60,315 nucleotides of DNA, from positions 1-60,315 of the forward strand of contig CAYQPG010000001.1 in NCBI GenBank assembly GCA_964419525.1, read 5' to 3'. Under the pieces are notes generated by a model. It did not search any database, had not been told where the DNA came from, and saw only the letters and a program-made list of their open reading frames with translations. The position numbers and the translations under genes are program-made. How positions within the stretch are numbered: position 1 is the first letter of the stretch; each line of letters begins with the position of its first letter. This DNA comes from an uncultured Candidatus Saccharibacteria bacterium. Its GTDB lineage: Bacteria; Patescibacteriota; Minisyncoccia; UBA6257; GWB1-50-10. This document shows positions 1-60,315 of the stretch, piece by piece.

Positions 1-124
1 CGCCCGTCAGTTTCACGAAAAGCTTCAGGTACCGTTCGTAGTTCTCGCGCGTCTTTCTGGAGCGGTTTTTTTCTATCTCCAGATAGTCAAGATATTCTTT
101 GAGGTATTTTTCGATGTCCGTCAT
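1..124 (-). CDS. Tyrosine recombinase (XerC/XerD-like), N-terminal fragment truncated by the window edge
   Basis: Reverse-strand ATG at 124-122. Translation MTDIEKYLKEYLDYLEIEKNRSRKTRENYERYLKLFVKLTG fits the SAM-like N-terminal core-binding domain pattern of Xer/phage-integrase recombinases. It is absent from the ORF track because it is truncated. Confidence 0.5.
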   Translation of the reverse strand, partial: MTDIEKYLKEYLDYLEIEKNRSRKTRENYERYLKLFVKLTG

Positions 125-212
125 TTGAGTAATTTTAACACTAATCCGATATCGGCGCCGGTCCGTGCGCCGGGGGTTTACATTTGCCGGATTTTACGAT
201 AAGATATTAAAA

Positions 213-479
213 ATGCTTACTAAAAGACAAAAACAGAACACCATGAAAGAATCCGGCAGACACGAGAAAGATACCGGTTCCAGCGAGGTTCAGGTCTCAC
301 TTTTATCAAAAAGAATCAAGCTTTTAGCCGATCACCTGAAGAAAAATCCCAAGGATTTCACGTCCCGGAGAGGGCTTCTTATGATGGTGGGTAAGAGAAG
401 GAGGCTTTTGCAGTATCTCAAAGAAAACGACGAAAAGTCCTATTCCAAGATAACTAAAAAATTGGAAATAGAATCCTAA
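213..479 (+). CDS. rpsO: 30S ribosomal protein S15
   Basis: 88-aa product from ATG 213; the ORF-track start at 165 adds 16 non-conserved residues. Contains ...VQVSLLSKRIKLLADHLKKNPKDFTSRRGLLMMVGKRRRLLQYL... and lies upstream of pnp, as is usual. Confidence 0.9.
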   Translation: MLTKRQKQNTMKESGRHEKDTGSSEVQVSLLSKRIKLLADHLKKNPKDFTSRRGLLMMVGKRRRLLQYLKENDEKSYSKITKKLEIES

Positions 480-487
480 TATAGGTA

Positions 488-1084
488 ATGGCCAGTTACA
501 ACTCAAACCAAAGGGTGGGAATGTTCATAGACGTCCAGAACATATACCACTCGGCTAAAAATTTATATCAAGCAAGGGTCAATTTTAACGAACTTCTGAA
601 GTATTTGGTGGGGCGAAGGCAACTCGTTAAAGCCTTTGCCTACGTCGTGAAGAGCGATACCGCCTTCGGCGAGGAATCGTTTTTTGAAGCCCTCCGGAAG
701 ACCGGATTGGAACTCAGATCGAAAGATCTTCAGGTCTATCCGGACGGAACCAAAAAGGGCGACTGGGACGTGGGCATCGCCGTGGACGCCGTGAGGAGCG
801 CTCACGCCTTGGATGTGGTGATCCTCGTTACCGGCGACGGCGACTTTGTGCCTTTGGTCCAATATTTGAAACTGGGCTTCGGCAAGCAGGTCGAAGTGGC
901 GGCTTTTTCTCACACGGCCTCGGCCCGACTCAAGGAAGCAACCGATGTTTTCGTCGACATAGAAAAAATACCGAGAGTCCTCCTTAAAATAAACCAGCGG
1001 ATCACTCCGAGGGCAAACCAAAGGCCCAACCAAGGCCAAAGACCCAATCCGAGACCCAGAAGAGGAAGGAATATTCACATATAA
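488..1084 (+). CDS. NYN/LabA-like (DUF88) putative RNase with a basic Pro/Arg/Gln-rich C-terminal tail
   Basis: Motifs GMFIDVQN, KGDWDVGIAVD and VILVTGDGDFVPLV match the NYN acidic-residue pattern. The tail reads RANQRPNQGQRPNPRPRRGRN. Confidence 0.8.
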   Translation: MASYNSNQRVGMFIDVQNIYHSAKNLYQARVNFNELLKYLVGRRQLVKAFAYVVKSDTAFGEESFFEALRKTGLELRSKDLQVYPDGTKKGDWDVGIAVDAVRSAHALDVVILVTGDGDFVPLVQYLKLGFGKQVEVAAFSHTASARLKEATDVFVDIEKIPRVLLKINQRITPRANQRPNQGQRPNPRPRRGRNIHI

Positions 1085-1095
1085 AAACGAACAAT

Positions 1096-3129
1096 ATGGA
1101 ACTCAACAAAAAAACGTACGCAACGAACGTCGACGGGAGAGATTTCTCGCTCGAGGTATCGCGCATAGCCGGCCAGGCCAACGCCGCGATCATTGGCAAA
1201 TCGGGCGAAACGGCCGTCCTCGCGACCGTCGTCATGAGCAAGGAAAACAAGCCGGGCGATTTCTTTCCGCTCACGGTTGATTACGAGGAGAGGTTTTACG
1301 CGGCCGGCAAAATAATAGGCAGCCGCTTTATAAGAAGAGAGGGACGGCCTTCAGATGAAGCGATACTATCGTCCCGCTTAATAGACAGGGCGATAAGGCC
1401 TCTCTTCGATCAAAGATTGAGGCGCGAGGTCCAGGTGGTCATAACAGTCCTCGCTTACGACGAGAAGAACGATCCCGATGAGGTGGCACTCCTATCGGTT
1501 TCGACGGCCCTCGGAATTTCCGACGTCCCGTGGGACGGTCCGGTAGCCGGAATAAAAATATCCAAAGACGAGGATAAAAAAGGTTTCTTCGCGGGCACGG
1601 CCGAAAAAATTAACATGATAGAATTCGAAGGCAAGGAAAACGCAAAGGAAGAATTGGAAAATATTTTTTCCGAAGCCCAAAAGAACATCGGCCAACTGGT
1701 GGATTTTCAAAAGAAAATAATAAAGGAAATAGGGAAACCCAAGGCCGACGTGGCCCTTATGGCCGGCGATCCCAATCTTAAGAACAAGGTAGCCGAGTTC
1801 ATAAAGAATGACGTAGAGGAATCATTGAAGGAAAAGCAGGTTGAGGAATTGAAATCAAGGCTTTTCGAACACCTTAAGGAATCAGGCGAGAACGAGGAAA
1901 GTCTGAAAGTGGCGGAAGTGATATTCGAGGATGAAGTCGACAGGTTCGTGCATGATCTGGCCAACGAACGCGGGGAACGGGTCGACGGCCGAAAGTTCGA
2001 CGAGATAAGGGACCTTTACGCCGAGGTTGGACTTTTTAAACGCACTCACGGTTCGGCGCTGTTCATTAGAGGCGAGACGCAAGTTCTCGCCATAACGACT
2101 TTGGCCGCGCCGGGAGCCGAACAGATAGTCGAGACGATGGAAACGACCGGCAAAAAAAGATTCATGCTCCATTACAATTTCCCCGGCTTTTCCGTTGGAG
2201 AAACCTCGAGATCGAGAGGTCCCGGACGAAGGGAGATCGGGCACGGCAACTTGGCCCAAAAGGGAATAGCCGCCGTTCTGCCTTCCATGGACGAATTTCC
2301 TTACACTATAAGAGTGGTGGCCGAAACATTGTCTTCCAACGGTTCTTCTTCGATGGCCTCGACGTGCGCCACGTCACTTTCCTTGATGGACGCCGGCGTA
2401 CCGATCAAAAAACAAGTAGCCGGAATATCGATAGGCCTCATGACGGGCTCGGGCGACGCCTACAAGCTCCTGACCGACATCCAAGGACCGGAGGATCACT
2501 ACGGCGACATGGACTTTAAAGTATCCGGGACGAGGGACGGAATAAACGCCATACAAATGGACGTGAAGATCGGCGGCATCACTTTTCAAATATTCAAGGA
2601 GGCCATAAGGGCCGCCGAAAAGGCCAGGATGCAAATCCTGGATTTCATGGACAAGGCCATAAGCGCCCCGAGAAAAGAACTTTCCCCTTACGCCCCGAAG
2701 ATAGTCATCATCCAGATACCCAAAGAAAAAATAGGCGAGCTTATCGGCCCGGGCGGCAAGGTCATAAACGGGATCTTGGCGGCCACCGGCAATAAAGTGA
2801 CCATAGACATAGAAGAAGACGGCCACGTCTACATAGCCGGCTACGAGGATGAGTTCGTTAATCAAGCGGTCCAGATGGCAAAACAAGTCGTCAAGGAATA
2901 CCAGATCGGCGAGATCGTCGAAGGCCCGGTGGTCAGAATCCTCGAATTCGGAGCCATCGTGGATCTCGGCGGCGGACAGGACGGCATGATACACGTATCG
3001 GAGCTCAAGAACGGCTACGTCAAGAAAGTGGAGGACGTCGTGAAAATCGGCGATACGGTCAAAGCCAAGATAATAAAAATGGACGGCGGGAAGATAGGAT
3101 TGTCAATGAAAGCCCTGTCCGAGTCCTAA
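1096..3129 (+). CDS. pnp: Polyribonucleotide nucleotidyltransferase (PNPase)
   Basis: 677 aa with two RNase-PH-like halves (GSSSMASTCATSLSLMDAGVP), a KH domain (IGELIGPGGKVING) and an S1 domain (GEIVEGPVVRILEFGAIVDL...GMIHVSEL). Confidence 0.95.
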   Translation: MELNKKTYATNVDGRDFSLEVSRIAGQANAAIIGKSGETAVLATVVMSKENKPGDFFPLTVDYEERFYAAGKIIGSRFIRREGRPSDEAILSSRLIDRAIRPLFDQRLRREVQVVITVLAYDEKNDPDEVALLSVSTALGISDVPWDGPVAGIKISKDEDKKGFFAGTAEKINMIEFEGKENAKEELENIFSEAQKNIGQLVDFQKKIIKEIGKPKADVALMAGDPNLKNKVAEFIKNDVEESLKEKQVEELKSRLFEHLKESGENEESLKVAEVIFEDEVDRFVHDLANERGERVDGRKFDEIRDLYAEVGLFKRTHGSALFIRGETQVLAITTLAAPGAEQIVETMETTGKKRFMLHYNFPGFSVGETSRSRGPGRREIGHGNLAQKGIAAVLPSMDEFPYTIRVVAETLSSNGSSSMASTCATSLSLMDAGVPIKKQVAGISIGLMTGSGDAYKLLTDIQGPEDHYGDMDFKVSGTRDGINAIQMDVKIGGITFQIFKEAIRAAEKARMQILDFMDKAISAPRKELSPYAPKIVIIQIPKEKIGELIGPGGKVINGILAATGNKVTIDIEEDGHVYIAGYEDEFVNQAVQMAKQVVKEYQIGEIVEGPVVRILEFGAIVDLGGGQDGMIHVSELKNGYVKKVEDVVKIGDTVKAKIIKMDGGKIGLSMKALSES

Positions 3130-3174
3130 GAGAGCTTAACTTTTCCACAGAATATAATCCGCCAAAGTGCTATA

Positions 3175-4284
3175 ATGGTAGCAATGGCAGATCAAAACTT
3201 TAATCAAGGTTCGTCTCCGTCTCCTGTCGGCGGAGGGGGACAAAAACCGCCGATAGACGTAAGAACGATGGCTTCCGACCTGAACTCTATCCAGGGCGGC
3301 GGATCGCCGCAATCCTACACGCCGAAAGGGCCGGAACCAAAACCGAGCCAGCCGGCGCCGCAACCGGGATCGCAGCCGAGTCAGAGCTTCGACTTCCAGA
3401 TACCGCAAGTTCCGACCGACCTCTCCGCGCCGGCCGCCTCACCTGAGATGCCGATCAAACAAAAGAAAGGGGGTAAGGGAGCGTTGGTGGGCATCGTATC
3501 TTTCGTTGTAGTCATAGCGCTGGGCGCCTTGGGCTACTTCGTCGTATACCCGATGTTCTCGACTTCATCGCCGTCCAAAACCCAAACCGTGCAAATAAAT
3601 ACGACGACCGAAAATCAAGCGCCGACCAGCACGGGCGAGACTCAACCGGTCGCGGTTGTGACCACGACCACCGAATCGACGTCATCCTCCGAGACTACGA
3701 CCACCCCGGTCGTTGCCACTTCCACGGAACCCGTAGTCCATCAATCGCTTTTTCAAAACACCGACGGTTCGATAACTCTCAATAACCCAATCAAGGCCTC
3801 GGCCTTGGATGGGCTGAACCTCGGGACATCTAAAGAACCGGCTTTCGTTGAAGTCGCGTTCGACGATCAAAATGGAAATCCGATAGGGTTTTCCGACCTG
3901 ATGAAATCTCTCATATCCGCCGATCTCACGCAATCGGGACTTAGCCAAGCCTTCAATCCGGCTTATACGTCCGGCTTCGTCTACGTCGATTCGTCAGGCC
4001 AGAGATGGCTGGGTTTCGCCGCCAAACTTTCAGCGACCTCGACTTTGGTGGATGAAAAGGCTTCCTTCGCTCAGATATTCGAATCGAACACGAATCTGAA
4101 GAACTTCTTCGCGACCGATCCCGGCACCGAAGGCGCCTGGAAAAACGGCGATCCAACGACCTCCAACCGATATGTCCTCTTCAGCAAGAACGGCTATGGC
4201 CTGGATTACGGTTGGAAGAACGACACGCTTATCATCTCCTCGTCTTACGACGGCTATAAAGCGGCCATCCAAAATCTTAAGTAA
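3175..4284 (+). CDS. Hypothetical single-pass membrane protein (Pro/Gly/Gln-rich N-terminus, Thr/Ser-rich linker)
   Basis: VRTMASDL motif, one TM helix (ALVGIVSFVVVIALGALGYFVVYPMF), a TTTESTSSSETTTTP linker and a C-terminal globular part. I recognise no domain. Confidence 0.6.
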   Translation: MVAMADQNFNQGSSPSPVGGGGQKPPIDVRTMASDLNSIQGGGSPQSYTPKGPEPKPSQPAPQPGSQPSQSFDFQIPQVPTDLSAPAASPEMPIKQKKGGKGALVGIVSFVVVIALGALGYFVVYPMFSTSSPSKTQTVQINTTTENQAPTSTGETQPVAVVTTTTESTSSSETTTTPVVATSTEPVVHQSLFQNTDGSITLNNPIKASALDGLNLGTSKEPAFVEVAFDDQNGNPIGFSDLMKSLISADLTQSGLSQAFNPAYTSGFVYVDSSGQRWLGFAAKLSATSTLVDEKASFAQIFESNTNLKNFFATDPGTEGAWKNGDPTTSNRYVLFSKNGYGLDYGWKNDTLIISSSYDGYKAAIQNLK

Positions 4285-4353
4285 GCAAAATAAAAGTCGC
4301 CCCTAACTTATCCCAGCGATTCATAAAAAATCCGCGAATATTTATTACGTCAT

Positions 4354-4692
4354 ATGAACAAAGAAGAATTGGAAAAATTGAAGAAAAAATTGTTGGCCGA
4401 AAAGGAACTCATCGAGGGCAATCTGAAGAAATTCGAATCAGAACTTGATTTCGGGGACGACGCCGATCACATGGAAGAAGAGACCGATGAGACCGAGGAA
4501 ACGGCGAGTTTCTTAAGCGTCAAGGATAATCAAGATAAACGGCTGACTCAAATCGATAAGGCTCTGGAAAGGATAGACAACGGCTCGTATGGAATATGCG
4601 AGGCGTGCGGCGGTAAAATAGAGACCGAGATATTGAAAATAGATCCCGAATCTCTCTTGTGCAAGAAATGCAAGATCAAGGAGAGAGGTTGA
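4354..4692 (+). CDS. DksA/TraR-family C4 zinc-finger protein
   Basis: Coiled-coil N-terminus followed by CEACGGKIETEILKIDPESLLCKKC, a four-Cys finger. Confidence 0.7.
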   Translation: MNKEELEKLKKKLLAEKELIEGNLKKFESELDFGDDADHMEEETDETEETASFLSVKDNQDKRLTQIDKALERIDNGSYGICEACGGKIETEILKIDPESLLCKKCKIKERG

Positions 4693-4717
4693 GTCAGGTG
4701 CTTGAGGGGGTAACGCA

Positions 4718-6256
4718 ATGCACAAAGTCCCAAAATTATATTCGGCAGAGCTGGAGGGAATAAATGCCGAACTCGTGGAAGTGGAGGCCGACTTGAACGT
4801 CGGCCTCCACTCTTTTAACATCGTGGGGCTGGCCGACAAGGCCGTCTCAGAGGCCAAAGAGAGAGTCAACTCCGCCCTCAAAAATTCCGGAATAAAACCG
4901 CCGACCAAAGAAAACAGGAAAATAACCGTCAATCTGGCTCCGGCCGACATCAAAAAAACCGGATCCCACTTCGACCTGCCGATAGCCCTGAGCTATCTTT
5001 TGGCCAGCGAGCAAATGAGAGACTTCAACGGCGCGGACAAGATATTCGCCGGCGAACTATCTCTCGACGGGACATTGAGACCGATGGATGGCGCCCTCAA
5101 TATGGCGCTGTCAGCCAAAAAACGCGGCCTCAAGGAATTCTATTTGCCGCAAGACAACGCCAAGGAAGCCGCCATAGTGAAAGGTCTGCGGATAATGCCG
5201 GTATCGGACCTTTCAGATGCAATAATGCACCTGGAGGGCCGGAAAAAGATACGACCGGAACGCTTTGCCGACATTTCCGACCTGAAACGCGCGGAGCCGC
5301 GCGTAAGACTAAAAGACATAAAAGGTCAGGCGGCGGCCAAAAGGGCTTTAATGATCGCCGCGGCCGGCGGGCACAACCTAATATTTTCCGGACCGCCGGG
5401 AACAGGCAAAACAATGCTCGCCGAAGCGCTGATCTCCGTACTGCCGCCCCCTTCATACGAAGAAACGATAGAAATGACGGCGATCTGGAGCGCCGCCGGA
5501 CTTCTCATAAAAGAGAAACATTTCGTCAACACAAGGCAGTTCAGGTCGCCTCACCACACGTCTTCGCTGATTTCCATAATAGGCGGCGGCCAAAACCCAA
5601 GGCCCGGCGAGATAAGCCTAGCCCACAGGGGAGTGCTTTTTATGGATGAGTTGCCCGAATTTCACAGGGACACCCTCGAAGCCTTAAGACAGCCTTTGGA
5701 AAGCGGCGAAATAACGGTATCGAGAGCAAAGAAAATACTGCGCTTTCCGGCCAGATTTCTCCTCGTGGCCGCCAGAAACCCCTGCCCTTGCGGCTATTTC
5801 GGCGATACCGAGAAAGAATGCGTTTGCACCGCGAATGAGGTGATGAAATATCGGAAAAAAATATCCGGACCGCTTCTCGACAGGATAGACATGCAATTGA
5901 ACGTTCCCAGAATCAAAGCCGACGAGTTTTTTATGGAAGGGGACGAGGCTGAAGAGAACGAGATAAAAAACAGGATCACCGAGGCGAGGAACAAACAAAA
6001 AGAGAGATTCAAACGGTCGTCGCGGAACATCTACACCAACTCCGAAATGTCGTCGAGCGACGTCGAGAAACTTGTCGAGAAAGGCGCAGGCGCCGACGAA
6101 TTTCTGAAAGATATCCTGAATAAGAATTTCGTATCGGCCAGGGGTTATTACAAGACGCTTAAGATCGCTCAGACGATAGCCGACCTGGAAAATTCTCCGA
6201 TCGTGGAGAAAAAACATCTGGCAGAAGCGTTCCAGTATCGAATACGGGAAGAGTAG
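4718..6256 (+). CDS. comM: YifB/ComM-family Mg-chelatase-like AAA+ ATPase
   Basis: Lon-like N-domain, Walker A GPPGTGKT, VLFMDELPEF, and a Cys cluster PCPCGYFGDTEKECVC. Confidence 0.85.
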   Translation: MHKVPKLYSAELEGINAELVEVEADLNVGLHSFNIVGLADKAVSEAKERVNSALKNSGIKPPTKENRKITVNLAPADIKKTGSHFDLPIALSYLLASEQMRDFNGADKIFAGELSLDGTLRPMDGALNMALSAKKRGLKEFYLPQDNAKEAAIVKGLRIMPVSDLSDAIMHLEGRKKIRPERFADISDLKRAEPRVRLKDIKGQAAAKRALMIAAAGGHNLIFSGPPGTGKTMLAEALISVLPPPSYEETIEMTAIWSAAGLLIKEKHFVNTRQFRSPHHTSSLISIIGGGQNPRPGEISLAHRGVLFMDELPEFHRDTLEALRQPLESGEITVSRAKKILRFPARFLLVAARNPCPCGYFGDTEKECVCTANEVMKYRKKISGPLLDRIDMQLNVPRIKADEFFMEGDEAEENEIKNRITEARNKQKERFKRSSRNIYTNSEMSSSDVEKLVEKGAGADEFLKDILNKNFVSARGYYKTLKIAQTIADLENSPIVEKKHLAEAFQYRIREE

Positions 6257-6262
6257 AGATAA

Positions 6263-6312
6263 AGTATTTAGTACGTAGTATTTTGTATTCAGTAACAACG
6301 ATACTAAATACT
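6263..6312. terminator. Inverted repeat between convergent genes (possible bidirectional terminator)
   Basis: agtatttagta (6263-6273) is the exact reverse complement of tactaaatact (6302-6312). It lies between the comM stop (6256) and the M23 peptidase stop (6332). There is no clean U-tract. Confidence 0.35.
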
Positions 6313-6331
6313 GTATACTAATCCCTTGCTA

Positions 6332-7345
6332 CTATTGTATGGCGAACGGATTTTTCGCTCCGTAAACCTCGAAATGCAAATGACAACCGGTAGGTCCGTC
6401 GGTATTGCCGGTATTGCCCATAAGCCCTATCTCTTGGCCTTTTTTCACGTAGTCGCCGACTTTGACGAGCGCTTTGTCCAGATGGGCATACCTGGTTTTC
6501 GTGCCGTTCGGATGCTCTATGAACACGAATACGCCGTAGCCGTTGTTCCATCCGGAAGAACCGTCGCCCAAGCTGGGATCGGCGATTATCAATCCCTCGG
6601 CGGCGGCGTAGACCGGCGTACCGCACTGATTGGCTATATCCACGGCGTTGTAATTGTGGAGCTGACCCCAATTCCAGCCGACCGCCGGAAGACTGAAATA
6701 ATTTTTAAGATCTGGTAGGTTGGACGAAGTTTGGTTCAACGACGCGATATTGGAAATCTTGGCGTAGGGCACGATGAGGCTTCCTCCGGAACCGGAAAGT
6801 ATGTTCTGGTAATCCGGGTTGTATTTAGTGAGGAGATCTTCGGTGGTATTGAATTTGTCGGCTATTTCAGACAACGTATCTCCTTTTGAAACTTGATATA
6901 AAACGCCCGGGACGGGCAGTATGATAAGCTCCTGGTTGGGTCTGATCGACTTGATGTTCCTGTTAGCCAGCTGTATCGTCGTAACTGGTATGTCGAATTG
7001 CTTGGCTATGCTGGAAAGCGTGTCGCCGGCCTTAACTTTGTATTGTATGAGTCCGTTGCCCAACGGGATTATGCCGACCAGCGGGTTCTGATCGCCCAAG
7101 ATGCCCGACTGCGACACGAATATATTGTCCAATCCGACGTTGGAAGAAGAGATCGCTTCGCCGTTCCCGGCCACGACATAGGACGACGGCTCGTCGGGAA
7201 CGGGGCCGCCAAAGTTGAAATTTCTTTTGAAATCAGCCGCTTTAAACGTGGCGCCCAGAGCTGAAAAAACGATGCTCGAAGACACCAATAAAAACGCCGC
7301 CCAGAAAATAACGGACCTCAACATAGACCCCCCATAGGTCTTCAT
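6332..7345 (-). CDS. Secreted LysM-domain M23 peptidoglycan endopeptidase
   Basis: N-terminal signal/TM segment, two LysM repeats (YKVKAGDTLSSIAKQF, YQVSKGDTLSEIADKF) and M23 motifs (HPNGTKTRYAHL, GNTGNTDGPTGCHLHFEVY). Confidence 0.9.
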   Translation of the reverse strand: MKTYGGSMLRSVIFWAAFLLVSSSIVFSALGATFKAADFKRNFNFGGPVPDEPSSYVVAGNGEAISSSNVGLDNIFVSQSGILGDQNPLVGIIPLGNGLIQYKVKAGDTLSSIAKQFDIPVTTIQLANRNIKSIRPNQELIILPVPGVLYQVSKGDTLSEIADKFNTTEDLLTKYNPDYQNILSGSGGSLIVPYAKISNIASLNQTSSNLPDLKNYFSLPAVGWNWGQLHNYNAVDIANQCGTPVYAAAEGLIIADPSLGDGSSGWNNGYGVFVFIEHPNGTKTRYAHLDKALVKVGDYVKKGQEIGLMGNTGNTDGPTGCHLHFEVYGAKNPFAIQ

Positions 7346-7419
7346 GTACTTGAGTAAAATACTAATGGTAGAATTATATCACGACAATTTTTAATTTTCA
7401 ATCCTTAATTTTTAAATAA

Positions 7420-8253
7420 ATGCCTAGGCGCCTGGGACAGCACTTCCTTAAAAACAAAAAAATATTGGAGAAGATCGCCGATTCACTCAATCCCAAAAGC
7501 GGCGACATCGTCGTCGAAATAGGTCCCGGACACGGGGAGCTGACCGAAGAGTTACTGAAATATCCGGTGACCGTACTAGCAGTTGAGAGAGATGAAGCGC
7601 TTGTCAATTTTCTCAATAAAAATTTCAAAACCCAAATCTCAAACTTCAAATCAAATCCAAAATCAAGACTGCCAAAACTTAACATCCTGAACGGCGATGC
7701 GTTAAAAATTCTTCCGTCATTGATTGGTCGTTTGGAATTTGACATTGGTCATTCCGGCTACAAAGTAGTCGGGAATATTCCCTACTACATCACCGGATAT
7801 CTCCTCCGGATTTTAAGCGGTCTGGAACACAAGCCGGAGGCCATAACGCTCCTCATCCAGAAAGAAGTCGCTGAGCGGATCGTCGCAAAACCGCCGAAGA
7901 TGAATTTGCTCGCCGCCGTAACGCAATCATGGTCGGAACCGAAAATAATACTCTCCGTCGGCAGGAAAGAATTTTCTCCGCCGCCCAAAGTCGATTCCGC
8001 TGTCATAACCATGGTGCCGGGAGGCTCCCCGAGCACCCTCGGCGCTCGGGAGGCTCAGTATTACGAATTCCTCCGCGTTCTCTTTCGGCAACCGCGGAAA
8101 ACGATAGTGAATAACCTAATGACGAATGACAAGTTACAAATGACAAAAAATGATCTTATCAAAGAGTTGACCAAAATGAATATTAATCCGCTTGATAGGC
8201 CGCAAGATCTGTCCGCCGACGATATCGCCGGAATATTCAAGATCATCCTGTGA
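7420..8253 (+). CDS. rsmA: 16S rRNA (adenine1518/1519-N6)-dimethyltransferase
   Basis: LGQHFL, the SAM motif EIGPGHGELT, and GNIPYYITG. Contains two short A/T-rich insert-like tracts (see findings). Confidence 0.9.
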   Translation: MPRRLGQHFLKNKKILEKIADSLNPKSGDIVVEIGPGHGELTEELLKYPVTVLAVERDEALVNFLNKNFKTQISNFKSNPKSRLPKLNILNGDALKILPSLIGRLEFDIGHSGYKVVGNIPYYITGYLLRILSGLEHKPEAITLLIQKEVAERIVAKPPKMNLLAAVTQSWSEPKIILSVGRKEFSPPPKVDSAVITMVPGGSPSTLGAREAQYYEFLRVLFRQPRKTIVNNLMTNDKLQMTKNDLIKELTKMNINPLDRPQDLSADDIAGIFKIIL

Positions 8254-8257
8254 TATA

Positions 8258-8614
8258 ATGGAAGTGATGAAAAATAAGGTGCTGTTGATCTTTCTTCTCG
8301 CGATTATTTTCGCTTCTCTTGGTGCCAACGTGACGCAAGCGATAGGCTTTTCGTCTTTCGGCGGCAAAATAACCGCCATCCTGCCTTATACCGGATGCGG
8401 CATGCCGGTCATATCCGTGCAATCCGGCCTCGTGCCGCTCATACTCGGGATCCTTCCATCGACTTCGATATATGCTAACAAGATAACTCTTCCCGGTGCG
8501 TACGCTCTGGGCCTCTACATACCCATACCCACTCCTTGCTTCACGCCTCCGTCGCCCATACCGACCGGATACGCCTTCCCGGTGATGAGCATAGGCACCT
8601 CTTTATTGCCTTAG
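8258..8614 (+). CDS. Small secreted hydrophobic/Pro-rich protein
   Basis: ATG 8258 (or 8267) follows the rsmA stop directly. Signal peptide MKNKVLLIFLLAIIFASLGANVTQA. The ORF-track start at 8192 would overlap rsmA. Confidence 0.5.
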   Translation: MEVMKNKVLLIFLLAIIFASLGANVTQAIGFSSFGGKITAILPYTGCGMPVISVQSGLVPLILGILPSTSIYANKITLPGAYALGLYIPIPTPCFTPPSPIPTGYAFPVMSIGTSLLP

Positions 8615-8701
8615 CGACGCCAAAAACCTTATAAACAACGGAGATGTATTGTATAATTAGAATCAGGAATTATTCTACCTGCGCTCGGTTCGATTTTTAA
8701 G

Positions 8702-9490
8702 ATGAAATCAAGTTCCATGAAATTAATAGGAATCTTAAAAAGGAAGAGGAAGGCGGTCAGCATCCTCATTCTTACCGCATCGCTCGCCTTGAGCGCTTAT
8801 TTGATATTCGCTCCGGCCAAGAAGAACGTGCATCAAAACGCCCTGGCTCAAATAGCCACTTCCAGTGAGAGCCAAGGAACGGATCCCAGTCTGACCTTCC
8901 AGCCAAGCCAGCAAGAAAACTTGACGCTGAACTTCGCCAACCAGACGTTCAATAACGCCGTTAACAACGACTTGTACCAGAAAAACGGGAGCGCGAGCAT
9001 AATACCGCCCAACCAATCGGACATACAGAACACGATATCCCAGATCATAGACCAGGAATACGCCACGCCGGTCCTTAAAAGCTCCGACGTGACGGTCGGC
9101 ACCGACGATTCCAAGAACGCGCAGAGGATCTACGTATTATACGTGAACCAGGTGATGTCCAGTCTCCCGACATTAACATCCGACACCTCCTCAGCCCAAA
9201 CACAAGAATCGCTTGAGTCGCTGTTCCTGAGCTCGGCCAAGAATCTCGATACGGCCGCTCAGCTTCTGGAGGCCATAAAAGTTCCGCCCTCTTGGGTCCA
9301 AATACATAAAAATTTGCTGTCTCTCCTGATACACCAAAGGAACATCTTCGAATCCCTTTCCAAGGCCGGGAGTGATCCGTTGCGTTTCATGATAGCTCTC
9401 TATCAGACCTCACCGACCGAATTTGACAGCGCTTTTCAAGAGATAAAGAACGAGATAAATCAAAAAATAACCAATGAAGGCCTTATATAA
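8702..9490 (+). CDS. Membrane-anchored hypothetical protein; first gene of the T4SS-like operon
   Basis: N-terminal anchor AVSILILTASLALSAYLIFAP followed by a Gln/Ser/Asn-rich ectodomain. TATAAT at 8652-8657 lies upstream. Its 3' end overlaps the next ORF. Confidence 0.55.
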   Translation: MKSSSMKLIGILKRKRKAVSILILTASLALSAYLIFAPAKKNVHQNALAQIATSSESQGTDPSLTFQPSQQENLTLNFANQTFNNAVNNDLYQKNGSASIIPPNQSDIQNTISQIIDQEYATPVLKSSDVTVGTDDSKNAQRIYVLYVNQVMSSLPTLTSDTSSAQTQESLESLFLSSAKNLDTAAQLLEAIKVPPSWVQIHKNLLSLLIHQRNIFESLSKAGSDPLRFMIALYQTSPTEFDSAFQEIKNEINQKITNEGLI

Positions 9491-11420
9491 AATAGCGACA
9501 ATTTCAGCGGCGGTTTCGATGCTTGCTTCGTCAATCCTCTTTCCCGGCGGAGCCTTGATTAATACCGCTTCCGCCGACAACGGCCCTTGCGACGGCTGGG
9601 TGCTCCAATGGTCGGATGGTTCAGCTGTAAACTCGTCGGATTTCATGCTCCCTCCGGTAAAACTGTCGGTCTCACCCGGCGATCCTGCTTACAGCACATC
9701 GACGCCGCCTGGAACAGCTACAACCAATCCGGATTACAATGCTTCGACCATGGGCTTCGTGCTCGCCTCGTCTTCGCCGCAATACGGCAAAAATAATTCG
9801 CTCCAGTGGACTTGCTCTAACTACAGCAGCCCGAGCTCCGGCCTCACTTCAAGCCAGCAGCCGCAGGGAACGGAGGCTTGCATAGCCGCCGCTCAAATCG
9901 CCGCCAAGTACGGCGCTTACACCGCCCTGAACGCCAATTTCAGCACGCTCACGGAAAACATCAAGAACGCGGTTGTGCAGAAGGTCATCGACAATCTCAA
10001 AAACCAGTTCAGCAACGTCCACATAAACATTAGTAATCTCCTGGGAACGTCGACTTTGGGTTCCGACCTCGCGGGTCTCATAGGCAACAACCCGACATTT
10101 ACCGACGTGCAAAACCTGTTCACGAGCTCCGGACTTCAGGATGCCTTCACAAAAACATTCGGCGATCCGATGAAGAAGCAGGTACAGGGCCAAGTGGACG
10201 CCATAACGAAGGAGGCCTCGCAGCAGCTCGCCGAAATAGGAATTAATGTCCTCGGGAGTGCCGCTACCCAGATCAAGGACATCACGAACCTCGGAGGCAG
10301 CTTTGCCGGCATCCAATCCGTCCCCGTGAACGACGCCGGCACCCAAGCCCAACTGAAGGAAGTTCAAAAGATCCAGGAAAAGGCGATCCAGGAACAAAAG
10401 ACGCAGGAAGTGATTGCTCAGACGAGATCGCAATGCGACCTCCTCCTGAAGAGCACGGTGGAAACCATAAAAAGATCGCTCCTTTACGAGTTCACTTCGG
10501 AAACAGTGAACTGGATACAAGGCGGCGGGATCCAATTTTCTAACGGCAAAATCATCGTTAAGGCGCCTCAATACTTCTCACAGCCTTTGAAATCCTTGGC
10601 GGACGCCGGACTCACGGCCGTCGATCGGCTGATTTCCCAGGTCGCCCCGCAGCTTTGCCAGCCGTTCCGACTGGCCGTAACTTTCGACATCCCGACCGTC
10701 AGCAAGGAATCCAACCCCTACTACCAACAAGTAAGCTGCACCTTGAACCAAGTTGTCGGCAACATACAGAATTTTTACGAGAACTTCAGGAGCGGCAGCT
10801 GGCTGGGATACCAGGAGATGTGGATGCCGCAGAACAACTACTACGGCGCTTCACTCCAGGTTCAAGGCATGGCGCAAGCGGCTTCCGTCGGCGCCCAGTC
10901 CGCGCTCCAGAACGAGATGAACCAGGGTAACGGCTATAAGAATAAATATCAGTGCAATCAGTGGGAGGAATATACCCAGGTCCCGACCAATCTGGCGGCT
11001 CTTTACTCCATATCCGGCGTACCATTGGGCAAGGACATCCAGATTGTGAATGGGGTTTATTATCAGGGCCAGCCGGTAGACTCCGCGAACGGCATACCTT
11101 CCGACGCCCAAACGACGGTCACTAACTCCGCCTACATATCAGGCAGCCGCCTTTTTACGGACACAAACAACACGATGTTTTACGAATGTAGCGGCGAACC
11201 GGAGATCGTTCAGCCTTCCAACATAGCCGCCGGCCTGGCCCAGCAGTCGACGCAGGTCGACGTTCAGTCGCTCATCAACGCCCAGGACCTGACCGACATC
11301 GGCGACATCATCCAGAGGGCCATTATTAATAAGCTGACCAAAGTGGGCATCGGCGGGCTGCAGGGAGTTCTCCAGAAACTACCGGGACTTCAAAACAGGT
11401 TGCAGATATTAAATCCTTGA
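9474..11420 (+). CDS. Large secreted hypothetical protein (648 aa)
   Basis: Signal peptide (ATISAAVSMLASSILFPGGALINTASA), Gln/Asn/Ser-rich with scattered Cys. Translationally coupled on both sides by overlaps at 9474/9490 and 11417/11420. Confidence 0.6.
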   Translation: MKALYKIATISAAVSMLASSILFPGGALINTASADNGPCDGWVLQWSDGSAVNSSDFMLPPVKLSVSPGDPAYSTSTPPGTATTNPDYNASTMGFVLASSSPQYGKNNSLQWTCSNYSSPSSGLTSSQQPQGTEACIAAAQIAAKYGAYTALNANFSTLTENIKNAVVQKVIDNLKNQFSNVHINISNLLGTSTLGSDLAGLIGNNPTFTDVQNLFTSSGLQDAFTKTFGDPMKKQVQGQVDAITKEASQQLAEIGINVLGSAATQIKDITNLGGSFAGIQSVPVNDAGTQAQLKEVQKIQEKAIQEQKTQEVIAQTRSQCDLLLKSTVETIKRSLLYEFTSETVNWIQGGGIQFSNGKIIVKAPQYFSQPLKSLADAGLTAVDRLISQVAPQLCQPFRLAVTFDIPTVSKESNPYYQQVSCTLNQVVGNIQNFYENFRSGSWLGYQEMWMPQNNYYGASLQVQGMAQAASVGAQSALQNEMNQGNGYKNKYQCNQWEEYTQVPTNLAALYSISGVPLGKDIQIVNGVYYQGQPVDSANGIPSDAQTTVTNSAYISGSRLFTDTNNTMFYECSGEPEIVQPSNIAAGLAQQSTQVDVQSLINAQDLTDIGDIIQRAIINKLTKVGIGGLQGVLQKLPGLQNRLQILNP

Positions 11421-13660
11421 CAATGATGTCTTTCTTCAAAAATAAAAAACGCAAAAAATTACTGCCGATTGTTATTTTGGCCGTGATATTTTTGCAGTTT
11501 ACGGCGCCTGGCATAGCCACAGCTCAAACGACGAACAGTCAGCCAAGCTGGATTTCTCAGTTATTCGTCGAACTTGGGACGGCCGCAGCTGTTTTCGGAT
11601 CTTCCCCAACCACGGCTACTAAGATCGCTCTCAATGCCGTAAGTTCGTCAGCCGGCAGCGCAGCTCTCGATATAGTTTCCTTGGTCAACCAACTCTTCGG
11701 TTTCGTGGGGGGCATTGTCATCTATCTCGGATCCGTTCTCATCAGCACGGCCTTTTCTCTCAATAACTATCTCATGGGGCTGCCGATAGTCCAAAGCGGA
11801 TGGCAAATAACGAGGGATATCACTAACCTCGGTTTCGTGCTGGCCGTGATAATCATCGCTTTCGCGACCATTCTGAGGATAAATCAGTACGGCGTCCAAA
11901 AGATGCTGCCCCGCCTCATCGCGGCGGCGATCCTGGTCAATTTCAGCTTGACGATAGGCGGAGCCATACTGGATTTCACGAACGTTATAACCAAGTTCTT
12001 CATAGACAGATCCATAGGGAACGGATCATTTGCTCAATCCGTCGATATCGGGACCAATCTGACGGCCGCTTTCAATCCCCAGAAGCTTCTCGAGGTCAAC
12101 GCTCAGAACGCGCAGAGCATACCGGCGGGCATGACGACCGCCTTAGTTTCCGCGGCCAGCACTTTCTTCGTGGCCGCCTTCACTCTTCTCATGGGACTCG
12201 TCCTTCTTGCGATAGCCCTCATGCTTCTCACGAGATTTGTCTGGTTAGCGTTTCTTTTGGCCGTGGCGCCCATGCCGTGGCTTTTCGGCGTCATACCCAT
12301 AGCCGGATTGTCCAGTATGTCTAAAAAGTGGTGGGACAAGTTCATGCACTGGGCGTTCGTCGCCCCCATTTTATCGTTCTTCCTTTATCTGACTCTCGCC
12401 ACGGCGGCGAAGGTCGGGAGCATAGCCCAGAGCATCATCAGCCAGAACGCGAGCGCCACCAACAATCCGACGTTGATATCCGGCTTCATACTTCAGACCG
12501 TCAACATGCTGATATTGGTCGGCTTCCTGGTCGGGGGATTGATAGCCGCGAACGGCATGGGCATCATCGGCGCCGGCGCCGTCTATGGATTAGCGAAAAG
12601 TGCCGGGAACAAAGCCAAGGGATTCGCCAAAAACAAAACGCTGGGCGTGGGCAAGAGACTGGCGACGGCCGGATCTAAGGGCGATAAAGAGGGTAAATCC
12701 GTATTTGAGAGATTATCAGAAGGCCGTTTAGGGAAAGCTCCTTTGTTGGGCGGCGCCTTAAGAGGCCTGGCCGGGGCATCACTTAGCGCCAAAGAAAAAT
12801 CGCAGGGCGACATAGACAATTCTTACAAGAACAACAAGAAATTCAGCAAGGATACGCTGGCCAACAAGTACAACGGCCAAAAGTTAATAAACGAGAGGGA
12901 CCTCGGTGGACTTTTGGCCCTGGCCGAGAAAGGCGGATGGAGCAAATTGGATGATGCAACGAAGAGCAGGGCCGTCTCCGCCATAAAGAGGACCGGCTCG
13001 GCCGCCAAATTTGCCGCTTACGATCCGTCAATAGCCATAGCCGCCGGCATGCCGGCTGAAAAAGCGGTCAAGTTGGTCGAGGACGTATCTAAATTGGATA
13101 AAGACACGGTTAAGCAAGCGGCCCAGCACATGAGGGTCCAGCAGGACAGGGACATAGGCAACAAGGGAACGATGGAACAGAGGCAGGCCCACGCCGAAGG
13201 ATTGAAATTGGCCTTCGTCACCAAGAACAGAAGCGAATCGCAGGTCAATTCTGTTTTCGGCGACATAGAACAGGAAATGAACACTTTAGACAAAAACATT
13301 AAGGACTACAAAGACGCCAAAGACCTCGGCAAGACAGATGAAATGGAAAGATTGAAGACCGAAAGGAAGAATATAGAACAGCGCATAAGCTTCGCCGAAG
13401 ACGAACTTGTAAACGGCGGCGACATAGAACAGGAAGACGAAGTAAGAGCCTTGGATCAGGAGATAGTCAAGGCCCAGGGAGAGGAAAGAATTAAAAAGAT
13501 AGCGGAGAGAACAAATAAGATTAGCAGCATAAAAGACAAGAGAAGAGACGTGCTGCAAAGAAGAAAATCACTCATGAAGCAGGCGGCTTGGCAGGGAGTG
13601 CCGGAATACAAAAATAAACACGTGAATACCGATAGTGCCGCGAATGAAGAAACAATATAA
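11417..13660 (+). CDS. Polytopic membrane protein, VirB6/TrbL-like, with a long Lys/Glu-rich C-terminal tail
   Basis: Signal sequence, then at least 7 hydrophobic helices between about aa 90 and 520. A ~230-aa charged, coiled-coil-like tail follows. The position just upstream of PrgI-like and VirB4 genes supports the call, which rests on topology and context only. Confidence 0.5.
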   Translation: MTMMSFFKNKKRKKLLPIVILAVIFLQFTAPGIATAQTTNSQPSWISQLFVELGTAAAVFGSSPTTATKIALNAVSSSAGSAALDIVSLVNQLFGFVGGIVIYLGSVLISTAFSLNNYLMGLPIVQSGWQITRDITNLGFVLAVIIIAFATILRINQYGVQKMLPRLIAAAILVNFSLTIGGAILDFTNVITKFFIDRSIGNGSFAQSVDIGTNLTAAFNPQKLLEVNAQNAQSIPAGMTTALVSAASTFFVAAFTLLMGLVLLAIALMLLTRFVWLAFLLAVAPMPWLFGVIPIAGLSSMSKKWWDKFMHWAFVAPILSFFLYLTLATAAKVGSIAQSIISQNASATNNPTLISGFILQTVNMLILVGFLVGGLIAANGMGIIGAGAVYGLAKSAGNKAKGFAKNKTLGVGKRLATAGSKGDKEGKSVFERLSEGRLGKAPLLGGALRGLAGASLSAKEKSQGDIDNSYKNNKKFSKDTLANKYNGQKLINERDLGGLLALAEKGGWSKLDDATKSRAVSAIKRTGSAAKFAAYDPSIAIAAGMPAEKAVKLVEDVSKLDKDTVKQAAQHMRVQQDRDIGNKGTMEQRQAHAEGLKLAFVTKNRSESQVNSVFGDIEQEMNTLDKNIKDYKDAKDLGKTDEMERLKTERKNIEQRISFAEDELVNGGDIEQEDEVRALDQEIVKAQGEERIKKIAERTNKISSIKDKRRDVLQRRKSLMKQAAWQGVPEYKNKHVNTDSAANEETI

Positions 13661-13666
13661 GCCTAA

Positions 13667-14569
13667 ATGACATTCGAAGAAGTACCACAACAAATAAAAA
13701 ACAGCTTGTTTTCCGAACGAGTGGATGAAATACTCGAAGAAATAAGGAACGAGGCGGTCATAACCAGCCCCACTCTTATTGCCGGCGCCTTTTATGACCT
13801 CATAACCAAAGAAACTCCCGCCCACTACTTCGTGCAAGACCTCGCTGAAAGGGGTGCGGGAGAGAAAATGGCCAAATCGATAGCCAAGGCCATAAAGGAA
13901 AGGATATTGGAATCGGAAAGATATTCTCTTTTCAGATGGGGAGTGGACATAAGCGAGATAAAAGTCGAGGATGCTCCAAATTTGGAGACCTTGGGATTAA
14001 GGGAAGATCTGCGGCCCGAGGAGACGAAGAAAACTCTCCATCCGGAATCCATCGAGAAAAAGGAGCAGGAGATCGAAGAAATACCAATAATAAGGAGTAC
14101 CTTCCAGCCGCCGGCGGAAAAGAAAGAAACCGGGTCCATGCCTTTCGTTCTTCAGGAGAGACCCAAGGAAGAGAGCGCCCTCTCCGGGCAGGCGACCGGC
14201 ATAATACCGTCTCTTTCCTTCGGATTCTTCAAATCAAAAAAGGTCAAACCGATCATCTCTCCCCAGCCCATAAAAGCCCGCATCGAAACTCCCGAAGCTG
14301 AAACGCCTAAAGGCAAAAAGGTAGTCCATTACATGGAGAGCAGATCCACCGCATCGCCCTTCGAAGCTGGCGGAGAGTTTTTGAGAACCGAAGAGATCGC
14401 GACACCCGCGCCTAAAGAAGAGGTGCCGAAAAAGCCCGCGGATAATCCATTCCTGAACGCCATACTCAAAAAACCGCCGGAGAAGAGCAGTGGTAAAAAG
14501 ACGGAAGCAAAAATCGTTTCATCCGGACCGAAGATTGAGGGCAACACGATAGACCTAAGAAATAATTAG
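13667..14569 (+). CDS. Hypothetical soluble protein with a disordered Pro/Glu/Lys-rich C-half
   Basis: No TM segment or signal peptide. Sits inside the operon. Confidence 0.5.
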   Translation: MTFEEVPQQIKNSLFSERVDEILEEIRNEAVITSPTLIAGAFYDLITKETPAHYFVQDLAERGAGEKMAKSIAKAIKERILESERYSLFRWGVDISEIKVEDAPNLETLGLREDLRPEETKKTLHPESIEKKEQEIEEIPIIRSTFQPPAEKKETGSMPFVLQERPKEESALSGQATGIIPSLSFGFFKSKKVKPIISPQPIKARIETPEAETPKGKKVVHYMESRSTASPFEAGGEFLRTEEIATPAPKEEVPKKPADNPFLNAILKKPPEKSSGKKTEAKIVSSGPKIEGNTIDLRNN

Positions 14570-14573
14570 CCAA

Positions 14574-15065
14574 ATGGAATTCCAAGTTCCGCAATTCATA
14601 GAACAAAAGGCAAAAATAGTGGGGCCCTTAACGCTGGTCCAGTTCTTTTACGTCGCCGGGGCGGGAGCCGTGAGTTTCATAGCTTACAACATTCTGAGCC
14701 CGTTCCTTTGGGTGATAATAACTCTCATCGTCCTCGGGATCGCCGGCACTTTAGCCTTCGTCAAAATCAACGGGCAGGAAATGATAAAGGTCTTGGGTTC
14801 GATCACGAAATTCTATTTTGCCCCGCGGATGTATACCTGGCAGAGGCAAACGGCCAAGACGACCTTGGAACTCTCCGATGAGGACATTGAAAGCCTCAGA
14901 AAGAATATGAGCATCGGCAGCAAGCTTAAGTCGCTGGCCCTCAAGGTCTCGGTGGGCCGAATACTCGGCAAAGACCAGCCCAAAGAGGGCGATAGGGAGG
15001 GACATTACGAAGTGGTGACTTATCTGACCGGGGAAAGGAAGGTCGCCAAAAGAGTAGATTATTGA
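14574..15065 (+). CDS. PrgI-family (VirB3-like) T4SS membrane protein
   Basis: N-terminus FQVPQFIEQKAKIVGPLTLVQFFYVAGAG followed by two TM helices. This matches the PrgI pattern (VP..i....ki.g.LT.rQ) and lies just upstream of VirB4. Confidence 0.6.
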   Translation: MEFQVPQFIEQKAKIVGPLTLVQFFYVAGAGAVSFIAYNILSPFLWVIITLIVLGIAGTLAFVKINGQEMIKVLGSITKFYFAPRMYTWQRQTAKTTLELSDEDIESLRKNMSIGSKLKSLALKVSVGRILGKDQPKEGDREGHYEVVTYLTGERKVAKRVDY

Positions 15066-15089
15066 AGCTTAAACGCTTAAAATACAATC

Positions 15090-15737
15090 ATGGCGCAAAA
15101 TCAAACACCGACGCAGACATTGGTCGAGGTAAAAAAGATAGACAACGGGGTCGTCTATCTTAAAAACGGCGGCTTGGTCCAGATAATAATGGTCGGCGGC
15201 ACCAATTTCGACCTCAAGTCCGAGGACGAACAAAACGCCATAATCGCCACTTTCCAGAAATTTCTGAACTCGCTCGACTTCAGAACCCAGTTCTTCATAC
15301 ATTCCCGCAAGGTCAATATCCAAAAATATTTGGACAACATGCGGGAAAGGAAGAAAAACGAGGAAAATGAACTTTTGAAGATACAAATAGACGAGTACAT
15401 AAACTTCATAAAATCGTTTGTCGAACAGAACGCCATCATAAGCAAAAATTTCTTCGTGGTCGTGCCTTACGATTCGACGCCCGACGCCTCATCGGCCGCG
15501 ACGGGACTCATGGGTTTTTTCAAAAAAACGCCGACTGCGGCACAAAAAGCCGAGACCGGCGCCTTGGACCGGGAAAACCTCGAACAATTAAGGAACCGGG
15601 CCGAGGGGGTGATAAGTGGTCTCGAACAAATGGGATTGAAGGCCGTCCCAATGGAAGATGATGAGCTCACCGAATTGTTTTATAATCTATACAATCCTCA
15701 ACTCGTCGAGAAAAAGGGATTGAACTTGGCACAATAG
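15090..15737 (+). CDS. VirB4/TraC-type ATPase, N-terminal domain fragment (ends at an in-frame TAG)
   Basis: LVEVKKIDNGVVYLKNGGLVQIIMVGGTNFDLKSEDEQNAIIATFQKFLNSLDFRTQFFIHS resembles the VirB4 N-terminal domain. It is in the same reading frame as 15744-17489. Confidence 0.55.
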   Translation: MAQNQTPTQTLVEVKKIDNGVVYLKNGGLVQIIMVGGTNFDLKSEDEQNAIIATFQKFLNSLDFRTQFFIHSRKVNIQKYLDNMRERKKNEENELLKIQIDEYINFIKSFVEQNAIISKNFFVVVPYDSTPDASSAATGLMGFFKKTPTAAQKAETGALDRENLEQLRNRAEGVISGLEQMGLKAVPMEDDELTELFYNLYNPQLVEKKGLNLAQ

Positions 15738-15743
15738 TTTCAC

Positions 15744-17489
15744 ATGAAGATCCAAATCCCACAAGCTTACAAACCGGGCGAAGAAGATTTGTTCAACATC
15801 ATAGCTCCCTCCGGCGTGGAAGTTAATTCCAATTACCTCAAAATAGGCGATTATTACGCCAAAACGTTCTTCATATTCACTTATCCGCGCTACATAACCA
15901 CCGGTTGGTTCTCTCCCATTATAAACATGCCGACCATGATGGACATCTCCATATTCGTCCATCCCATGGACACATCTTTGGCCCTAAGAAACCTAAGAAA
16001 GAAGGTTGCTCAAATAGAGGCCGAGATAACGGAAAAGGAAGAAAAGGGCGTTGTCCGCGACCCAGTCCTCGAAACGGCCTACCAGGACATAGAAAGCTTG
16101 CGCGACTCGCTCCAGCAGGCCAGAGAGAAGCTTTTCGAGGTCGGCGTTTACATAACCATCTACGCCTCCAGCTTGGAAGAACTGGCCAAGATCGAGAGCG
16201 ATCTCACGAACACCCTGGAAAGCAGAATGGTTTATTTGAAGCCGGCGCTTTTCAGGCAAGACGAAGGGCTGAGTTCCGTCCTGCCGATAGCCGAGGACAA
16301 GCTGGCGGTAAGGACGCCTTTGAACAGCGGCCCGGCGTCGTCCATATTTCCGTTCACTTCCGCCGACCTGACGTCGGAGAACGGCATCCTGTACGGCATA
16401 AACATGCAGAACAACACCCTCATAATATTCGACAGGTTTTCTTTGGAAAACGCCAACATGGTGGTCTTCGCCAAATCCGGCTCCGGCAAATCGTACGCCA
16501 CCAAACTCCAAATACTGCGATCACTCATGGTGGGAACGGACGTCATAGTTATAGACCCGGAGAACGAATACCAGAATCTGGCCGACTCGATAGGCGGCAG
16601 CTACTTCAAAATATCGCTGACGTCCGAAAACCACATCAATCCCTTCGACATACCCGTGATACCCGAGGGGGAGGAGCCGGCCGACGTCTTTAAATCGCAC
16701 ATATTGAACTTGACGGGACTCGTGAAACTGATGCTCGGCGAGGTCAAACCGGAAGAGGAAGCTCTTCTCGACAGAGCCATAACTGAAACGTACACGTCGA
16801 GGGACATAACGGCCGAAAATTTCGGCACACTTAAAGAATTGAATCCGCCGCTCCTGGAGGACCTTCAAACCATACTCCAAAACACCGAAGGGGGGGGCGG
16901 CATAGCCCAAAGACTGGACAGGTTCACTCACGGTTCGTACTCGGGCTTCACGAACGCCCCCACGAACGTCGACATAAAGAACAGGCTGATAGTCTTTTCC
17001 ATAAGGGACTTGGAGGAAGAATTGAGACCCATCGCGATGTACATAGTTCTTAACTTCGTCTGGAACCTCATAAGATCGGAACTTAAATCGAGATTACTCG
17101 TGATAGACGAAGCTTGGTGGATGATGAAATACAAGGACAGCGCCTCATTCTTGTTCGGACTAGTGAAGCGAGCCAGGAAGTATTATTTGGGCGTCACGAC
17201 CATAACCCAGGATGTGGACGATTTCCTGGGATCCGAGTACGGCCGGCCTATTGTCACCAACTCGGCAATGCAATTGCTTTTAAAGCAGTCGCCGTCAAGC
17301 ATAGAACCACTGACCAAAGCTTTCAACCTGACGGACGGGGAGTCGGCGCTGCTCCTCGAGGCCGGCGTCGGCGAAGGACTGTTGTTTGCCGGACTGAAAC
17401 ACGCCGCCATAAAGGTCATAGCGTCATATACTGAGGATCAGATAGTCACGACCAACCCGGAGCAAATATTGGAAGCCAAGGGATTATAA
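15744..17489 (+). CDS. virB4: VirB4/TrbE/CagE-type T4SS ATPase, C-terminal ATPase domain
   Basis: Walker A SGSGKS (GSGKS = 16479-16493), Walker B LLVIDEAWWMM (DE = 17106-17111), and TTITQDVDDF. The two ORFs total 215 + 581 aa, about the length of a full VirB4. Confidence 0.85.
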   Translation: MKIQIPQAYKPGEEDLFNIIAPSGVEVNSNYLKIGDYYAKTFFIFTYPRYITTGWFSPIINMPTMMDISIFVHPMDTSLALRNLRKKVAQIEAEITEKEEKGVVRDPVLETAYQDIESLRDSLQQAREKLFEVGVYITIYASSLEELAKIESDLTNTLESRMVYLKPALFRQDEGLSSVLPIAEDKLAVRTPLNSGPASSIFPFTSADLTSENGILYGINMQNNTLIIFDRFSLENANMVVFAKSGSGKSYATKLQILRSLMVGTDVIVIDPENEYQNLADSIGGSYFKISLTSENHINPFDIPVIPEGEEPADVFKSHILNLTGLVKLMLGEVKPEEEALLDRAITETYTSRDITAENFGTLKELNPPLLEDLQTILQNTEGGGGIAQRLDRFTHGSYSGFTNAPTNVDIKNRLIVFSIRDLEEELRPIAMYIVLNFVWNLIRSELKSRLLVIDEAWWMMKYKDSASFLFGLVKRARKYYLGVTTITQDVDDFLGSEYGRPIVTNSAMQLLLKQSPSSIEPLTKAFNLTDGESALLLEAGVGEGLLFAGLKHAAIKVIASYTEDQIVTTNPEQILEAKGL

Positions 17490-17493
17490 AAAC

Positions 17494-17943
17494 ATGGAAG
17501 AGGACAACGAATTGGAACAATTAAACGAGGGGATCGACAAGGCCGGCGAAGATATAGCGTCCGATGCTCCCCGGATAAGCTGGGGCGAGATACTCTTAAT
17601 AACTCCCTTGTTGATGTTCGTTGATTTCGTAGAGCTCATGGGGACCGTCATGGAGGCTATCCCGGTGGCTGGCCAAGTGGTTTTATTGCCGGTTTCGTTG
17701 ATCTTGTCGGGCGTCAGTCTTTTGGTGACTTTTTTCGTACAATTTTATCTTTTCATAAAAAAGGTCAAAAACTTCGCGTTCTTGATAGGAAGTATCATCG
17801 ACTCGGTGCCTGTAATAAGCGCCTTACCCATAAGGACCGTAAGCTGGCTCATAACGGTCTTTATGACCAACAACAAAAAGGTTTCAAAGCTCATGAACAA
17901 CTCGGCTCTTGGTAAGGCGGCGAGCATAGCCACTAAAATATGA
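17494..17943 (+). CDS. Small polytopic membrane protein (3-4 TM), hypothetical
   Basis: Acidic N-terminus followed by hydrophobic helices. Overlaps the next ORF by 4 nt. Confidence 0.55.
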   Translation: MEEDNELEQLNEGIDKAGEDIASDAPRISWGEILLITPLLMFVDFVELMGTVMEAIPVAGQVVLLPVSLILSGVSLLVTFFVQFYLFIKKVKNFAFLIGSIIDSVPVISALPIRTVSWLITVFMTNNKKVSKLMNNSALGKAASIATKI

Positions 17944-18623
17944 AAAAAACGATACCCATATTACTGGCACTCATATTCTTGTCCGCGGCGCTATTAGTAA
18001 AAGCTCAAACGGCGAGCGGAACAAATACTTATCAAGCCGTCATAACTTGGGACGCCAACGACTATTATCCCTCGGACTTTAAAGGTAAACCTATGCCGAC
18101 CAACGGAACCAACGTTTCTCTTTCCGTGATATTAACCCAAAATCAGAGACTGGTGGACGTATCAAGCATGCCGATACTGTGGTATGTCGACGGCAACTTT
18201 CTGGGCGGTGGCGTAGGTTCTTACCAGACGAGCTTCCGCGTCACTAAGACCGCCGGCGACTACCACACTGTAATGGTGGAAATAAACACGCCCGACGGAC
18301 AGACGATATCGACTTCGGAAAGCATACCGGTATCCAATTACCTGGCGATCATAGACGCTCCTTATCCGGCTGACCAAGTTCAGAAGAACTCAACGGTCAA
18401 TCTGGAAATAATACCTTATTTTTTCAACGTTTCTTCCTTGAACAATCTCCTTTTCTCGTGGAACGTAAACAGCCTCCAGAAAACGAACCAATCGCTGGAT
18501 AATACATTGTCGCTTCAAACCGGGTCGGTCTCGCCTCAGACGGTCAATGTGAGCGCATACATAGAGAATTCCTCCAATCAATACGAGTTCGCCAACGGCA
18601 AAATCAACCTGTATGTTCAATAA
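17940..18623 (+). CDS. Secreted hypothetical protein, beta-rich
   Basis: Signal peptide MKKTIPILLALIFLSAALLVKAQ followed by Asn/Ser/Thr/Val-rich sequence. Confidence 0.55.
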   Translation: MKKTIPILLALIFLSAALLVKAQTASGTNTYQAVITWDANDYYPSDFKGKPMPTNGTNVSLSVILTQNQRLVDVSSMPILWYVDGNFLGGGVGSYQTSFRVTKTAGDYHTVMVEINTPDGQTISTSESIPVSNYLAIIDAPYPADQVQKNSTVNLEIIPYFFNVSSLNNLLFSWNVNSLQKTNQSLDNTLSLQTGSVSPQTVNVSAYIENSSNQYEFANGKINLYVQ

Positions 18624-18626
18624 AAC

Positions 18627-19517
18627 ATGATAAAAAAACTTCTGAAAAAAATGGGCAATGCTTCAAGACAACACAATGGCAAGCTGGCGGTGTTGGTCGT
18701 TCTGATGGCGGCTTTGTATCTGCCCCAAATAACTCACGCCAGTTTGGATTTAAAACTTTACAATTCACCGCCATGCCTTCTGACGGACCAGTACGGCAAC
18801 TGCCCCGACCAAACGACTTTGAGCGGGTACATTCAAACGCTTTACAGGTTTGGATTGGGGATTGGCGGAATATTGGCCGTCGGGATGATAATTTTCGGAG
18901 CCATAAACATATCAATCTCGGGCAGCGTCGACAAAGAGAAAGAAGGAAAAAGCTACATAACATCCGCTCTCCTGGGTTTATTGCTGCTTTTCGGAGCTTA
19001 CGTGCTCCTAAGGGAGATAAATCCGAATCTGGTGCAATTATCTCCGCCCTCAGCGCCCCAAATTTCGTTTCCCACATCGACGATGACCAATGCCATGTGG
19101 ACCGACAATAACCAGAAACTGGCCGAATTGGAGAATGCCGGCGTCGAAGTGTCGAGCAGCGGCAACTGCTTCGACATAAGCAATCCGACGTGTACCAGTC
19201 TGGCCGGCATGCCCGACCCGGCGATCCAGTTCATAATAAATTTGGAAAAAAACTCTGGGTGTCCGGCCAACTCTCCGCAGGGGATAGTGGTGACCGGCGG
19301 AACGGAGGTTGGCCACCAAACCCACGGTTACGGACTGCCGGTCTTCGACTTAAGGGATAGTTCCTGTTTGGTGAGCTACATACAAAACAACCTCAGCAAC
19401 CTTAAAAGCTCAGTGGAAAGGATTTGTTCAATAGCCGCCAACAGTCAGATAACCTTCGGATGCGGCAATTACGTCGAACAAGAAGACCACATACATATAG
19501 CGCTCAAGACGCAGTAA
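18627..19517 (+). CDS. VirB2/TrbC-like pilin module fused to a Cys-rich C-terminal domain (possible LAS/M15-type metallopeptidase)
   Basis: Signal sequence plus two TM helices flanking a short charged loop (GLGIGGILAVGMIIFGAINISISGSVDKEKEGKSYITSALLGLLLLFGAYVLLREINPNLV). The C-domain carries H233-x7-D241 (19323-19349) and H288-x-H290 (19488-19496). Confidence 0.5.
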   Translation: MIKKLLKKMGNASRQHNGKLAVLVVLMAALYLPQITHASLDLKLYNSPPCLLTDQYGNCPDQTTLSGYIQTLYRFGLGIGGILAVGMIIFGAINISISGSVDKEKEGKSYITSALLGLLLLFGAYVLLREINPNLVQLSPPSAPQISFPTSTMTNAMWTDNNQKLAELENAGVEVSSSGNCFDISNPTCTSLAGMPDPAIQFIINLEKNSGCPANSPQGIVVTGGTEVGHQTHGYGLPVFDLRDSSCLVSYIQNNLSNLKSSVERICSIAANSQITFGCGNYVEQEDHIHIALKTQ

Positions 19518-19519
19518 CA

Positions 19520-20701
19520 ATGGGACAAAAATATAAAATATTAATATATTTGGGCGTCGTTATTCTGGTAGGACTCATATTGTACGTTATTTGGACCGCC
19601 TTCGTCCCTAAACCGACCGTACCGGTCACGCCGACGCCCGCGCCGTCCTCGGGATCATTGCCAGTAACCAACGGCACTTCTTCCGTAACCACCGGAACAG
19701 CGAGTCAAGCCGCGTCATCGACCATAACCGTGCCTATCCTATCTAAAATATCGAGCCATGACGTCTTTACTTACTGGGTGGATCCCCAAACCGGCGACGT
19801 AAGATACATGGATAATACCGGCGAAGTCTGGCTCGTGAACCAAGGAGGTAAGGAAACGCTCGACTCCGGCCAGACACTGACCGCCTTGAATTCCGCCGAC
19901 GTATACCAGAACAAACAGGAGGTATTGGTTTCCTTCGGCGACCCGGCGGCGCCGCAGTGGGCCATCTACGATGTTCTGGACCAAACGTGGCATTCCCTGC
20001 CGCAGAACATAGTGAACGTGACGTGGGGCGCCGATCCCAACCAATTGATAGGCCTGGTCAAAAACGTGAACTCGTATTCGCTGTCCTACGTCGATCTGAC
20101 CAAGACGCCGGCGACAGAGAAGACAATATTGAACAATTTCTACATGAATGGCGTTAACTTCAAATTCTTGGCGCCGTCGACGCTCATCATAACCGAAAAA
20201 CCGTCGTCTTATTACAGCGCCAGCGCCTGGGAATTAAATTTGAAAAACTTGGCCATGAACATGGTATTCCAGCCGACAGCCGGACTTTACGCCAGAACAT
20301 CGTCGGATGGCTCGCTTATATTTTCTTACAGCGGCAACAACATCACCATCCTCAATTCAAAGACGCTCGCGCCGTACAACCTTCCGTTCCAATCGTTGCC
20401 CGGCAAGTGCGATTCATCGGCCAACGCATCTTCTTCCAGTATCTACTGTTTCTCGCCCGAGAACGTAACGCCTTCCGTCGTCATGCCCGACGATTACCTG
20501 GAAAAAGCATTTTACTCGATAGATATACTGTATAACTACAGCTTCAACACCCAAAACACCAAGACGGTCATAATAAGCGGAACGCCCGGCATACCCATGA
20601 TAGACGCCGAAAACGTAAGCTCTTACGGCGGGAGTGTTTATTTCGTGAACAGATATGACAACTCGCTTTACAAACTCACCCTTCCTTCGGTAAATAATTA
20701 A
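19520..20701 (+). CDS. Membrane-anchored hypothetical protein with a beta-rich ectodomain
   Basis: ATG 19520 lies 3 nt after the preceding stop; the ORF-track start at 19424 overlaps the previous gene. TM helix ILIYLGVVILVGLILYVIWTAF, a Pro/Thr/Ser linker, and a ~330-aa domain. Confidence 0.55.
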   Translation: MGQKYKILIYLGVVILVGLILYVIWTAFVPKPTVPVTPTPAPSSGSLPVTNGTSSVTTGTASQAASSTITVPILSKISSHDVFTYWVDPQTGDVRYMDNTGEVWLVNQGGKETLDSGQTLTALNSADVYQNKQEVLVSFGDPAAPQWAIYDVLDQTWHSLPQNIVNVTWGADPNQLIGLVKNVNSYSLSYVDLTKTPATEKTILNNFYMNGVNFKFLAPSTLIITEKPSSYYSASAWELNLKNLAMNMVFQPTAGLYARTSSDGSLIFSYSGNNITILNSKTLAPYNLPFQSLPGKCDSSANASSSSIYCFSPENVTPSVVMPDDYLEKAFYSIDILYNYSFNTQNTKTVIISGTPGIPMIDAENVSSYGGSVYFVNRYDNSLYKLTLPSVNN

Positions 20702-21126
20702 GACTCTATGAGAGATATCACTATGTGTCTGTCCTTGCCGGCTCCGACGCTTTCCGTCTTGAGGTCCGGATTGGAGGCTATTTCCATGTGCACCAATCTT
20801 CTTTCATAGGAGTTCATCGGCGGCAAAGAAACTTCCGATTTGGAGATCTTTGCTTTCTTAGCGCCGGCTTTGGCCAATTCCACTATCAATCTCTCCCTTT
20901 CACGGCGATAATAATTCACGTCCACCACAAAGGGCGGCTTTTCAGCCTGCTTCAGTGCTAAATTCATCAGATGCTCAACGGGTTGCAGAATGCTTGGTAT
21001 TTGAGATCGAAAAAACTCGTCGTCGACGACGATTGATATTTTTCTTACGTTTTCATCGACGCTCACCTCCACCCTTTCGAAACCCATTAAATTGAAGAAT
21101 TTTTTTGCGTATTCTGGAATATCCAT
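20698..21126 (-). CDS. jag: Jag/KhpB-like KH-R3H RNA-binding protein
   Basis: R3H motif region SYERRLVHMEIASNPDLKTESVGAGKDRHIVI. Lies downstream of yidC, as is usual. Confidence 0.8.
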   Translation of the reverse strand: MDIPEYAKKFFNLMGFERVEVSVDENVRKISIVVDDEFFRSQIPSILQPVEHLMNLALKQAEKPPFVVDVNYYRRERERLIVELAKAGAKKAKISKSEVSLPPMNSYERRLVHMEIASNPDLKTESVGAGKDRHIVISLIES

Positions 21127-21138
21127 CTCTTTTGGTTT

Positions 21139-21819
21139 CTAATTATCGCTCTTCTCAAGCTTTTTTTCAATAGCCGGCAATTTCTTGTTGATGTAAATTT
21201 GCTGCGCGAACGAGAAAGCCGTGAAGACCAACCAATAGAGACCGATGGCCGACGGTAAATTGCCCAATATCAGCACGGTTATCAACGGGCCGATGAATGT
21301 CATTGTTCTCTGCATCTGGCCGGCGGCGCCGGATATCTTTTGATTACCCATCATCGATTTCGTTTGGAAATATTGAAGAATGGCGGCGATGATGACCACT
21401 ATCCAATTTTTGGCGGCTAAATCAAATAATCCAAGGAATGTCGTGGAGGCGAAATTAAAGTTTTTTATCTGACTGGTAAAAAGATTGAAAAGAGCTATAA
21501 AAATCGGCAATTGTATTATAAGGAGCAGTATGCTGGAAAAGGGATTTATTTTATGTTCCTTATAAAGTTCCATCAGGGCCTCGGCTTGCTTGCCTTTGTC
21601 ATTCTTGTGTTTTTCTTGAATATCCTTTATGTGCGGCTGCAATCGCTGCATTATCGTCTGATCCTTGGCTCCTTTGTAGAAGAACGGCAACAATACGATT
21701 CTCACGAGCACCGTGAGTATTATGACCGCGACGCCAAGGTCGTGAAAAGCCATAGTGTTGTAGATAAAAACCAAAACGCTCAAAAGCGGCAATGAAATGT
21801 ACGTATTTATGAAGCTCAT
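21139..21819 (-). CDS. yidC: Membrane protein insertase YidC (short form)
   Basis: Multi-TM protein with VLVRIVLLPF, the charged loop MQRLQPHIKDIQEKHKNDKGKQ, and the rnpA-yidC-jag context. Confidence 0.85.
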   Translation of the reverse strand: MSFINTYISLPLLSVLVFIYNTMAFHDLGVAVIILTVLVRIVLLPFFYKGAKDQTIMQRLQPHIKDIQEKHKNDKGKQAEALMELYKEHKINPFSSILLLIIQLPIFIALFNLFTSQIKNFNFASTTFLGLFDLAAKNWIVVIIAAILQYFQTKSMMGNQKISGAAGQMQRTMTFIGPLITVLILGNLPSAIGLYWLVFTAFSFAQQIYINKKLPAIEKKLEKSDN

Positions 21820-22064
21820 AGTTTTTTTATTCCTTCTATTTCCGACTTTATCTCCTCTTTTAACTCCTTAAAGCTTAAATCAAGCACGCCTCGCTTAGCA
21901 ATAACAAAAAAAGAGGCGCTGCCGCGCGAGAACGGTTCGAGCGCCGATTTTATCCTTCTCTTTATTAAATTCCTGTCGACGGCCCTTTCAGCGACTTTCT
22001 TGCTGACCACTATAACAGATTTCTTTCCACCCGAGGCTTGGTTCTTTTTAATGGAAATGTTCAC
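21816..22064 (-). CDS. rnpA: RNase P protein component (short, GTG start)
   Basis: KKVAERAVDRNLIKRRIKSALEP motif. Immediately downstream of rpmH. The codon at 22064-22062 is GTG. Confidence 0.7.
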   Translation of the reverse strand: MNISIKKNQASGGKKSVIVVSKKVAERAVDRNLIKRRIKSALEPFSRGSASFFVIAKRGVLDLSFKELKEEIKSEIEGIKKL

Positions 22065-22065
22065 A

Positions 22066-22194
22066 TTAAGCCGACAGTTTTTTCCTACCCTTTCTTCTCC
22101 TGCTTTTAAGGATGTTGGAGTTTTTTCTGGCTCTTTTCAGGAAGCCATGGACCCTGCCCCTTTTCCTCTTTTTTGGTTGGTATGTTTGCGACAT
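22066..22194 (-). CDS. rpmH: 50S ribosomal protein L34
   Basis: My own translation of the reverse strand gives [42 protein letters not shown] followed by a stop. It is too short for the ORF track. Confidence 0.85.
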
Positions 22195-22354
22195 TTGAAT
22201 GATTATATTATAAAAATAACATTATTTAAAGCGCCTCACCGAAGATATCAACAACTAATCCACAATTAAAGCACAGAAGGTACCCAAACGCAATGTTGCA
22301 AGTTTCCAAAATACATCTATCATAAGCCTTAAGGTCTGTTTTTATTTAAATTTT

Positions 22355-23719
22355 ATGGATGAAAAGGAGATTTGGAAAAATGTGTTGGGCGACATAGAAC
22401 TTCAGATATCGAAACCAAACTTTTTGACGTGGCTGAAGAACAGCCAACTCGTGAGTCTTGATAAAAAGGAGGGTGTTGGATTGGTCGGACTGCCCAACAA
22501 CTTCGCCAAGGAGTGGGTTAAGAGCCGATACCACAAAATAATACTTACATCCATAAGGAATCTGGATGGATCGATAAAAAATTTGGATTACGTCGTCGTT
22601 AATCAAAATAAAAACAACGCGATCGGCGTCAACATTAAGAAGCTTGACAACGATAATCCGCAATCATCACTGCTGGACGTCAAAATCGATCCCAAGACCA
22701 ACCTCAATCCTAAGTACACGTTCAAAAATTTCATAGTCGGCTCGTCCAATGAATTAGCCACGGCCGCTTCACAAGCCATAATAAAAAATATCGGCAAAAA
22801 ATATAATCCGCTTTTCATATACGGCGGCGTCGGTCTCGGTAAAACCCATCTTCTTCAGGCTACTGGCAACGAAATAATCGAGCACTACAAGAATTCGGTC
22901 AAAGTTCTTTACATCTCTTCCGAAAAATTTATAAATGACGTGGTATGGGCCGTCAGAAACAAGAGAACGGACGACATGAAGAAAAAATACAGGGATGTCG
23001 ACGTGCTCATAATAGACGACATTCAATTCATCGGCGGCAAAGCGGCCACTGAACAGGAATTCTTTTACACGTTCAATACGTTATATGAAAACAATAAGCA
23101 GATTATCATATCCTCCGACAGGCCGCCAACGGCCATACCGACGCTCGAAGAAAGATTAAGATCAAGATTCGAAGGCGGAATGATAGCCGACATAACGTAT
23201 CCGGACTATGAAATGAGGCTTGCCATATTAAAAACCAGGGTCCAAAGCCAGTCAATATTCATAGATGACGGCATATTGGACCAAATAGCGTCCAAGGTGC
23301 AAAGAAACATAAGGGAGCTGGAGGGCGTGTTCAATAAGGTCGTCTTCTACGAGCAGTACAAAAATCAAAAAATAGACAGCAAGAAACTGGACGAAATAAT
23401 AAGCGAGGCTATACAAATAACGCCCAAAAACATAACAGCCGGAGATATAATAAGGATCGTTGCCGAGTTTTTTGAAATACCAATGACCGAAATGACCAAT
23501 AAGAGCAGGAAGCAGGAGATAGTGGAGCCGAGACAAATAGCGATGTTTTTAATGAGGGATATATTAAAACTGTCATATCCACATATAGGCGAAAAATTAG
23601 GCAAAAGAGATCACACGACCGCGATCCACGCTTGTGAAAAAATATCATCGGAAATGGCGCAAAATCCGGCCTTAAACCAAAAAATATTATTGATAAAAGA
23701 GAGGATGTATAAGATGTAG
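22355..23719 (+). CDS. dnaA: Chromosomal replication initiator DnaA
   Basis: Walker A GGVGLGKTHLL, LIIDDIQF, and the C-terminal HTH region RDHTTAIHACEKI. Confidence 0.95.
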   Translation: MDEKEIWKNVLGDIELQISKPNFLTWLKNSQLVSLDKKEGVGLVGLPNNFAKEWVKSRYHKIILTSIRNLDGSIKNLDYVVVNQNKNNAIGVNIKKLDNDNPQSSLLDVKIDPKTNLNPKYTFKNFIVGSSNELATAASQAIIKNIGKKYNPLFIYGGVGLGKTHLLQATGNEIIEHYKNSVKVLYISSEKFINDVVWAVRNKRTDDMKKKYRDVDVLIIDDIQFIGGKAATEQEFFYTFNTLYENNKQIIISSDRPPTAIPTLEERLRSRFEGGMIADITYPDYEMRLAILKTRVQSQSIFIDDGILDQIASKVQRNIRELEGVFNKVVFYEQYKNQKIDSKKLDEIISEAIQITPKNITAGDIIRIVAEFFEIPMTEMTNKSRKQEIVEPRQIAMFLMRDILKLSYPHIGEKLGKRDHTTAIHACEKISSEMAQNPALNQKILLIKERMYKM

Positions 23720-23903
23720 AAAAGATCGGTCCGATTGTGGATATCTGAGGATAAAAAACACAATTAAGAGCAAACATCAAAAAACAATTCACACCTAAGA
23801 AATTATTATCCTCAAGTTATCAGAATACGGACACGTCAAAAAACCAATCAAAAACGACTTCAATAACTTTATACACATACACACAACATCTACTACGACT
23901 ACT
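23720..23903. other. Candidate oriC (dnaA-dnaN spacer with DnaA-box-like 9-mers)
   Basis: Four 9-mers match TTATCCACA/TGTGGATAA at 8 of 9 positions: TGTGGATAT 23736-23744, TGAGGATAA 23746-23754, TTATCCTCA 23806-23814 and TTATACACA 23869-23877. One more, TAATCCACA, lies upstream of dnaA at 22256-22264. The spacer is A/T-rich. Confidence 0.5.
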
Positions 23904-25010
23904 ATGAAATTAATTATATTAAGAACAAATCTAATAGAAGCATTAAATACTGTGGAAAGGGCTATTGGTGAAAATATGAACCTGCCCATACTCAGAAATT
24001 TTTTAATTAAGGCTTCCGACGGAAAAATAATTTTCATTTCCACTAATCTTGAGATAGCCGTGCAACGCGAGACATCCGGTAAGGTAATCGACGAGGGGGA
24101 AGTAGTCGTTCCTTTTTTAATATTCAATTCCGTCATCAGAAACCTGAACTCCGAAAGGATAACTATAGAAAAAGATGGGAATAAAATACTCGTCAGTTCC
24201 GATAATTATGAGGGATTCATACAAGATCAGGATCCTAAAGAATTTCCGATAATACCCCAAATAACCAACCTTAATAAAGGCATAAAAATAAAGACCGACG
24301 TTTTGAAGGACGCGCTCAAAAACACCTCAGTTTCGGTCCAATATTCAACCATAAGACCGGAGATAAGTGGTGTTTACATGAATCAATCGGATGATGTGCT
24401 TTTATTCGTGGGAACCGACAGTTTTAGACTGTCCGAGATTAAAATATCCAATGGTCGCTTCTCGTCCGATCTCGATGATTTTTCTTTGATAATTCCCATA
24501 AAGACAGTCCAGGAAATTGTCAGAATGTTCGGCGGTTCCGAGGATGTATCAATGTTTATAGATCCAAATCAAATACTCATTGAAGGAGATAAAGAAAGAA
24601 TAATTTCAAGGATAATAGACGGTACATTTCCGGATTATAAAGCTGTCATACCAAAATCTTTTAAAACCGAAGTTGTTTTGAATAAAGAGGAATTTCTGAA
24701 CGCCCTTAAATTGGTCAGTGCTTTTTCTGGAAGAGCCAACGACGTCAACTTGAAGTCCGGCGAGAGTGGTAAATTTTTGGAAATTTTTTCTTCCGATAAT
24801 GCGACCGGCGAAGGTAAATATAAAATACCAGCCAAGATAAAAGGGGATGATTTTTCGGTGATTTTTAATTGGAGATATCTAATCGACGGGCTCAAGGTAT
24901 ACGGGAGCGACGAAGTAATTTTAAGCGTGAATTCTTCGGATAAGCCGGCCCAAATAAGGAGTCAGAGCGATCAAGGCGTCAATTATATAGTGATGCCGAT
25001 AAGGGGTTAG
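23904..25010 (+). CDS. dnaN: DNA polymerase III beta sliding clamp
   Basis: 368 aa, follows dnaA directly, with a typical three-domain clamp pattern (MKLIILRTNLIEAL...PAQI...YIVMPIR). Confidence 0.9.
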   Translation: MKLIILRTNLIEALNTVERAIGENMNLPILRNFLIKASDGKIIFISTNLEIAVQRETSGKVIDEGEVVVPFLIFNSVIRNLNSERITIEKDGNKILVSSDNYEGFIQDQDPKEFPIIPQITNLNKGIKIKTDVLKDALKNTSVSVQYSTIRPEISGVYMNQSDDVLLFVGTDSFRLSEIKISNGRFSSDLDDFSLIIPIKTVQEIVRMFGGSEDVSMFIDPNQILIEGDKERIISRIIDGTFPDYKAVIPKSFKTEVVLNKEEFLNALKLVSAFSGRANDVNLKSGESGKFLEIFSSDNATGEGKYKIPAKIKGDDFSVIFNWRYLIDGLKVYGSDEVILSVNSSDKPAQIRSQSDQGVNYIVMPIRG

Positions 25011-27565
25011 TGGTAAATGATGATGTCGGCCGAGGTTTGTCCTCCGGAAGAATCAGTGGCCACCAACGTGAGTGTGTTCTGTGATTTAAGATCTTGAACG
25101 TATATGTTGAACGTGTAGTGATATGAATTTCCGCTGATGTTTATTATGTTTATGTTGTTGCCGTTAAGATAAGCACTGACGCCGGTCAGTTGTTTTTGAG
25201 AAACAATGTCCGCCGAGATGTTTATTTGATTATTAACAAAACTCCCGTTGGCCGGAGTCAGGTTGTCTATGGATATGCCGCTCGAATTGGTTGTTTGACT
25301 TGGCGTCACCCCTATCGGCAAATTTTTATTGTAAGACGAGAAATCCGGCACGTTTTGTGACGCCCAATTGGTCACGCCGGTCTCCCAATCCAGGAATTGC
25401 GGGTCGCTGGCCGGATTCGTCGGTATTGGTCCTTGGGGATTGTTTTTGTCCACGTAATAGAGCAAAGAATGGATTTGTTTATAAGAAACGCCCTGGTAAT
25501 TAACCGTGTTTACGTACTGACCATTAAGCATTGGTTTCGATACTGGTGGAAGCGGGTCTGGTTCCGGAAACGATTCAGGTGGGTATGTCGGCAGAACGCT
25601 TTTCAAAAATTCACTCCATATAGGGACGGCGGCCAAGATGCTGCTGCCGAACCTTTGCATCGGTGTGTTGTCGTTGTTGCCCGCCCACACACCGACCGCG
25701 AGCGACGGCGTATAACCCAGAGCCCAAGCGTCCCGATAGTCGTTGGTTGTACCGGTTTTAAGAGCGACGTCATATCCCGGAAATATGGTCGAATTTAAGC
25801 TGGCGCCAAGAAGGAACGATCTGTATTTGGGGTCGGATAATATATAATTGATCCATTTTATGTAGGTTGGCGAATCCACGACTTTGGAATTATCTTGATA
25901 TTTTTCGAGTACGTTGCCGTTGGAGTCGTCCACTTCCAGAATCATTGATTGATCGTGCCTCACGCCGTCTTGTGACAACACGGAGTAGGCCTTGACCAGA
26001 TCCACGAGTTTTATTTCGCCGCCGCCCAAAACCAGTGACAATCCGTATCTTAACGGATCGGTCAACGTCGTTATGCCGAAGTTGTGCAAAACATCAAGGA
26101 CGTTCTGGATGCCCACCAAGTAAAGCACTTTGACGGCCGGGACGTTTATGGATTCGGGCAGGGCTTGTTCGAACGTCACTGGTCCTTGGAATTGATCGAA
26201 GTCCTGGGGATGAAAACAAGTTTGTTTGTAGGTGGCCGAATTGTTGTTAAAATCGGGCACGGCGGGGCAAAGCGGATTGTTGGGTACAAACTCTGTCGGA
26301 ACGTCGAAGACCACCGTATTAGGCGGATAGCCGTCTTCCAGGGCCTTGAGGTAGACGAATGGTTTCAGAGACGATCCTGGTTGTCTTAATCCCTGAAGAG
26401 GCATATCGAAATTACCATCTATGCTCTGATCAAAATAATCTTTTGAGCCCACCAAGGCCAAAATCTGGCCTGTCCTCGGGTCTTCAGCCAGTAAGGCGGC
26501 GTTGGATCCTTTATATAATTTCTCATTCCTGGCCGCACCGTCCTCAACCGCCTTCTCAGCTGCTTGTTGCATGTCCCAATTTAACGTTGTTATAACCTTA
26601 AGTCCGCCGTTCAAAACCATATCCTCCCCGTATTTGTTTATAAGGTAGTCTTTTACAGCCATCACGAAATGAGGGGCTTTTATGGCTCCGAGCGACGGAG
26701 AAGCGAAATCCAGTTTCTCAGATTTCGCCGCGTCGGCTTCGCTTTGGGATATGTAACCAAGTTGGACCATTCTGTCCAACGCGTAGTGCTGTCTAACCAA
26801 AAGCTCGTTTAAATTGTCTCCCCAGGGAGAGTAGTAGGTTGGAGCCTGCGGCAAGCTGGCTAATATGGCCGATTCGGCCAGATCCAGATCTTTGGCTGGC
26901 TTGTTAAAGTACGTCTGGCTTGCCGCTTCAACCCCGTAGGCATTGGACCCGTAGGGTATTTGATTCAAATAATAATCAAGGATTTGGTCTTTTGAATATT
27001 TAGATTCGAGTTCGATGGCCAATATTAACTCCTTTATCTTCCGACTGATTGTCTTTTGCGGAGTCAAAAAAATATTTCTGGCCAGTTGCTGAGTTATGGT
27101 CGATCCGCCCTGAACCGGCTTGCCGGCTCTAATATCGGCCCAAAGAGCCCTCAATATCCCTTCCCAGTCGAATGCCGGACGGGTGTAGAAATTGGCGTCT
27201 TCCAGGGCTATCGTAGCTTCCTTTAAATAAGTTGGTATTTCCGAGAAGGGGATCACCGTCCTTTTTTCCTCACCGTGTATCTCATAAAGCAGCACCTTGC
27301 CTGTTCTGTCGTATATTTTGGTCGATTGGACCGTTTGGTGAAATTGAAACTGATCCGGGCTCGGGAGATTCCTTATTATTATGACTACGTAGACCACGAG
27401 GGCCGCCGCGCAGAGGATAAAGAACGAAAAAGATGCGAGTAGTATGGTTGAAAAAAGCCTTTTCCTGTTTCTGGTCTCGCTTTTTTTTGTCGATGCTCGA
27501 TGAAACATTTGTTTTTCAGACATAATTATCGCAATTTTGGCCGGATTTGCCAAATCAGTGAACAA
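25007..27565 (-). CDS. Class A penicillin-binding protein (glycosyltransferase plus transpeptidase) with a C-terminal Ig-like extension
   Basis: GT51 motifs (EDANFYTRPAFDW, GGSTITQQLARN), transpeptidase motifs (SSLKP, KTGTTND). The true start is probably ATG 27523, because 27560-27586 is a terminator for the upstream gene. Confidence 0.9.
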   Translation of the reverse strand: MFTDLANPAKIAIIMSEKQMFHRASTKKSETRNRKRLFSTILLASFSFFILCAAALVVYVVIIIRNLPSPDQFQFHQTVQSTKIYDRTGKVLLYEIHGEEKRTVIPFSEIPTYLKEATIALEDANFYTRPAFDWEGILRALWADIRAGKPVQGGSTITQQLARNIFLTPQKTISRKIKELILAIELESKYSKDQILDYYLNQIPYGSNAYGVEAASQTYFNKPAKDLDLAESAILASLPQAPTYYSPWGDNLNELLVRQHYALDRMVQLGYISQSEADAAKSEKLDFASPSLGAIKAPHFVMAVKDYLINKYGEDMVLNGGLKVITTLNWDMQQAAEKAVEDGAARNEKLYKGSNAALLAEDPRTGQILALVGSKDYFDQSIDGNFDMPLQGLRQPGSSLKPFVYLKALEDGYPPNTVVFDVPTEFVPNNPLCPAVPDFNNNSATYKQTCFHPQDFDQFQGPVTFEQALPESINVPAVKVLYLVGIQNVLDVLHNFGITTLTDPLRYGLSLVLGGGEIKLVDLVKAYSVLSQDGVRHDQSMILEVDDSNGNVLEKYQDNSKVVDSPTYIKWINYILSDPKYRSFLLGASLNSTIFPGYDVALKTGTTNDYRDAWALGYTPSLAVGVWAGNNDNTPMQRFGSSILAAVPIWSEFLKSVLPTYPPESFPEPDPLPPVSKPMLNGQYVNTVNYQGVSYKQIHSLLYYVDKNNPQGPIPTNPASDPQFLDWETGVTNWASQNVPDFSSYNKNLPIGVTPSQTTNSSGISIDNLTPANGSFVNNQINISADIVSQKQLTGVSAYLNGNNINIINISGNSYHYTFNIYVQDLKSQNTLTLVATDSSGGQTSADIIIYH

Positions 27566-27568
27566 AAA

Positions 27569-27586
27569 CCCCGACGTGTGTCGGGG
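27569..27586 (-). terminator. Rho-independent terminator of the small acidic-protein gene
   Basis: The palindrome ccccgacgtgtgtcgggg is followed on the minus strand by tttttgtt. Confidence 0.55.
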
Positions 27587-27603
27587 TTAGGTTTTCGGCG
27601 TTT

Positions 27604-27810
27604 TTATCCTTCGGACTCCTCCGTCAAATCTTCGTCATCCAATTTAAATTCGTTGTCGTCCATGTTCTCTCCGAGCTCTTTTTCAAAATCCTCCTTTTCG
27701 TCGACCTTGCCGGCGTCAGGAACCTCCAGTCCGGCATCATCGTCGTTGTCGTCTTCGTCGTAAGCGCTCAAAGACAAGAAGTTTAATCTTTTTAATTCGG
27801 TGGTTGCCAT
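27604..27810 (-). CDS. Small hyper-acidic protein (68 aa), hypothetical
   Basis: Asp/Glu-dominated sequence (YDEDDNDDDAGLEVPDAGKVDEKEDFEKELGENMDDNEFKLDDEDLTEESEG) with its own terminator. Confidence 0.45.
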   Translation of the reverse strand: MATTELKRLNFLSLSAYDEDDNDDDAGLEVPDAGKVDEKEDFEKELGENMDDNEFKLDDEDLTEESEG

Positions 27811-27916
27811 GTTCTCTTTGGATAACCCCGCATCGATTATTGTGTGTATGCGGTAGTAAAGCGACCTTTCATTTGTGATTTGAAATTATAATCAAGGTTC
27901 GTTAAATGTCAATATT

Positions 27917-28387
27917 TTAAAACTCTCCGGCGCTGGCTGCAATAGCTATGGCTAAGGCGTCAGTTGCGTCGTCGAGTAAGCCGTCGGTCTTTATTTTGAG
28001 GAGCAGTCCCACCATCTTGGCGACGGCTTTTTTGTCGGCCCGGCCATTGCCGGTGACCGACAGTTTAATGCTTTGCGGGGCGAGCTCGACGAGTTTAATG
28101 TTGTTCTCAAATATCACTTTATGAATCACCCCTCTCGCTTCGGCCACCCCCATGACCGTCTTTAGGTTTTTGGACACGAACAACTTTTCCAATCCAGCCG
28201 CATCCGGCTTGTATTTTTTGATTAATTTTTTTAGTTCGAGTTCCAAGAGGTGCAATTGTTCACCCGCGTTTTTTGAACCGCCTATTTTTAATATGCCGTT
28301 TTCCAAACACTCGAACAAACCCCTCTCTTTTTTTATCACTCCGTAGCCGGCCCTGACATTGCCCGGATCTATGCCTAAAACGATCAT
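27917..28387 (-). CDS. ruvC: Holliday junction resolvase RuvC
   Basis: MIVLGIDPG... and the C-terminal DATDALAIAI motif. Confidence 0.9.
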   Translation of the reverse strand: MIVLGIDPGNVRAGYGVIKKERGLFECLENGILKIGGSKNAGEQLHLLELELKKLIKKYKPDAAGLEKLFVSKNLKTVMGVAEARGVIHKVIFENNIKLVELAPQSIKLSVTGNGRADKKAVAKMVGLLLKIKTDGLLDDATDALAIAIAASAGEF

Positions 28388-28389
28388 TT

Positions 28390-28923
28390 TTAAATGTTGA
28401 TGTTGGTGTAGACCTTTTGTACGTCGTTTTGAGATTCCAATTCCTCGATCAAATTCCTTAGTTTGTCTTCGTGTCCTTCTTCGGCGGCTTGTTTAAATTT
28501 AGCGTTCCATTCGCCGTCGGGTGTTTTTTCGAAAGCCCACCGCACACTGCCCGGCTCGCCTAATTTTCCGTCGTTTTCCTTGAGAATGAGTTTTATCTCG
28601 TTGATGGTTCTGTTGCTGCTGTCGGTTATGGCTTCGAGTAGTATGGCTGCACCGCCCGGTCCGTAGCATTCGATCGTTATTTCTTCCAGATCACTGGCCG
28701 AATCCACCGACTTTTGAATGGCCCTTTCTATGTTGTCCTGGGGTACTTGGGTTTCGCGGGCCTTGGCTACGGCCGTGCGGAGTCTCGGGTTGAAATCGGG
28801 ATTAGGCTCGGATCTGGCGGCGATTGATACGGCGGCCAAGAGCTTGGAAAATTCCTTCCCTTTTTTCTTGTCGCTTACCGCTTTCTTTATCTTTATTTGT
28901 TTCCAATGGCTGTGCCCGGACAT
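28390..28923 (-). CDS. YebC/PmpR-family regulator (short, 177 aa)
   Basis: MSGHSHWKQIKIKKAVSDKKKGKEFSKL...NPRLRTAVAKARETQVPQDNIERAI. Shorter than the ~240 aa usual for this family. Confidence 0.8.
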   Translation of the reverse strand: MSGHSHWKQIKIKKAVSDKKKGKEFSKLLAAVSIAARSEPNPDFNPRLRTAVAKARETQVPQDNIERAIQKSVDSASDLEEITIECYGPGGAAILLEAITDSSNRTINEIKLILKENDGKLGEPGSVRWAFEKTPDGEWNAKFKQAAEEGHEDKLRNLIEELESQNDVQKVYTNINI

Positions 28924-28926
28924 GTC

Positions 28927-30291
28927 TCAAATATTGCCGATCGTGGTCGAATTTCCGTTCTTCGGCCATAACGATCTGTCAGTCGGCAACGTGAACCAAA
29001 AAGTGGTTCCTCTCCCGACTTGGGACTCGACGGATATCTTGCCGCCGTGCGCCTCAATGATGTTCTTGGTTATGTACATGCCTAAGCCGCTGCCGTTAGG
29101 TTCAGCGCGTTCGGCGTTCTCGCTCCGGTAGAATTTCTGAAACATTTTAGGAAGGTTTTCTTTCGGTATGCCTATGCCGGTATCGGATATGCTCACTCTT
29201 ACGTATCTGGCGTCGGAACTTTCCGGTTCGACCAGGATATCGATGGTGCCGCCCTTGACGTTGTATTTTATGGCGTTGTCAATTATGTTGGTCACGGCCA
29301 TGCTAAGCTTTTCAGTGTCGGTGAACACGTCATATTTTTCGGACGAGGAGGAAATGCTTATTCTCACATTGTATTCCTCGGCTATGACTTCGGCGGCCTG
29401 CTTTATTTTTTTAAGCATATCGACGATGTTGGTCTCTTCGAAGTTGAATCCGAATTTACCCTCTTCTATTTTGGCTGCGTTCAGGAGGTCGTCTATTATT
29501 TTAAGCGACCTCTTGGACAGCCCCCATCCCTCGCTCACTAATTTAGAGACCTCCTCCTTGTTCTTTAAAAGGCCGTCGTCCGGCAGGTAGGATTTTAAGC
29601 TTTCAAACGTCCAGCTCATGGCCGTGATGGGCGTCCTTAATTGGTGGGCGGACACCGTCAAAAACTCGCTCTTTGATTCAAGTATGGTGCTTTCCCTGGT
29701 GTTATTGGAGACTATCTTAAGGAAGCCGATGATCTGGCCGCTTTCGTCCGGTATCTGATTCAGGACGGTTCTTAATTCCAAATGCGGATCTTCGAATGTT
29801 ATGTCAACCACCTTGGGCCAGCCTGAGTCGGAGATGGTGTTTATTGAAGTGGCCAGGGACGGGAATACCGTCTGGATGAAAACCCTCAAATGCGGACTTT
29901 TCACCATGTCCGGCCGCACCTCGGTTCCCACCACCTCTTCTTTGGAGATGCCGAAAATACCCTCGGCCGATTTATTGAGATCGAGGACCCTAAAGTTCGT
30001 GTCATAGACTATTATGCCGTCCTTTACGTTTTGAATGACCGATTCCAGCTCCAGGTTTCTGGCCTTATTCTCGAAACTAATTTTGGAAACGGTTTTGTAA
30101 TCGGACAGCAGGTACAGGAAGATGATGAGAAAAAGTATCGAATCTATGAATATTACTGGGCCGGAGACGAATAAGATGTTGGCTATTATGAGGGCCAATA
30201 AACTCGCGAGCAGAAAGATTGGCTTCTTGCTTCCGCTCCGCCTGGAGTAAAAATCAAGCTCTTTTATGAAATTTATCGGATTAAGGCTCAT
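28927..30291 (-). CDS. Membrane sensor histidine kinase (PAS-HisKA-HATPase)
   Basis: Two N-terminal TM helices, H-box SAHQLRTPITAM, N-box NAIKYN, G-boxes DTGIGI and GSGLGM. No response regulator is in the window. Confidence 0.85.
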   Translation of the reverse strand: MSLNPINFIKELDFYSRRSGSKKPIFLLASLLALIIANILFVSGPVIFIDSILFLIIFLYLLSDYKTVSKISFENKARNLELESVIQNVKDGIIVYDTNFRVLDLNKSAEGIFGISKEEVVGTEVRPDMVKSPHLRVFIQTVFPSLATSINTISDSGWPKVVDITFEDPHLELRTVLNQIPDESGQIIGFLKIVSNNTRESTILESKSEFLTVSAHQLRTPITAMSWTFESLKSYLPDDGLLKNKEEVSKLVSEGWGLSKRSLKIIDDLLNAAKIEEGKFGFNFEETNIVDMLKKIKQAAEVIAEEYNVRISISSSSEKYDVFTDTEKLSMAVTNIIDNAIKYNVKGGTIDILVEPESSDARYVRVSISDTGIGIPKENLPKMFQKFYRSENAERAEPNGSGLGMYITKNIIEAHGGKISVESQVGRGTTFWFTLPTDRSLWPKNGNSTTIGNI

Positions 30292-32719
30292 AATTTTCCA
30301 TGGACCCCCATTTTTTGCCGCGTTTTACGCCGATTTTGAGCGGTACGCTCAGTTTTTGCGCGCTCTCCATTGATTCTTTTATCTGGGGTATTGTTTCCAT
30401 TAGAATATCATCCCGTATTTCAAAGAGCAATTCGTCGTGTATGGTAAGGATAGCCTTGGCCTTGTTCTCCATTGCGTTTTTTCTAAGGAGGTTGATCGAA
30501 TTAATCATGGCCCTTTTCAATATGTCGGCCCCCAGACCCTGAATGGGCATGTTCACGGCTGCCCTTTCGTTTTCCGATCTTATTTTTTGGCTGAAGGGTT
30601 CGCCGAACCATCTTTTGCGCCCATTTTTGTCTTCCGCGAAACCACTGTTCTCGGCGGCCAGTTTGGTTTCTTCTTGCCATTTTTTGATTCCGGGAAACAT
30701 CTCGAAGTATTTTTTAATGAAGTTCTCGGCTTCCTTGAGTTTTATGCCGGCCGTCTCGCTGAAAGCCCTGGCTCCCATGCCGTATACCATGCCGAAATTC
30801 AATGTCTTGCCTATCCTTCTCTCTTCTTTGGTCACCTTGCTCTCCGGTACCCCGAATATCTCCGAAGCCGTGGCTCGGTGTATGTCCTCGTCTTTCAAAA
30901 AAGCCTCTTTGAGTTTTTGGTCCTGAGAAGCGTCGGCTAAAAGCCTCAATTCCAGCTGGGAATAATCGAAGGACACAAGGCTCCAACCTTCCTCGGCCAC
31001 AAAAACATCCCTTATTTTTTTGGACCACGACGATTCTTGCGGTATATTTTGCAGATTCGGTTTTTCCGAGGAGAGTCGTCCAGTGGCGGTGCCCGTCTGA
31101 ACGAAAGTCGTCCGGAGCCGCCCGTCGCCGGCTGTCAGAGAAAGTATCGGCTCCAGGTACGTCGATTTCATTTTGAACGTCTCCCGGTATTCCATGAGGA
31201 GATCCACGATCTTCATGCCTTTCATCGACGACAGATTCCCGAACGACGTGGATAACTGTCCCGATTTGGTTTTTTTATTTTTGGTCGGCTTGATTTTGAG
31301 GTTGTCGAATATCGCCGACGACACTTGTTTCGGCGAATTGAGGTTGAAAGAAAAACCGGCTTCCTCGAATATTTCCTTTGAGACGTCGTCGAGTTTGTCG
31401 CCGAGTTCCCGGGAAACGGTTTCGGCCGCTTCCTTGTCGATCTTTATCCCGGTAAGTTCCATTTGGGCCAATATTTCCACGAGGGGCATTTCGAGTTCGT
31501 GAAATATCTTGCCGAGTCCGTTTTTGTCAATTTTGTTTTTCAATATAAGAAACAAGTTTTTCCAGTCGGAGTCGTCCGACGCAGCCTCCCTGCCCATCGT
31601 TTTTTTCACAACCTCCTCTTTGGAGAAGCGGAACGAGTCCGGATGGGTTAGCCAGTAAGCGACGGATATGTCGAAGATGTTTTTGGGGACCTCCTTGTTT
31701 TCTTTGATGAACGTCTTGATTATCGGCTTCCATTCCCAAGCCACCTTGTAATTTTTGCTTAAGTGCCCGGTCTGGTTAAGTTCTCCGTTCGGCGGCACGA
31801 AAAATGCGTTCAGGGAGGCTGTGTCGTTTTCGGGCGCCGGCTTCGCAATGCTCACGGTTTCCGGGGCGAGCCTTCTTGAGAGAGTATCGAAATCCCACCG
31901 TTCGAAATATTTTTTAATCGTCGTCTTGTAGTCGGCTTTGAACGCCAAATCGTCCAATTCGGCGTTTATCGGCACGGACCTGTCTATAGTGGCCAATCTT
32001 TTCGACAGAAGAGCCGTGTCTCTCTCTGGGAGTATTTTTTCGGCTACCCTGTCGTCGGGACGCGGCCCGTTGAATATGGCCTCGAGACCGCCGTAGTCTT
32101 TAATGAGTTTTTCGGCTGTTTTCGGCCCCACGCTTCTGACGCCCGGAATATTGTCGGATTTGTCTCCGACCAATCCTTTGTAGTCCGCGAGTAGTCTGGG
32201 CGGCAGGCCGTATCTTTCGATTACGGCCGCCTCGTTATAATAGGCCGTTTCGCTCACTCCTTTTTTGAGTATTTCGACGGCTATTTTGTCGCCATTGACC
32301 AATTGGAGCGTGTCCAGGTCGCCGGTCAGTATGATGACGTTGATCCCGTCGTGTTCGCCGAATTTTTCGGCGAAGGTGCCTATTATATCGTCGGCCTCGA
32401 AACCGGCTCTTTCGAATGTTTTTATGCCGAAAGCCTTGAATGTTTCTCTGGCCTCCACTATCTGCGATATGAGTTCGTCCGGGGCTTTGGGTCTCGTCGC
32501 TTTGTAATCCTCGAACATTTCCTTTCTGAACGTTGTTTCCGGTCTGTCAAACGCGGCCGCCACGAAATCCGGTTTCCGTTCCTTCAGGGTTTTAAGCAAA
32601 ATACTCGAAAGTCCGTACAAAGCTCCCGACGGTTCACCCTTTTTGGATGTCAGCGGCGGCAAGGCGTGGAAGGCCCTATGGATCAAGGAATTGGCGTCTA
32701 TTAAGAGAAGCTCCTTCAT
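30281..32719 (-). CDS. polA: DNA polymerase I (5'-3' exonuclease plus polymerase domains)
   Basis: N-terminal FEN-like LLIDANSLIHRAFHA and GDKSDNIPGV. Polymerase motifs DYSQLELR, RRIGKTLNFGMVYG and HDELLFE. Confidence 0.95.
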   Translation of the reverse strand: MKELLLIDANSLIHRAFHALPPLTSKKGEPSGALYGLSSILLKTLKERKPDFVAAAFDRPETTFRKEMFEDYKATRPKAPDELISQIVEARETFKAFGIKTFERAGFEADDIIGTFAEKFGEHDGINVIILTGDLDTLQLVNGDKIAVEILKKGVSETAYYNEAAVIERYGLPPRLLADYKGLVGDKSDNIPGVRSVGPKTAEKLIKDYGGLEAIFNGPRPDDRVAEKILPERDTALLSKRLATIDRSVPINAELDDLAFKADYKTTIKKYFERWDFDTLSRRLAPETVSIAKPAPENDTASLNAFFVPPNGELNQTGHLSKNYKVAWEWKPIIKTFIKENKEVPKNIFDISVAYWLTHPDSFRFSKEEVVKKTMGREAASDDSDWKNLFLILKNKIDKNGLGKIFHELEMPLVEILAQMELTGIKIDKEAAETVSRELGDKLDDVSKEIFEEAGFSFNLNSPKQVSSAIFDNLKIKPTKNKKTKSGQLSTSFGNLSSMKGMKIVDLLMEYRETFKMKSTYLEPILSLTAGDGRLRTTFVQTGTATGRLSSEKPNLQNIPQESSWSKKIRDVFVAEEGWSLVSFDYSQLELRLLADASQDQKLKEAFLKDEDIHRATASEIFGVPESKVTKEERRIGKTLNFGMVYGMGARAFSETAGIKLKEAENFIKKYFEMFPGIKKWQEETKLAAENSGFAEDKNGRKRWFGEPFSQKIRSENERAAVNMPIQGLGADILKRAMINSINLLRKNAMENKAKAILTIHDELLFEIRDDILMETIPQIKESMESAQKLSVPLKIGVKRGKKWGSMENYEP

Positions 32720-33174
32720 TTTTTGCCGCGTTGTTTAAAAAGGAAAACCCTTCCGTTCTCTTTCTTGTGACTTATGGTTATCCATACCGCGTCTTTTGGA
32801 AGGAATCCCTTTATCAAATCGGCCCATTCTACGGCCACGACGTTACTTTCTTCATTAAGGGCTTTTTTTACACCGGTGACCTCAAGATCCCTCTCGGTTT
32901 TCATTCTGTAGGCGTCGACGTGGTGAAAATTTTTGTAACCTGGTTTGTTCTTCGGCATGTCGTATCTTCTGGTCATTAGAAACGTCGGGCTGGTTATCCT
33001 GCGCCTGATTCCGAGTCCTTTTGCCAGCCCTTTTATGAATGTGGTCTTACCGGTTCCCAGGTCGCCCTTGAGCGCTATGACGAACGGCCTGCGCCGGCTC
33101 GTAAGTACGCTTTCCCCAAAAGCCCTGGCCAAGCGCGACGTCTCTGATTTTGATTTCGTTTCTATAATTATCAA
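32716..33174 (-). CDS. tsaE: tRNA t6A biosynthesis ATPase TsaE
   Basis: LKGDLGTGKTTFIKGLAKGLG, HVDAYR. Confidence 0.85.
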   Translation of the reverse strand: MIIIETKSKSETSRLARAFGESVLTSRRRPFVIALKGDLGTGKTTFIKGLAKGLGIRRRITSPTFLMTRRYDMPKNKPGYKNFHHVDAYRMKTERDLEVTGVKKALNEESNVVAVEWADLIKGFLPKDAVWITISHKKENGRVFLFKQRGKK

Positions 33175-34190
33175 ATAAGTTTTTTACTTTTTTCCAAGCC
33201 CAAGTGTTCGTTGGCCGCGGCGGTGGTCGTCCTGCCCGACGGCGTGCGATTCAGGAATCCGATTTTCATCAAAAAAGGCTCATATACTTCCTCTATTGTT
33301 TCCATTTCTTCATTAAGGGCCGCAGCCAGGGTTTTAAGGCCCACCGGTCCGCCTCCGAATTTGGTTATGATTGTTTTTAGGAGTTCCCTGTCGGCCTCTT
33401 CGAGACCCAAGGAGTCAACGTCCAGCATGTTGAGCGTGTTTTTGACTACCTCCTCGTCTATTTCAGTCGCCTTGTTGACCTGAGCATAATCCCTGGCGCG
33501 TTTCAAAAGTCTGTTCGCCACGCGCGGCGTGAAGCGCGACGCTTCAGCCAGTTTTTTTACGGCCCCGCCGGTTATTGCGACTCCCAAAATGTTCGCGGAA
33601 CGCTTGATTATCCTTTCTATATCCCCGTTTTGATAATAATCCAACCTGAAAGTGGCTCCGAAGCGCGACCGAAGAGGCGCGGAAAGAAGATTGACCTTGG
33701 TCGTCGCGCCGATGACCGTGAATGGAGGCAGATCCAGCGTGAATGTTTTGGCGGCCGGACCTTTGCCTATTATGAGGTGCAGTTTCCTTGACTCCAGAGC
33801 CGGATAAAATATCTCCTCCACCATCTTGTTTATTCTGTGTATCTCGTCTATAAACAGCACTTCGTTCGGCTCCAGATTCGAGAGTATGGCGGCTATGTCG
33901 CCGGGTTTCTCGAGGGCCGGTCCCGACGTGGATCTGACCTGTACGCCCATCTCGCGCCCTATGATGTAAGCCAGCGTGGTTTTGCCGAGACCGGCTTGTC
34001 CGTAAAAAAGCAGGTGGTCGGAACTTTCATTTCTTTGTTTGGCCGCTTCTATTATCAATTTTAAATGAGCCTTTACCTTGTCCTGCCCGACGTACTCTTC
34101 GAAGCTTTTGGGCCTTAAGAGTTGTTCCAGATTTTGAACGTCATCGCTTATCGATTTTTCGTTATTGTCAGGCGCGTATGTTTTATCCAT
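33171..34190 (-). CDS. ruvB: Holliday junction helicase RuvB
   Basis: LRPKSFEEYVGQ, GQAGLGKTTLA, LFIDEIHR. Confidence 0.95.
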   Translation of the reverse strand: MDKTYAPDNNEKSISDDVQNLEQLLRPKSFEEYVGQDKVKAHLKLIIEAAKQRNESSDHLLFYGQAGLGKTTLAYIIGREMGVQVRSTSGPALEKPGDIAAILSNLEPNEVLFIDEIHRINKMVEEIFYPALESRKLHLIIGKGPAAKTFTLDLPPFTVIGATTKVNLLSAPLRSRFGATFRLDYYQNGDIERIIKRSANILGVAITGGAVKKLAEASRFTPRVANRLLKRARDYAQVNKATEIDEEVVKNTLNMLDVDSLGLEEADRELLKTIITKFGGGPVGLKTLAAALNEEMETIEEVYEPFLMKIGFLNRTPSGRTTTAAANEHLGLEKSKKLI

Positions 34191-34253
34191 TATTGATTAT
34201 TATACACCCAAAAAACCTTATTTTTGCTACCTTTTAGAGGGCACCAGTAGGGA

Positions 34254-34282
34254 TTGACATTTAAATGTGTTTGTGATAGTAT
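34254..34282 (+). promoter_or_regulatory. Sigma70-like promoter of the orphan sRNA
   Basis: TTGACA (34254-34259), a 17-nt spacer containing TG at 34274-34275, then TAGTAT (34277-34282). Confidence 0.45.
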
Positions 34283-34288
34283 TGTCTT

Positions 34289-34471
34289 TGTCTTTAATTG
34301 GAGGCCTGTGGGCAGGAGATTTACTCCAGATTTCGGACGGCTTGGTTTCGGCTGGGCTCATCCTCGAGAAAATCTTACATAAAGCCTCTCCTTACGGCAT
34401 TATGCCCACAGACCCCCGGTTAAAGACTATGCCTCCCGAGTACCGATAGGTGCTCGGGAGGCTTTGTTTTT
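34289..34471 (+). ncRNA. Orphan structured small RNA (~180 nt, rod-like; identity unknown, possibly 6S-like)
   Basis: Begins about 7 nt after the -10 element. Long-range helices gtctttaa 34290-34297 / ttaaagac 34420-34427 and ctgtgggca 34306-34314 / tgcccacag 34403-34411. Ends in the hairpin gcctcccgag...ctcgggaggc (34431-34462) plus tttgttttt. The 60-aa ORF here is implausible as a gene. Confidence 0.5.
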
Positions 34472-34509
34472 GTTGTTTTTACGGTTGCGGTCCGGCGCGA
34501 CGGCCTTTC

Positions 34510-36222
34510 CTACCATAGGATCGGTCCGGTGAGTCTTTCCACCTCGCTCAAGCTCGTGATGCCGCGCAGCACCTTCAGTACGCCGTCCTCTTGCATCGTC
34601 ACCATGCCTTGCTCATTGGCCAGTTTTTTCAATTGTATCTCCGTCGGGTTTTGGTAGATCAATCCTTCTATCTTTTCGTCCACCAGGAAGAGCTCGAAAA
34701 TTGACGTTCTGCCTTTGTATCCTATGTTGGCACATTTGTCGCAGCCGACAGCCTCGTATATTTCAAAATCCTTATAAGGCGACAAATCCACGCGTTTCGG
34801 CAGTTTTCCGAGGAGCGATTTTATGTTGGCTTCAAGTTCTCCGTTCGGGGCCGCTTCTTTTTTGCAGAACGGACAAAGTTTCCTGACGAGCCTCTGGGCT
34901 ATGATGAGGCTGAGCGAGGGTCCCAAAATGTTCGTCGGGACATCGAGGTCCATCAATCTCGGTATGGCGCCGACGGCGTCGTTCGTGTGGAGCGTCGAAA
35001 ACACCAAGTGTCCGGTCAAAGCCGCATTCAGGGCTATCTCGGCCGTTTCCTTGTCCCTTATTTCGCCGACGAGGATTATATTCGGGTCTTGTCTAAGAAT
35101 GGACCTGAGTCCCGAGGCAAACGTATAGCCGGCATCCTGATCGACCTGCGTTTGGGAAATGCCCGGTAGGTGGTATTCAATAGGATCTTCAACGGTTATG
35201 ATTTTTATTTCCGGCTTGAAAACTTTCCGGAGGAACGCGTAAAGAGTGGTAGTTTTTCCGGATCCGGTCGGTCCGGTGTTCAATATCAATCCGTTCGGTT
35301 TTTTTATCTCGGCTTCTATTATCTTTAGGTCGTCGGGTCTCCAGCCTAATTCTTCCAAATTCACTTTCAAGGATAGCGGATCGAGTAACCTTAAAACCAC
35401 AGTTTCGCCGTAATCGGACGGTATAATTGAAGTTCTTATCTCTATGTCCCTGTCGGTGAGGGCTATGGTGAAGCGTCCGTCCTGGGCTTCGTCGGAGATG
35501 TTTATTTTCAGGTTCGATAGCAGTTTTATCCTCGTGACTATCGATCGATAGTTCATTTTACTGAACTTGTCGAATATGTTGTGGAGCAATCCGTCTATCC
35601 GGAGCCTTAATACGCCGCTCTCCGCGGTTGGCTCAAGGTGGATGTCGGAAGCTCCCAGTGATATGGCTCCCGAGAGTATTATCTCCAGCATCTGGGAAAG
35701 ATATGGACTATCGAAACTTTCAAGAAGGCCGCTCAAGTCGGTCAATTTTTTTATTTTATCCTCGAGTTCCCTGAGTTTATCCTCGTCTATCTCGACCCGG
35801 CCGCTTATTTCTTTCTCGGGTACGATGTATTTATAGTAGCTCCAGGCGTGATTCAGGCTCGTGAGCGAAGTAATGCTCAATAAAACGTCGCGCTTTTTCT
35901 TGAGTTCTTCGATGGCCTCTTTGGTGTTTGTGAGGTCCGGATCGAAGACGGCGATGGAGATGTTCTTTTTTGTTACTTTAAGCGGTACGAGGAGCGATTT
36001 CCTGGCTTTATCTTCGGGTATTTCTTCCAGGGCTTTTATCTCCGCGGGAACCTTATCGGAGATGAGATTCAGGTAGGGGAGCTTGTGTTTGTCGGCGCGC
36101 CTCTTGGCGTCGCCTTCCTCCGCCCCTCTTTTTTGATTTTTGAGCTCTTCATTAATATCGCCCGTGGATTGGAACATCAGATAAATTATACAAGGAAGAG
36201 ACGGCTGGTAACAAGCAATCAA
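34510..36222 (-). CDS. pilB: GspE/PilB-family type II/IV secretion (type IV pilus assembly) ATPase
   Basis: Walker A GPTGSGKTT, Asp/His boxes (ILVGEIRD, VFSTLHTND) and the tetra-Cys motif CPFC...CDKC. The likely true start is ATG 36177. Confidence 0.85.
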   Translation of the reverse strand: MIACYQPSLPCIIYLMFQSTGDINEELKNQKRGAEEGDAKRRADKHKLPYLNLISDKVPAEIKALEEIPEDKARKSLLVPLKVTKKNISIAVFDPDLTNTKEAIEELKKKRDVLLSITSLTSLNHAWSYYKYIVPEKEISGRVEIDEDKLRELEDKIKKLTDLSGLLESFDSPYLSQMLEIILSGAISLGASDIHLEPTAESGVLRLRIDGLLHNIFDKFSKMNYRSIVTRIKLLSNLKINISDEAQDGRFTIALTDRDIEIRTSIIPSDYGETVVLRLLDPLSLKVNLEELGWRPDDLKIIEAEIKKPNGLILNTGPTGSGKTTTLYAFLRKVFKPEIKIITVEDPIEYHLPGISQTQVDQDAGYTFASGLRSILRQDPNIILVGEIRDKETAEIALNAALTGHLVFSTLHTNDAVGAIPRLMDLDVPTNILGPSLSLIIAQRLVRKLCPFCKKEAAPNGELEANIKSLLGKLPKRVDLSPYKDFEIYEAVGCDKCANIGYKGRTSIFELFLVDEKIEGLIYQNPTEIQLKKLANEQGMVTMQEDGVLKVLRGITSLSEVERLTGPILW

Positions 36223-36317
36223 ACCCCCTTCCCGATTGTTATTGACTAAACTTGAATATTTTGGTATAATTCAAAAACAATCAGAGACAGAGTTCTTAAA
36301 CAAGAAGGAGGAATAAA

Positions 36318-36764
36318 ATGTCTCCCAAAAAGATAGCGCTCGCCTTGGCCGTGATTTCCCTGTTTGCCGTCTCTACCTCCGGATGCATGACGTTCATGTA
36401 CCCCTACACCCCGACGGTGGTGGATGTCGGAAAAGGGAAGGTTATAAAAAAGGGAGGATTCCCAATAACCTTCGGAGGAGTCAAAGTTGTGAACGGCACC
36501 TCTTATTCCGTCAATTTCGTTCAAAGCGGGAAATGGGGGGACGAGTATTACGCCCTGGATGTACCTCCCGGAGGGACGTTTTTTTTCTACTGGGACGCCG
36601 AACAATATCCCAGTATGGCCATAACGGCCCGGGTGTGCGGTACCGAGCAAACCGTATCCCAGGTCTTCAGCGGCGGAGCGAGCTATGGCTCTTACACTCC
36701 GCGTCCGCAGATCTGGACCGTGTATGTGGATGGGGAAGGCAATCTGAGGGCTCACTCTCAGTAG
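36318..36764 (+). CDS. Lipoprotein, hypothetical
   Basis: AAGGAGG lies 6 nt upstream of the ATG. Lipobox AVSTSGC. Followed by a terminator. Confidence 0.6.
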   Translation: MSPKKIALALAVISLFAVSTSGCMTFMYPYTPTVVDVGKGKVIKKGGFPITFGGVKVVNGTSYSVNFVQSGKWGDEYYALDVPPGGTFFFYWDAEQYPSMAITARVCGTEQTVSQVFSGGASYGSYTPRPQIWTVYVDGEGNLRAHSQ

Positions 36765-36778
36765 GCCAAATATGTTGA

Positions 36779-36820
36779 GGCGGCATGCATCTTTTCGATC
36801 GTGCCGCCTTCTGTTTTTTG
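36779..36820 (+). terminator. Rho-independent terminator
   Basis: ggcggca...tgccgcc hairpin (36779-36808) followed by ttctgttttttg. Confidence 0.65.
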
Positions 36821-36874
36821 CGCTCGACGGATCGCGCTTGAAAATTGAGAATTAAAAATTGAAAATTGACATAT

Positions 36875-37744
36875 ATGCCCGAATTGCCGGAAGTTCACAC
36901 CATGGTCCAAGGCTTAAGAAAGGCCGTGAAGGGTAAGGTGATAGTCGGTCTTTGGACGGAATGGCTGAGATATTTCAAATATCCCGGGACTGAATCGGGG
37001 TTTAAGAAAGTCGTGCTTGGGCGGCGGATACTTGACGTCGACCGTCTGGGAAAGAACATATTGTTTCAATTGTCCGGCGGCCGCCTTTTATTGGTCCATC
37101 AGAAGATGACGGGCCGTTTTCTGGTCGGTAAGTGGAACGGCGCAATGAACAAAGACGGCATCCGCAACGCGACTCACGATCCCAAGGACAGATTCGTGCG
37201 CTTAATAATGTTTTTGAGCGGCGGAATGGCGTTGTCGTTCATTGACGTCAGGAAATTCGGTAAGTTCATGGCCGGGCCGGCGAAAGACATCCTGGGATCG
37301 GCCGACGCGAAGAACGTCGGCGTCGACCCGCTGTCGAAACTTTTCACGCTGGATTTGCTTTTAAAGTCGCTCGCGGCCCGCAAGGTTCCGATAAAGATTT
37401 TTCTGCTCGACCAGAGATGCGTGAGCGGCATAGGGAACATCTACGCCGATGAGACTCTTTGGCACGCGCGGGTGAGCCCGCTAAAGAGGACCAATGCGTT
37501 GAGCGGCGACGAAGCGCGCAGACTCTTCAATTCGATGAAATTTGTCCTTAAAAGAGGCATTAAATTCGGCGGTTCGTCGATATCCGATTATCGCGATGCC
37601 TTTGGAAGACGCGGTCGGTACCAGGATCATTTCTTCGTGTACCGGCGGGGCGGGTTCGAATGTTCCCGTTGCGGTTCGGTCATAAAAAGGATTAAAATTG
37701 GCTCAAGAAGCACCTCTTTTTGTCCACGGTGCCAACTCCCATGA
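36875..37744 (+). CDS. mutM: Formamidopyrimidine-DNA glycosylase
   Basis: MPELPEV N-terminus with catalytic Pro2, so the start is 36875 rather than 36866. C-terminal zinc finger CSRCGSVIKRIKIGSRSTSFCPRCQ. Confidence 0.9.
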   Translation: MPELPEVHTMVQGLRKAVKGKVIVGLWTEWLRYFKYPGTESGFKKVVLGRRILDVDRLGKNILFQLSGGRLLLVHQKMTGRFLVGKWNGAMNKDGIRNATHDPKDRFVRLIMFLSGGMALSFIDVRKFGKFMAGPAKDILGSADAKNVGVDPLSKLFTLDLLLKSLAARKVPIKIFLLDQRCVSGIGNIYADETLWHARVSPLKRTNALSGDEARRLFNSMKFVLKRGIKFGGSSISDYRDAFGRRGRYQDHFFVYRRGGFECSRCGSVIKRIKIGSRSTSFCPRCQLP

Positions 37745-38553
37745 TTTATCATCTATACGGTCCGGATTCTTTGAGGAAGGCCAGAAAAATGGCCGAGTTG
37801 ATGATTGAGATTAAAAAATCGGTATATTCAAGCGAGGAACTGGACGTTGATCTCGGCGAATCCACCGATTCTTGGAAGGACGTGGTGGATTTTATGAATC
37901 AGCAATCGATCTTTGGGGGGTCTAAAGTGGCCGTCGTGAAAGAAGCGTCCGCGGTGGACGAAAAACCATGGCTGAAATTCTTAAAAGAATCCGCGTCCGA
38001 CGGATCGATTTTCATCTTTTTATTGAACAAGGAAAAGCCCAAGAAGGCATTTGACTTCCTTCTTAAAAAACCATCGCTTGTGTACGAGTTTGGGGAATTG
38101 TCGGGAAAAGAACTTGCGTCGTTTGTGTCGCGCGAAGCGGAGAAGAGAGGCTTTTCTTTTTCCGCTGAGGCCTTGAATTTTTTGGTCGCCTTTTTGATGA
38201 ACCAGAAGGAAGGGCGTTCTTGGCTGGCCGAGAGCGAAATAGAGAAAGCCGGTTTTTTGGGCAAGAAGATCGTTCAAGTTGCCGATCTTAACGGCATCTC
38301 GTATTTTCCGGAATTCGACCAGGTTTGGTCCTTGACGAGGAAAATACTCGATGCCTCAAGGTGGACCGATAAGGTTTATTTTTTGGAAAAACTAATGACA
38401 GAGGGAGCCGACCCCTCATACGTGTTTAATTCCCTGGCTTTCGGTTCGAGAGGCAGGGAATCCGTAAGATTGTCGGATTACGATATTTTGATAAAAAGCG
38501 GGAAATTGGATTTTCCCGAGGCGCTACTTAGCTTTGTTCTCGGCGGCGTTTAA
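37741..38553 (+). CDS. holA: DNA polymerase III delta subunit-like protein
   Basis: ATGA overlap with the mutM stop. MIYHLYGPDSL N-terminus and overall length fit HolA. The assignment is weak and rests on pattern only. Confidence 0.5.
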   Translation: MIYHLYGPDSLRKARKMAELMIEIKKSVYSSEELDVDLGESTDSWKDVVDFMNQQSIFGGSKVAVVKEASAVDEKPWLKFLKESASDGSIFIFLLNKEKPKKAFDFLLKKPSLVYEFGELSGKELASFVSREAEKRGFSFSAEALNFLVAFLMNQKEGRSWLAESEIEKAGFLGKKIVQVADLNGISYFPEFDQVWSLTRKILDASRWTDKVYFLEKLMTEGADPSYVFNSLAFGSRGRESVRLSDYDILIKSGKLDFPEALLSFVLGGV

Positions 38554-38799
38554 TCTTTTAGAAAGTCTCGATTTTATCCTGCTGGCCTTGCCTTTTTTAA
38601 TGAAGTTGACTTTAGCCATCTTGTCGGCTGCTTTGTAGACCTTAGCCATGGCTTCCTTGGCTTCCGTCATTTTCCCGGCCACGATCAGTTTCTTTAACGA
38701 ATTTATCTCCGCTCTCAGGGATTTTTTCCTGTCCAGGTTTTGCTTTCTCCTTTTTGTGCTTTGTCTTAAGGCCTTTTTGGCCGAACTGGTTATTGGCAT
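38524..38799 (-). CDS. rpsT: 30S ribosomal protein S20
   Basis: MPITSSAKKALRQSTKRRKQNLDRKKSLRAEI... Confidence 0.9.
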   Translation of the reverse strand: MPITSSAKKALRQSTKRRKQNLDRKKSLRAEINSLKKLIVAGKMTEAKEAMAKVYKAADKMAKVNFIKKGKASRIKSRLSKRLNAAENKAK

Positions 38800-38962
38800 A
38801 TAAGTGAATAAATATTACCTCTTTGATTCAAGTATGTCAATTTTGAACGATTTAATTTCGAATAAATTACTGAATTCATGGATTCCTGAATTCAATCAAA
38901 ATTCAAAATTCAGTAATTAAAATTTGGCCATTTCTCTACTCCGTTTTCAGGGAGTATAATCA

Positions 38963-39553
38963 TTGATAATGATTTATGCGCTTTCAGGCAGGATCTCCGG
39001 TAAGAAGGACAATTTTCTCGTCGTTGACGTTTCAGGCGTGGGATTCAAAGTGTTCTCCAATTCCCAGACCATCTATAAGCTTCCCGCAGTCGGCGATAAC
39101 GTCAAAATATATTGCCATATGCACGTCAAGGAAGACGCGTTGGAGCTTTACGGCTTTCTGGACGAGGGTGAATTGAAATTCTTCGAGATGCTCATATCGG
39201 TCTCCGGCGTTGGTCCCAAGACGGCACTTCTAATACTTGATCTGGATTCTTTCCCCAATGTGATGGCTGCCATTGTTGGCCGTAAGACCGACGTCATATC
39301 GCGGGCGCCCGGCATAGGCAAAAAAACGGCCGAGAGAATAATAATAGAACTCCAAAACAAGATAGACGTGTCCGAGGTGAAGGGTTTGGACGAGGTTATG
39401 GAAACGAACATCGAAGTGGAGGACGCTTTGGTCGGTTTGGGATATGAAAGACATTCGGCCAAGAAAGTCATCTCGGAGATGGGCAATGTTCCGGGCGGAC
39501 GATTGGAGGATAAACTGAAGGCGGCGCTAAAAGTTCTCGGCAACAAGAAATAA
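38963..39553 (+). CDS. ruvA: Holliday junction DNA helicase RuvA
   Basis: FLVVDVSGVGFKV, HhH motifs LISVSGVGPKTAL and APGIGKKTAERI. Confidence 0.9.
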   Translation: MIMIYALSGRISGKKDNFLVVDVSGVGFKVFSNSQTIYKLPAVGDNVKIYCHMHVKEDALELYGFLDEGELKFFEMLISVSGVGPKTALLILDLDSFPNVMAAIVGRKTDVISRAPGIGKKTAERIIIELQNKIDVSEVKGLDEVMETNIEVEDALVGLGYERHSAKKVISEMGNVPGGRLEDKLKAALKVLGNKK

Positions 39554-39558
39554 TCGTA

Positions 39559-40845
39559 ATGAGGAAAATAACGCATCTTTTGAGGTTGATATACCACGCC
39601 TCCCTGGCTTTCGCGGGGAGCGTGATTTACGGCCATCCAAGCCGAAAATTGTTCGTGGTCGGCGTTACCGGCACCAAAGGCAAATCGAGTACGCTTGAGA
39701 TAATGAACCATGTTTTTGAGGAGGCCGGCAAAAAGACCGCTCTCCTATCATCCGTCAAAGAGAGGATATTGGGCGTGGAAAAGAGGAACGTTTCCGGCAA
39801 TACCATGCCGGGGCGCCTCCGCATACAACGATTCCTCAAAAGAGCGCTCATCGCCGGCACCGAGTATGCGTTCATAGAAGTCACGTCGCAGGGCGTCGTT
39901 CAATGGCGCGACAGGTTCATCGACTGGGATGCCGCCTTTTTTATGAATCTCTCGCCGGAGCACGTGGAATCTCACGGTTCTTTCGAAAAATACCGCGAAG
40001 CCAAAGTCAGGTTTTTCAAGGACGCGCTTGATTCACGCAAAAAAAAGAAACTGTTTTTCGTCAATGAAGAGGATGAGAACAAGGATTATTTTGTCGAGGC
40101 CGTGAAAGATCGTTCGGACGCGGAGTTGATCTACTTTAAAAAGAGCGACATCGTCGAGGCTGCCGTTCGGTGGAATTGGGATCTGTCCGATGTCGCCGGC
40201 CGGCGGGCCGTGGCTGATTGGCTTCAGCCGGAGTTCAATGTGTTGAACGCCTCCGCCGCCTGGAAGTTCGCCGTTTCCCGGGGATTGAGTGCCAGCGCGA
40301 TAAAGGAATCGTTGAAAGATTTCGGCGGCACGCCGGGCCGGTTCGAATTGGTCCAGAAAGAGCCTTTTGCCGCCGTCGTGGATTACGCGCATACGCCGGA
40401 TTCGCTCGAAAAGATATATTCCTCTGTCAGGGATTCGTTCGTTTCCGGCGGCAAATTGATATGCGTTCTCGGATCGGCCGGCGGTGGCCGGGATAAATGG
40501 AAGAGAAGCGTTATGGGGATGATCGCCGCTCGATATTGCGATGAGGTGATCTTGACCGACGAGGATCCTTATGACGAGGACCCGGAGAATATTCTGGACC
40601 AGATAGAAGAAGGCATAAACGAACGTTCGAGCGCCGGCCGGAAAAAACCGATCGTCTTGAGGGAGATAGATAGAAGAGAGGCCATAAGGAGGGCGGTCAA
40701 GGACGCCTCGCGGGGCGATGCCATCGTTTCGACCGGTAAGGGCAGCGAATCGTCCATCCATCTGGACCATGGGAAAAAGATGCCCTGGAACGAGAGGGAA
40801 ATAATGAAAGAACTCATAGCCGAACGTTTCGCCGATCAGCCGTAG
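39559..40845 (+). CDS. murE: Mur ligase, MurE-like UDP-MurNAc-tripeptide synthetase (lacks the usual N-terminal domain)
   Basis: GVTGTKGKSST P-loop, DYAHTPDSLEKIY, GSAGGGRDKWKR. Confidence 0.7.
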   Translation: MRKITHLLRLIYHASLAFAGSVIYGHPSRKLFVVGVTGTKGKSSTLEIMNHVFEEAGKKTALLSSVKERILGVEKRNVSGNTMPGRLRIQRFLKRALIAGTEYAFIEVTSQGVVQWRDRFIDWDAAFFMNLSPEHVESHGSFEKYREAKVRFFKDALDSRKKKKLFFVNEEDENKDYFVEAVKDRSDAELIYFKKSDIVEAAVRWNWDLSDVAGRRAVADWLQPEFNVLNASAAWKFAVSRGLSASAIKESLKDFGGTPGRFELVQKEPFAAVVDYAHTPDSLEKIYSSVRDSFVSGGKLICVLGSAGGGRDKWKRSVMGMIAARYCDEVILTDEDPYDEDPENILDQIEEGINERSSAGRKKPIVLREIDRREAIRRAVKDASRGDAIVSTGKGSESSIHLDHGKKMPWNEREIMKELIAERFADQP

Positions 40846-40861
40846 GAGTTATAATGGCGGG

Positions 40862-42217
40862 ATGAAGCTAACTTTTTGCGGCGGCGCCAAAATTGTTACC
40901 GGATCGAACTATCTTTTGGAGTCGGGAGATACGAAAATACTCGTCGATTGCGGTTTGAACCAGGGAGAAAGTTTCTGCGACGATTTAAACTATGAAAAAT
41001 TCCCGTATGATCCGGGGGAAATAAAGGCCGTCTTCGTGACGCATGCCCACATCGATCACATCGGCCGCCTGCCCAAGCTCGTGAAAGAAGGGTTTTCAGG
41101 GACGATATATTCGACCGGACCGACGAGGGATTTCGCGGAATCAATGCTTTTGGACACGGCTCACGTGATGACCGAAGATGCGGAAAAGAAAGGGCGTTCG
41201 CCTCTTTATGGTTTGGATGATATAGGTCGCGCGATCTCGCTTTGGTCCGGTAAAAAATATCACGATATCGTGGAAGTCGGTCCGTTCACTGTTGAATTTT
41301 ACAACGCCGGCCACATTCTGGGATCGGCCTCGATCATGGTGTCCGTCGAGGGCAAGAAAGTGGTATTTTCCGGCGATCTAGGGAACATACCCTCGCCCCT
41401 CATAACTTCCACTGAACAGATCAAAGACGCTGATTTCGCCCTGATCGAATCGGCTTACGGCGACAGGATTCACGAAGACTTGGATAAAAGGAAGGAAATA
41501 TTGGAGCAGACCATAAAGGGGGCGATCGGCGCCGGAGGCGTCCTTATGATACCGGCCTTCGCTTTGGAGAGGACGCAGGAGATGCTCTTCGAGCTCAATG
41601 AGCTGATGGAGAACGGTAAGATGTCCAGCGTGCCGGTTTTCATAGACAGTCCTTTGGCGATAAAACTCACGGAAGTCTACGAAAAATATTCCGATGATCC
41701 CATGTATTTCAACAAAGAAGCGGTGGGCCTCATGAAATCCGGCGAGGATATTTTCAATTTCCCCGGGCTTAAGATGACTCTCACCAAGGAAGAGTCCAAG
41801 GGCATAAATAGCGTGCCGCCGCCGAAGATAGTCATCGCGGGCGCCGGCATGTCGAACGGCGGAAGAATCTTGCATCACGAGGTAAGGTACCTGCCAGACC
41901 CTCGGAGTACCCTGCTCATAATCGGCTATCAATCCGCCAATTCGCTGGGTCGCAGGCTACTGGACGGCGAGAAAAAAGTGGAAATTCTGGGACAGGTCGT
42001 GGACGTAAAAGCGAAAGTTTTATCCATCAGCGGGTATTCTGCGCATGCCGACCAAAACCAACTTTTGGAATGGGTATCGCCTATGAAAGGCCGTCTTCGG
42101 AAGATTTTTGTGGTCCAGGGCGACGGAAATTCGTCGGAGATCCTGGCCGGTAAGATAAAAGAAAAATTCGGCCTCGAAGCAGAAGCGCCTTCACTGAATG
42201 AATCGGTGTTGTTATAA
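40862..42217 (+). CDS. MBL-fold beta-CASP metallo-hydrolase (RNA-metabolising type)
   Basis: HAHIDHIGRLP, and the C-terminal SGYSAHADQNQL motif. Confidence 0.8.
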   Translation: MKLTFCGGAKIVTGSNYLLESGDTKILVDCGLNQGESFCDDLNYEKFPYDPGEIKAVFVTHAHIDHIGRLPKLVKEGFSGTIYSTGPTRDFAESMLLDTAHVMTEDAEKKGRSPLYGLDDIGRAISLWSGKKYHDIVEVGPFTVEFYNAGHILGSASIMVSVEGKKVVFSGDLGNIPSPLITSTEQIKDADFALIESAYGDRIHEDLDKRKEILEQTIKGAIGAGGVLMIPAFALERTQEMLFELNELMENGKMSSVPVFIDSPLAIKLTEVYEKYSDDPMYFNKEAVGLMKSGEDIFNFPGLKMTLTKEESKGINSVPPPKIVIAGAGMSNGGRILHHEVRYLPDPRSTLLIIGYQSANSLGRRLLDGEKKVEILGQVVDVKAKVLSISGYSAHADQNQLLEWVSPMKGRLRKIFVVQGDGNSSEILAGKIKEKFGLEAEAPSLNESVLL

Positions 42218-42224
42218 TCAAGGT

Positions 42225-42887
42225 ATGAACACCAAGAGGATCAAAGAATCAGCGGGGAAGAAAAGCGCTAAAAAGGACGGTTTGGAGAGATTTCAAAATC
42301 ATAACCACACGTATCACCTGAAATATAAGATTTGCGTTTCGGGAGCCGCCGAGACGGGCCACTGTTCCAAGGACTCGTTCGAAAAAGCCGAGGCCATAGG
42401 ACGCGAGATAGCCAAAAGGGATCTCATTTTGGTCACCGGCGCGACGACCGGCATGCCTTATTGGGCGGCCAAGGGGGCTAAGGAAGCCGGTGGCATAGTC
42501 ATCGGTCTTTCGCCGGCCGTCTCCAAGGTGGCGCACGTGAAGACGTACCACCTGCCGCTCGACTATCACGACCTCATAGTTTACACCGGCTTCGATTATT
42601 CAGGGCGCAACCTGCTTTTGACTAGGGCCGCCGACGCCATAATAACCATCTGCGGAAGAATGGGGACTCTCAATGAATTCACCATCGGTTTCGAAGACCA
42701 TAAGCCGATAGGCGTCTTGGAGGGCACCGGCGGCACGGCCGACATGTTGAGGGATATACTTGAAAAAGCCCATCGTGGGTCTTCCAACGTCGTCTTTTCC
42801 GACGATCCCTCGAAGCTTCTGGACAAAGTCGTTGGACTCATAGAGGCCGAAGAGGAGAAAAACGGTGTAAAAGGTCGAGCTATATAG
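42225..42887 (+). CDS. TIGR00725/LOG-like Rossmann-fold protein
   Basis: ICVSGAA...LVTGATTGMPYWAAKGAKEAGGIVIGLSP...GRMGTLNEF. ATG 42225 follows the preceding stop (42215-42217). Confidence 0.55.
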   Translation: MNTKRIKESAGKKSAKKDGLERFQNHNHTYHLKYKICVSGAAETGHCSKDSFEKAEAIGREIAKRDLILVTGATTGMPYWAAKGAKEAGGIVIGLSPAVSKVAHVKTYHLPLDYHDLIVYTGFDYSGRNLLLTRAADAIITICGRMGTLNEFTIGFEDHKPIGVLEGTGGTADMLRDILEKAHRGSSNVVFSDDPSKLLDKVVGLIEAEEEKNGVKGRAI

Positions 42888-42897
42888 GGTAATATCA

Positions 42898-43167
42898 ATG
42901 GCAAATCTCAACGTAATGGACGGAGCTAACAAGGTTGGCGTCGTTTCCCATTATTTCGGCAAAATCGGCGTTGTGGCCGTCAAACTGAGCGACGTGCTGA
43001 AAGTAGGCGATAAAATAAAGATAGTCGGAACGACCACCGACCTGGAAGACGTCGTGAAGACGATCCAGATAGAGCACGAATCCGTCAGTGAAGCCGGCGC
43101 CGGCGAAGAAGTTGGCCTTAAAATAAACGGCCGAGCGAGAGAAGGCGACAGGGTCTATATCGTTTGA
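42898..43167 (+). CDS. Small standalone EF-Tu-domain-2-like beta-barrel protein
   Basis: GVVSHYFGKIGVVAVKLSDVLKVGDKIKIVG...GEEVGLKINGRAREGDRVYIV resembles a translation-factor domain II barrel. Confidence 0.4.
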   Translation: MANLNVMDGANKVGVVSHYFGKIGVVAVKLSDVLKVGDKIKIVGTTTDLEDVVKTIQIEHESVSEAGAGEEVGLKINGRAREGDRVYIV

Positions 43168-43182
43168 ATTGAGCGGCTGAAG

Positions 43183-44532
43183 ATGTTTTCAAAACGAATG
43201 AAAAATTCGCTTAGCAAACTACTGTTTTATCTGTTGGTTTTTTTGACTCCCATAGGAACCAAAAAATTCATTGTTTCGTTCCCTGAGCCGTTCAAGGTCC
43301 CCATATCCTACAGCTCATTTTTCCTCTACGGGCTTGATTTACTTCTCCTTATTTTTGTTCTCGCGAACCTGAAAAAAATCCACCTCGATCGGCCGGCGAA
43401 GTGGCTCGCGGCCTTCCTTGCTGCTGCTTTCGTCTCTATCTTTTTTTCTTTAAGCGTGGGGCTGGCTGTTTACGCGTTCCTCCATCTCGCCTTATTCGCT
43501 CTTTTTTCCCTTATCGTGGCTCGCATGATGAGAGAGAGATCATTGAATTTGAAGGATATATTCAAGGTTTTGGGCGCTTCCGCCGTCGTTCAGGCGGTAA
43601 TCGGGCTTTTGCAGTTCAGGAATCAGGCGAGCGTCGGATTGAAGATTCTCGGTGAATCGGTCCTGGGGCCTACGACGCAAGGCGTCGCCCGAGCTTCTAC
43701 CGAGTTCGGTAATTTTTTGAGGATCTACGGAACCATGCCGCACGCGAACATTTTAGCCGGGTTTTTGGTGTTCGGATTCGTGGCACTCCTCTTTGTCCTT
43801 TTTAAGTCCGGCGAGAGGAGCCGGGACGCCCTCGGGAAATTTGGCGTTGTCACCGGCCTCTTTCTTATTTTCTCGGCGATTCTTCTCACTTTTTCCCGGT
43901 CGGGCATTGCCGTGTTCATTTTTGCGGTTGGCGCGACCATTGTATACGGTCTCGTGGAAAAATTTTCAAGATCCCGGACGCTCTTTCTCACGGGCATTCT
44001 TTTTCTTCTCGTGCTTTTCTCCGCGTTCGGTTTCGGGAAGCTCGCCACGGCGCGGGACAACGTGTCGTTTACCGAACCCTCGGTGACGTATCGGGTCGAT
44101 TACGGCCTCGTCGCTCTTAATCTCGTGCGGTCGCACCCGTTCTTCGGCGTTGGCGTCGGCGATCAAATCCTGGCCGGACTTCAGGCTGGGCTCTATCAAG
44201 GCGAGGGATTGCGATCGAGCTGGCAATGGCAGCCCGTGCATAACCTTTACCTCCTGGTCGTCTCGGAAACCGGCATCATCGGCTTGGTTTTGTTTCTGGG
44301 ATTCCTGTGGAATGTTTTCTGGCCGATTGCTAAGGATTTTTGGAAGGAGAGAGAGCATGAAATCGGCCTGGATCTTTTTTTCCCGCTCGTGCTCGGCGTT
44401 TCCTGGCTTATTTTCGGCATGGTGGATCACTTTTTCTGGGATTTGGAGTCCGGCGAACTTATGTTTTGGTTGACACTCGGCGTTATTATGGGTGTCAGCG
44501 CGAAGAAAGAGCTTACGCGGGAGGGCAGTTGA
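43183..44532 (+). CDS. O-antigen ligase/polymerase-family (Wzy_C) membrane protein
   Basis: About 10 or more TM helices, TFSRSGIAVF, and an external loop containing HNLYLLVVSETGIIG. Confidence 0.7.
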   Translation: MFSKRMKNSLSKLLFYLLVFLTPIGTKKFIVSFPEPFKVPISYSSFFLYGLDLLLLIFVLANLKKIHLDRPAKWLAAFLAAAFVSIFFSLSVGLAVYAFLHLALFALFSLIVARMMRERSLNLKDIFKVLGASAVVQAVIGLLQFRNQASVGLKILGESVLGPTTQGVARASTEFGNFLRIYGTMPHANILAGFLVFGFVALLFVLFKSGERSRDALGKFGVVTGLFLIFSAILLTFSRSGIAVFIFAVGATIVYGLVEKFSRSRTLFLTGILFLLVLFSAFGFGKLATARDNVSFTEPSVTYRVDYGLVALNLVRSHPFFGVGVGDQILAGLQAGLYQGEGLRSSWQWQPVHNLYLLVVSETGIIGLVLFLGFLWNVFWPIAKDFWKEREHEIGLDLFFPLVLGVSWLIFGMVDHFFWDLESGELMFWLTLGVIMGVSAKKELTREGS

Positions 44533-44594
44533 GTGGGTAGTGAAAATTAGATTCCGCTTCGTGCGCAGCAAATCGAATCTCTATTACCCGGTTG

Positions 44595-44635
44595 ATGTTT
44601 TAGCTTACCCTCGGTATCATCATGGGTGTAAGCGC
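44595..44635 (+). pseudogene. Relic 3'-end fragment of a Wzy_C-like gene abutting the tRNA
   Basis: 32 of 41 nt identical to 44461-44501. Translates as MF*LTLGIIMGVSA against MFWLTLGVIMGVSA in the intact gene. Confidence 0.35.
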
Positions 44636-44703
44636 CCATAGCTCAACGGATAGAGCGTATCCCTCCGAAGGATAAGATCGAGGTTCAATTCCTCGTGGGC
44701 GCA
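44632..44703 (+). tRNA. tRNA-Arg (anticodon CCG)
   Basis: Hand-folded cloverleaf: acceptor GCGCCCA/TGGGCGC, D-arm GCTC/GAGC, anticodon stem TATCC/GGATA with loop CTCCGAA, T-arm CGAGG-TTCAATT-CCTCG, discriminator A. No CCA is encoded. Confidence 0.9.
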
Positions 44704-44761
44704 CAACGAAGTTGTGATTGAGGTGTATAATTGAATAAGAAACTAAAATCCTGGAGGAAGT

Positions 44762-44974
44762 ATGGACGGAAATAATGATCCTGGCCGGCGATTGAGTCGC
44801 AGGGAGGAAGAAGAGCTTATTTCTATAATCATAGCCGCCTACCTGAAAGGCGACATAGAGGTAGAAATCCTGAAGGGAGGAATATTAATAAAGCACAATG
44901 ACGGCAGGAAAGAGGAAGGGATTATGTTTCCATTCGAAGAGAGGAACGGTCCTCCGGTCAATCTCGAGGGTTGA
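44762..44974 (+). CDS. Small hypothetical protein (70 aa)
   Basis: GGAGG lies 5 nt upstream of the ATG, and a terminator follows. Confidence 0.45.
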   Translation: MDGNNDPGRRLSRREEEELISIIIAAYLKGDIEVEILKGGILIKHNDGRKEEGIMFPFEERNGPPVNLEG

Positions 44975-44994
44975 TTTTGTCAGAGGTTTTGGTC

Positions 44995-45027
44995 GGGTTA
45001 GCGTTACGGCGCTAACCCTTCTTGTTT
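44995..45027 (+). terminator. Rho-independent terminator
   Basis: gggttagcg-ttacgg-cgctaaccc hairpin (44995-45018) followed by ttcttgttt. Confidence 0.6.
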
Positions 45028-45042
45028 GATATACTGATTACG

Positions 45043-45981
45043 ATGAAAAAAAAGGAGGATTTTGTACAGTTTAAAATGAGGAAAGGCGCGAAGCTGGCGC
45101 CGCTTTCTACGTTCGGGATCGGCGGCCGATGCGAAAGGTTCGTCCTGGCGGAGACACCGGAAAAATTCGTAAGTATTGCGGAGTGGGCCCGAAAGAACGA
45201 TATGCGGCTGAATGTTTTCGCCGGAGGCAGCAATGTGGTCTTTCCGGACAAGGAATTGAAAGGCCTTACCTTGAGGTTTCTCGGAGGGAAGATGTCTTTC
45301 GACGGCAATGAGTGCATTGCTGACGGCGGCGTCCTTCTCGGCGAGGTCATAAAGAAATCCCTCTGGCGCGGGCTTCAGGGACTTGAAACGCTTTCCGGCA
45401 TACCGGGAACGATCGGCGGTGCGGTTGTTGGCAATGCCGGAGCGTACGGGCATTCAATCTCCGAGGTTGTGAAGAGTGTCGAGGTCTGGGACGGGAAAAA
45501 GAGACGATGGATTCCGAAGGATGAGTGCGATTTCAACTACCGAAGCAGTGTCTTTAAAAGGAGGCCATTCCTTGTTTTGAGGGTGAGGCTTGGTCTCAAA
45601 AAAGGAGAGGCGTCGGTTTTGAGGAAAATATCAAAAGGCATAGCGGAAGTAAGGGAGAAGAAATATAAACCCGGATTGAAATGTCCCGGCAGTTTTTTCA
45701 AAAACGTCCTGGTTCAGGACGTCTCCCGGAGATCTTTGGCTAAAGTGGATAAGACCAAGATAATAGAAGGCAAGATACCGGCCGGTTATCTTTTGGAAGA
45801 AGTCGGCTCCAAGGGGATGAGGGTCGGCGGTATAGAAATTGCGAAATTCCACGGTAATCTCCTCATTAATAAAGGCGGGGCCAAGTCGTCCGATGTGAAG
45901 AAACTCGCTGATATTTTGCGGGGAAAGGTCCGTCGGAAATTCGGCATACGCCTTGAGGAGGAGGTAAGATATATCGAGTGA
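45043..45981 (+). CDS. murB: UDP-N-acetylenolpyruvoylglucosamine reductase
   Basis: LSTFGIGG, GGSNVVF, SGIPGTIGGAVVGNAGAYG, PGSFFKN. ATG 45043 is preferred over the TTG at 45022, which lies in the terminator tail. Confidence 0.85.
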   Translation: MKKKEDFVQFKMRKGAKLAPLSTFGIGGRCERFVLAETPEKFVSIAEWARKNDMRLNVFAGGSNVVFPDKELKGLTLRFLGGKMSFDGNECIADGGVLLGEVIKKSLWRGLQGLETLSGIPGTIGGAVVGNAGAYGHSISEVVKSVEVWDGKKRRWIPKDECDFNYRSSVFKRRPFLVLRVRLGLKKGEASVLRKISKGIAEVREKKYKPGLKCPGSFFKNVLVQDVSRRSLAKVDKTKIIEGKIPAGYLLEEVGSKGMRVGGIEIAKFHGNLLINKGGAKSSDVKKLADILRGKVRRKFGIRLEEEVRYIE

Positions 45982-46038
45982 AATACAGACGTTTCGGTCA
46001 TTATGTTAATTGGAAATTAGGCATTATAATTGTGATAT

Positions 46039-46392
46039 ATGGTCTTGGTATACCTCGGCGAAAGATTCATCTGGAGAACTGTTGATTTTCTGAGGCACTG
46101 GTACGTGAAAAGCCTTAAAATCTATTCCGACTACGTTTTCAACAAGCTGGAGAGATTGGACAGGATATTGGCCTGGAAAATAACCCTTAAAAACCTGTTT
46201 TCGCCGCTTTATAAGGACTACACCCTTTTGGGCTATGTGTTGGGATTCATACTGAGATTCGCGAGGCTAATAGTGGCGTCGGCCGTTTACGCGGTCGTCT
46301 TCTTTTTTGCTTTGGCTCTATACGTAGTTTGGCTCCTTATCCCGCTGGTTCTCGTGGCAATGTTTTTGGGTGTCGTGAACGTTAAATTTTAA
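46039..46392 (+). CDS. Small membrane protein, hypothetical
   Basis: C-terminal pair of TM helices. Lies immediately upstream of the Clp-like ATPase. Confidence 0.5.
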   Translation: MVLVYLGERFIWRTVDFLRHWYVKSLKIYSDYVFNKLERLDRILAWKITLKNLFSPLYKDYTLLGYVLGFILRFARLIVASAVYAVVFFFALALYVVWLLIPLVLVAMFLGVVNVKF

Positions 46393-46394
46393 AC

Positions 46395-53877: not shown

Positions 53878-56800
53878 ATGCTTGATGATTCTGACAAGTT
53901 CTCTCTGCCGGAAGTTGAAGAGAGAGTCCTGAAATTCTGGAAGGAGAACGATATTTTTGGCAAATCGCTGAAAAAGAACAAATCGAAGAAAAAATTCGTC
54001 TTTTACGAAGGCCCCCCGACGGCCAACGGCCGGCCGGGCATCCACCACGTTTTGGGGCGATCTTTCAAGGATATAGTCTTAAGGTATAAGACTATGTCCG
54101 GATTTTACGTTCCTCGACGCGCCGGGTGGGATACGCACGGCTTGCCGGTCGAAATCGAAGTGGAAAAGAAGCTGGGGCTGAGATCGAAGCGGGAAATCGA
54201 AGAGTACGGCATCGCCGCTTTCAATAAAAAATGCCGGGAGTCGGTCTGGGAATATAAGGACGAATGGGAGAAAATCACCGAGCGCATTGGATTCTGGCTC
54301 GACATGGACCATCCGTACGTCACCTACGAGAAGAACTACATGGAAACTTTGTGGTGGATATTTTCCGAGGTCAACAAGAAAAAACTTTTGTACAAGGGCC
54401 ACAAGGTCGTCTCGTGGTGCACGCGCTGCGGAACGGCCTTGTCGTCTCACGAATTAGCTCAGGGGTACAAAACGACCGAGGATGCGTCCGTTTACGTGAA
54501 ATTCAGGCTTTGGCCGAACCAAGCGATCGGACGGAGTTTTACGACCGACGAAAAAACATACATCCTTTCGTGGACCACGACGCCCTGGACTCTGCCGGGG
54601 AACGTGGCTCTCGCGGTAGGCGATAGTATAAAGTATTTAGTAGTTGGTATCGAGGGGAGCGACGAAAAATACATTATTGCCTCTCTTTTAGCAGAAAAAG
54701 TGCTGAATACTAAATATAAAATACTGAATATTTTTAGCGGCAATGATCTTGTGGGATTGACCTACGAGCCGCTCTTCGACGTTCCGAAATTGAAAACGGA
54801 GAAATCGTATAAGGTTTACCCCGCCGACTTCGTAACGACGGAAGACGGCACCGGTGTCGTCCATACGGCCGTTATGTACGGCGAGGACGATTACCGGCTC
54901 GGCATGAAGGTTGGTTTACCGGCGTACCACACGGTTGATGTCTTGGGCAAGTTTACGGTCGATGTGCGGGAACTGGCGGGTTCATACGTGAAGGCGAAGG
55001 AAACGGAAGACGCGATATTCGGGTATTTAAAAATTAAAAATTCGTTATTAAAAATTGAGTCTTATGCTCACGAATACCCGTTTTGCTGGCGGTGCGGAAC
55101 GCCGCTTCTGTACTACGCCCGCGATTCGTGGTTCATCGGCATGAGCAAGCTGAAGCAAAAACTCATCGCATCCAATGCAACGATCAATTGGATCCCGGCG
55201 ACGATCAAGCAGGGAAGGTTCGGCGAATGGCTGAGGGACACCAAGGACTGGGCGATATCGCGGGAGCGATATTGGGGGACGCCGTTGCCGGTTTGGGTGT
55301 GTGGAAAATGCGGAGCGACCGAAGTCTTGGGAAGCATCGGGGAGTTGGAAAAGAAACTCGGCAAATCAAAGAACAACTATTGGGTGATGCGCCACGGCGA
55401 GGCGGAGAACAACGTGCTCGACATCATTGACGCGACGAGAACTAAATTCCACTTGACGGCGCGGGGGAGAAAGCAGGTCGAGGCATCGATCCGTAAGTTC
55501 AAGAAAGAACTTTCCCGAAAAGGCGAGAAAATCGACATCGTCATATCGTCGGATATCCTGCGAACCAAGGAAACCGACGAGATAGGTTTGAAAATATTGG
55601 GCACGGTGGAATCGAAGACGGACCGGCGACTTGAGGAGATAAACCTTGGAGCCGACTTAGCCGGATGCCATGATGAGAAATACCACGTCCTGTTCCCCAC
55701 GTACGCGTCAAAGTTCGAGAAGCGCCCCGTGGGTGGAGAGTCAGTGCGGGATCTCCGGTCGCGCCTTTGGCAATTTCTCAAGGAATGCGAATCGAGATAC
55801 GAAGGAAAGAATATTCTCCTCGTGACGCACGAATATCCCATCTGGATGCTGTTTCAGATCGCCGAAGGGTGGAGTGAGCGGGAAGCCGTCGCCGAAAAAG
55901 AAAAGCTGGGCGACGATTTCGTGAAGTTCGCCGAGGTCAGGAGGCTCGGCTTGAAAATGGTACCGCGAAACGACACTGGTGAGATCGACATTCATAAGCC
56001 GTATGTCGACGAGGCGGTTTTCCCGTGCCGATGCGGCGGGACAATGAAGCGAATTTCCGAGGTCGCGGACGTATGGTTCGATTCCGGCTCGATGCCGTTC
56101 GCGGAGGATCATTATCCGTTCGACGCGAAAAAAATAGATTTCCCGGCCGATTACATTGTTGAAGGAGTCGATCAAACGCGTGGTTGGTTTTACACGCTCT
56201 TGGCTGTCGCGACGCTTTTGGGGAAAAAGGCACCCTATAAGAACGTTATTTCTTTCGGTTTGGTTTTGGACAAGAACGGGCAAAAAATGTCCAAATCGAA
56301 GGGTAACGCCGTAAATCCGTGGGATGTGATCCAAAAATACGGAGCTGACGCCCTGAGGTGGTATTTTTATACCGTGAATTCGCCAGGCGAGCCGAAAAAA
56401 TTCGACGAGGCGGACCTTGGAAAAGTTCTCCGGCAGTTTATTTTGACGATCTATAACTCGTACGTCTTCTACAAAACCTACGCTGATAAAAATTCGAAAT
56501 ACAAAATACCAAATACGAAATGCAATAATGTCCTTGACCGTTGGATTCTTCTTCGGCTCAACGAGACCGTCGGCGCGGCGACGAAGAAGATGGACTTATA
56601 TGACGTCGGCGGGGCTGGCAAATCTATTGAGGATTTCGTGGGCGATCTCTCGAGGTGGTATATCCGCCGGTCGCGAAGACGACTCCAGAGGTCGGACGAC
56701 AAAAAGGATTACGCCGCCGCTTCGGCCATCCTCGGATATTGCCTCGCGGAGCTTGCGAAGCTCATTGCTCCATTTATGCCGTTTTTCGCCGAATCGCTTT

Positions 56801-57396
56801 ACCGGTCCGTGTTGCCGAAGGGAAAACTCTCGGTTCATCTGGAGGATTGGTCTTCGGCTAAAAATCCGAAATCCGAAATACGAAATTCGAAATTATTGAG
56901 CGACATGAAAATGATCCGCGAACTGGCGAGCGCGGCGCTCGCCAAGCGCGCCGAATTGGGGATCAAAGTCCGACAGCCCCTCGCTTCGCTGAAAATTCGA
57001 TCCGCCGACTGGCGGACGAAATTCTCCGAGGAATTGCTCAGTATTTTGAAGGATGAGATCAACGTGAAAGAGATCGTTTTTGATCGGAAGATCAAAGAAG
57101 ATTTCGTCCTTGATACGAACATAACCTCCGAATTGAAAGAAGAGGGGACAATAAGAGAACTCATAAGGATGATACAAGACTTGCGTCAGGACGGCGGATT
57201 GACGCCAAAAAACAAGATAACTCTCTTCATTGAAGCGTCTTCCGACGTCATGGCGCTTGTTGGCAGGAACGGCAAATCGCTCGCCAAGGAGGTCAATGCC
57301 GTTGACGTGATCATGAGACGCTCCGAAAAATTCGACATCGAGCTGGAATCAAAACTTGACGGCGAGCCGGTCTGGCTTGGGATTATTAAGAGGTAA
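53878..57396 (+). CDS. ileS: Isoleucyl-tRNA synthetase (type 2-like) with a nested histidine-phosphatase domain
   Basis: PPTANGRPGIHHVLG (HIGH), WTTTPWTLPGN (editing domain), KMSKSKGN, and Cys pairs C475/C478 and C717/C719. A ~200-aa RHG-type insert lies at about 55365-55985. Confidence 0.95.
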   Translation: MLDDSDKFSLPEVEERVLKFWKENDIFGKSLKKNKSKKKFVFYEGPPTANGRPGIHHVLGRSFKDIVLRYKTMSGFYVPRRAGWDTHGLPVEIEVEKKLGLRSKREIEEYGIAAFNKKCRESVWEYKDEWEKITERIGFWLDMDHPYVTYEKNYMETLWWIFSEVNKKKLLYKGHKVVSWCTRCGTALSSHELAQGYKTTEDASVYVKFRLWPNQAIGRSFTTDEKTYILSWTTTPWTLPGNVALAVGDSIKYLVVGIEGSDEKYIIASLLAEKVLNTKYKILNIFSGNDLVGLTYEPLFDVPKLKTEKSYKVYPADFVTTEDGTGVVHTAVMYGEDDYRLGMKVGLPAYHTVDVLGKFTVDVRELAGSYVKAKETEDAIFGYLKIKNSLLKIESYAHEYPFCWRCGTPLLYYARDSWFIGMSKLKQKLIASNATINWIPATIKQGRFGEWLRDTKDWAISRERYWGTPLPVWVCGKCGATEVLGSIGELEKKLGKSKNNYWVMRHGEAENNVLDIIDATRTKFHLTARGRKQVEASIRKFKKELSRKGEKIDIVISSDILRTKETDEIGLKILGTVESKTDRRLEEINLGADLAGCHDEKYHVLFPTYASKFEKRPVGGESVRDLRSRLWQFLKECESRYEGKNILLVTHEYPIWMLFQIAEGWSEREAVAEKEKLGDDFVKFAEVRRLGLKMVPRNDTGEIDIHKPYVDEAVFPCRCGGTMKRISEVADVWFDSGSMPFAEDHYPFDAKKIDFPADYIVEGVDQTRGWFYTLLAVATLLGKKAPYKNVISFGLVLDKNGQKMSKSKGNAVNPWDVIQKYGADALRWYFYTVNSPGEPKKFDEADLGKVLRQFILTIYNSYVFYKTYADKNSKYKIPNTKCNNVLDRWILLRLNETVGAATKKMDLYDVGGAGKSIEDFVGDLSRWYIRRSRRRLQRSDDKKDYAAASAILGYCLAELAKLIAPFMPFFAESLYRSVLPKGKLSVHLEDWSSAKNPKSEIRNSKLLSDMKMIRELASAALAKRAELGIKVRQPLASLKIRSADWRTKFSEELLSILKDEINVKEIVFDRKIKEDFVLDTNITSELKEEGTIRELIRMIQDLRQDGGLTPKNKITLFIEASSDVMALVGRNGKSLAKEVNAVDVIMRRSEKFDIELESKLDGEPVWLGIIKR

Positions 57397-57404
57397 AGTG
57401 TTTT

Positions 57405-57620
57405 TTACTTTACTTTTTTGGCTATTTCAAATGCCAAATCTTTGATCTCCTCGAGGAGCTTTTTCGGTATTTTGGGCAGATTTTCCGCTGGCGTGCCGAT
57501 ATCATCGTCATCCGCCTCTTTGTGGTTCTTTTTGTAATATTCCGCTAGATCTCTTTCGGGATCGTTTGTTATTTCAACACCTTCCTCGAAGATCCTTTTG
57601 TCCTCAGAGTTATTTTCCAT
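57405..57620 (-). CDS. Small acidic protein (71 aa), hypothetical
   Basis: Overlaps the upstream ORF by 11 nt. Convergent with ileS across an 8-nt gap. Confidence 0.45.
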   Translation of the reverse strand: MENNSEDKRIFEEGVEITNDPERDLAEYYKKNHKEADDDDIGTPAENLPKIPKKLLEEIKDLAFEIAKKVK

Positions 57621-58461
57621 TATTGAATCTCCATTGTTTATTTTTGATGTCCACGAACCTGAACATCAGTTCCATCATAAAGTCATTGTTATATTCGCCG
57701 GTTATCAAGTCTATGTAATCTTCCCTACGGCGGCAATTCACGTCGAGCAATATTGGCTTTGCCGGAACGTGCGTAAGCTCGACCCGGTCATCTGACATGC
57801 CGGAACGCGATTTGACTTGGAATTTGGAATATTCCAGGCCGCCGTCAAAATTTGTTCCTATGGTGAAATCGACTTTATTTTTTTCTGGATTCAGGCCGGC
57901 GTCGTCTTCGGGCTTGGATTTAACTATCATGCTTTTCAGGCTGTACCTCCGATTCATGTCGGAAAGAGCCTCGATGACGGCCATTTCCGTCATCACGCCT
58001 CCAACCAGATTGTCGTAATTCTCCAGGCTATTCATGTATTTGGGGTATTTTTGCGTCAGCCCGTGCAAGACCTCGTGCATTTTCTCGAGAAGCTCCGATG
58101 GCTGCGTTCGGAGCTTTCGTATCACGAACATCATGTCTTGGTCCATGTAAGCCGCTTCCAATCCTTTCTTGTTCTTTTTCTTTTCAAGGATCTCTTTAGG
58201 CATGGCCTGCGACAGTTGGGATTCCAATATTGATACTCTTAAAAATCTTTCAAGGACGCCCAGATATGTCCTTGCGCTTCTTTTCTGGCTTTCGGAGAGT
58301 TCGGAATTTTCAACGTTTGCCGACCAGCTTTTCAGTTGATTCACGCCGGCTATGATGTCGGAATTTTTGTTCTCCAGTATATCGGCCGATCTGATTATTG
58401 TTTCAGCCGGTATCTTGTCCGGTACGCGCTCGTTTTCTAATGGTGATATTTCCATGGCCAT
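57610..58461 (-). CDS. Hypothetical protein with a possible PD-(D/E)xK / Mrr-like nuclease core in the C-half
   Basis: GGVMTEMAVIEAL ... KVDFTIG ... KFQVKSR fits the G..E...(D)...(Q/E)xK order. The motif reading is tentative. Confidence 0.45.
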   Translation of the reverse strand: MAMEISPLENERVPDKIPAETIIRSADILENKNSDIIAGVNQLKSWSANVENSELSESQKRSARTYLGVLERFLRVSILESQLSQAMPKEILEKKKNKKGLEAAYMDQDMMFVIRKLRTQPSELLEKMHEVLHGLTQKYPKYMNSLENYDNLVGGVMTEMAVIEALSDMNRRYSLKSMIVKSKPEDDAGLNPEKNKVDFTIGTNFDGGLEYSKFQVKSRSGMSDDRVELTHVPAKPILLDVNCRRREDYIDLITGEYNNDFMMELMFRFVDIKNKQWRFNNGK

Positions 58462-58469
58462 GTTTGAAG

Positions 58470-58498
58470 ATTATCCAACTATTGCGTCTCTACGTCAA
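58470..58498 (-). promoter_or_regulatory. Near-consensus sigma70 promoter directly abutting the ATG (leaderless-type)
   Basis: Minus strand: TTGACG, a 17-nt spacer, GATAAT, then 8 nt to ATG at 58461. No Shine-Dalgarno sequence. Confidence 0.5.
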
Positions 58499-58513
58499 AT
58501 CTTAAAAAGAAAA

Positions 58514-58542
58514 AGCCGCTTGATTACCAAGGCCAAGCGGCT
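58514..58542. terminator. Bidirectional rho-independent terminator
   Basis: agccgcttg...caagcggct hairpin flanked by an A-run (58505-58513) and a T-run (58544-58550). It ends the ParB-like operon on the minus strand. Confidence 0.6.
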
Positions 58543-58564
58543 GTTTTTTTGTTGTTTGGAGGAT

Positions 58565-59347
58565 TTAAGGCTTTTTTCCGTTGTTGTTCTTCGCTATCGC
58601 GTCGAATCTGTTCTTCCAGTCGGTGATGGACCGGGACGACTTCTTTTGGAGGTCGTCGATGTGCACTATGATGTTGCGCACTTCTTTTTCGGTCACGTCG
58701 CCGTCCTCGTACTTCTCAATCAAGGTTCTCATTGTGACGGCGTTTTTGATGCCGATTGACCTGTAGAGCCCCGTCAGGGTCCGCTGGATTTCCGTTACTC
58801 CGTTCTTTTTCTTCCGGCGTCCGGCGAGGGCCTCTTTGAGTTTTTCTACCGGTATTCCTTGGATCTCGGCAGCTTTGGGGACCGTGACGCTTCCGCCGGT
58901 CACCATTTCGAGCGCCCGCTGCACCTTAGCCCGCATCATGCGAGATTGAACATCGGTGATGTAGCGCCGGGCCATCCCACCCGGTAGTCCCAACAGTTCG
59001 CCTATTCGCTTCTTCGATTCCCCGCATTCGATGAGATTCATCACGGTGAGCTCTGTGTCGGCCTGCGTCGGAGGGAGAGATCCTCCCGTGTTGGCTTTGT
59101 AGGCCGCGGCGATCATCTCGCTCTTTGTGGTGACGTTGAGCACTTCGGCGTCAATCTCCTTTATGTCGTTCAACTCGTAAGCGTCGATCCGATGCCGTCC
59201 GTCGATCAATGTCTTGTCGGGCGCTATGAAGATGTCCGGTAATTTGATGCCGTTCTGTATCAGTTCGGCTAAGTACAGGACGTGATCCTGATTCAATTGA
59301 TACCGGACAAATAGGTTCAGCTTTAGGTCCGAAATCTTTACCCTCAT
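58565..59347 (-). CDS. ParB/Srx N-terminal-domain protein with a C-terminal HTH-like region
   Basis: LIDGRHRIDAY motif in the N-domain, then GESKKRIGELLGLPGGMARRYI. Confidence 0.7.
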   Translation of the reverse strand: MRVKISDLKLNLFVRYQLNQDHVLYLAELIQNGIKLPDIFIAPDKTLIDGRHRIDAYELNDIKEIDAEVLNVTTKSEMIAAAYKANTGGSLPPTQADTELTVMNLIECGESKKRIGELLGLPGGMARRYITDVQSRMMRAKVQRALEMVTGGSVTVPKAAEIQGIPVEKLKEALAGRRKKKNGVTEIQRTLTGLYRSIGIKNAVTMRTLIEKYEDGDVTEKEVRNIIVHIDDLQKKSSRSITDWKNRFDAIAKNNNGKKP

Positions 59348-59637
59348 TTCTCGTTACTCCCTTCTGTGTTTTTCTGTGATTTTTTGTCTTCCGGTCTCAT
59401 AAATCGGGCCGATTCGGCGCGCCAACCGGCACGCTTCTTTCTTATTTCCGAGAGTACTACGTAGGTACCCGGTTCCGGCCAGGTTTTTTCCGGCCAGACG
59501 GGAAGCTTGAGCGAGAACGTCACGACAATATTATCGAGTTTCTCGCACCGGCTCACGCAATACGGCCCGTGTCTTCCTTCCGGGATGATCTTATCGACCA
59601 CGGCCTCGTATTCTTCCGTCAAGAACGTTTTATTCAT
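59344..59637 (-). CDS. Hypothetical protein (97 aa)
   Basis: 4-nt overlaps on both sides indicate translational coupling within the operon. Confidence 0.45.
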   Translation of the reverse strand: MNKTFLTEEYEAVVDKIIPEGRHGPYCVSRCEKLDNIVVTFSLKLPVWPEKTWPEPGTYVVLSEIRKKRAGWRAESARFMRPEDKKSQKNTEGSNEK

Positions 59638-60245
59638 GACTCGTCTCCTTCCTTGAGAAGCACAAGCCTTGAGTTGATGTTGTTGAGGTGGGCAGTGAGA
59701 CGCGATATCGTCGCGCCGTTTGAATCACGCAGATCCTTGAGCTCGCTCTCGGAGAGATCGTTCAATTTTCCATCGTCGAGGAGATTTAAAAGTCCCCGCA
59801 TGATATTTGCGACGGCGTCGTGCCTCCGGCTTTCCGGTTTTTCCGTTCCAGCTGATGCGTCGGCGCTATTCGGGATTTCTATCCTGAAGGCGTCGGCTTT
59901 GATCTTCTTTTCGTCCAGATCGTTTTTTTTGTCTTTCCACAGGTTCCACATGCCTGCCTCTTTTTGGGATGTGGGTTTGTTTGCGCCGCGGAAAGTTCGG
60001 TAGAGAGTGTTGGCCTCGGAATAGCCGATGATCTTGGCCGCTTCTTCGCCGGAGATTAATCCGTAGCCTATGAGCTCCAGGAAATTGCGGTGGGTCTTCG
60101 GCATGTTTTCGAGCTCTATGACCCTGTAACCCATAAGGTCCAGGTAGCACATGAGCTTGATGAGAGTTTCGCCTCCGGGAGGCGTGAACGGCTCGCGAAG
60201 CCATCTCGCGATGGTCTCCAGGCCAACGGCGCAGAAATCCGCCAT
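59634..60245 (-). CDS. Hypothetical HTH-like protein; the reading frame stays open to the window edge
   Basis: ISGEEAAKIIGYSEANTLYRTF looks HTH-like. The frame upstream of ATG 60245 has no stop through 60315, so the real N-terminus may lie outside the window. Confidence 0.45.
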   Translation of the reverse strand: MADFCAVGLETIARWLREPFTPPGGETLIKLMCYLDLMGYRVIELENMPKTHRNFLELIGYGLISGEEAAKIIGYSEANTLYRTFRGANKPTSQKEAGMWNLWKDKKNDLDEKKIKADAFRIEIPNSADASAGTEKPESRRHDAVANIMRGLLNLLDDGKLNDLSESELKDLRDSNGATISRLTAHLNNINSRLVLLKEGDES

Positions 60246-60315
60246 CGGTTTCTTGGCCTTGAACGACCCTTTCGATCTCTCGGGCCATTTCTTGGCTAGC
60301 GCTCCAGACAGGTGT

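Follow-up and report, generated by a model that had tools for sequence, protein, structure and literature searches.

The window that we analyzed, a 60,315-nucleotide stretch of DNA that makes up an entire contig and whose sequence places it in a Patescibacterium of the Paceibacteria group (Patescibacteria/CPR MAG), raises the question of what machine is encoded by the T4SS-like genes that lie beside dnaA. A first-pass annotation had held that these genes are not an ordinary conjugation module and may be a T4SS-derived envelope machine of a small-genome, possibly episymbiotic cell. We found that this reading is correct but not new, as papers published between 2023 and 2025 had already described such a machine; colinearity, the missing coupling protein (T4CP) and relaxase in the 60 kb, and the published work all back it. 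The block is the well-conserved, chromosomal, vertically inherited T4SS of the Patescibacteria clade, in its Paceibacteria form, a relaxase-less machine that the ultra-small CPR bacteria have beside their replication origin.

The tight series of co-directional open reading frames reported on the + strand at 8258-20701 is real. From 8702 to 20701, it forms an 11-gene colinear unit, g02 to g12 (Table 1), between ksgA and jag-yidC-dnaA; the 12 frames previously counted from 8702 are in fact 11 (10 with VirB4 merged into one frame, 12 with the frame at 8258 added). Three junctions overlap as described, by 17 nt at 9474/9490 and by 4 nt at both 11417/11420 and 17940/17943, and the remaining junctions from 8702 onward are gaps measuring 2 to 24 nt, within the 25 nt or less that had been claimed. 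The 4-nt overlap between the g03 and VirB6 genes suggests translational coupling. The TATAAT noted at 8652-8657 is present. The flanking genes are jag (R3H), yidC, dnaA, dnaN, and ksgA; comM lies 2 kb upstream in the window, and the 184-bp dnaA-dnaN spacer holds a cluster of four DnaA-box-like 9-mers. The gene at the front of the series, g01 (alternative start, 8267), begins 4 nt after the ksgA stop and ends 87 nt before 8702, has no match in Pfam or NCBIfam, and has homologues on mixed strands. Because of the 87-nt gap, the adjacency to ksgA, and the poor conservation, g01 probably does not belong to the machine.

Table 1. Features of the T4SS block and its surroundings, with occurrence counted over eligible related loci
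Feature	Product	Position	Strand	Basis	Related loci
M23/LysM	LysM + Peptidase_M23 cell-wall hydrolase	6332..7345	-	Pfam M23, 9.5e-27; LysM, 6.4e-21	near block in 14/80
g01	Small secreted/membrane protein, 118 aa	8258..8614	+	N-terminal hydrophobic segment	18/52
g02	N-terminally anchored protein, 262 aa	8702..9490	+	One TM-like segment, residues 18-36	48/53 (syntenic position)
g03	Secreted Cys-containing, mostly helical protein, 648 aa	9474..11420	+	Alignment, profile	49/54
g04	Extended VirB6/TrbL-like polytopic membrane protein	11417..13660	+	Profile, TM-like segments	56/58
g05	Soluble protein, 300 aa	13667..14569	+	No hydrophobic segment; 25% K+E	61/65
g06	PrgI/VirB3-like membrane protein	14574..15065	+	Pfam PrgI PF12666	68/68
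g07	TrsD-like protein, 215 aa	15090..15737	+	NCBIfam, Pfam	71/71
g08	VirB4-family ATPase, 581 aa	15744..17489	+	Pfam, Walker motifs	
g09	Small polytopic membrane protein, 149 aa	17494..17943	+	About three TM-like segments	62/71 (same position)
g10	Surface protein, N-terminal anchor/signal peptide + Ig-like β-sandwich domains	17940..18623	+	Profile	65/69
g11	VirB2-type pilin module + C-terminal α/β domain	18627..19517	+	Pfam, AF2	63/63 (one pilin gene)
g12	N-terminal anchor + Ser/Thr-rich linker + β-propeller domain	19520..20701	+	TM-like segment, residues 7-25; profile	56/60

We compared the block with 80 species-level related loci from Jorgensen-, Wolfe-, Brenner-, Colwell-, Lipton-, Taylor-, Nomura-, Vogel-, and Adlerbacteria. 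The genes g02 to g12 are colinear in 76 of these, in the same chromosomal slot (ksgA ... jag-yidC-dnaA-dnaN), and each is found in 87 to 100% of the eligible loci, so that gene order, which the first-pass annotation had named as a check, is conserved. Since 76 of the 80 loci are colinear between ksgA and jag-yidC-dnaA, the parts that had been called orphan and lineage specific are components common to the class and not extras of a single genome, and the block does not qualify as an island. Its borders show no adjacent tRNA, no convincing flanking or att-like repeat, and no compositional break; the slot shared with relatives and the lack of mobile-element marks uphold the earlier placement on the chromosome beside jag-yidC-dnaA. 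In agreement with the claimed absence of a coupling protein and relaxase, the scanned open reading frames of the 60 kb matched no Pfam family of T4CPs or relaxases, and no VirB8-like protein is recognizable in the block. The T4CP absence is established for this contig only; a distant VirD4-like T4CP elsewhere in the genome is likely, since VirD4-like homologues occur in most Patescibacteria genomes (2,918 of them, usually far from virB4; PMC12102498).

The PrgI call on 14574-15065 was borne out by Pfam (PF12666; E = 2.3e-9; 38.1 bits against a cutoff of 27), and g06 has two TM-like segments. The VirB4 reported at 15090-17489 does include an ATPase with Walker A and B motifs, but it is not a single frame: a TAG at 15735-15737 splits it into two genes. 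The product of the first, g07, matches TrsD (1.8e-9), the N-terminal part of VirB4_plasma (8.1e-13), and VirB4_CagE (1.6e-6) in NCBIfam and the N-terminal part of TraC_F_IV in Pfam (5e-4), and by these matches it is a homologue of the N-terminal VirB4 region that is encoded as a protein of its own. The second gene, g08, starts at its own ATG, and its product matches P-loop_TraG (5.7e-26), AAA_10, and DUF87 in Pfam and contains Walker A (AKSGSGKSY) and Walker B (LLVIDEAW) sequences. Its best 120 homologues, which bear the names Patescibacteria, Jorgensenbacteria, or Brennerbacteria, are 77 to 92% identical to it and nearly all 578 to 593 aa long (one is 604 aa); judged by length and identity, g08 is the short VirB4 form typical of the clade. 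TrsD and VirB4 are encoded by separate frames in 72 of 77 related loci and fused in the other 5, and the relative frames of the split pairs are random (19/22/31).

For g04, the earlier VirB6 call gained support at the profile level but not from a direct match, as the single sequence matched nothing in Pfam or NCBIfam. A profile of the N-terminal domain searched against the PDB matched R388 TrwI/VirB6 (7o3v_F; E = 0.0044; sole other match, E = 1.5), and among 52 homologues, 8 match Pfam TrbL and 2 match TrbL_4. Multiple TM-like segments lie within residues 15 to 376, and the charged tail of about 300 aa (35% K/E/D/R) matches coiled-coil proteins and looks like a coiled coil. The VirB2-like pilin proposed from 18627 was confirmed by Pfam T4SS_pilin, which matches residues 63 to 127 of g11 at 5.8e-7, above the curated cutoff. 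In g11, the pilin module (residues ~63 to 131), a Pro-rich linker, and the C-terminal α/β domain (~155 to 293) could be distinguished, and the AF2 model (mean pLDDT, 84) has a helical hairpin at residues 65 to 131 and a pLDDT of >90 in the C-terminal domain. In the alignment, H230 and D241 never vary and H288 hardly does. This otherwise variable domain also has free-standing secreted homologues, of which one is fused to PG_binding_1/3. Its His/Asp/His motif is a hedgehog/LAS-like candidate only, as yet unproven; Foldseek, PDB-profile, and Pfam searches gave nothing significant for an enzyme-like reading.

The other conserved products are six proteins of families without an assigned name. There was no Pfam match for g02, and a profile search of the PDB was empty. 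In the g03 alignment, six Cys residues are invariant and a core at residues ~310 to 460 is highly conserved; its profile gathers 2,767 representative clusters with a cutoff of E ≤ 1e-3 and still 230 with E ≤ 1e-30, by which g03 is a member of a large uncharacterized family. Its AF2 model is of low confidence (pLDDT, 43), and it has no real match in the PDB or Pfam. The signal peptide or anchor that had been ascribed to the product at 13667 does not exist, and this protein, g05, is probably cytoplasmic, with an N-terminal domain of ~95 aa; the rest of the chain is rich in Pro, Lys, and Glu, is probably disordered, and contains short conserved motifs, which include VVHYSE..TP and a C-terminal EGN(T/I)(I/V)DLR. 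Neither g05 nor g09 has a match in Pfam or NCBIfam. Profile searches matched g10 to a PDB "cell surface protein" (7biz_A; 9.3e-6) and to Hoc of T4, which is Ig-like (0.0057), and g12 to WD40 (WDR5; 1.2e-5) and TolB (~3e-4) propellers.

We are nearly certain that this block is the known CPR T4SS. In published work, the Patescibacteria VirB4 clade is nested in MPF_FATA and most clusters have no relaxase (PMC12102498; Quiñonero-Coronel 2025 Microb Genom), and the cluster lies close to dnaA/dnaN/ksgA in Paceibacteria (PMC12102498). Like the Patescibacteria-clade T4SS (PMC12102498; Southlakia epibionticum SEML1_0006-0019, PMC10633639), the block combines a same-clade VirB4, an adjoining TrsD gene, PrgI/VirB3, VirB6, and a VirB2-like PF18895 pilin, and it has no relaxase or T4CP; the chromosomal position by dnaA/dnaN/ksgA is that reported for Paceibacteria. 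In Southlakia (Saccharimonadia), six divergent pilins are arrayed with lysozyme/peptidase genes downstream of virB4, whereas the present block has one pilin gene only, extended by a fused C-terminal domain, along with the six conserved genes g02, g03, g05, g09, g10, and g12. With the MPF_FATA conjugative T4SSs of monoderms (pCF10 Prg/Pcf, pGO1 Trs, and pIP501 Tra), the block shares a PrgI-type VirB3, the VirB4 ATPase, a TrsD-like protein (pGO1 subclass), a polytopic VirB6-like protein, and the lack of an outer-membrane core (VirB7, VirB9, and VirB10, which monoderm T4SSs normally lack; PMC12102498). In contrast to these systems, it is a fixed chromosomal locus and does not belong to a plasmid or ICE; it has no relaxase, T4CP, oriT, PrgB-type adhesin, or recognizable VirB8-like protein, and it has a VirB2-type pilin, which Gram-positive systems do not. 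Bordetella Ptl and Brucella VirB, diderm effector T4SSs that operate with no coupling protein and whose substrates are proteins instead of DNA, show that a T4SS without VirD4 can function; they differ from this block in being MPF_T systems of another VirB4 clade and envelope type, with VirB11 and a full outer-membrane core (VirB7-B10).

Homology to the monoderm conjugation T4SSs (MPF_FATA) suggests that VirB4, the TrsD-like piece, PrgI/VirB3, and VirB6 would form an inner-membrane translocon, with the 581-aa VirB4 and the separate TrsD-like piece docking at the membrane via PrgI/VirB3 and the extended VirB6. VirB4 would pull the g11 pilin from the membrane, and the pilin would polymerize into a fiber or conduit, which is unusual in a monoderm system. 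From topology and conservation only, g02, g03, g10 with its Ig-like domains, g12 with its β-propeller, and the pilin C-terminal domain might build or decorate a wall-spanning, host-contacting part; the roles given to g02, g03, g05, g09, g10, and g12 are guesses. More speculatively, the wall could be opened by a hydrolase, either the pilin His/Asp/His domain or the nearby M23/LysM enzyme, which is encoded outside the operon on the opposite strand and is, by an inferred association, a possible VirB1-type helper. M23/LysM domains are frequent in VirB1-like matches from Patescibacteria, and in Paceibacteria these matches show an association with virB4 (PMC12102498).

The whole may thus be a machine of the epibiont-host interface, for effector export or movement of host-derived macromolecules and not for plasmid conjugation. 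We lean toward such a nonconjugative, host-interface role on the basis of the lack of a relaxase and by analogy with Southlakia epibionticum, in which the cluster and its pilins are essential on the host. The Southlakia T4SS is essential for epibiotic growth and has no recognizable coupling protein or relaxase (PMC10633639; Wang 2023 Cell); this evidence comes from a Saccharimonadia species with a differing cluster. Tubular structures at a parasite-host interface may be T4SS pili (bioRxiv 10.64898/2026.06.21.733656). The identification as the CPR T4SS and the host-interface role, taken together, make a reading that we consider probable.

The block could instead import DNA or RNA from the host, feeding a cell without nucleotide synthesis, as archaeal Ced and Helicobacter ComB use a VirB4-family ATPase outside conjugation and without a relaxase. 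We consider this unlikely, though a few Patescibacteria VirB4 proteins group with archaeal homologues and the ABY1-class locus adjoins comF/recG/radA (PMC12102498), parasitism in Minisyncoccota has been tied to host RNA in a preprint that also notes the monophyly of VirB4 (bioRxiv 10.64898/2026.06.21.733656), and comM is nearby here. No CedA/CedA1/A2 or ComB-specific component was detected in the block, and most Patescibacteria VirB4 proteins form a clade of their own, apart from the archaeal ones. Since deletion of comEC in Southlakia abolishes competence and leaves viability unaffected (PMC12857230), ComEC DNA uptake does not explain the essentiality of the T4SS.

Less probable still is that the block functions in conjugation or DNA export, with its T4CP and relaxase encoded elsewhere on the chromosome, as in some ICEs and dispersed systems, or with a relaxase too divergent to be recognized. 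The nesting of VirB4 in a conjugative class and the many T4CP homologues away from virB4 are in favor of this, and the absence of both proteins was scored over 60 kb of genome. However, of 3,035 Patescibacteria genomes, just 103 were found to have relaxases, and the distant T4CP of Southlakia is nonessential while its T4SS genes are essential (PMC12102498); the fixed block common to the whole class, free of mobile-element marks, also argues against conjugation. Finally, a decaying integrated conjugative element, in which VirB4 would be a pseudogene marked by the in-frame TAG and VirD4, the relaxase, and VirB8-B11 would have been lost, is effectively refuted by the conserved split in random frames, the recognized separate TrsD family, a VirB4 with its own ATG and near-constant length over >100 clusters, the normal lack of VirB7, VirB9, and VirB10 in monoderm systems, and the class-wide colinearity of 11 intact genes.

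The window, an entire NCBI contig of 60,315 bp, carries a tight run of plus-strand ORFs between 8258 and 20701, as the first-pass annotation had described and our ORF calls bear out. We counted 11 ORFs from 8702 onward, and 12 if the one at 8258 is included, in place of the 12 to 13 proposed before. The overlaps reported earlier are present, with 17 nt shared at 9474/9490 and 4 nt at both 11417/11420 and 17940/17943, while the other neighbouring ORFs from 8702 onward are separated by 2 to 24 nt. The TATAAT at 8652-8657 was also found, inside the 87-nt gap between 8614 and 8702. The VirB4 gene had been read as one ORF spanning 15090 to 17489, and this reading has to be revised, as an in-frame TAG at 15735-15737 divides the interval into two ORFs, g07 and g08.

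Features of the window, with presence counts obtained by iterated profile searches among related loci; eligible loci are those long enough to contain the gene
Gene	Product or feature	Coordinates	Strand	Main match or detail	Present/eligible loci
comM	upstream flank
	M23/LysM hydrolase, upstream flank	6332-7345	-	LysM and Peptidase_M23
ksgA	upstream flank	7420-8253
g01	first ORF of the run	8258-8614	+		18/52
g02	bitopic protein	from 8702	+		48/53
g03	secreted protein	9474-11420	+		49/54
g04	extended VirB6	11417-13660	+	family profile to TrwI; TrbL matches among homologues	56/58
g05	soluble protein	13667-14569	+		61/65
g06	PrgI	14574-15065	+	Pfam PrgI 2.3e-9, above curated threshold	68/68
g07	TrsD-like, 215 aa	15090-15737	+	NCBIfam TrsD 1.8e-9	71/71
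g08	VirB4	15744-17489	+	Pfam P-loop_TraG 5.7e-26 (best), AAA_10 2.9e-10, DUF87; above curated thresholds
g09	small polytopic membrane protein		+		62/71
g10	surface protein		+		65/69
g11	pilin	18627-19517	+	Pfam T4SS_pilin (PF18895), residues 63-127, 5.8e-7, 29.9 bits vs cut-off 26.6	63/63
g12	β-propeller-like protein		+		56/60
jag, yidC	downstream flank	20698-21819	-
dnaA	downstream flank	from 22355
dnaN	downstream flank	from 23904
	PilB-type T2SSE ATPase	34510-36222	-	MshEN domain, 4.3e-116
	tRNA-Arg(CCG)	44632-44704
	tmRNA	51329-51665	-	tag peptide DNNKVAAPAFAFA
	isoleucyl-tRNA synthetase, 1,172 aa	53878-57396		Pfam His_Phos_1 at residues 502-667, 3.8e-26

The profile matches in the table identify g08 as a VirB4-family ATPase, with Walker A and Walker B motifs that can both be read in the translation, g07 as TrsD, g06 as PrgI/VirB3, and g11 as a T4SS pilin, so that the PrgI, ATPase, and pilin calls made from the sequence alone all stand. 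The g07 product also matches the N-terminal portions of several VirB4 models in NCBIfam (8.1e-13 to 1.6e-6). Of the thousands of homologues of the 581-aa VirB4, the best 120 are 77 to 92% identical to it and nearly all 578 to 593 aa long, with a single one of 604 aa. The homologues with a named source among these 120 come almost all from Patescibacteria, Jorgensenbacteria, or Brennerbacteria, and none is named for another phylum. Judged by identity rather than by a tree, g08 very likely belongs to the monophyletic Patescibacteria clade of VirB4.

We found TrsD and VirB4 as separate ORFs in 72 of 77 relatives, where their relative frames are essentially random (19, 22, and 31 loci), and as one ORF of 729 to 807 codons, stop to stop, in the other five (L025, L027, L035, L037, and L038 in our numbering of related loci, at about 9.3 to 11.7 kb in each). 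These five fused loci against 72 separate ones indicate that the N-terminal piece of VirB4 has been split off or re-fused within the class. Since the relative frames are random, the in-frame position of the TAG in the window is a coincidence, and this codon was ruled out both as the mark of a pseudogene and as a read-through signal because the split is seen among the relatives in every one of the three relative frames. Most loci have an overlap or a short gap between the two genes; the spacer from the TrsD stop to the VirB4 ORF is unusually long in L021, L022, L024, and L069 (about 390 to 410 nt) and reaches 692 nt in L068.

The earlier assignment of g04 to the VirB6/TrbL type was upheld in part. 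Searches of Pfam and NCBIfam with the single g04 sequence gave no match, but a 52-sequence profile of its N-terminal membrane domain had VirB6 of plasmid R388 (TrwI) as its only meaningful PDB match (E = 0.0044, with the next at E = 1.5), and 8 of the 52 homologues matched Pfam TrbL (PF04610), all of them weakly (best, 2.5e-4). We therefore assign g04 to VirB6 with moderate confidence from these profiles. Charged residues make up 35% of its tail, which is about 300 residues long and resembles coiled-coil proteins, and we therefore refer to g04 as an extended VirB6.

We also scanned relatives of this locus, taking one genome per species, and obtained 80 loci (L001 to L080), found via VirB4, in Patescibacteria MAGs of the Paceibacteria type; they come from Jorgensen-, Wolfe-, Brenner-, Colwell-, Lipton-, Taylor-, Nomura-, Vogel-, and Adlerbacteria. 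Single-sequence phmmer searches gave the common order ksgA, g03, VirB6, PrgI, TrsD, VirB4, g10, pilin, g12, jag, yidC, dnaA, dnaN, and the colinear order is kept in 76 of the 80 loci, which answers the suggestion that gene order be compared among related genomes. Each of g02 to g12 is present at the syntenic position, on the plus strand, in 87 to 100% of the eligible loci; g01 alone is poorly conserved and lies on mixed strands. This presence and colinearity mean that the proteins previously described as orphans are class-wide conserved core components.

The block is inherited vertically as part of the chromosome. It lies near dnaA, dnaN, and ksgA, and the same order is found in about 45 to 50 related loci, so the earlier view that the block is chromosomal, beside jag, yidC, and dnaA and outside any obvious island, is confirmed. 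We ruled out an ICE or genomic island on the grounds of synteny and absent border features: no tRNA adjoins the borders of the block, the only repeats there are short and of chance quality, and 76 of the 80 species-level relatives have the block in the same slot; none of the marks of a mobile element (integrase, att repeats, tRNA target, patchy distribution) is seen for it. Four DnaA-box-like sites at 23736-23877, within the 184-bp dnaA-dnaN spacer, together with a cumulative GC skew minimum at 22 to 24 kb, put the probable origin no more than about 3 kb from the block. Transcription of the operon at 8702-20701, and of the plus-strand genes that precede it, runs toward this probable origin and would thus meet the replication fork head-on. 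The operon is convergent with jag and yidC in about 45 related loci, and the minus-strand genes at 25 to 36 kb, to the right of the origin, are likewise directed at it.

As the first-pass annotation had stated, the contig has neither a coupling protein nor a relaxase. Pfam searches of the scanned ORFs of the 60-kb contig returned no match to Relaxase, MobA_MobL, TrwC, Mob_Pre, or Rep_trans and no VirD4/TcpA-type coupling ATPase; a conjugative T4SS or ICE has such an ATPase and a relaxase with oriT. These features agree with the T4SS of the Patescibacteria clade, which has TrsD, PrgI/VirB3, VirB6, and a VirB2-like pilin near virB4, has no relaxase in the cluster, and usually has no adjacent T4CP (PMC12102498); the window has the same four components near virB4, VirB6 with moderate confidence, and the same absences within the 60-kb contig. 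In that survey of 3,035 Patescibacteria genomes (Quiñonero-Coronel et al. 2025, PMC12102498), the VirB4 proteins form a monophyletic clade nested in MPF_FATA; TrsD is the T4SS component most commonly detected, mostly beside virB4; PrgI/VirB3, VirB6, and VirB2-like pilins are reported; and the systems of Paceibacteria and Microgenomatia lie near dnaA, dnaN, ksgA, rnpA, and rpmH. A 2025 review classes the Patescibacteria systems as a new T4SS type (PMC12857230). The system in the window is thus real and already known, a further example of the arrangement published for Paceibacteria and no new kind, and the idea of a T4SS-derived machine that is no ordinary conjugation module was correct and matches published work almost throughout.

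Nearly all of the CPR/Patescibacteria, a huge radiation that is mostly uncultured, have this T4SS. The single species tested, Southlakia epibionticum, depends on it to grow as an epibiont; there, an unusual T4SS with essential pilins, and with no recognizable coupling or relaxase proteins, is required for that growth (Wang et al. 2023, PMC10633639). A 2026 preprint describes tubes at the parasite-host interface that may be T4SS pili (bioRxiv 10.64898/2026.06.21.733656). By homology to MPF_FATA and MPF_T systems, VirB4 and TrsD, anchored via VirB3 and VirB6, would form a membrane translocon that powers the extraction and assembly of the pilin. Topology and conservation suggest that g02, g03, g10, g12, and the C-terminal domain of the pilin could be wall-spanning or host-contact parts, and analogy with Southlakia favors a role at the host interface rather than in conjugation. 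Such a translocon might instead import nucleic acid, an explanation that we regard as unlikely. That the block serves conjugation with partner genes located elsewhere is very doubtful; T4CP homologues are common in Patescibacteria and rarely adjacent, and relaxases occur in just 103 of the genomes (PMC12102498). The reading of the block as a decaying element is effectively refuted.

The g11 product fits the profile of VirB2/TrbC-type pilins, in which a signal peptide precedes a hydrophobic two-helix hairpin. In its AF2 model (mean pLDDT, 84), a helical hairpin at residues 65-131 (H65-97 and H101-131, pLDDT up to 95), containing TM-like segments at 75-93 and 110-128, is followed by a Pro-rich linker and an α/β domain at 155-293 with pLDDT above 90. 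Exactly one ORF with a T4SS_pilin domain is found per locus at this slot in L001 to L080, about +2.9 to +3.5 kb from the VirB4 start, and the usual length of these ORFs, 200 to 570 codons, indicates that the pilin bears a variable C-terminal extension. A C-domain of the window type is present in 17 of 71 pilin-domain ORFs. Its alignment shows no change at H230 or D241 and hardly any at H288. Homologues of this domain also exist as free-standing secreted proteins of about 165 to 180 aa, which carry SHxNGYKxD and ExxHWD, and one is fused to PG_binding domains. In g11 itself, the His-Asp spacing is one residue longer. LAS zinc hydrolases (hedgehog, DD-peptidase, and M15 types) have an H-x6-D ... 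H zinc triad on an α/β fold.

The pilin of locus L015 has a differently built C terminus, in which the zinc-site motif gives matches to Pfam HH_signal (3.8e-4) and to Sonic hedgehog (0.011) and would fit a LAS-type hydrolase. Alignment of the window-type and L015 C-domains with hhalign gave a probability of 0.1%, and the likeness is at the motif level only. The g11 C-domain had no significant match to PDB profiles or Pfam, and Foldseek searches of the whole g11 model found nothing at E<=0.001 in either PDB or BFVD, with no LAS enzyme among the matches listed. Histidine kinases, the top PDB matches (E about 0.07), were set aside as probably an artefact of a helical hairpin beside an α/β domain. 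We treat a possible hedgehog/LAS-like zinc hydrolase in the window C-domain as a lead and not as a result. The C termini of VirB2-type pilins are expected on the exterior of the fiber, as in F- and T-pilus structures. We put forward, as a rather improbable proposal, that the single Paceibacteria pilin is more than a bare fiber subunit and acts as a carrier, presenting outside the fiber a C-terminal domain that varies, here a hedgehog/LAS-like zinc hydrolase, and that with six class-wide conserved partners (g02, g03, g05, g09, g10, and g12) it makes an enzyme-armed T4SS filament. If this were true, the domain would cut the cell wall of the host or of the cell itself at the contact site, and the filament would be of a kind undescribed for any T4SS.

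Searches with the individual formerly orphan proteins gave only noise at E<=5 in Pfam and E<=1 in NCBIfam. The g02 product is the sole bitopic candidate of the right size for the VirB8/PrgL/TcpC component, which has an NTF2-like extracellular domain; its 46-sequence profile matched nothing in PDB or Pfam, and similarity to VirB8 was undetectable. In the alignment of the secreted g03 protein, six cysteines are invariant and the core is very conserved, and the family comprises 2,767 representative clusters (50% identity) at E<=1e-3 and 230 at E<=1e-30, which share a core corresponding to about residues 310-495; many members are 800 to 1,160 aa long with extra regions. No PDB relative was found by sequence-profile search and no Pfam model by a scan that included ten distant relatives, one of which has an Ig domain. 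A single weak DUF4141 match among these ten (7e-5, below the cut-off) was dropped, the literature on it being uninformative. The AF2 model of g03 was unusable (pLDDT 42.7 and pTM 0.22 for 648 aa and a 17-sequence alignment). Only its position just upstream of VirB6 hints that it may be VirB5-like.

The earlier prediction of a signal peptide or anchor on g05 did not hold, as this protein has no hydrophobic segment. It is soluble, with 25% K+E; a domain of about 95 aa at the N terminus is followed by a long region rich in Pro, Lys, and Glu, and short motifs are kept across the class (VVHYSE..TP and, at the C terminus, EGN(T/I)(I/V)DLR). The protein is apparently disordered, and this pattern of motifs would suit an adaptor or scaffold protein. 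The g10 profile matches the Ig-like cell-surface protein 7biz_A (9.3e-6) and T4 Hoc, from which we predict an anchored surface protein with Ig-like domains, and the profile of g12 finds β-propellers of the WD40 and TolB types (1.2e-5 to about 3e-4). The added value of this analysis is modest: an 11-gene parts list with coordinates, the class-wide conservation of uncharacterized genes, fold-level hints for g10 and g12, the large uncharacterized g03 family, and the variable extra domain on the pilin. Being conserved, the uncharacterized genes would repay structural and genetic study.

A candidate stand-in for VirB1 is the M23/LysM hydrolase encoded two genes upstream of the operon, which 14 of the 80 relatives also have near the block. 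The PilB-type ATPase, 14 kb from the T4SS, is the only other secretion ATPase on the contig, and the genome therefore has, at a minimum, the motor ATPase belonging to either a type IV pilus or a type II secretion system. In Patescibacteria, epibiosis is linked to one envelope machine besides the T4SS, the type IV pilus. The remainder of the contig is housekeeping in character (PBP1, PolA, RuvB, PilB, Fpg, Mur ligases, ClpB, ArgRS, and IleRS), with four ORFs of 260 to 369 aa that match no Pfam family at E<=0.001 (3175-4284, 37720-38553, 57610-58461, and 58565-59347). The tRNA-Arg and tmRNA genes are the only ARAGORN matches in the 60 kb. In the isoleucyl-tRNA synthetase, the His_Phos_1 domain is inserted in the catalytic tRNA-synt_1 domain.

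Follow-up and report, generated by a model that had tools for sequence, protein, structure and literature searches.

The window, by which we mean the whole stretch of 60,315 nucleotides that was analysed, comes from a genome of the Patescibacteria (Paceibacteria-type) and carries an origin-proximal type IV secretion system (T4SS) operon. The operon is co-directional, and its end is separated from dnaA-dnaN by about 1.6 kb that contain an R3H (jag-like) gene and yidC. The features at and around its virB4 locus, all on the plus strand, are the following.

14574-15065, plus strand: gene for a PrgI-family (VirB3-like) membrane protein, directly upstream (Pfam PF12666, E 2.3e-9, 38.1 bits, cut-off 27)
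15090-15737, plus strand: gene for a TrsD-like protein of 215 aa, equivalent to the first part of the VirB4 N-terminal domain (NCBIfam profiles, homologue clusters and fold)
15735-15737, plus strand: TAG stop codon of that gene (sequence)
15738-15743, plus strand: intergenic spacer TTT CAC, 6 nt, typical of a tightly packed operon
15744-17489, plus strand: gene for a protein of 581 aa with the second half of the VirB4 N-terminal domain and the complete ATPase domain (NF045971, Pfam, 4AG5 and homologues)
16470-16493, plus strand: Walker A motif AKSGSGKS (translation; invariant in alignment A2)
17094-17117, plus strand: Walker B motif LLVIDEAW (translation; D-E-A-W invariant in alignment A2)
18627-19517, plus strand: gene for a T4SS pilin-domain protein, downstream (Pfam PF18895, E 5.8e-7, 29.9 bits, cut-off 26.6)

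Read directly from the sequence, the first of the two central genes runs from an ATG at 15090 to CAA TAG at 15735-15737; TTT CAC follows, and the ATG at 15744 opens the second, whose stop ends at 17489. The original prediction was accurate on the coordinates and the arithmetic: the open reading frames encode 215 aa (15090-15737) and 581 aa (15744-17489), they share one frame (15744-15090 = 654 = 218 x 3), and a single TAG separates them.

The matches of the 215-aa protein are restricted to the N-terminal parts of three whole-VirB4 profiles, plus the TrsD/TraD family. It aligns to positions 5-118 of 752 in the NCBIfam profile of CD1110-family VirB4 (NF045971), 18-185 of 792 in VirB4_CagE and 100-234 of 894 in VirB4_plasma, and accounts for the first ~190 positions of a VirB4 profile. 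The match to NCBIfam TrsD/TraD NF041427 (E 1.8e-9, profile positions 27-142 of 201) reaches 37.7 bits, or 36.4 bits in a genome-wide profile search, and stays below the curated cut-off of 200 bits, which applies to the whole protein. In layout the protein agrees with TrsD/TraD, being a free-standing VirB4-N-terminus homologue of about 200 aa encoded 6 nt upstream of virB4. We use the term "TrsD-like" in the sense of an apparent remote homology. The Pfam families PF26593 and PF27097 are precomputed on homologues of this protein, and neither gave a match in the Pfam scan at this locus. Its structure, predicted alone from a 100-sequence alignment, had a mean pLDDT of 87.9 and a pTM of 0.77. The best 14 fold matches of this model in the PDB were all TrwK/VirB4 chains of the R388 machine (probability 1.00), 13 of the 14 with a query-normalised TM score of 0.5-0.58.

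The 581-aa protein is a VirB4 ATPase. It scores 383.7 bits against NF045971 (cut-off 325; E 1.7e-114; profile positions 189-728 of 752), and this score, the homology of its C-terminal domain and its setting in a T4SS cluster place it in the CD1110 VirB4 family. It also aligns to positions 240-724 of 792 in VirB4_CagE and 293-887 of 894 in VirB4_plasma, and to Pfam P-loop_TraG (E 5.7e-26). Residues 212-569 align to positions 8-388 of 4AG5_A, a solved VirB4 C-terminal domain (E 3.9e-45), and residues 238-544 to TrwK 446-741. Both motifs expected of a P-loop NTPase are intact, the Walker A motif conforming to GxxGxGKS/T and the Walker B motif to hhhhDE. A complete VirB4 N-terminal domain is absent from this polypeptide, whose NF045971 match begins at position 189, while positions ~5-118 lie on the 215-aa protein. 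The two proteins match colinear and non-overlapping parts of the VirB4 profiles; the arrangement is a division rather than a duplication.

The position of the break differs from that originally described, namely between the N-terminal and the ATPase domains, with the downstream ATG exactly at the domain boundary. The alignment to 4AG5 begins only at residue 212 of the 581-aa protein, so that about 210 residues preceding the ATPase domain stay on the second polypeptide. The break lies roughly one quarter along VirB4, midway through the canonical N-terminal domain, at a variable linker. In alignment A2, the junction falls in an indel-rich stretch between the conserved blocks ...ELFYNLYNP..EK and IIAP...YPR. 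We also modelled the product that would arise if the TAG were read as Q (window sequence, 15-row alignment) and used this model for disorder at the junction only, as it was weak overall (pLDDT 65.8, pTM 0.47); residues 211-232 had a pLDDT below 50 and are predicted to be disordered.

Comparison with relatives shows how common this division is. The best 120 homologues of the 581-aa protein were all 578-604 aa long (120 of 120). A search with the 215-aa protein found 920 clusters of stand-alone homologues of ~210-220 aa, at 55-83% identity, and a word-free scan across 1.84 billion representatives of clusters (at 50% identity) yielded 2,066 relatives, the best 150 of which comprised 149 short proteins and one of 797 aa. 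Among the 79 genome loci at which both parts could be located, 74, the window included, were split and 5 undivided. Hundreds of related bacteria of ultra-small size have the two-gene layout, which is ancestral to a very large clade. The reading favoured by the original prediction, a genuine and tolerated two-polypeptide VirB4, is thus borne out by the 74 split loci and by the uniform length of the ATPase-piece homologues. Orthologous clusters had been proposed as the place to look for a uniform split: the split itself recurs, but its form does not, as frame, stop codon and spacer vary from locus to locus.

This variation bears directly on the significance of the in-frame TAG. With the window left aside, 73 split loci served for the frame statistics; in these, the second gene lies in frame 0, 1 or 2 relative to the first in 19, 23 and 31 cases (chi-square p = 0.22; one-sided test for an excess of in-frame loci, p = 0.93). 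An in-frame junction is therefore not conserved among the split relatives, its share being below one third, and only 10 of the 19 in-frame loci have a single stop. Over the 74 split loci, the first gene ends in TAA at 51, TGA at 13 and TAG at 10. The spacers range from -17 nt up to an inserted open reading frame and comprise 7 ATGA overlaps, 3 one-base overlaps, and gaps of 0-30 nt at 41 loci and of 31-130 nt at 14; six loci have a gap above 130 nt, which in five of them holds an extra open frame of 117-141 aa. All types of junction are represented within the clade of five to which the window belongs. The four nearest, with ATPase pieces 89-92% identical to that of the window, are all split and have differing junctions. 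One relative with an ATPase piece 92% identical (L022) has an ATGA overlap, two others (L003 and L004) have spacers of 108-117 nt holding 5-6 stops, and a second copy in the window's own genome (contig C16) has TAA followed by 7 nt and a different frame.

The operon itself offers a parallel. The genes at 11417-13660 and 13667-14569 are separated by one stop and two codons before an ATG in the same frame, a geometry identical to that at virB4, and no family was recognised for either of them in Pfam or NCBIfam. Three other adjacent pairs in the operon, this one included, are in frame with spacers of 3-24 nt and have no recognised relationship. The junctions of the operon range from -17 to +24 nt, save for an overlap of 94 nt where the TTG start is doubtful. 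As frame, stop codon and spacing drift freely in the relatives, the in-frame arrangement at virB4 is a coincidence of tight operon packing, and the in-frame TAG carries no meaning at this locus. The earlier description of a VirB4 interrupted by a single in-frame TAG is misleading in this respect, given an old and widespread two-gene layout whose junction is free to change.

The same data weigh on the alternative that fares best, namely that programmed or leaky read-through of the TAG yields a minor fused VirB4 isoform of ~800 aa beside the two separate products. The shared frame and the single stop speak for it, and the undivided versions at 5 of the 79 loci suggest that a fused protein would probably be tolerated. 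Yet only 19 of the 73 split relatives are in frame, with no enrichment. In the closest relatives the second gene is out of frame or follows a spacer with several stops, TAA, TGA and TAG all serve as stops, and the same geometry occurs at gene pairs of the operon that have no recognised relationship. The distribution of frames (19/23/31) and the variable stops contradict the two-isoform option listed in the original prediction, and we consider read-through very improbable. A low but useful rate of it at this particular locus, giving a product that would resemble the undivided genes of a few related lineages, seems hardly more than conceivable.

The use of TAG elsewhere in the genome also counts against read-through. 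A tally of TAG at gene ends, suggested at the outset as a check, showed that it is a common and ordinary stop, terminating 94 of 446 long non-overlapping open reading frames in the 496-kb assembly. None of the 31 tRNAs found was a suppressor with a CUA or other stop-reading anticodon. Of 20 relatives, 19 carry an RF1-like gene distinct from RF2, and within the same genus 7 of 8 genomes do; RF2 only, and no RF1, was found in the present assembly, which is 81% complete, and we take the absence of RF1 to be a gap in it. Recoding of TAG was rejected on the basis of this stop usage, the lack of a suppressor tRNA and the RF1-like genes of the relatives. As far as can be told, TAG is a stop in this organism.

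The five undivided loci consist of one continuous gene of ~780-790 aa (truncated in two of the five) and form two clades, with L027, L029 and L039 in one and L037 and L040 in the other. In alignment A2, the stretch with which the split ATPase piece begins, its first ~15 residues (MKIQIPQAYKPG...), is missing from the undivided genes. A midpoint-rooted tree places these genes as two small groups nested among split genes, which requires at least two changes of state. On this rooting, the direction of change would more likely be secondary fusion than fission, because the split form is also found in Bacillota and TrsD is reported beside virB4 widely in Patescibacteria (PMC12102498). Whichever the direction, these rare natural fusions (5 of 79) speak for the two products working as a unit.

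The fused forms elsewhere in the family, together with the nature of the assembly, a metagenome-assembled genome in 50 contigs, could be taken to suggest that the TAG arose by mistake in sequencing or assembly and that the real gene is undivided. Against this, the window belongs to a five-member clade with 100% SH-aLRT support whose other four members are all split, the fused forms are confined to two distant small clades, and the 581-aa protein begins with the M-K-I-Q/K... segment that is common to split relatives and missing from fused proteins. The sequencing-error option of the original prediction is thus contradicted by the comparative data, and such an error would come as a considerable surprise.

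The last alternative is a recent nonsense mutation that inactivated a formerly undivided VirB4 and left a pseudogene. Superficially, one stop inside a frame of VirB4 length looks like exactly this. Relative to the nearest relatives, dN is 0.05-0.2 and dS is saturated for both pieces; omega, where computable, is 0.06-0.14 for the 215-aa gene and 0.015-0.07 for the ATPase gene, these values coming from a subset of pairs only, as synonymous sites are saturated in most. The substitution pattern indicates that both genes are under strong purifying selection, and translation of the two open reading frames revealed no further stops or frameshifts in either. The original prediction had named undivided close relatives combined with further degenerative lesions as the mark of a simple pseudogene; we looked for both and found that the relatives are split and that lesions are lacking. 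With omega below 0.15 in both halves, intact Walker motifs, intact neighbouring operon genes and a split that close relatives have in common with hundreds of lineages so distant that synonymous sites are saturated, a recent inactivating mutation can be dismissed with near certainty.

We therefore regard the locus, with little remaining doubt, as two separate functional genes of a T4SS operon, one encoding a TrsD-like protein of 215 aa and the other a VirB4 of 581 aa that carries the remainder of the N-terminal domain together with the whole ATPase domain. The first gene ends at an ordinary stop, the TAG at 15735-15737, and the second begins at an ordinary start, the ATG at 15744. The two polypeptides would be made in matched amounts by translational coupling, as suggested by the spacing of 6 nt, the absence of a clear Shine-Dalgarno sequence upstream of the ATG at 15744 and the many ATGA/TAATG overlaps in relatives. 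The 215-aa and 581-aa products would then associate non-covalently, with the small protein completing the VirB4 N-terminal domain. The VirB3/PrgI-like protein encoded upstream probably joins this assembly; in the R388 machine, VirB3 is described as anchoring VirB4 to the inner membrane (PMC12102498). The rebuilt VirB4 may act as the hexameric ATPase that powers the secretion apparatus.

The arrangement itself is already published as TrsD + VirB4. Quinonero-Coronel et al. (2025, Microb Genom, PMC12102498), who used the CONJScan/MacSyFinder T4SS trsD profile, count 2,272 homologues of TrsD across Patescibacteria, of which 1,664 adjoin virB4, and describe Patescibacteria T4SS as often near dnaA and mostly without a relaxase. 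By their account, Southlakia epibionticum has this layout too and its TrsD homologue is listed as essential, and epibiotic growth in Saccharimonadia requires T4SS genes. Their pairs and the present locus alike have a small VirB4-N-terminus homologue adjoining virB4, with PrgI/VirB3-like and VirB2-like pilin genes, on the chromosome and near dnaA; compared with the pairs as described there, we see no essential difference, and the locus is one more instance. In the passages on TrsD that we consulted, the protein is called a homologue of the N-terminal portion of VirB4 and is not discussed as half of a split gene. Relative to that part of the paper, what is added here is the colinear complementarity of the two proteins to a whole VirB4, the free variation of the junction and the existence of a few undivided lineages. 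The apparent nonsense-interrupted VirB4 is thus the normal two-gene form in Patescibacteria and some Bacillota, and amounts to little as a discovery. Its practical consequences are that such loci should be annotated neither as pseudogenes nor as candidates for read-through, and that modelling or purification of the Patescibacteria T4SS ATPase calls for the small TrsD-like protein as well, since the first part of the VirB4 N-terminal domain resides on it.

Similar arrangements exist beyond the Patescibacteria. The megaplasmid of Pontibacillus sp. ALD_SL1 (NZ_CP062975; Bacillota) has the same layout: a 274-aa "hypothetical protein" that matches the 215-aa protein (tblastn E 1e-16) is encoded next to a 621-aa CD1110 VirB4, with a pilin-like gene upstream in the same string of genes. 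It differs from the present locus in its plasmid setting, in its sequence (~29% identity) and in an 11-nt overlap that puts the two genes out of frame. TrsD is familiar otherwise from Gram-positive conjugation systems of the pGO1-type subclass; in the staphylococcal plasmids pGO1 and pSK41, the MPF-FATA prototype, a TrsD/TraD of ~200 aa precedes the VirB4-family ATPase TrsE/TraE. The likeness of our 215-aa protein to these was drawn through the NCBIfam TrsD/TraD profile, and with a score so far below the 200-bit cut-off it is remote; theirs, moreover, are plasmid-borne conjugation machines with a relaxase. The undivided counterpart is TrwK of R388 (PDB 7O41 and 8RTB), whose chains are matched by the model of the 215-aa protein and by the ATPase region of the 581-aa protein. 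TrwK is one chain of 823 aa, whereas the chain is here divided at roughly one quarter of its length.

The one-stop, in-frame geometry is a by-product of tight operon packing. Within the window's operon, three in-frame pairs of adjacent genes were identified besides the two VirB4 genes:

11417-13660 and 13667-14569, an in-frame adjacent pair with exactly one stop and two codons, then ATG
17940-18623 and 18627-19517, an in-frame adjacent pair
14574-15065 and the gene starting at 15090, an in-frame adjacent pair

Neither gene of the 11417-13660/13667-14569 pair was assigned to any recognised protein family.

A VirB4 encoded by two genes, as in the window, was found in Bacillota, on the Pontibacillus sp. 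ALD_SL1 megaplasmid (NZ_CP062975, 355436-358115). There, a 274-aa gene annotated as "hypothetical protein" overlaps a 621-aa CD1110-family VirB4 gene by 11 nt. The pair is preceded by a pilin-like gene and followed by one for a peptidoglycan hydrolase. In L031 (2324-4689), a locus from an undivided-VirB4 clade, the gene is broken elsewhere, after approximately residue 99 of the N part, at an ATGA overlap; the break reflects either a frameshift error or a recent independent fission. In the relatives' VirB4 loci L023, L024, L026, L070, and L071, the N-piece gene is separated from the ATPase gene by 400-720 nt, in which each locus has an additional ORF (117-141 aa).

We also observed that the whole T4SS-like operon is repeated on contig C16 (11.8 kb) of the source assembly, in the same gene order as the copy at 8850-20430 of the window and with 65-72% nucleotide identity to it. 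The ATPase and N pieces of the two copies share 91% and 71% amino acid identity, respectively. Because the C16 VirB4 (locus L002, C16:1420-6162) clusters with L003 from MAG WY5.bin131 (SH-aLRT 99%), apart from the window's copy, this contig may have been mis-binned from a co-occurring relative, rather than carrying a second operon.

The release factors of this lineage appear to be short. The only one found in the source assembly was an RF2-like ORF of 239 aa (C11:290-1009), with no RF1 found there. In most of the relatives' genomes (G001-G020), the RF1-like matches are to ORFs of ~245-255 aa and are confined to positions ~107-350 of the prfA profile.

Finally, the window's T4SS operon is immediately followed by an R3H (jag-like) gene, yidC, dnaA, and dnaN (20698-25010), which places it close to the origin. 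It resembles in this respect the T4SS of some Patescibacteria, for which an origin-proximal position is reported by Quinonero-Coronel et al. (2025, PMC12102498).

Follow-up and report, generated by a model that had tools for sequence, protein, structure and literature searches.

Few enzymes have been studied as thoroughly as the aminoacyl-tRNA synthetases, and extra catalytic domains inside their catalytic body are rare in bacteria. The classic case is the connective peptide CP1 of class Ia synthetases, which already contain this editing domain as a nested hydrolytic domain. An isoleucyl-tRNA synthetase (IleRS) with an added catalytic module is likewise described by the NCBIfam model NF040702 (ileS_w_GNAT), a sign that IleRS can accommodate further enzymatic units. 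The histidine phosphatase (HP) superfamily operates by established phospho-His intermediate chemistry, and its branch-1 members are phosphomonoesterases. A precedent for the fusion of a branch-1 HP to a nucleic-acid enzyme is provided by the Rv2228c-type RNase H/acid phosphatase (PRK07238), in which the two parts are joined in tandem, end to end. In the literature searched (open-access papers and bioRxiv), neither an IleRS–phosphatase fusion nor a paper joining the HP superfamily with tRNA aminoacylation was found, and a phosphatase domain of IleRS seems to be undescribed before.

The stretch of DNA analysed here (60,315 nt from an uncultured Candidatus Saccharibacteria bacterium, below referred to as the window) carries an ileS gene whose product differs from all solved and described IleRS in approximately 208 extra residues that constitute an independent enzyme domain in CP3 (Table 1). 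Unlike the GNAT and CP1 cases, the module added here brings phosphoryl-transfer chemistry and sits in CP3; unlike the Rv2228c-type proteins, the phosphatase is nested, and its partner is a different enzyme.

Table 1. Features of the argS-ileS region and of the encoded IleRS (coordinates are those of the window; Tt, T. thermophilus)
Feature	Coordinates	Strand	Evidence
tmRNA gene, divergent from argS	51327-51665	-	Rfam tmRNA 122 bits; ARAGORN
smpB, divergent from argS	51666-52112	-	Pfam SmpB
argS, ArgRS of 527 aa, directly 5' of ileS	52180..53763	+	Pfam Arg_tRNA_synt_N, tRNA-synt_1d, DALR_1
ileS, type-2 IleRS with nested phosphatase domain	53878..57396	+	1172-aa ORF; TIGR00392 907 bits (cutoff 621)
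Class-I signature, non-canonical GXHH form (G54-I-H56-H57)	54037..54048	+	aligns with HVGH of 1ILE
CP1 editing-domain motif, intact (W232-TTTPWTLP-240)	54571..54597	+	alignment of 118 homologues
CP3 zinc knuckle, first Cys pair (C475/C478)	55300..55311	+	aligns with Tt C461/C464; conserved in 120/120
Nested His_Phos_1 (branch 1) domain, aa 495-702	55360..55983	+	PF00300 92-97 bits; boundaries vs. 1ILE
RHG motif with nucleophilic His (R505-H506-G507)	55390..55398	+	R and H invariant in 142/142 nested, 122/123 free-standing
Second catalytic Arg, R562 (in SSDILRTKET)	55561..55563	+	142/142 nested, 123/123 free-standing
General acid/base, E621 (in GGES)	55738..55740	+	142/142 nested, 123/123 free-standing
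Arg eight residues past Glu, R629	55762..55764	+	142/142 nested, 123/123 free-standing
Distal catalytic His, H651	55828..55830	+	142/142 nested, 122/123 free-standing
CP3 zinc knuckle, second Cys pair (C717/C719)	56026..56034	+	aligns with Tt C502/C504; conserved in 119/120 and 120/120
KMSKS motif, intact (K803-S807)	56284..56298	+	K803, M804, K806 invariant

Host enzyme and limits of the insert

The host protein is an IleRS by its TIGR00392 score, class-I signature motifs, and CP1 editing motif taken together; the profile match is split at profile position ~510. It belongs to type 2 (IleRS2), being nearer to the T. thermophilus, eukaryote-like, and Priestia megaterium IleRS2 enzymes (E = 1e-244 vs. 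1ILE/PmIleRS2) than to IleRS1 (E = 1e-108 vs. S. aureus/PmIleRS1) and having a C-terminus that lacks the IleRS1 zinc-binding domain and contains a DUF5915 domain; the Foldseek ranking is concordant. The best solved relatives are T. thermophilus 1ILE and P. megaterium IleRS2 8C8W. With 1ILE and the P. megaterium structures (8C8U/8C8W) the protein shares the full IleRS domain set, including DUF5915-type C-terminal domains, and with the T. thermophilus enzyme also the CP3 zinc knuckle. The full-length AF2 model (mean pLDDT 90.4, pTM 0.84) gives TM-scores of 0.80–0.92, normalised to the targets, against type-2 IleRS structures.

Both the synthetic and the editing motifs are intact; thus, W232, T233, T234, T235, W237, T238, L239, and P240 show no variation among 118 homologues. 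The class-I signature (clade consensus RPGIHHVLAR) has the GXHH form, which is found in part of the described IleRS2 and is tied to mupirocin hyper-resistance in this type (PMC10485003). The models of acquired mupirocin resistance MupA and MupB (NF000257 and NF000258; cutoff 1900) gave 809 and 793 bits, respectively, and NF040702 gave 330 bits vs. a cutoff of 1999. No T-box or other RNA leader was found 5' of ileS.

CP3, one of the connective peptides of the catalytic domain, is a peripheral subdomain of variable structure and links CP2 to the Rossmann fold's second half (PMC7191050). The first-pass annotation had placed a complete PGAM-like, branch-1 histidine phosphatase in the IleRS catalytic core, between two Cys pairs 238 residues apart (C478 to C717). 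Its residue numbers and coordinates proved correct throughout, as did its statement that these pairs are a few dozen residues apart in characterised IleRS (37 in 1ILE); the location holds for the catalytic domain but not for the Rossmann core itself, the host element being CP3. The alignment to 1ILE sets the limits of the insert: residue 494 corresponds to Tt residue 480 and residue 703 to Tt residue 488, so that ~208 aa stand in place of ~7 aa. The C-terminal helix and strand of the insert (aa 667–690) bring the chain back to its entry point, and the zinc knuckle would pin the adjacent N- and C-termini of the nested domain.

The Pfam His_Phos_1 envelope covers aa 502–667 (55381–55878; E = 3.8e-26) with 92.4 bits in the whole protein vs. 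a gathering cutoff of 21.7, and the isolated segment scores 96.6 bits. The insert evolves under purifying selection (dN/dS 0.07–0.11) comparable to that of the synthetase body (0.05–0.10). The profile match, the structure, the residue conservation, and the selection tests confirm a genuine branch-1 histidine phosphatase domain, far beyond chance motif matches, and exclude an ordinary connective peptide. The reading frame is unbroken through the insert, GC content is even across both boundaries, and colinear homologues occur elsewhere, which excludes an assembly join or frameshift. An intein or a mobile insertion was also considered and rejected, since no Hint or endonuclease domain was matched by Pfam in the window IleRS, the insert has no flanking direct or inverted repeats apart from short matches of the kind expected by chance, and the insert is under purifying selection.

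Catalytic residues and structural relatives

The ordered motifs recognised in the first reading of the sequence (RHG, SS..R...T, GES, and a distal His) are present as R505-H506-G507, S557-S558..R562..T566, G620-E621-S622, and H651, which together supply the superfamily core of RHG, second Arg, second His, and Glu proton donor. R505, H506, R562, E621, R629, and H651 are unvarying in all 142 nested domains compared, at identities down to 31%, and nearly so in 123 free-standing relatives, where the sole RHG exception is an alignment gap. R629 aligns with the Arg of 'YNRV' in the phosphoserine phosphatase PspA (4IJ5). A subfamily signature N-x-Y precedes RHG in nested and free-standing forms alike. 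A role of Y602 and F613 as a cap stacking on a nucleotide base was considered but is not supported, as the free family has Leu/Met and Ile/Leu there. One HP copy of a multi-HP IleRS (P0279) has Gln for the proton-donor Glu (GGQS).

Modeled alone, the insert yields an AF2 structure with pLDDT 96 and pTM 0.92, which Foldseek matches to many solved small HPs with probability 1.00 and TM-scores of 0.70–0.77; the insert thus has the alpha/beta fold of the superfamily. Fold and size are shared (TM-scores 0.68–0.77) with PhoE (1H2E), PspA (4IJ5), the glucosyl-3-phosphoglycerate phosphatase Rv2419c (4PZ9), a riboflavin-pathway HFP (9MMH), and CobC (6E4B). The catalytic R-H...R...E...H set, including the Arg past the Glu, and a small helical cap are likewise common to small branch-1 HPs. 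Sequence identity to the latter is, however, only 20–23%, the best PDB sequence match (4IJ5) reaches only E = 1e-4, and the insert differs from them in the N-x-Y signature, the terminus-joining C-terminal helix and strand, and the synthetase as host or neighbor.

The insert belongs to no characterised HP subfamily among the NCBIfam profiles scored: dPGM (NF038349 dPGM_arch; TIGR01258) gave 56.8–60.3 bits vs. a cutoff of 225, the alpha-ribazole phosphatase CobC (TIGR03162) 45.2–49.1 vs. 162.9, the phosphoserine phosphatase PspA (NF045917) 30.6–34.7 vs. 350, and the phosphohistidine phosphatase SixA (TIGR00249) 24 vs. 74.5, in the N-terminal half only, while GpmB was likewise under its cutoff. 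The HP half of PRK07238 is among the best profile matches (54–58 bits; cutoff 326). One protein with two HP domains (P0338) reaches 199 bits for CobC (cutoff 163) only when both domains are summed, which is not taken as a sign of CobC function.

Genomic context and distribution of nested and free-standing forms

All of the best 120 full-length homologues (56–80% identity, from Patescibacteria/Paceibacterota MAGs) have the insert, and more than 120 independent colinear homologues were drawn from NCBI, JGI, ENA, and Logan. Divergent fragments with the same architecture are named Nealson-, Sung-, Magasanik-, and Colwellbacteria and Paceibacterota, the taxonomic breadth being that of the source names. 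Two fragments, P0005 and P0006, bear the labels 'Nanoarchaeota' and 'Sedimentisphaerales' but have IleRS flanks of the Candidate Phyla Radiation (CPR) type, like the window; the labels were regarded as binning noise, and the architecture is not claimed outside CPR. A single-protein scan of genome contigs yielded no more than four close loci from CPR and, at a distance, an HP of Terribacillus. The nested architecture is clade-wide in CPR bacteria, and is housekeeping rather than patchy or mobile. Some IleRS proteins carry more than one HP domain (two or three), and three different loops serve as insertion sites. Since all three sites are variable surface loops, the nesting site may reflect permissiveness rather than geometric need. 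In a neighbor-joining tree of 128 HP domains, whose resolution is too poor for counting insertion events, nested and free forms are interleaved.

The smpB and tmRNA genes (51327..52112, minus strand) form the conserved left border of the argS-ileS cluster, and SmpB occupies the equivalent position in two other loci (L006 and L017). In four loci of the nested type (L001–L004), argS immediately precedes ileS and no free hp gene intervenes. The closest free-standing relatives are proteins of ~190 aa from Staskawiczbacteria and Parcubacteria; in all five informative loci their genes follow argS and lie 1–7 bp ahead of an ileS that lacks the insert (relatives counted: P0272, P0274, P0299, P0335, and P0287). 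The loci in which argS precedes the free hp gene are L006, L008, L011, L012, and L014. These HPs (e.g., MBI3631270.1 from Ca. Staskawiczbacteria) belong to the same subfamily as the insert (34–40% identity) and share its invariant residues, N-x-Y signature, and genomic module, but they are separate proteins whose chain stops right at the last beta-strand. Their IleRS partners have a short CP3 knuckle, which in L006 consists of CxC (CEC), 44 residues, and CxxC (CHKC).

An ArgRS::HP fusion, with the HP at the ArgRS C-terminus, was observed in two independent samples. The fusion locus lacks ileS, and the HP link is therefore not exclusive to IleRS. The argS-hp-ileS module is kept across lineages whose ArgRS are only 26–40% identical, although common descent could account for part of the conserved synteny. 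From the split, ArgRS-fused, and nested loci taken together, it follows that the window carries the fused form of a conserved CPR module. No other HP or PGM gene was found in the 60-kb window.

The free HPs have a median net charge of +16 and a charge density of +5.6 to +10.3 per 100 aa, vs. +8.8 to +15.4 for IF3 and SmpB from the same loci and +0.9 to +4.2 for the neighboring ArgRS; one IleRS among the controls reaches +7.0 per 100 aa. The median net charge of nested HPs is +3. Compact genomes and generally basic proteomes are typical of CPR, so that tight gene spacing and high pI are weak arguments.

As a tentative lead, many Proteobacteria have ribF directly in front of ileS, and the riboflavin-pathway HP (9MMH) is among the structural neighbors of the insert.

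Function and alternative explanations

Read jointly, the sequence data suggest that the insert is probably an active phosphomonoesterase, the fused state of the argS-hp-ileS module, working stoichiometrically with IleRS. As predicted from the invariant residues, H506 would attack a phosphomonoester to give a phospho-histidine intermediate stabilised by R505, R562, and H651, with E621 as proton donor/acceptor. Together with IleRS, and perhaps ArgRS, the phosphatase would act on a phosphorylated ligand tied to aminoacylation. Across much of the CPR, a phosphoryl-transfer chemistry unrelated to these synthetases accompanies IleRS and ArgRS; it comes in three genetic formats, as a neighboring gene, as an end-to-end fusion, and nested once or several times, which is the pattern expected of a real functional partnership. 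If real, the partnership implies an unrecognised step in the tRNA or aminoacylation metabolism of minimal-genome organisms; if not, the locus is a clean natural case in which a permissive loop of an essential enzyme has captured a domain, of use in protein engineering and in studying the origin of nested domains.

There is a smaller but substantial chance that the HP is a housekeeping small-molecule phosphatase or mutase (PGM- or PhoE-like) unrelated to IleRS and derived from the neighboring gene. In such a scenario, hp happened to be flanked by argS and ileS in an ancestral operon of housekeeping genes and entered permissive ileS loops by duplication or recombination, or alternatively was fused to ArgRS by read-through, the free copy was then lost, and the catalytic residues were kept for the cell's need of the activity. 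The closest sequence and structure neighbors are indeed small-molecule HPs (Rv2419c, PspA, riboflavin-pathway HFP, CobC, and the dPGM_arch profile), and the free form is annotated by its sources as PhoE, putative phosphoglycerate mutase, or K15634. A local insertion would also most likely draw on an adjacent gene, the loops that received the HP are variable, the HP remains beside argS where ileS lies elsewhere, and the window has no other HP or PGM. Against this, the specific subfamily profiles are far under their cutoffs (dPGM_arch 57–60/225, CobC 45–49/163, PspA 31–35/350), and fixation at three IleRS sites, including single proteins with two or three copies, is not easily accounted for unless selection favored having the HP on IleRS. 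The free form is, moreover, unusually basic for a metabolic enzyme when compared with the same-locus controls, and the module persists across the divergent ArgRS lineages.

The favored reading of an active phosphatase partnered with IleRS leaves a choice of targets. The target that we favor, with low confidence, is an RNA phosphate, namely that of the tRNA acceptor end or of a nucleotide; this choice is based on the free HP being as basic as IF3 and SmpB, whereas the tethered form is not. In the strong version of this idea, which we consider rather unlikely, the phosphatase would be a third catalytic site of IleRS acting on tRNA or another RNA-linked phosphate, for instance by clearing the A76 acceptor end of a 2'/3'-phosphate or a (pyro)phosphate block, as a repair or anti-toxin activity. 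If true, a tRNA-end phosphatase would have become a built-in part of IleRS in CPR bacteria, and the basic free-standing protein would serve IleRS and ArgRS in trans in the same way. The generic PhoE/PspA/Rv2419c-like small-molecule fold of the insert counts against an RNA role, and we know of no HP-superfamily enzyme acting on RNA. Processing of tRNA ends, which the first-pass annotation had listed among its possible roles, stays speculative. So do hydrolysis of Ap4A or an alarmone, the weakest of the proposed roles on chemistry, because branch-1 HPs are phosphomonoesterases and because the same HP is fused or adjacent to ArgRS, which to our knowledge makes no Ap4A, and resistance to adenylate mimics, which fits poorly with a clade-wide housekeeping architecture.

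The phosphate pocket or phospho-His state might instead sense a phosphometabolite (e.g., a glycolytic intermediate or acetyl phosphate) and tune aminoacylation to energy status via CP3, or the domain might be a structural or phosphate-binding module. The position of CP3 between CP2 and the second Rossmann half would allow conformational coupling (PMC7191050), and the GGQS copy in P0279 is as expected of a binding or trapping variant. We nonetheless regard such a sensor as improbable: the general-acid Glu and the other catalytic residues are strictly invariant in the 142 nested and 123 free domains, which argues for turnover rather than mere binding, and CP3-specific allostery is ill-fitting for an HP that also occurs separately in trans and as an ArgRS C-terminal fusion.

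Defence against an antibiotic or toxin, in which the HP dephosphorylates a phosphorylated inhibitor or adenylate mimic or reverses an inhibitory phosphorylation of IleRS, is very improbable. Resistance determinants often adjoin or lie within target genes, and the HP superfamily includes protein phosphatases; yet the architecture shows a clade-wide, housekeeping distribution and bears no mobile-element signature, the HP is equally linked to ArgRS, and we know of no phosphorylated IleRS inhibitor or IleRS-targeting kinase. The GXHH signature of the host clade, associated with mupirocin hyper-resistance (PMC10485003), is a further point in favor of defence. An artefact or selfish element (assembly chimera, frameshifted gene pair, intein, or chance motif matches) has a negligible probability in view of the continuous ORF of uniform composition, the >120 independent colinear homologues, the 92-bit Pfam match, the purifying selection, and the lack of Hint/intein domains and flanking repeats.

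The nested proteins are named by NCBI as 'class I tRNA ligase family protein' only. Metabolic reconstructions of CPR bacteria may miscount both nested and free forms, because NCBI and source annotations are generic or read 'putative phosphoglycerate mutase'/K15634.

A histidine phosphatase nested in the CP3 subdomain of IleRS

The IleRS of the window scores well over the cutoff of the IleRS equivalog TIGR00392 (907 vs. 621 bits), with the match broken in two at profile position ~510, and the flanks of the break match the Pfam families tRNA-synt_1, Anticodon_1, and DUF5915. The body of the enzyme is of type 2, the top sequence and structural matches being Thermus thermophilus IleRS (1ILE), P. 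megaterium IleRS2, and yeast IleRS. The intervening segment contains a branch-1 histidine phosphatase (HP) domain, matching Pfam His_Phos_1 (PF00300) at aa 502-667 (E = 3.8e-26, 92 bits, gathering score 21.7), or with 96.6 bits when the insert is excised. In the alignment with 1ILE, residues 494 and 703 correspond to T. thermophilus residues 480 and 488, ~208 residues replacing ~7. The zinc-knuckle pairs C475/C478 and C717/C719 align with C461/C464 and C502/C504 of T. thermophilus, where 37 residues separate the two pairs, and each of the window cysteines is kept in 119-120 of 120 homologues. The claim of the first-pass annotation that a PGAM-like phosphatase is nested between the two Cys pairs is thus confirmed, and all of its coordinates and residue numbers proved right. 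The ORF is continuous, GC content is even across the insert boundaries, and a search for repeats flanking the insert found none.

The CP3 subdomain is bounded by the motifs SRxRYWGxPxPxW and DVWFDSG and links CP2 with the Rossmann fold's second half; the IleRS of C. albicans, S. aureus, and T. thermophilus differ in CP3 topology, the zinc motif being present in the T. thermophilus type only (PMC7191050). Since the insert falls in this subdomain, whose topology differs among IleRS, the host of the phosphatase is a connective peptide that is peripheral and varies in structure, and the insertion point separates the halves of a conserved zinc knuckle.

The AlphaFold2 model of the whole protein has a mean pLDDT of 90.4 and a pTM of 0.84, with insert blocks at 90-97, and the insert modelled alone reaches 96 and 0.92, respectively. 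Foldseek aligned the insert with many solved branch-1 enzymes, including Rv2419c-type hydrolases, PspA, riboflavin-pathway HFP, CobC, TIGAR, and dPGMs (probability 1.00, TM 0.70-0.77, 20-23% identity). Its scores against the subfamily profiles dPGM_arch, CobC, PspA, GpmB, and SixA are all far under their cutoffs, and the insert appears to belong to no characterized HP subfamily among the profiles tested. Catalysis in the HP superfamily proceeds through a phospho-histidine on the His of the RHG motif, aided by two Arg, a second His, and a Glu. R505, H506, R562, E621, R629, and H651 are invariant in 120 full-length homologues (56-80% identical overall); when divergent fragments are included, which brings the set to 142 complete inserts with identity as low as 31%, these six as well as S558 and G530 are retained in 142/142. 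The dN/dS ratio is 0.07-0.11 for the insert vs. 0.05-0.10 for the two synthetase halves (Nei-Gojobori; window vs. close relatives L001 and L002). Purifying selection acts on the insert no less strongly than on the surrounding essential enzyme, and it specifically preserves the catalytic apparatus. In another relative, L003 (CAZLHU010000001.1), the IleRS body is 44-48% and the nested HP 62.5% identical to the window, which inverts the usual relation of ~58% for the body and ~40% for the insert; recombination may have exchanged the domain, or rates may be heterogeneous.

In a collection of 5.8 billion proteins, the best 120 full-length matches all contain both PF00133 and PF00300. They originate from NCBI, JGI, ENA, and Logan assemblies, some contigs being up to 775 kb, and their named members belong to the Patescibacteria group, Paceibacterota, or Minisyncoccia; more divergent nested-HP fragments are named Nealson-, Sung-, Magasanik-, and Colwellbacteria (taxonomy is that of MAG names throughout). 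With the insert only as query, an exhaustive HMMER scan of 1.84 billion cluster representatives yielded 2148 matches (E <= 1e-3), 311 of them at E <= 1e-10; among the best 150 of the 2148, the long proteins align colinearly with the window IleRS and have the HP at the CP3 site. Because colinear HP-bearing IleRS spans many independent assemblies, the nested architecture is old and clade-wide, and no assembly artefact. Two nested-HP fragments labelled 'Nanoarchaeota archaeon' (P0005) and 'Sedimentisphaerales bacterium' (P0006) have CPR-type IleRS flanks, and their labels probably reflect mis-binning, not spread beyond the Candidate Phyla Radiation (CPR).

Both component families, IleRS2 and His_Phos_1, are known, and public databases already contain their combination, under automatic names that say little. 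A full-text literature search found no description of an IleRS-phosphatase fusion, and the nested HP is not described in a recent paper on IleRS2 phylogeny and structure (PMC10485003). As precedents, the Rv2228c-type RNase H/acid phosphatase fusion, which is tandem, and the NCBIfam class 'ileS_w_GNAT' come closest, while the CP1 editing domain, itself nested, is a conceptual one.

The split-gene counterpart and other fusion formats

The main new finding is a split-gene counterpart of the nested HP. The same HMMER scan retrieved about 45 free-standing proteins of ~190 aa (34-40% identity), and loci from two different clusters were examined (P0272 of Ca. Staskawiczbacteria, MBI3631270.1; P0274, P0299, P0335, and P0287). 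In 5/5 loci, a count that leaves out P0375 on its 650-bp contig, the HP gene (hp) shares its strand with ileS, identified by BLAST or Pfam, which it precedes by 1-7 bp, and lies downstream of argS. The complete partner ileS products (955-984 aa) are devoid of His_Phos_1, and the CP3 knuckle of the IleRS in one free-standing locus, L006, is short (CxC as CEC, 44 residues, CxxC as CHKC). Synteny in the window matches, with tmRNA and SmpB on the minus strand followed by ArgRS and IleRS; no hp gene separates argS from ileS, because the HP is inside ileS. In four nested-type relatives (L001-L004), argS is likewise directly upstream of ileS. In L006 and L017, too, SmpB has this place beside argS.

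The free HP family comprises 653 clusters at E <= 1e-10, named in databases only 'histidine phosphatase family protein', 'PhoE' or 'putative phosphoglycerate mutase'. Its catalytic residues are invariant as in the nested forms, and an N-x-Y signature just before RHG is common to both. The free HP ends exactly at the beta-strand (…GELRELN) that returns the nested chain to its entry point; therefore, the termini of the subfamily were adjacent already before nesting, which is a precondition for it.

Two further formats were observed. P0302 (689 aa; L017/L018), a C-terminal fusion of His_Phos_1 to ArgRS, occurs in two independent samples, on 70-kb contigs; the locus order is L20-L35-IF3, SmpB, ArgRS::HP, and RecO directly after, with no ileS in the place where it usually stands. 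P0279 (1087 aa, C-truncated) and P0338 (1419 aa), from a different IleRS2 sub-lineage (PPFATGxPHYGH), have two or three His_Phos_1 domains each, at three distinct IleRS loops (see the table). The loop of site 2 holds 25-aa insertions in other homologues, and that of site 3 has low pLDDT in the window model. The catalytic set is kept in all copies but one, the first of P0279, which has GGQS, not GGES. A gene neighbouring P0338 encodes myxo-type Cys-rich repeats. Close homologues include further length variants (P0186, 1373 aa; P0122/P0124; P0181/P0199), which have 197 additional aa at the N-terminus, an insertion of 56 aa behind residue 7, or insertions of 25-26 aa at ~750, the loop where P0279 has a second HP.

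Features of the window and of related loci
Feature	Position	Strand	Remark
SLOG cluster-4 (LDcluster4) protein	42198-42887	+	adjoins RNase J-like beta-CASP gene
NUDIX hydrolase	49550-50020	+	two genes upstream of smpB
smpB, tmRNA gene directly after	51327-52112	-	tag peptide DNNKVAAPAFAFA; divergent from argS-ileS
ileS (IleRS, 1172 aa)	53878-57396	+	single uninterrupted ORF
Class-I HIGH signature	54037-54048		IleRS aa 54-57
Three ORFs	57610-60245	-	283, 260, 203 aa
ileS, relative L003	2528-6043
P0302, L017/L018	4001-6070
P0338, L007	1932-6191
Multi-HP site 1			CP3 site
Multi-HP site 2	window aa ~750		loop 'WFESGSMPYA..HYPF' to 'FIAEGLDQTRGWF' (before GLDQTRGWF)
Multi-HP site 3	window aa ~870		loop from last helix before anticodon-binding domain to its first helix

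Possible role of the phosphatase

In CPR bacteria, sequence and gene order together show ileS and argS to be linked genetically with a catalytically intact HP subfamily, whether this is encoded by a neighbouring gene, fused end to end, or nested once or several times; the nested HP replaces the free hp gene at the locus. We infer that the phosphatase cooperates with the synthetase(s), because the module is kept among lineages with ArgRS only 26-40% identical, fusion recurred in different formats, and insertions were fixed at three IleRS sites. Insertions in an essential enzyme would be costly unless selected for or very well tolerated. The main alternative is a hitchhiker model, in which permissive loops of a neighbouring gene received a copy of an unrelated housekeeping phosphatase or mutase that sat in a housekeeping operon, consistent with the generic small-molecule phosphatase fold, the permissiveness of the insertion loops, and the retention of HP with argS where ileS is elsewhere. 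A regulatory sensor role is less likely, since the proton-donor Glu is invariant and the HP function is also present in trans, and defence against antibiotics or toxins is unlikely for an architecture that is a clade-wide housekeeping feature. An artefact, intein, or chance motif is excluded by the uninterrupted frame, even GC, lack of repeats, clade-wide occurrence, and purifying selection.

Charge gives a further hint that the phosphatase cooperates with the synthetase(s). The free HPs (L006, L008, L011, L012, and L014) have a median pI of 9.85 and a median net charge of +16 in ~190 aa, whereas the nested HPs are near neutral (median +3). Per 100 aa, the net charge of free HPs (+5.6 to +10.3) exceeds that of neighbouring ArgRS (+0.9 to +4.2), most IleRS, a glycosyltransferase, and RecO, and is in the range of the RNA-binding IF3 and SmpB of the same loci (+8.8 to +15.4). 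This would fit a free HP that must find RNA or an RNA-protein complex alone, which a tethered HP need not, but is suggestive only, since the genomes are AT-rich and their proteomes generally basic. Based on the genetic ties and this hint, our leading guess, of low confidence, is that the substrate class would be a phosphate on tRNA or a nucleotide linked to aminoacylation.

Other features of the window

The KMSKS and CP1 editing motifs of the window IleRS are intact, and the class-I HIGH signature has the swapped form G-I-H-H (GXHH; clade consensus RPGIHHVLAR). Since the GXHH variant confers mupirocin hyper-resistance on IleRS2 (Brkic et al., 2023, PMC10485003), intrinsic hyper-resistance is predicted for the CPR IleRS clade with this variant. 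RecO, downstream of ileS in other CPR loci, is missing after the window ileS; the three ORFs at the contig end have no Pfam match and a marked AT-skew shift, and may constitute a mobile or phage-derived segment.
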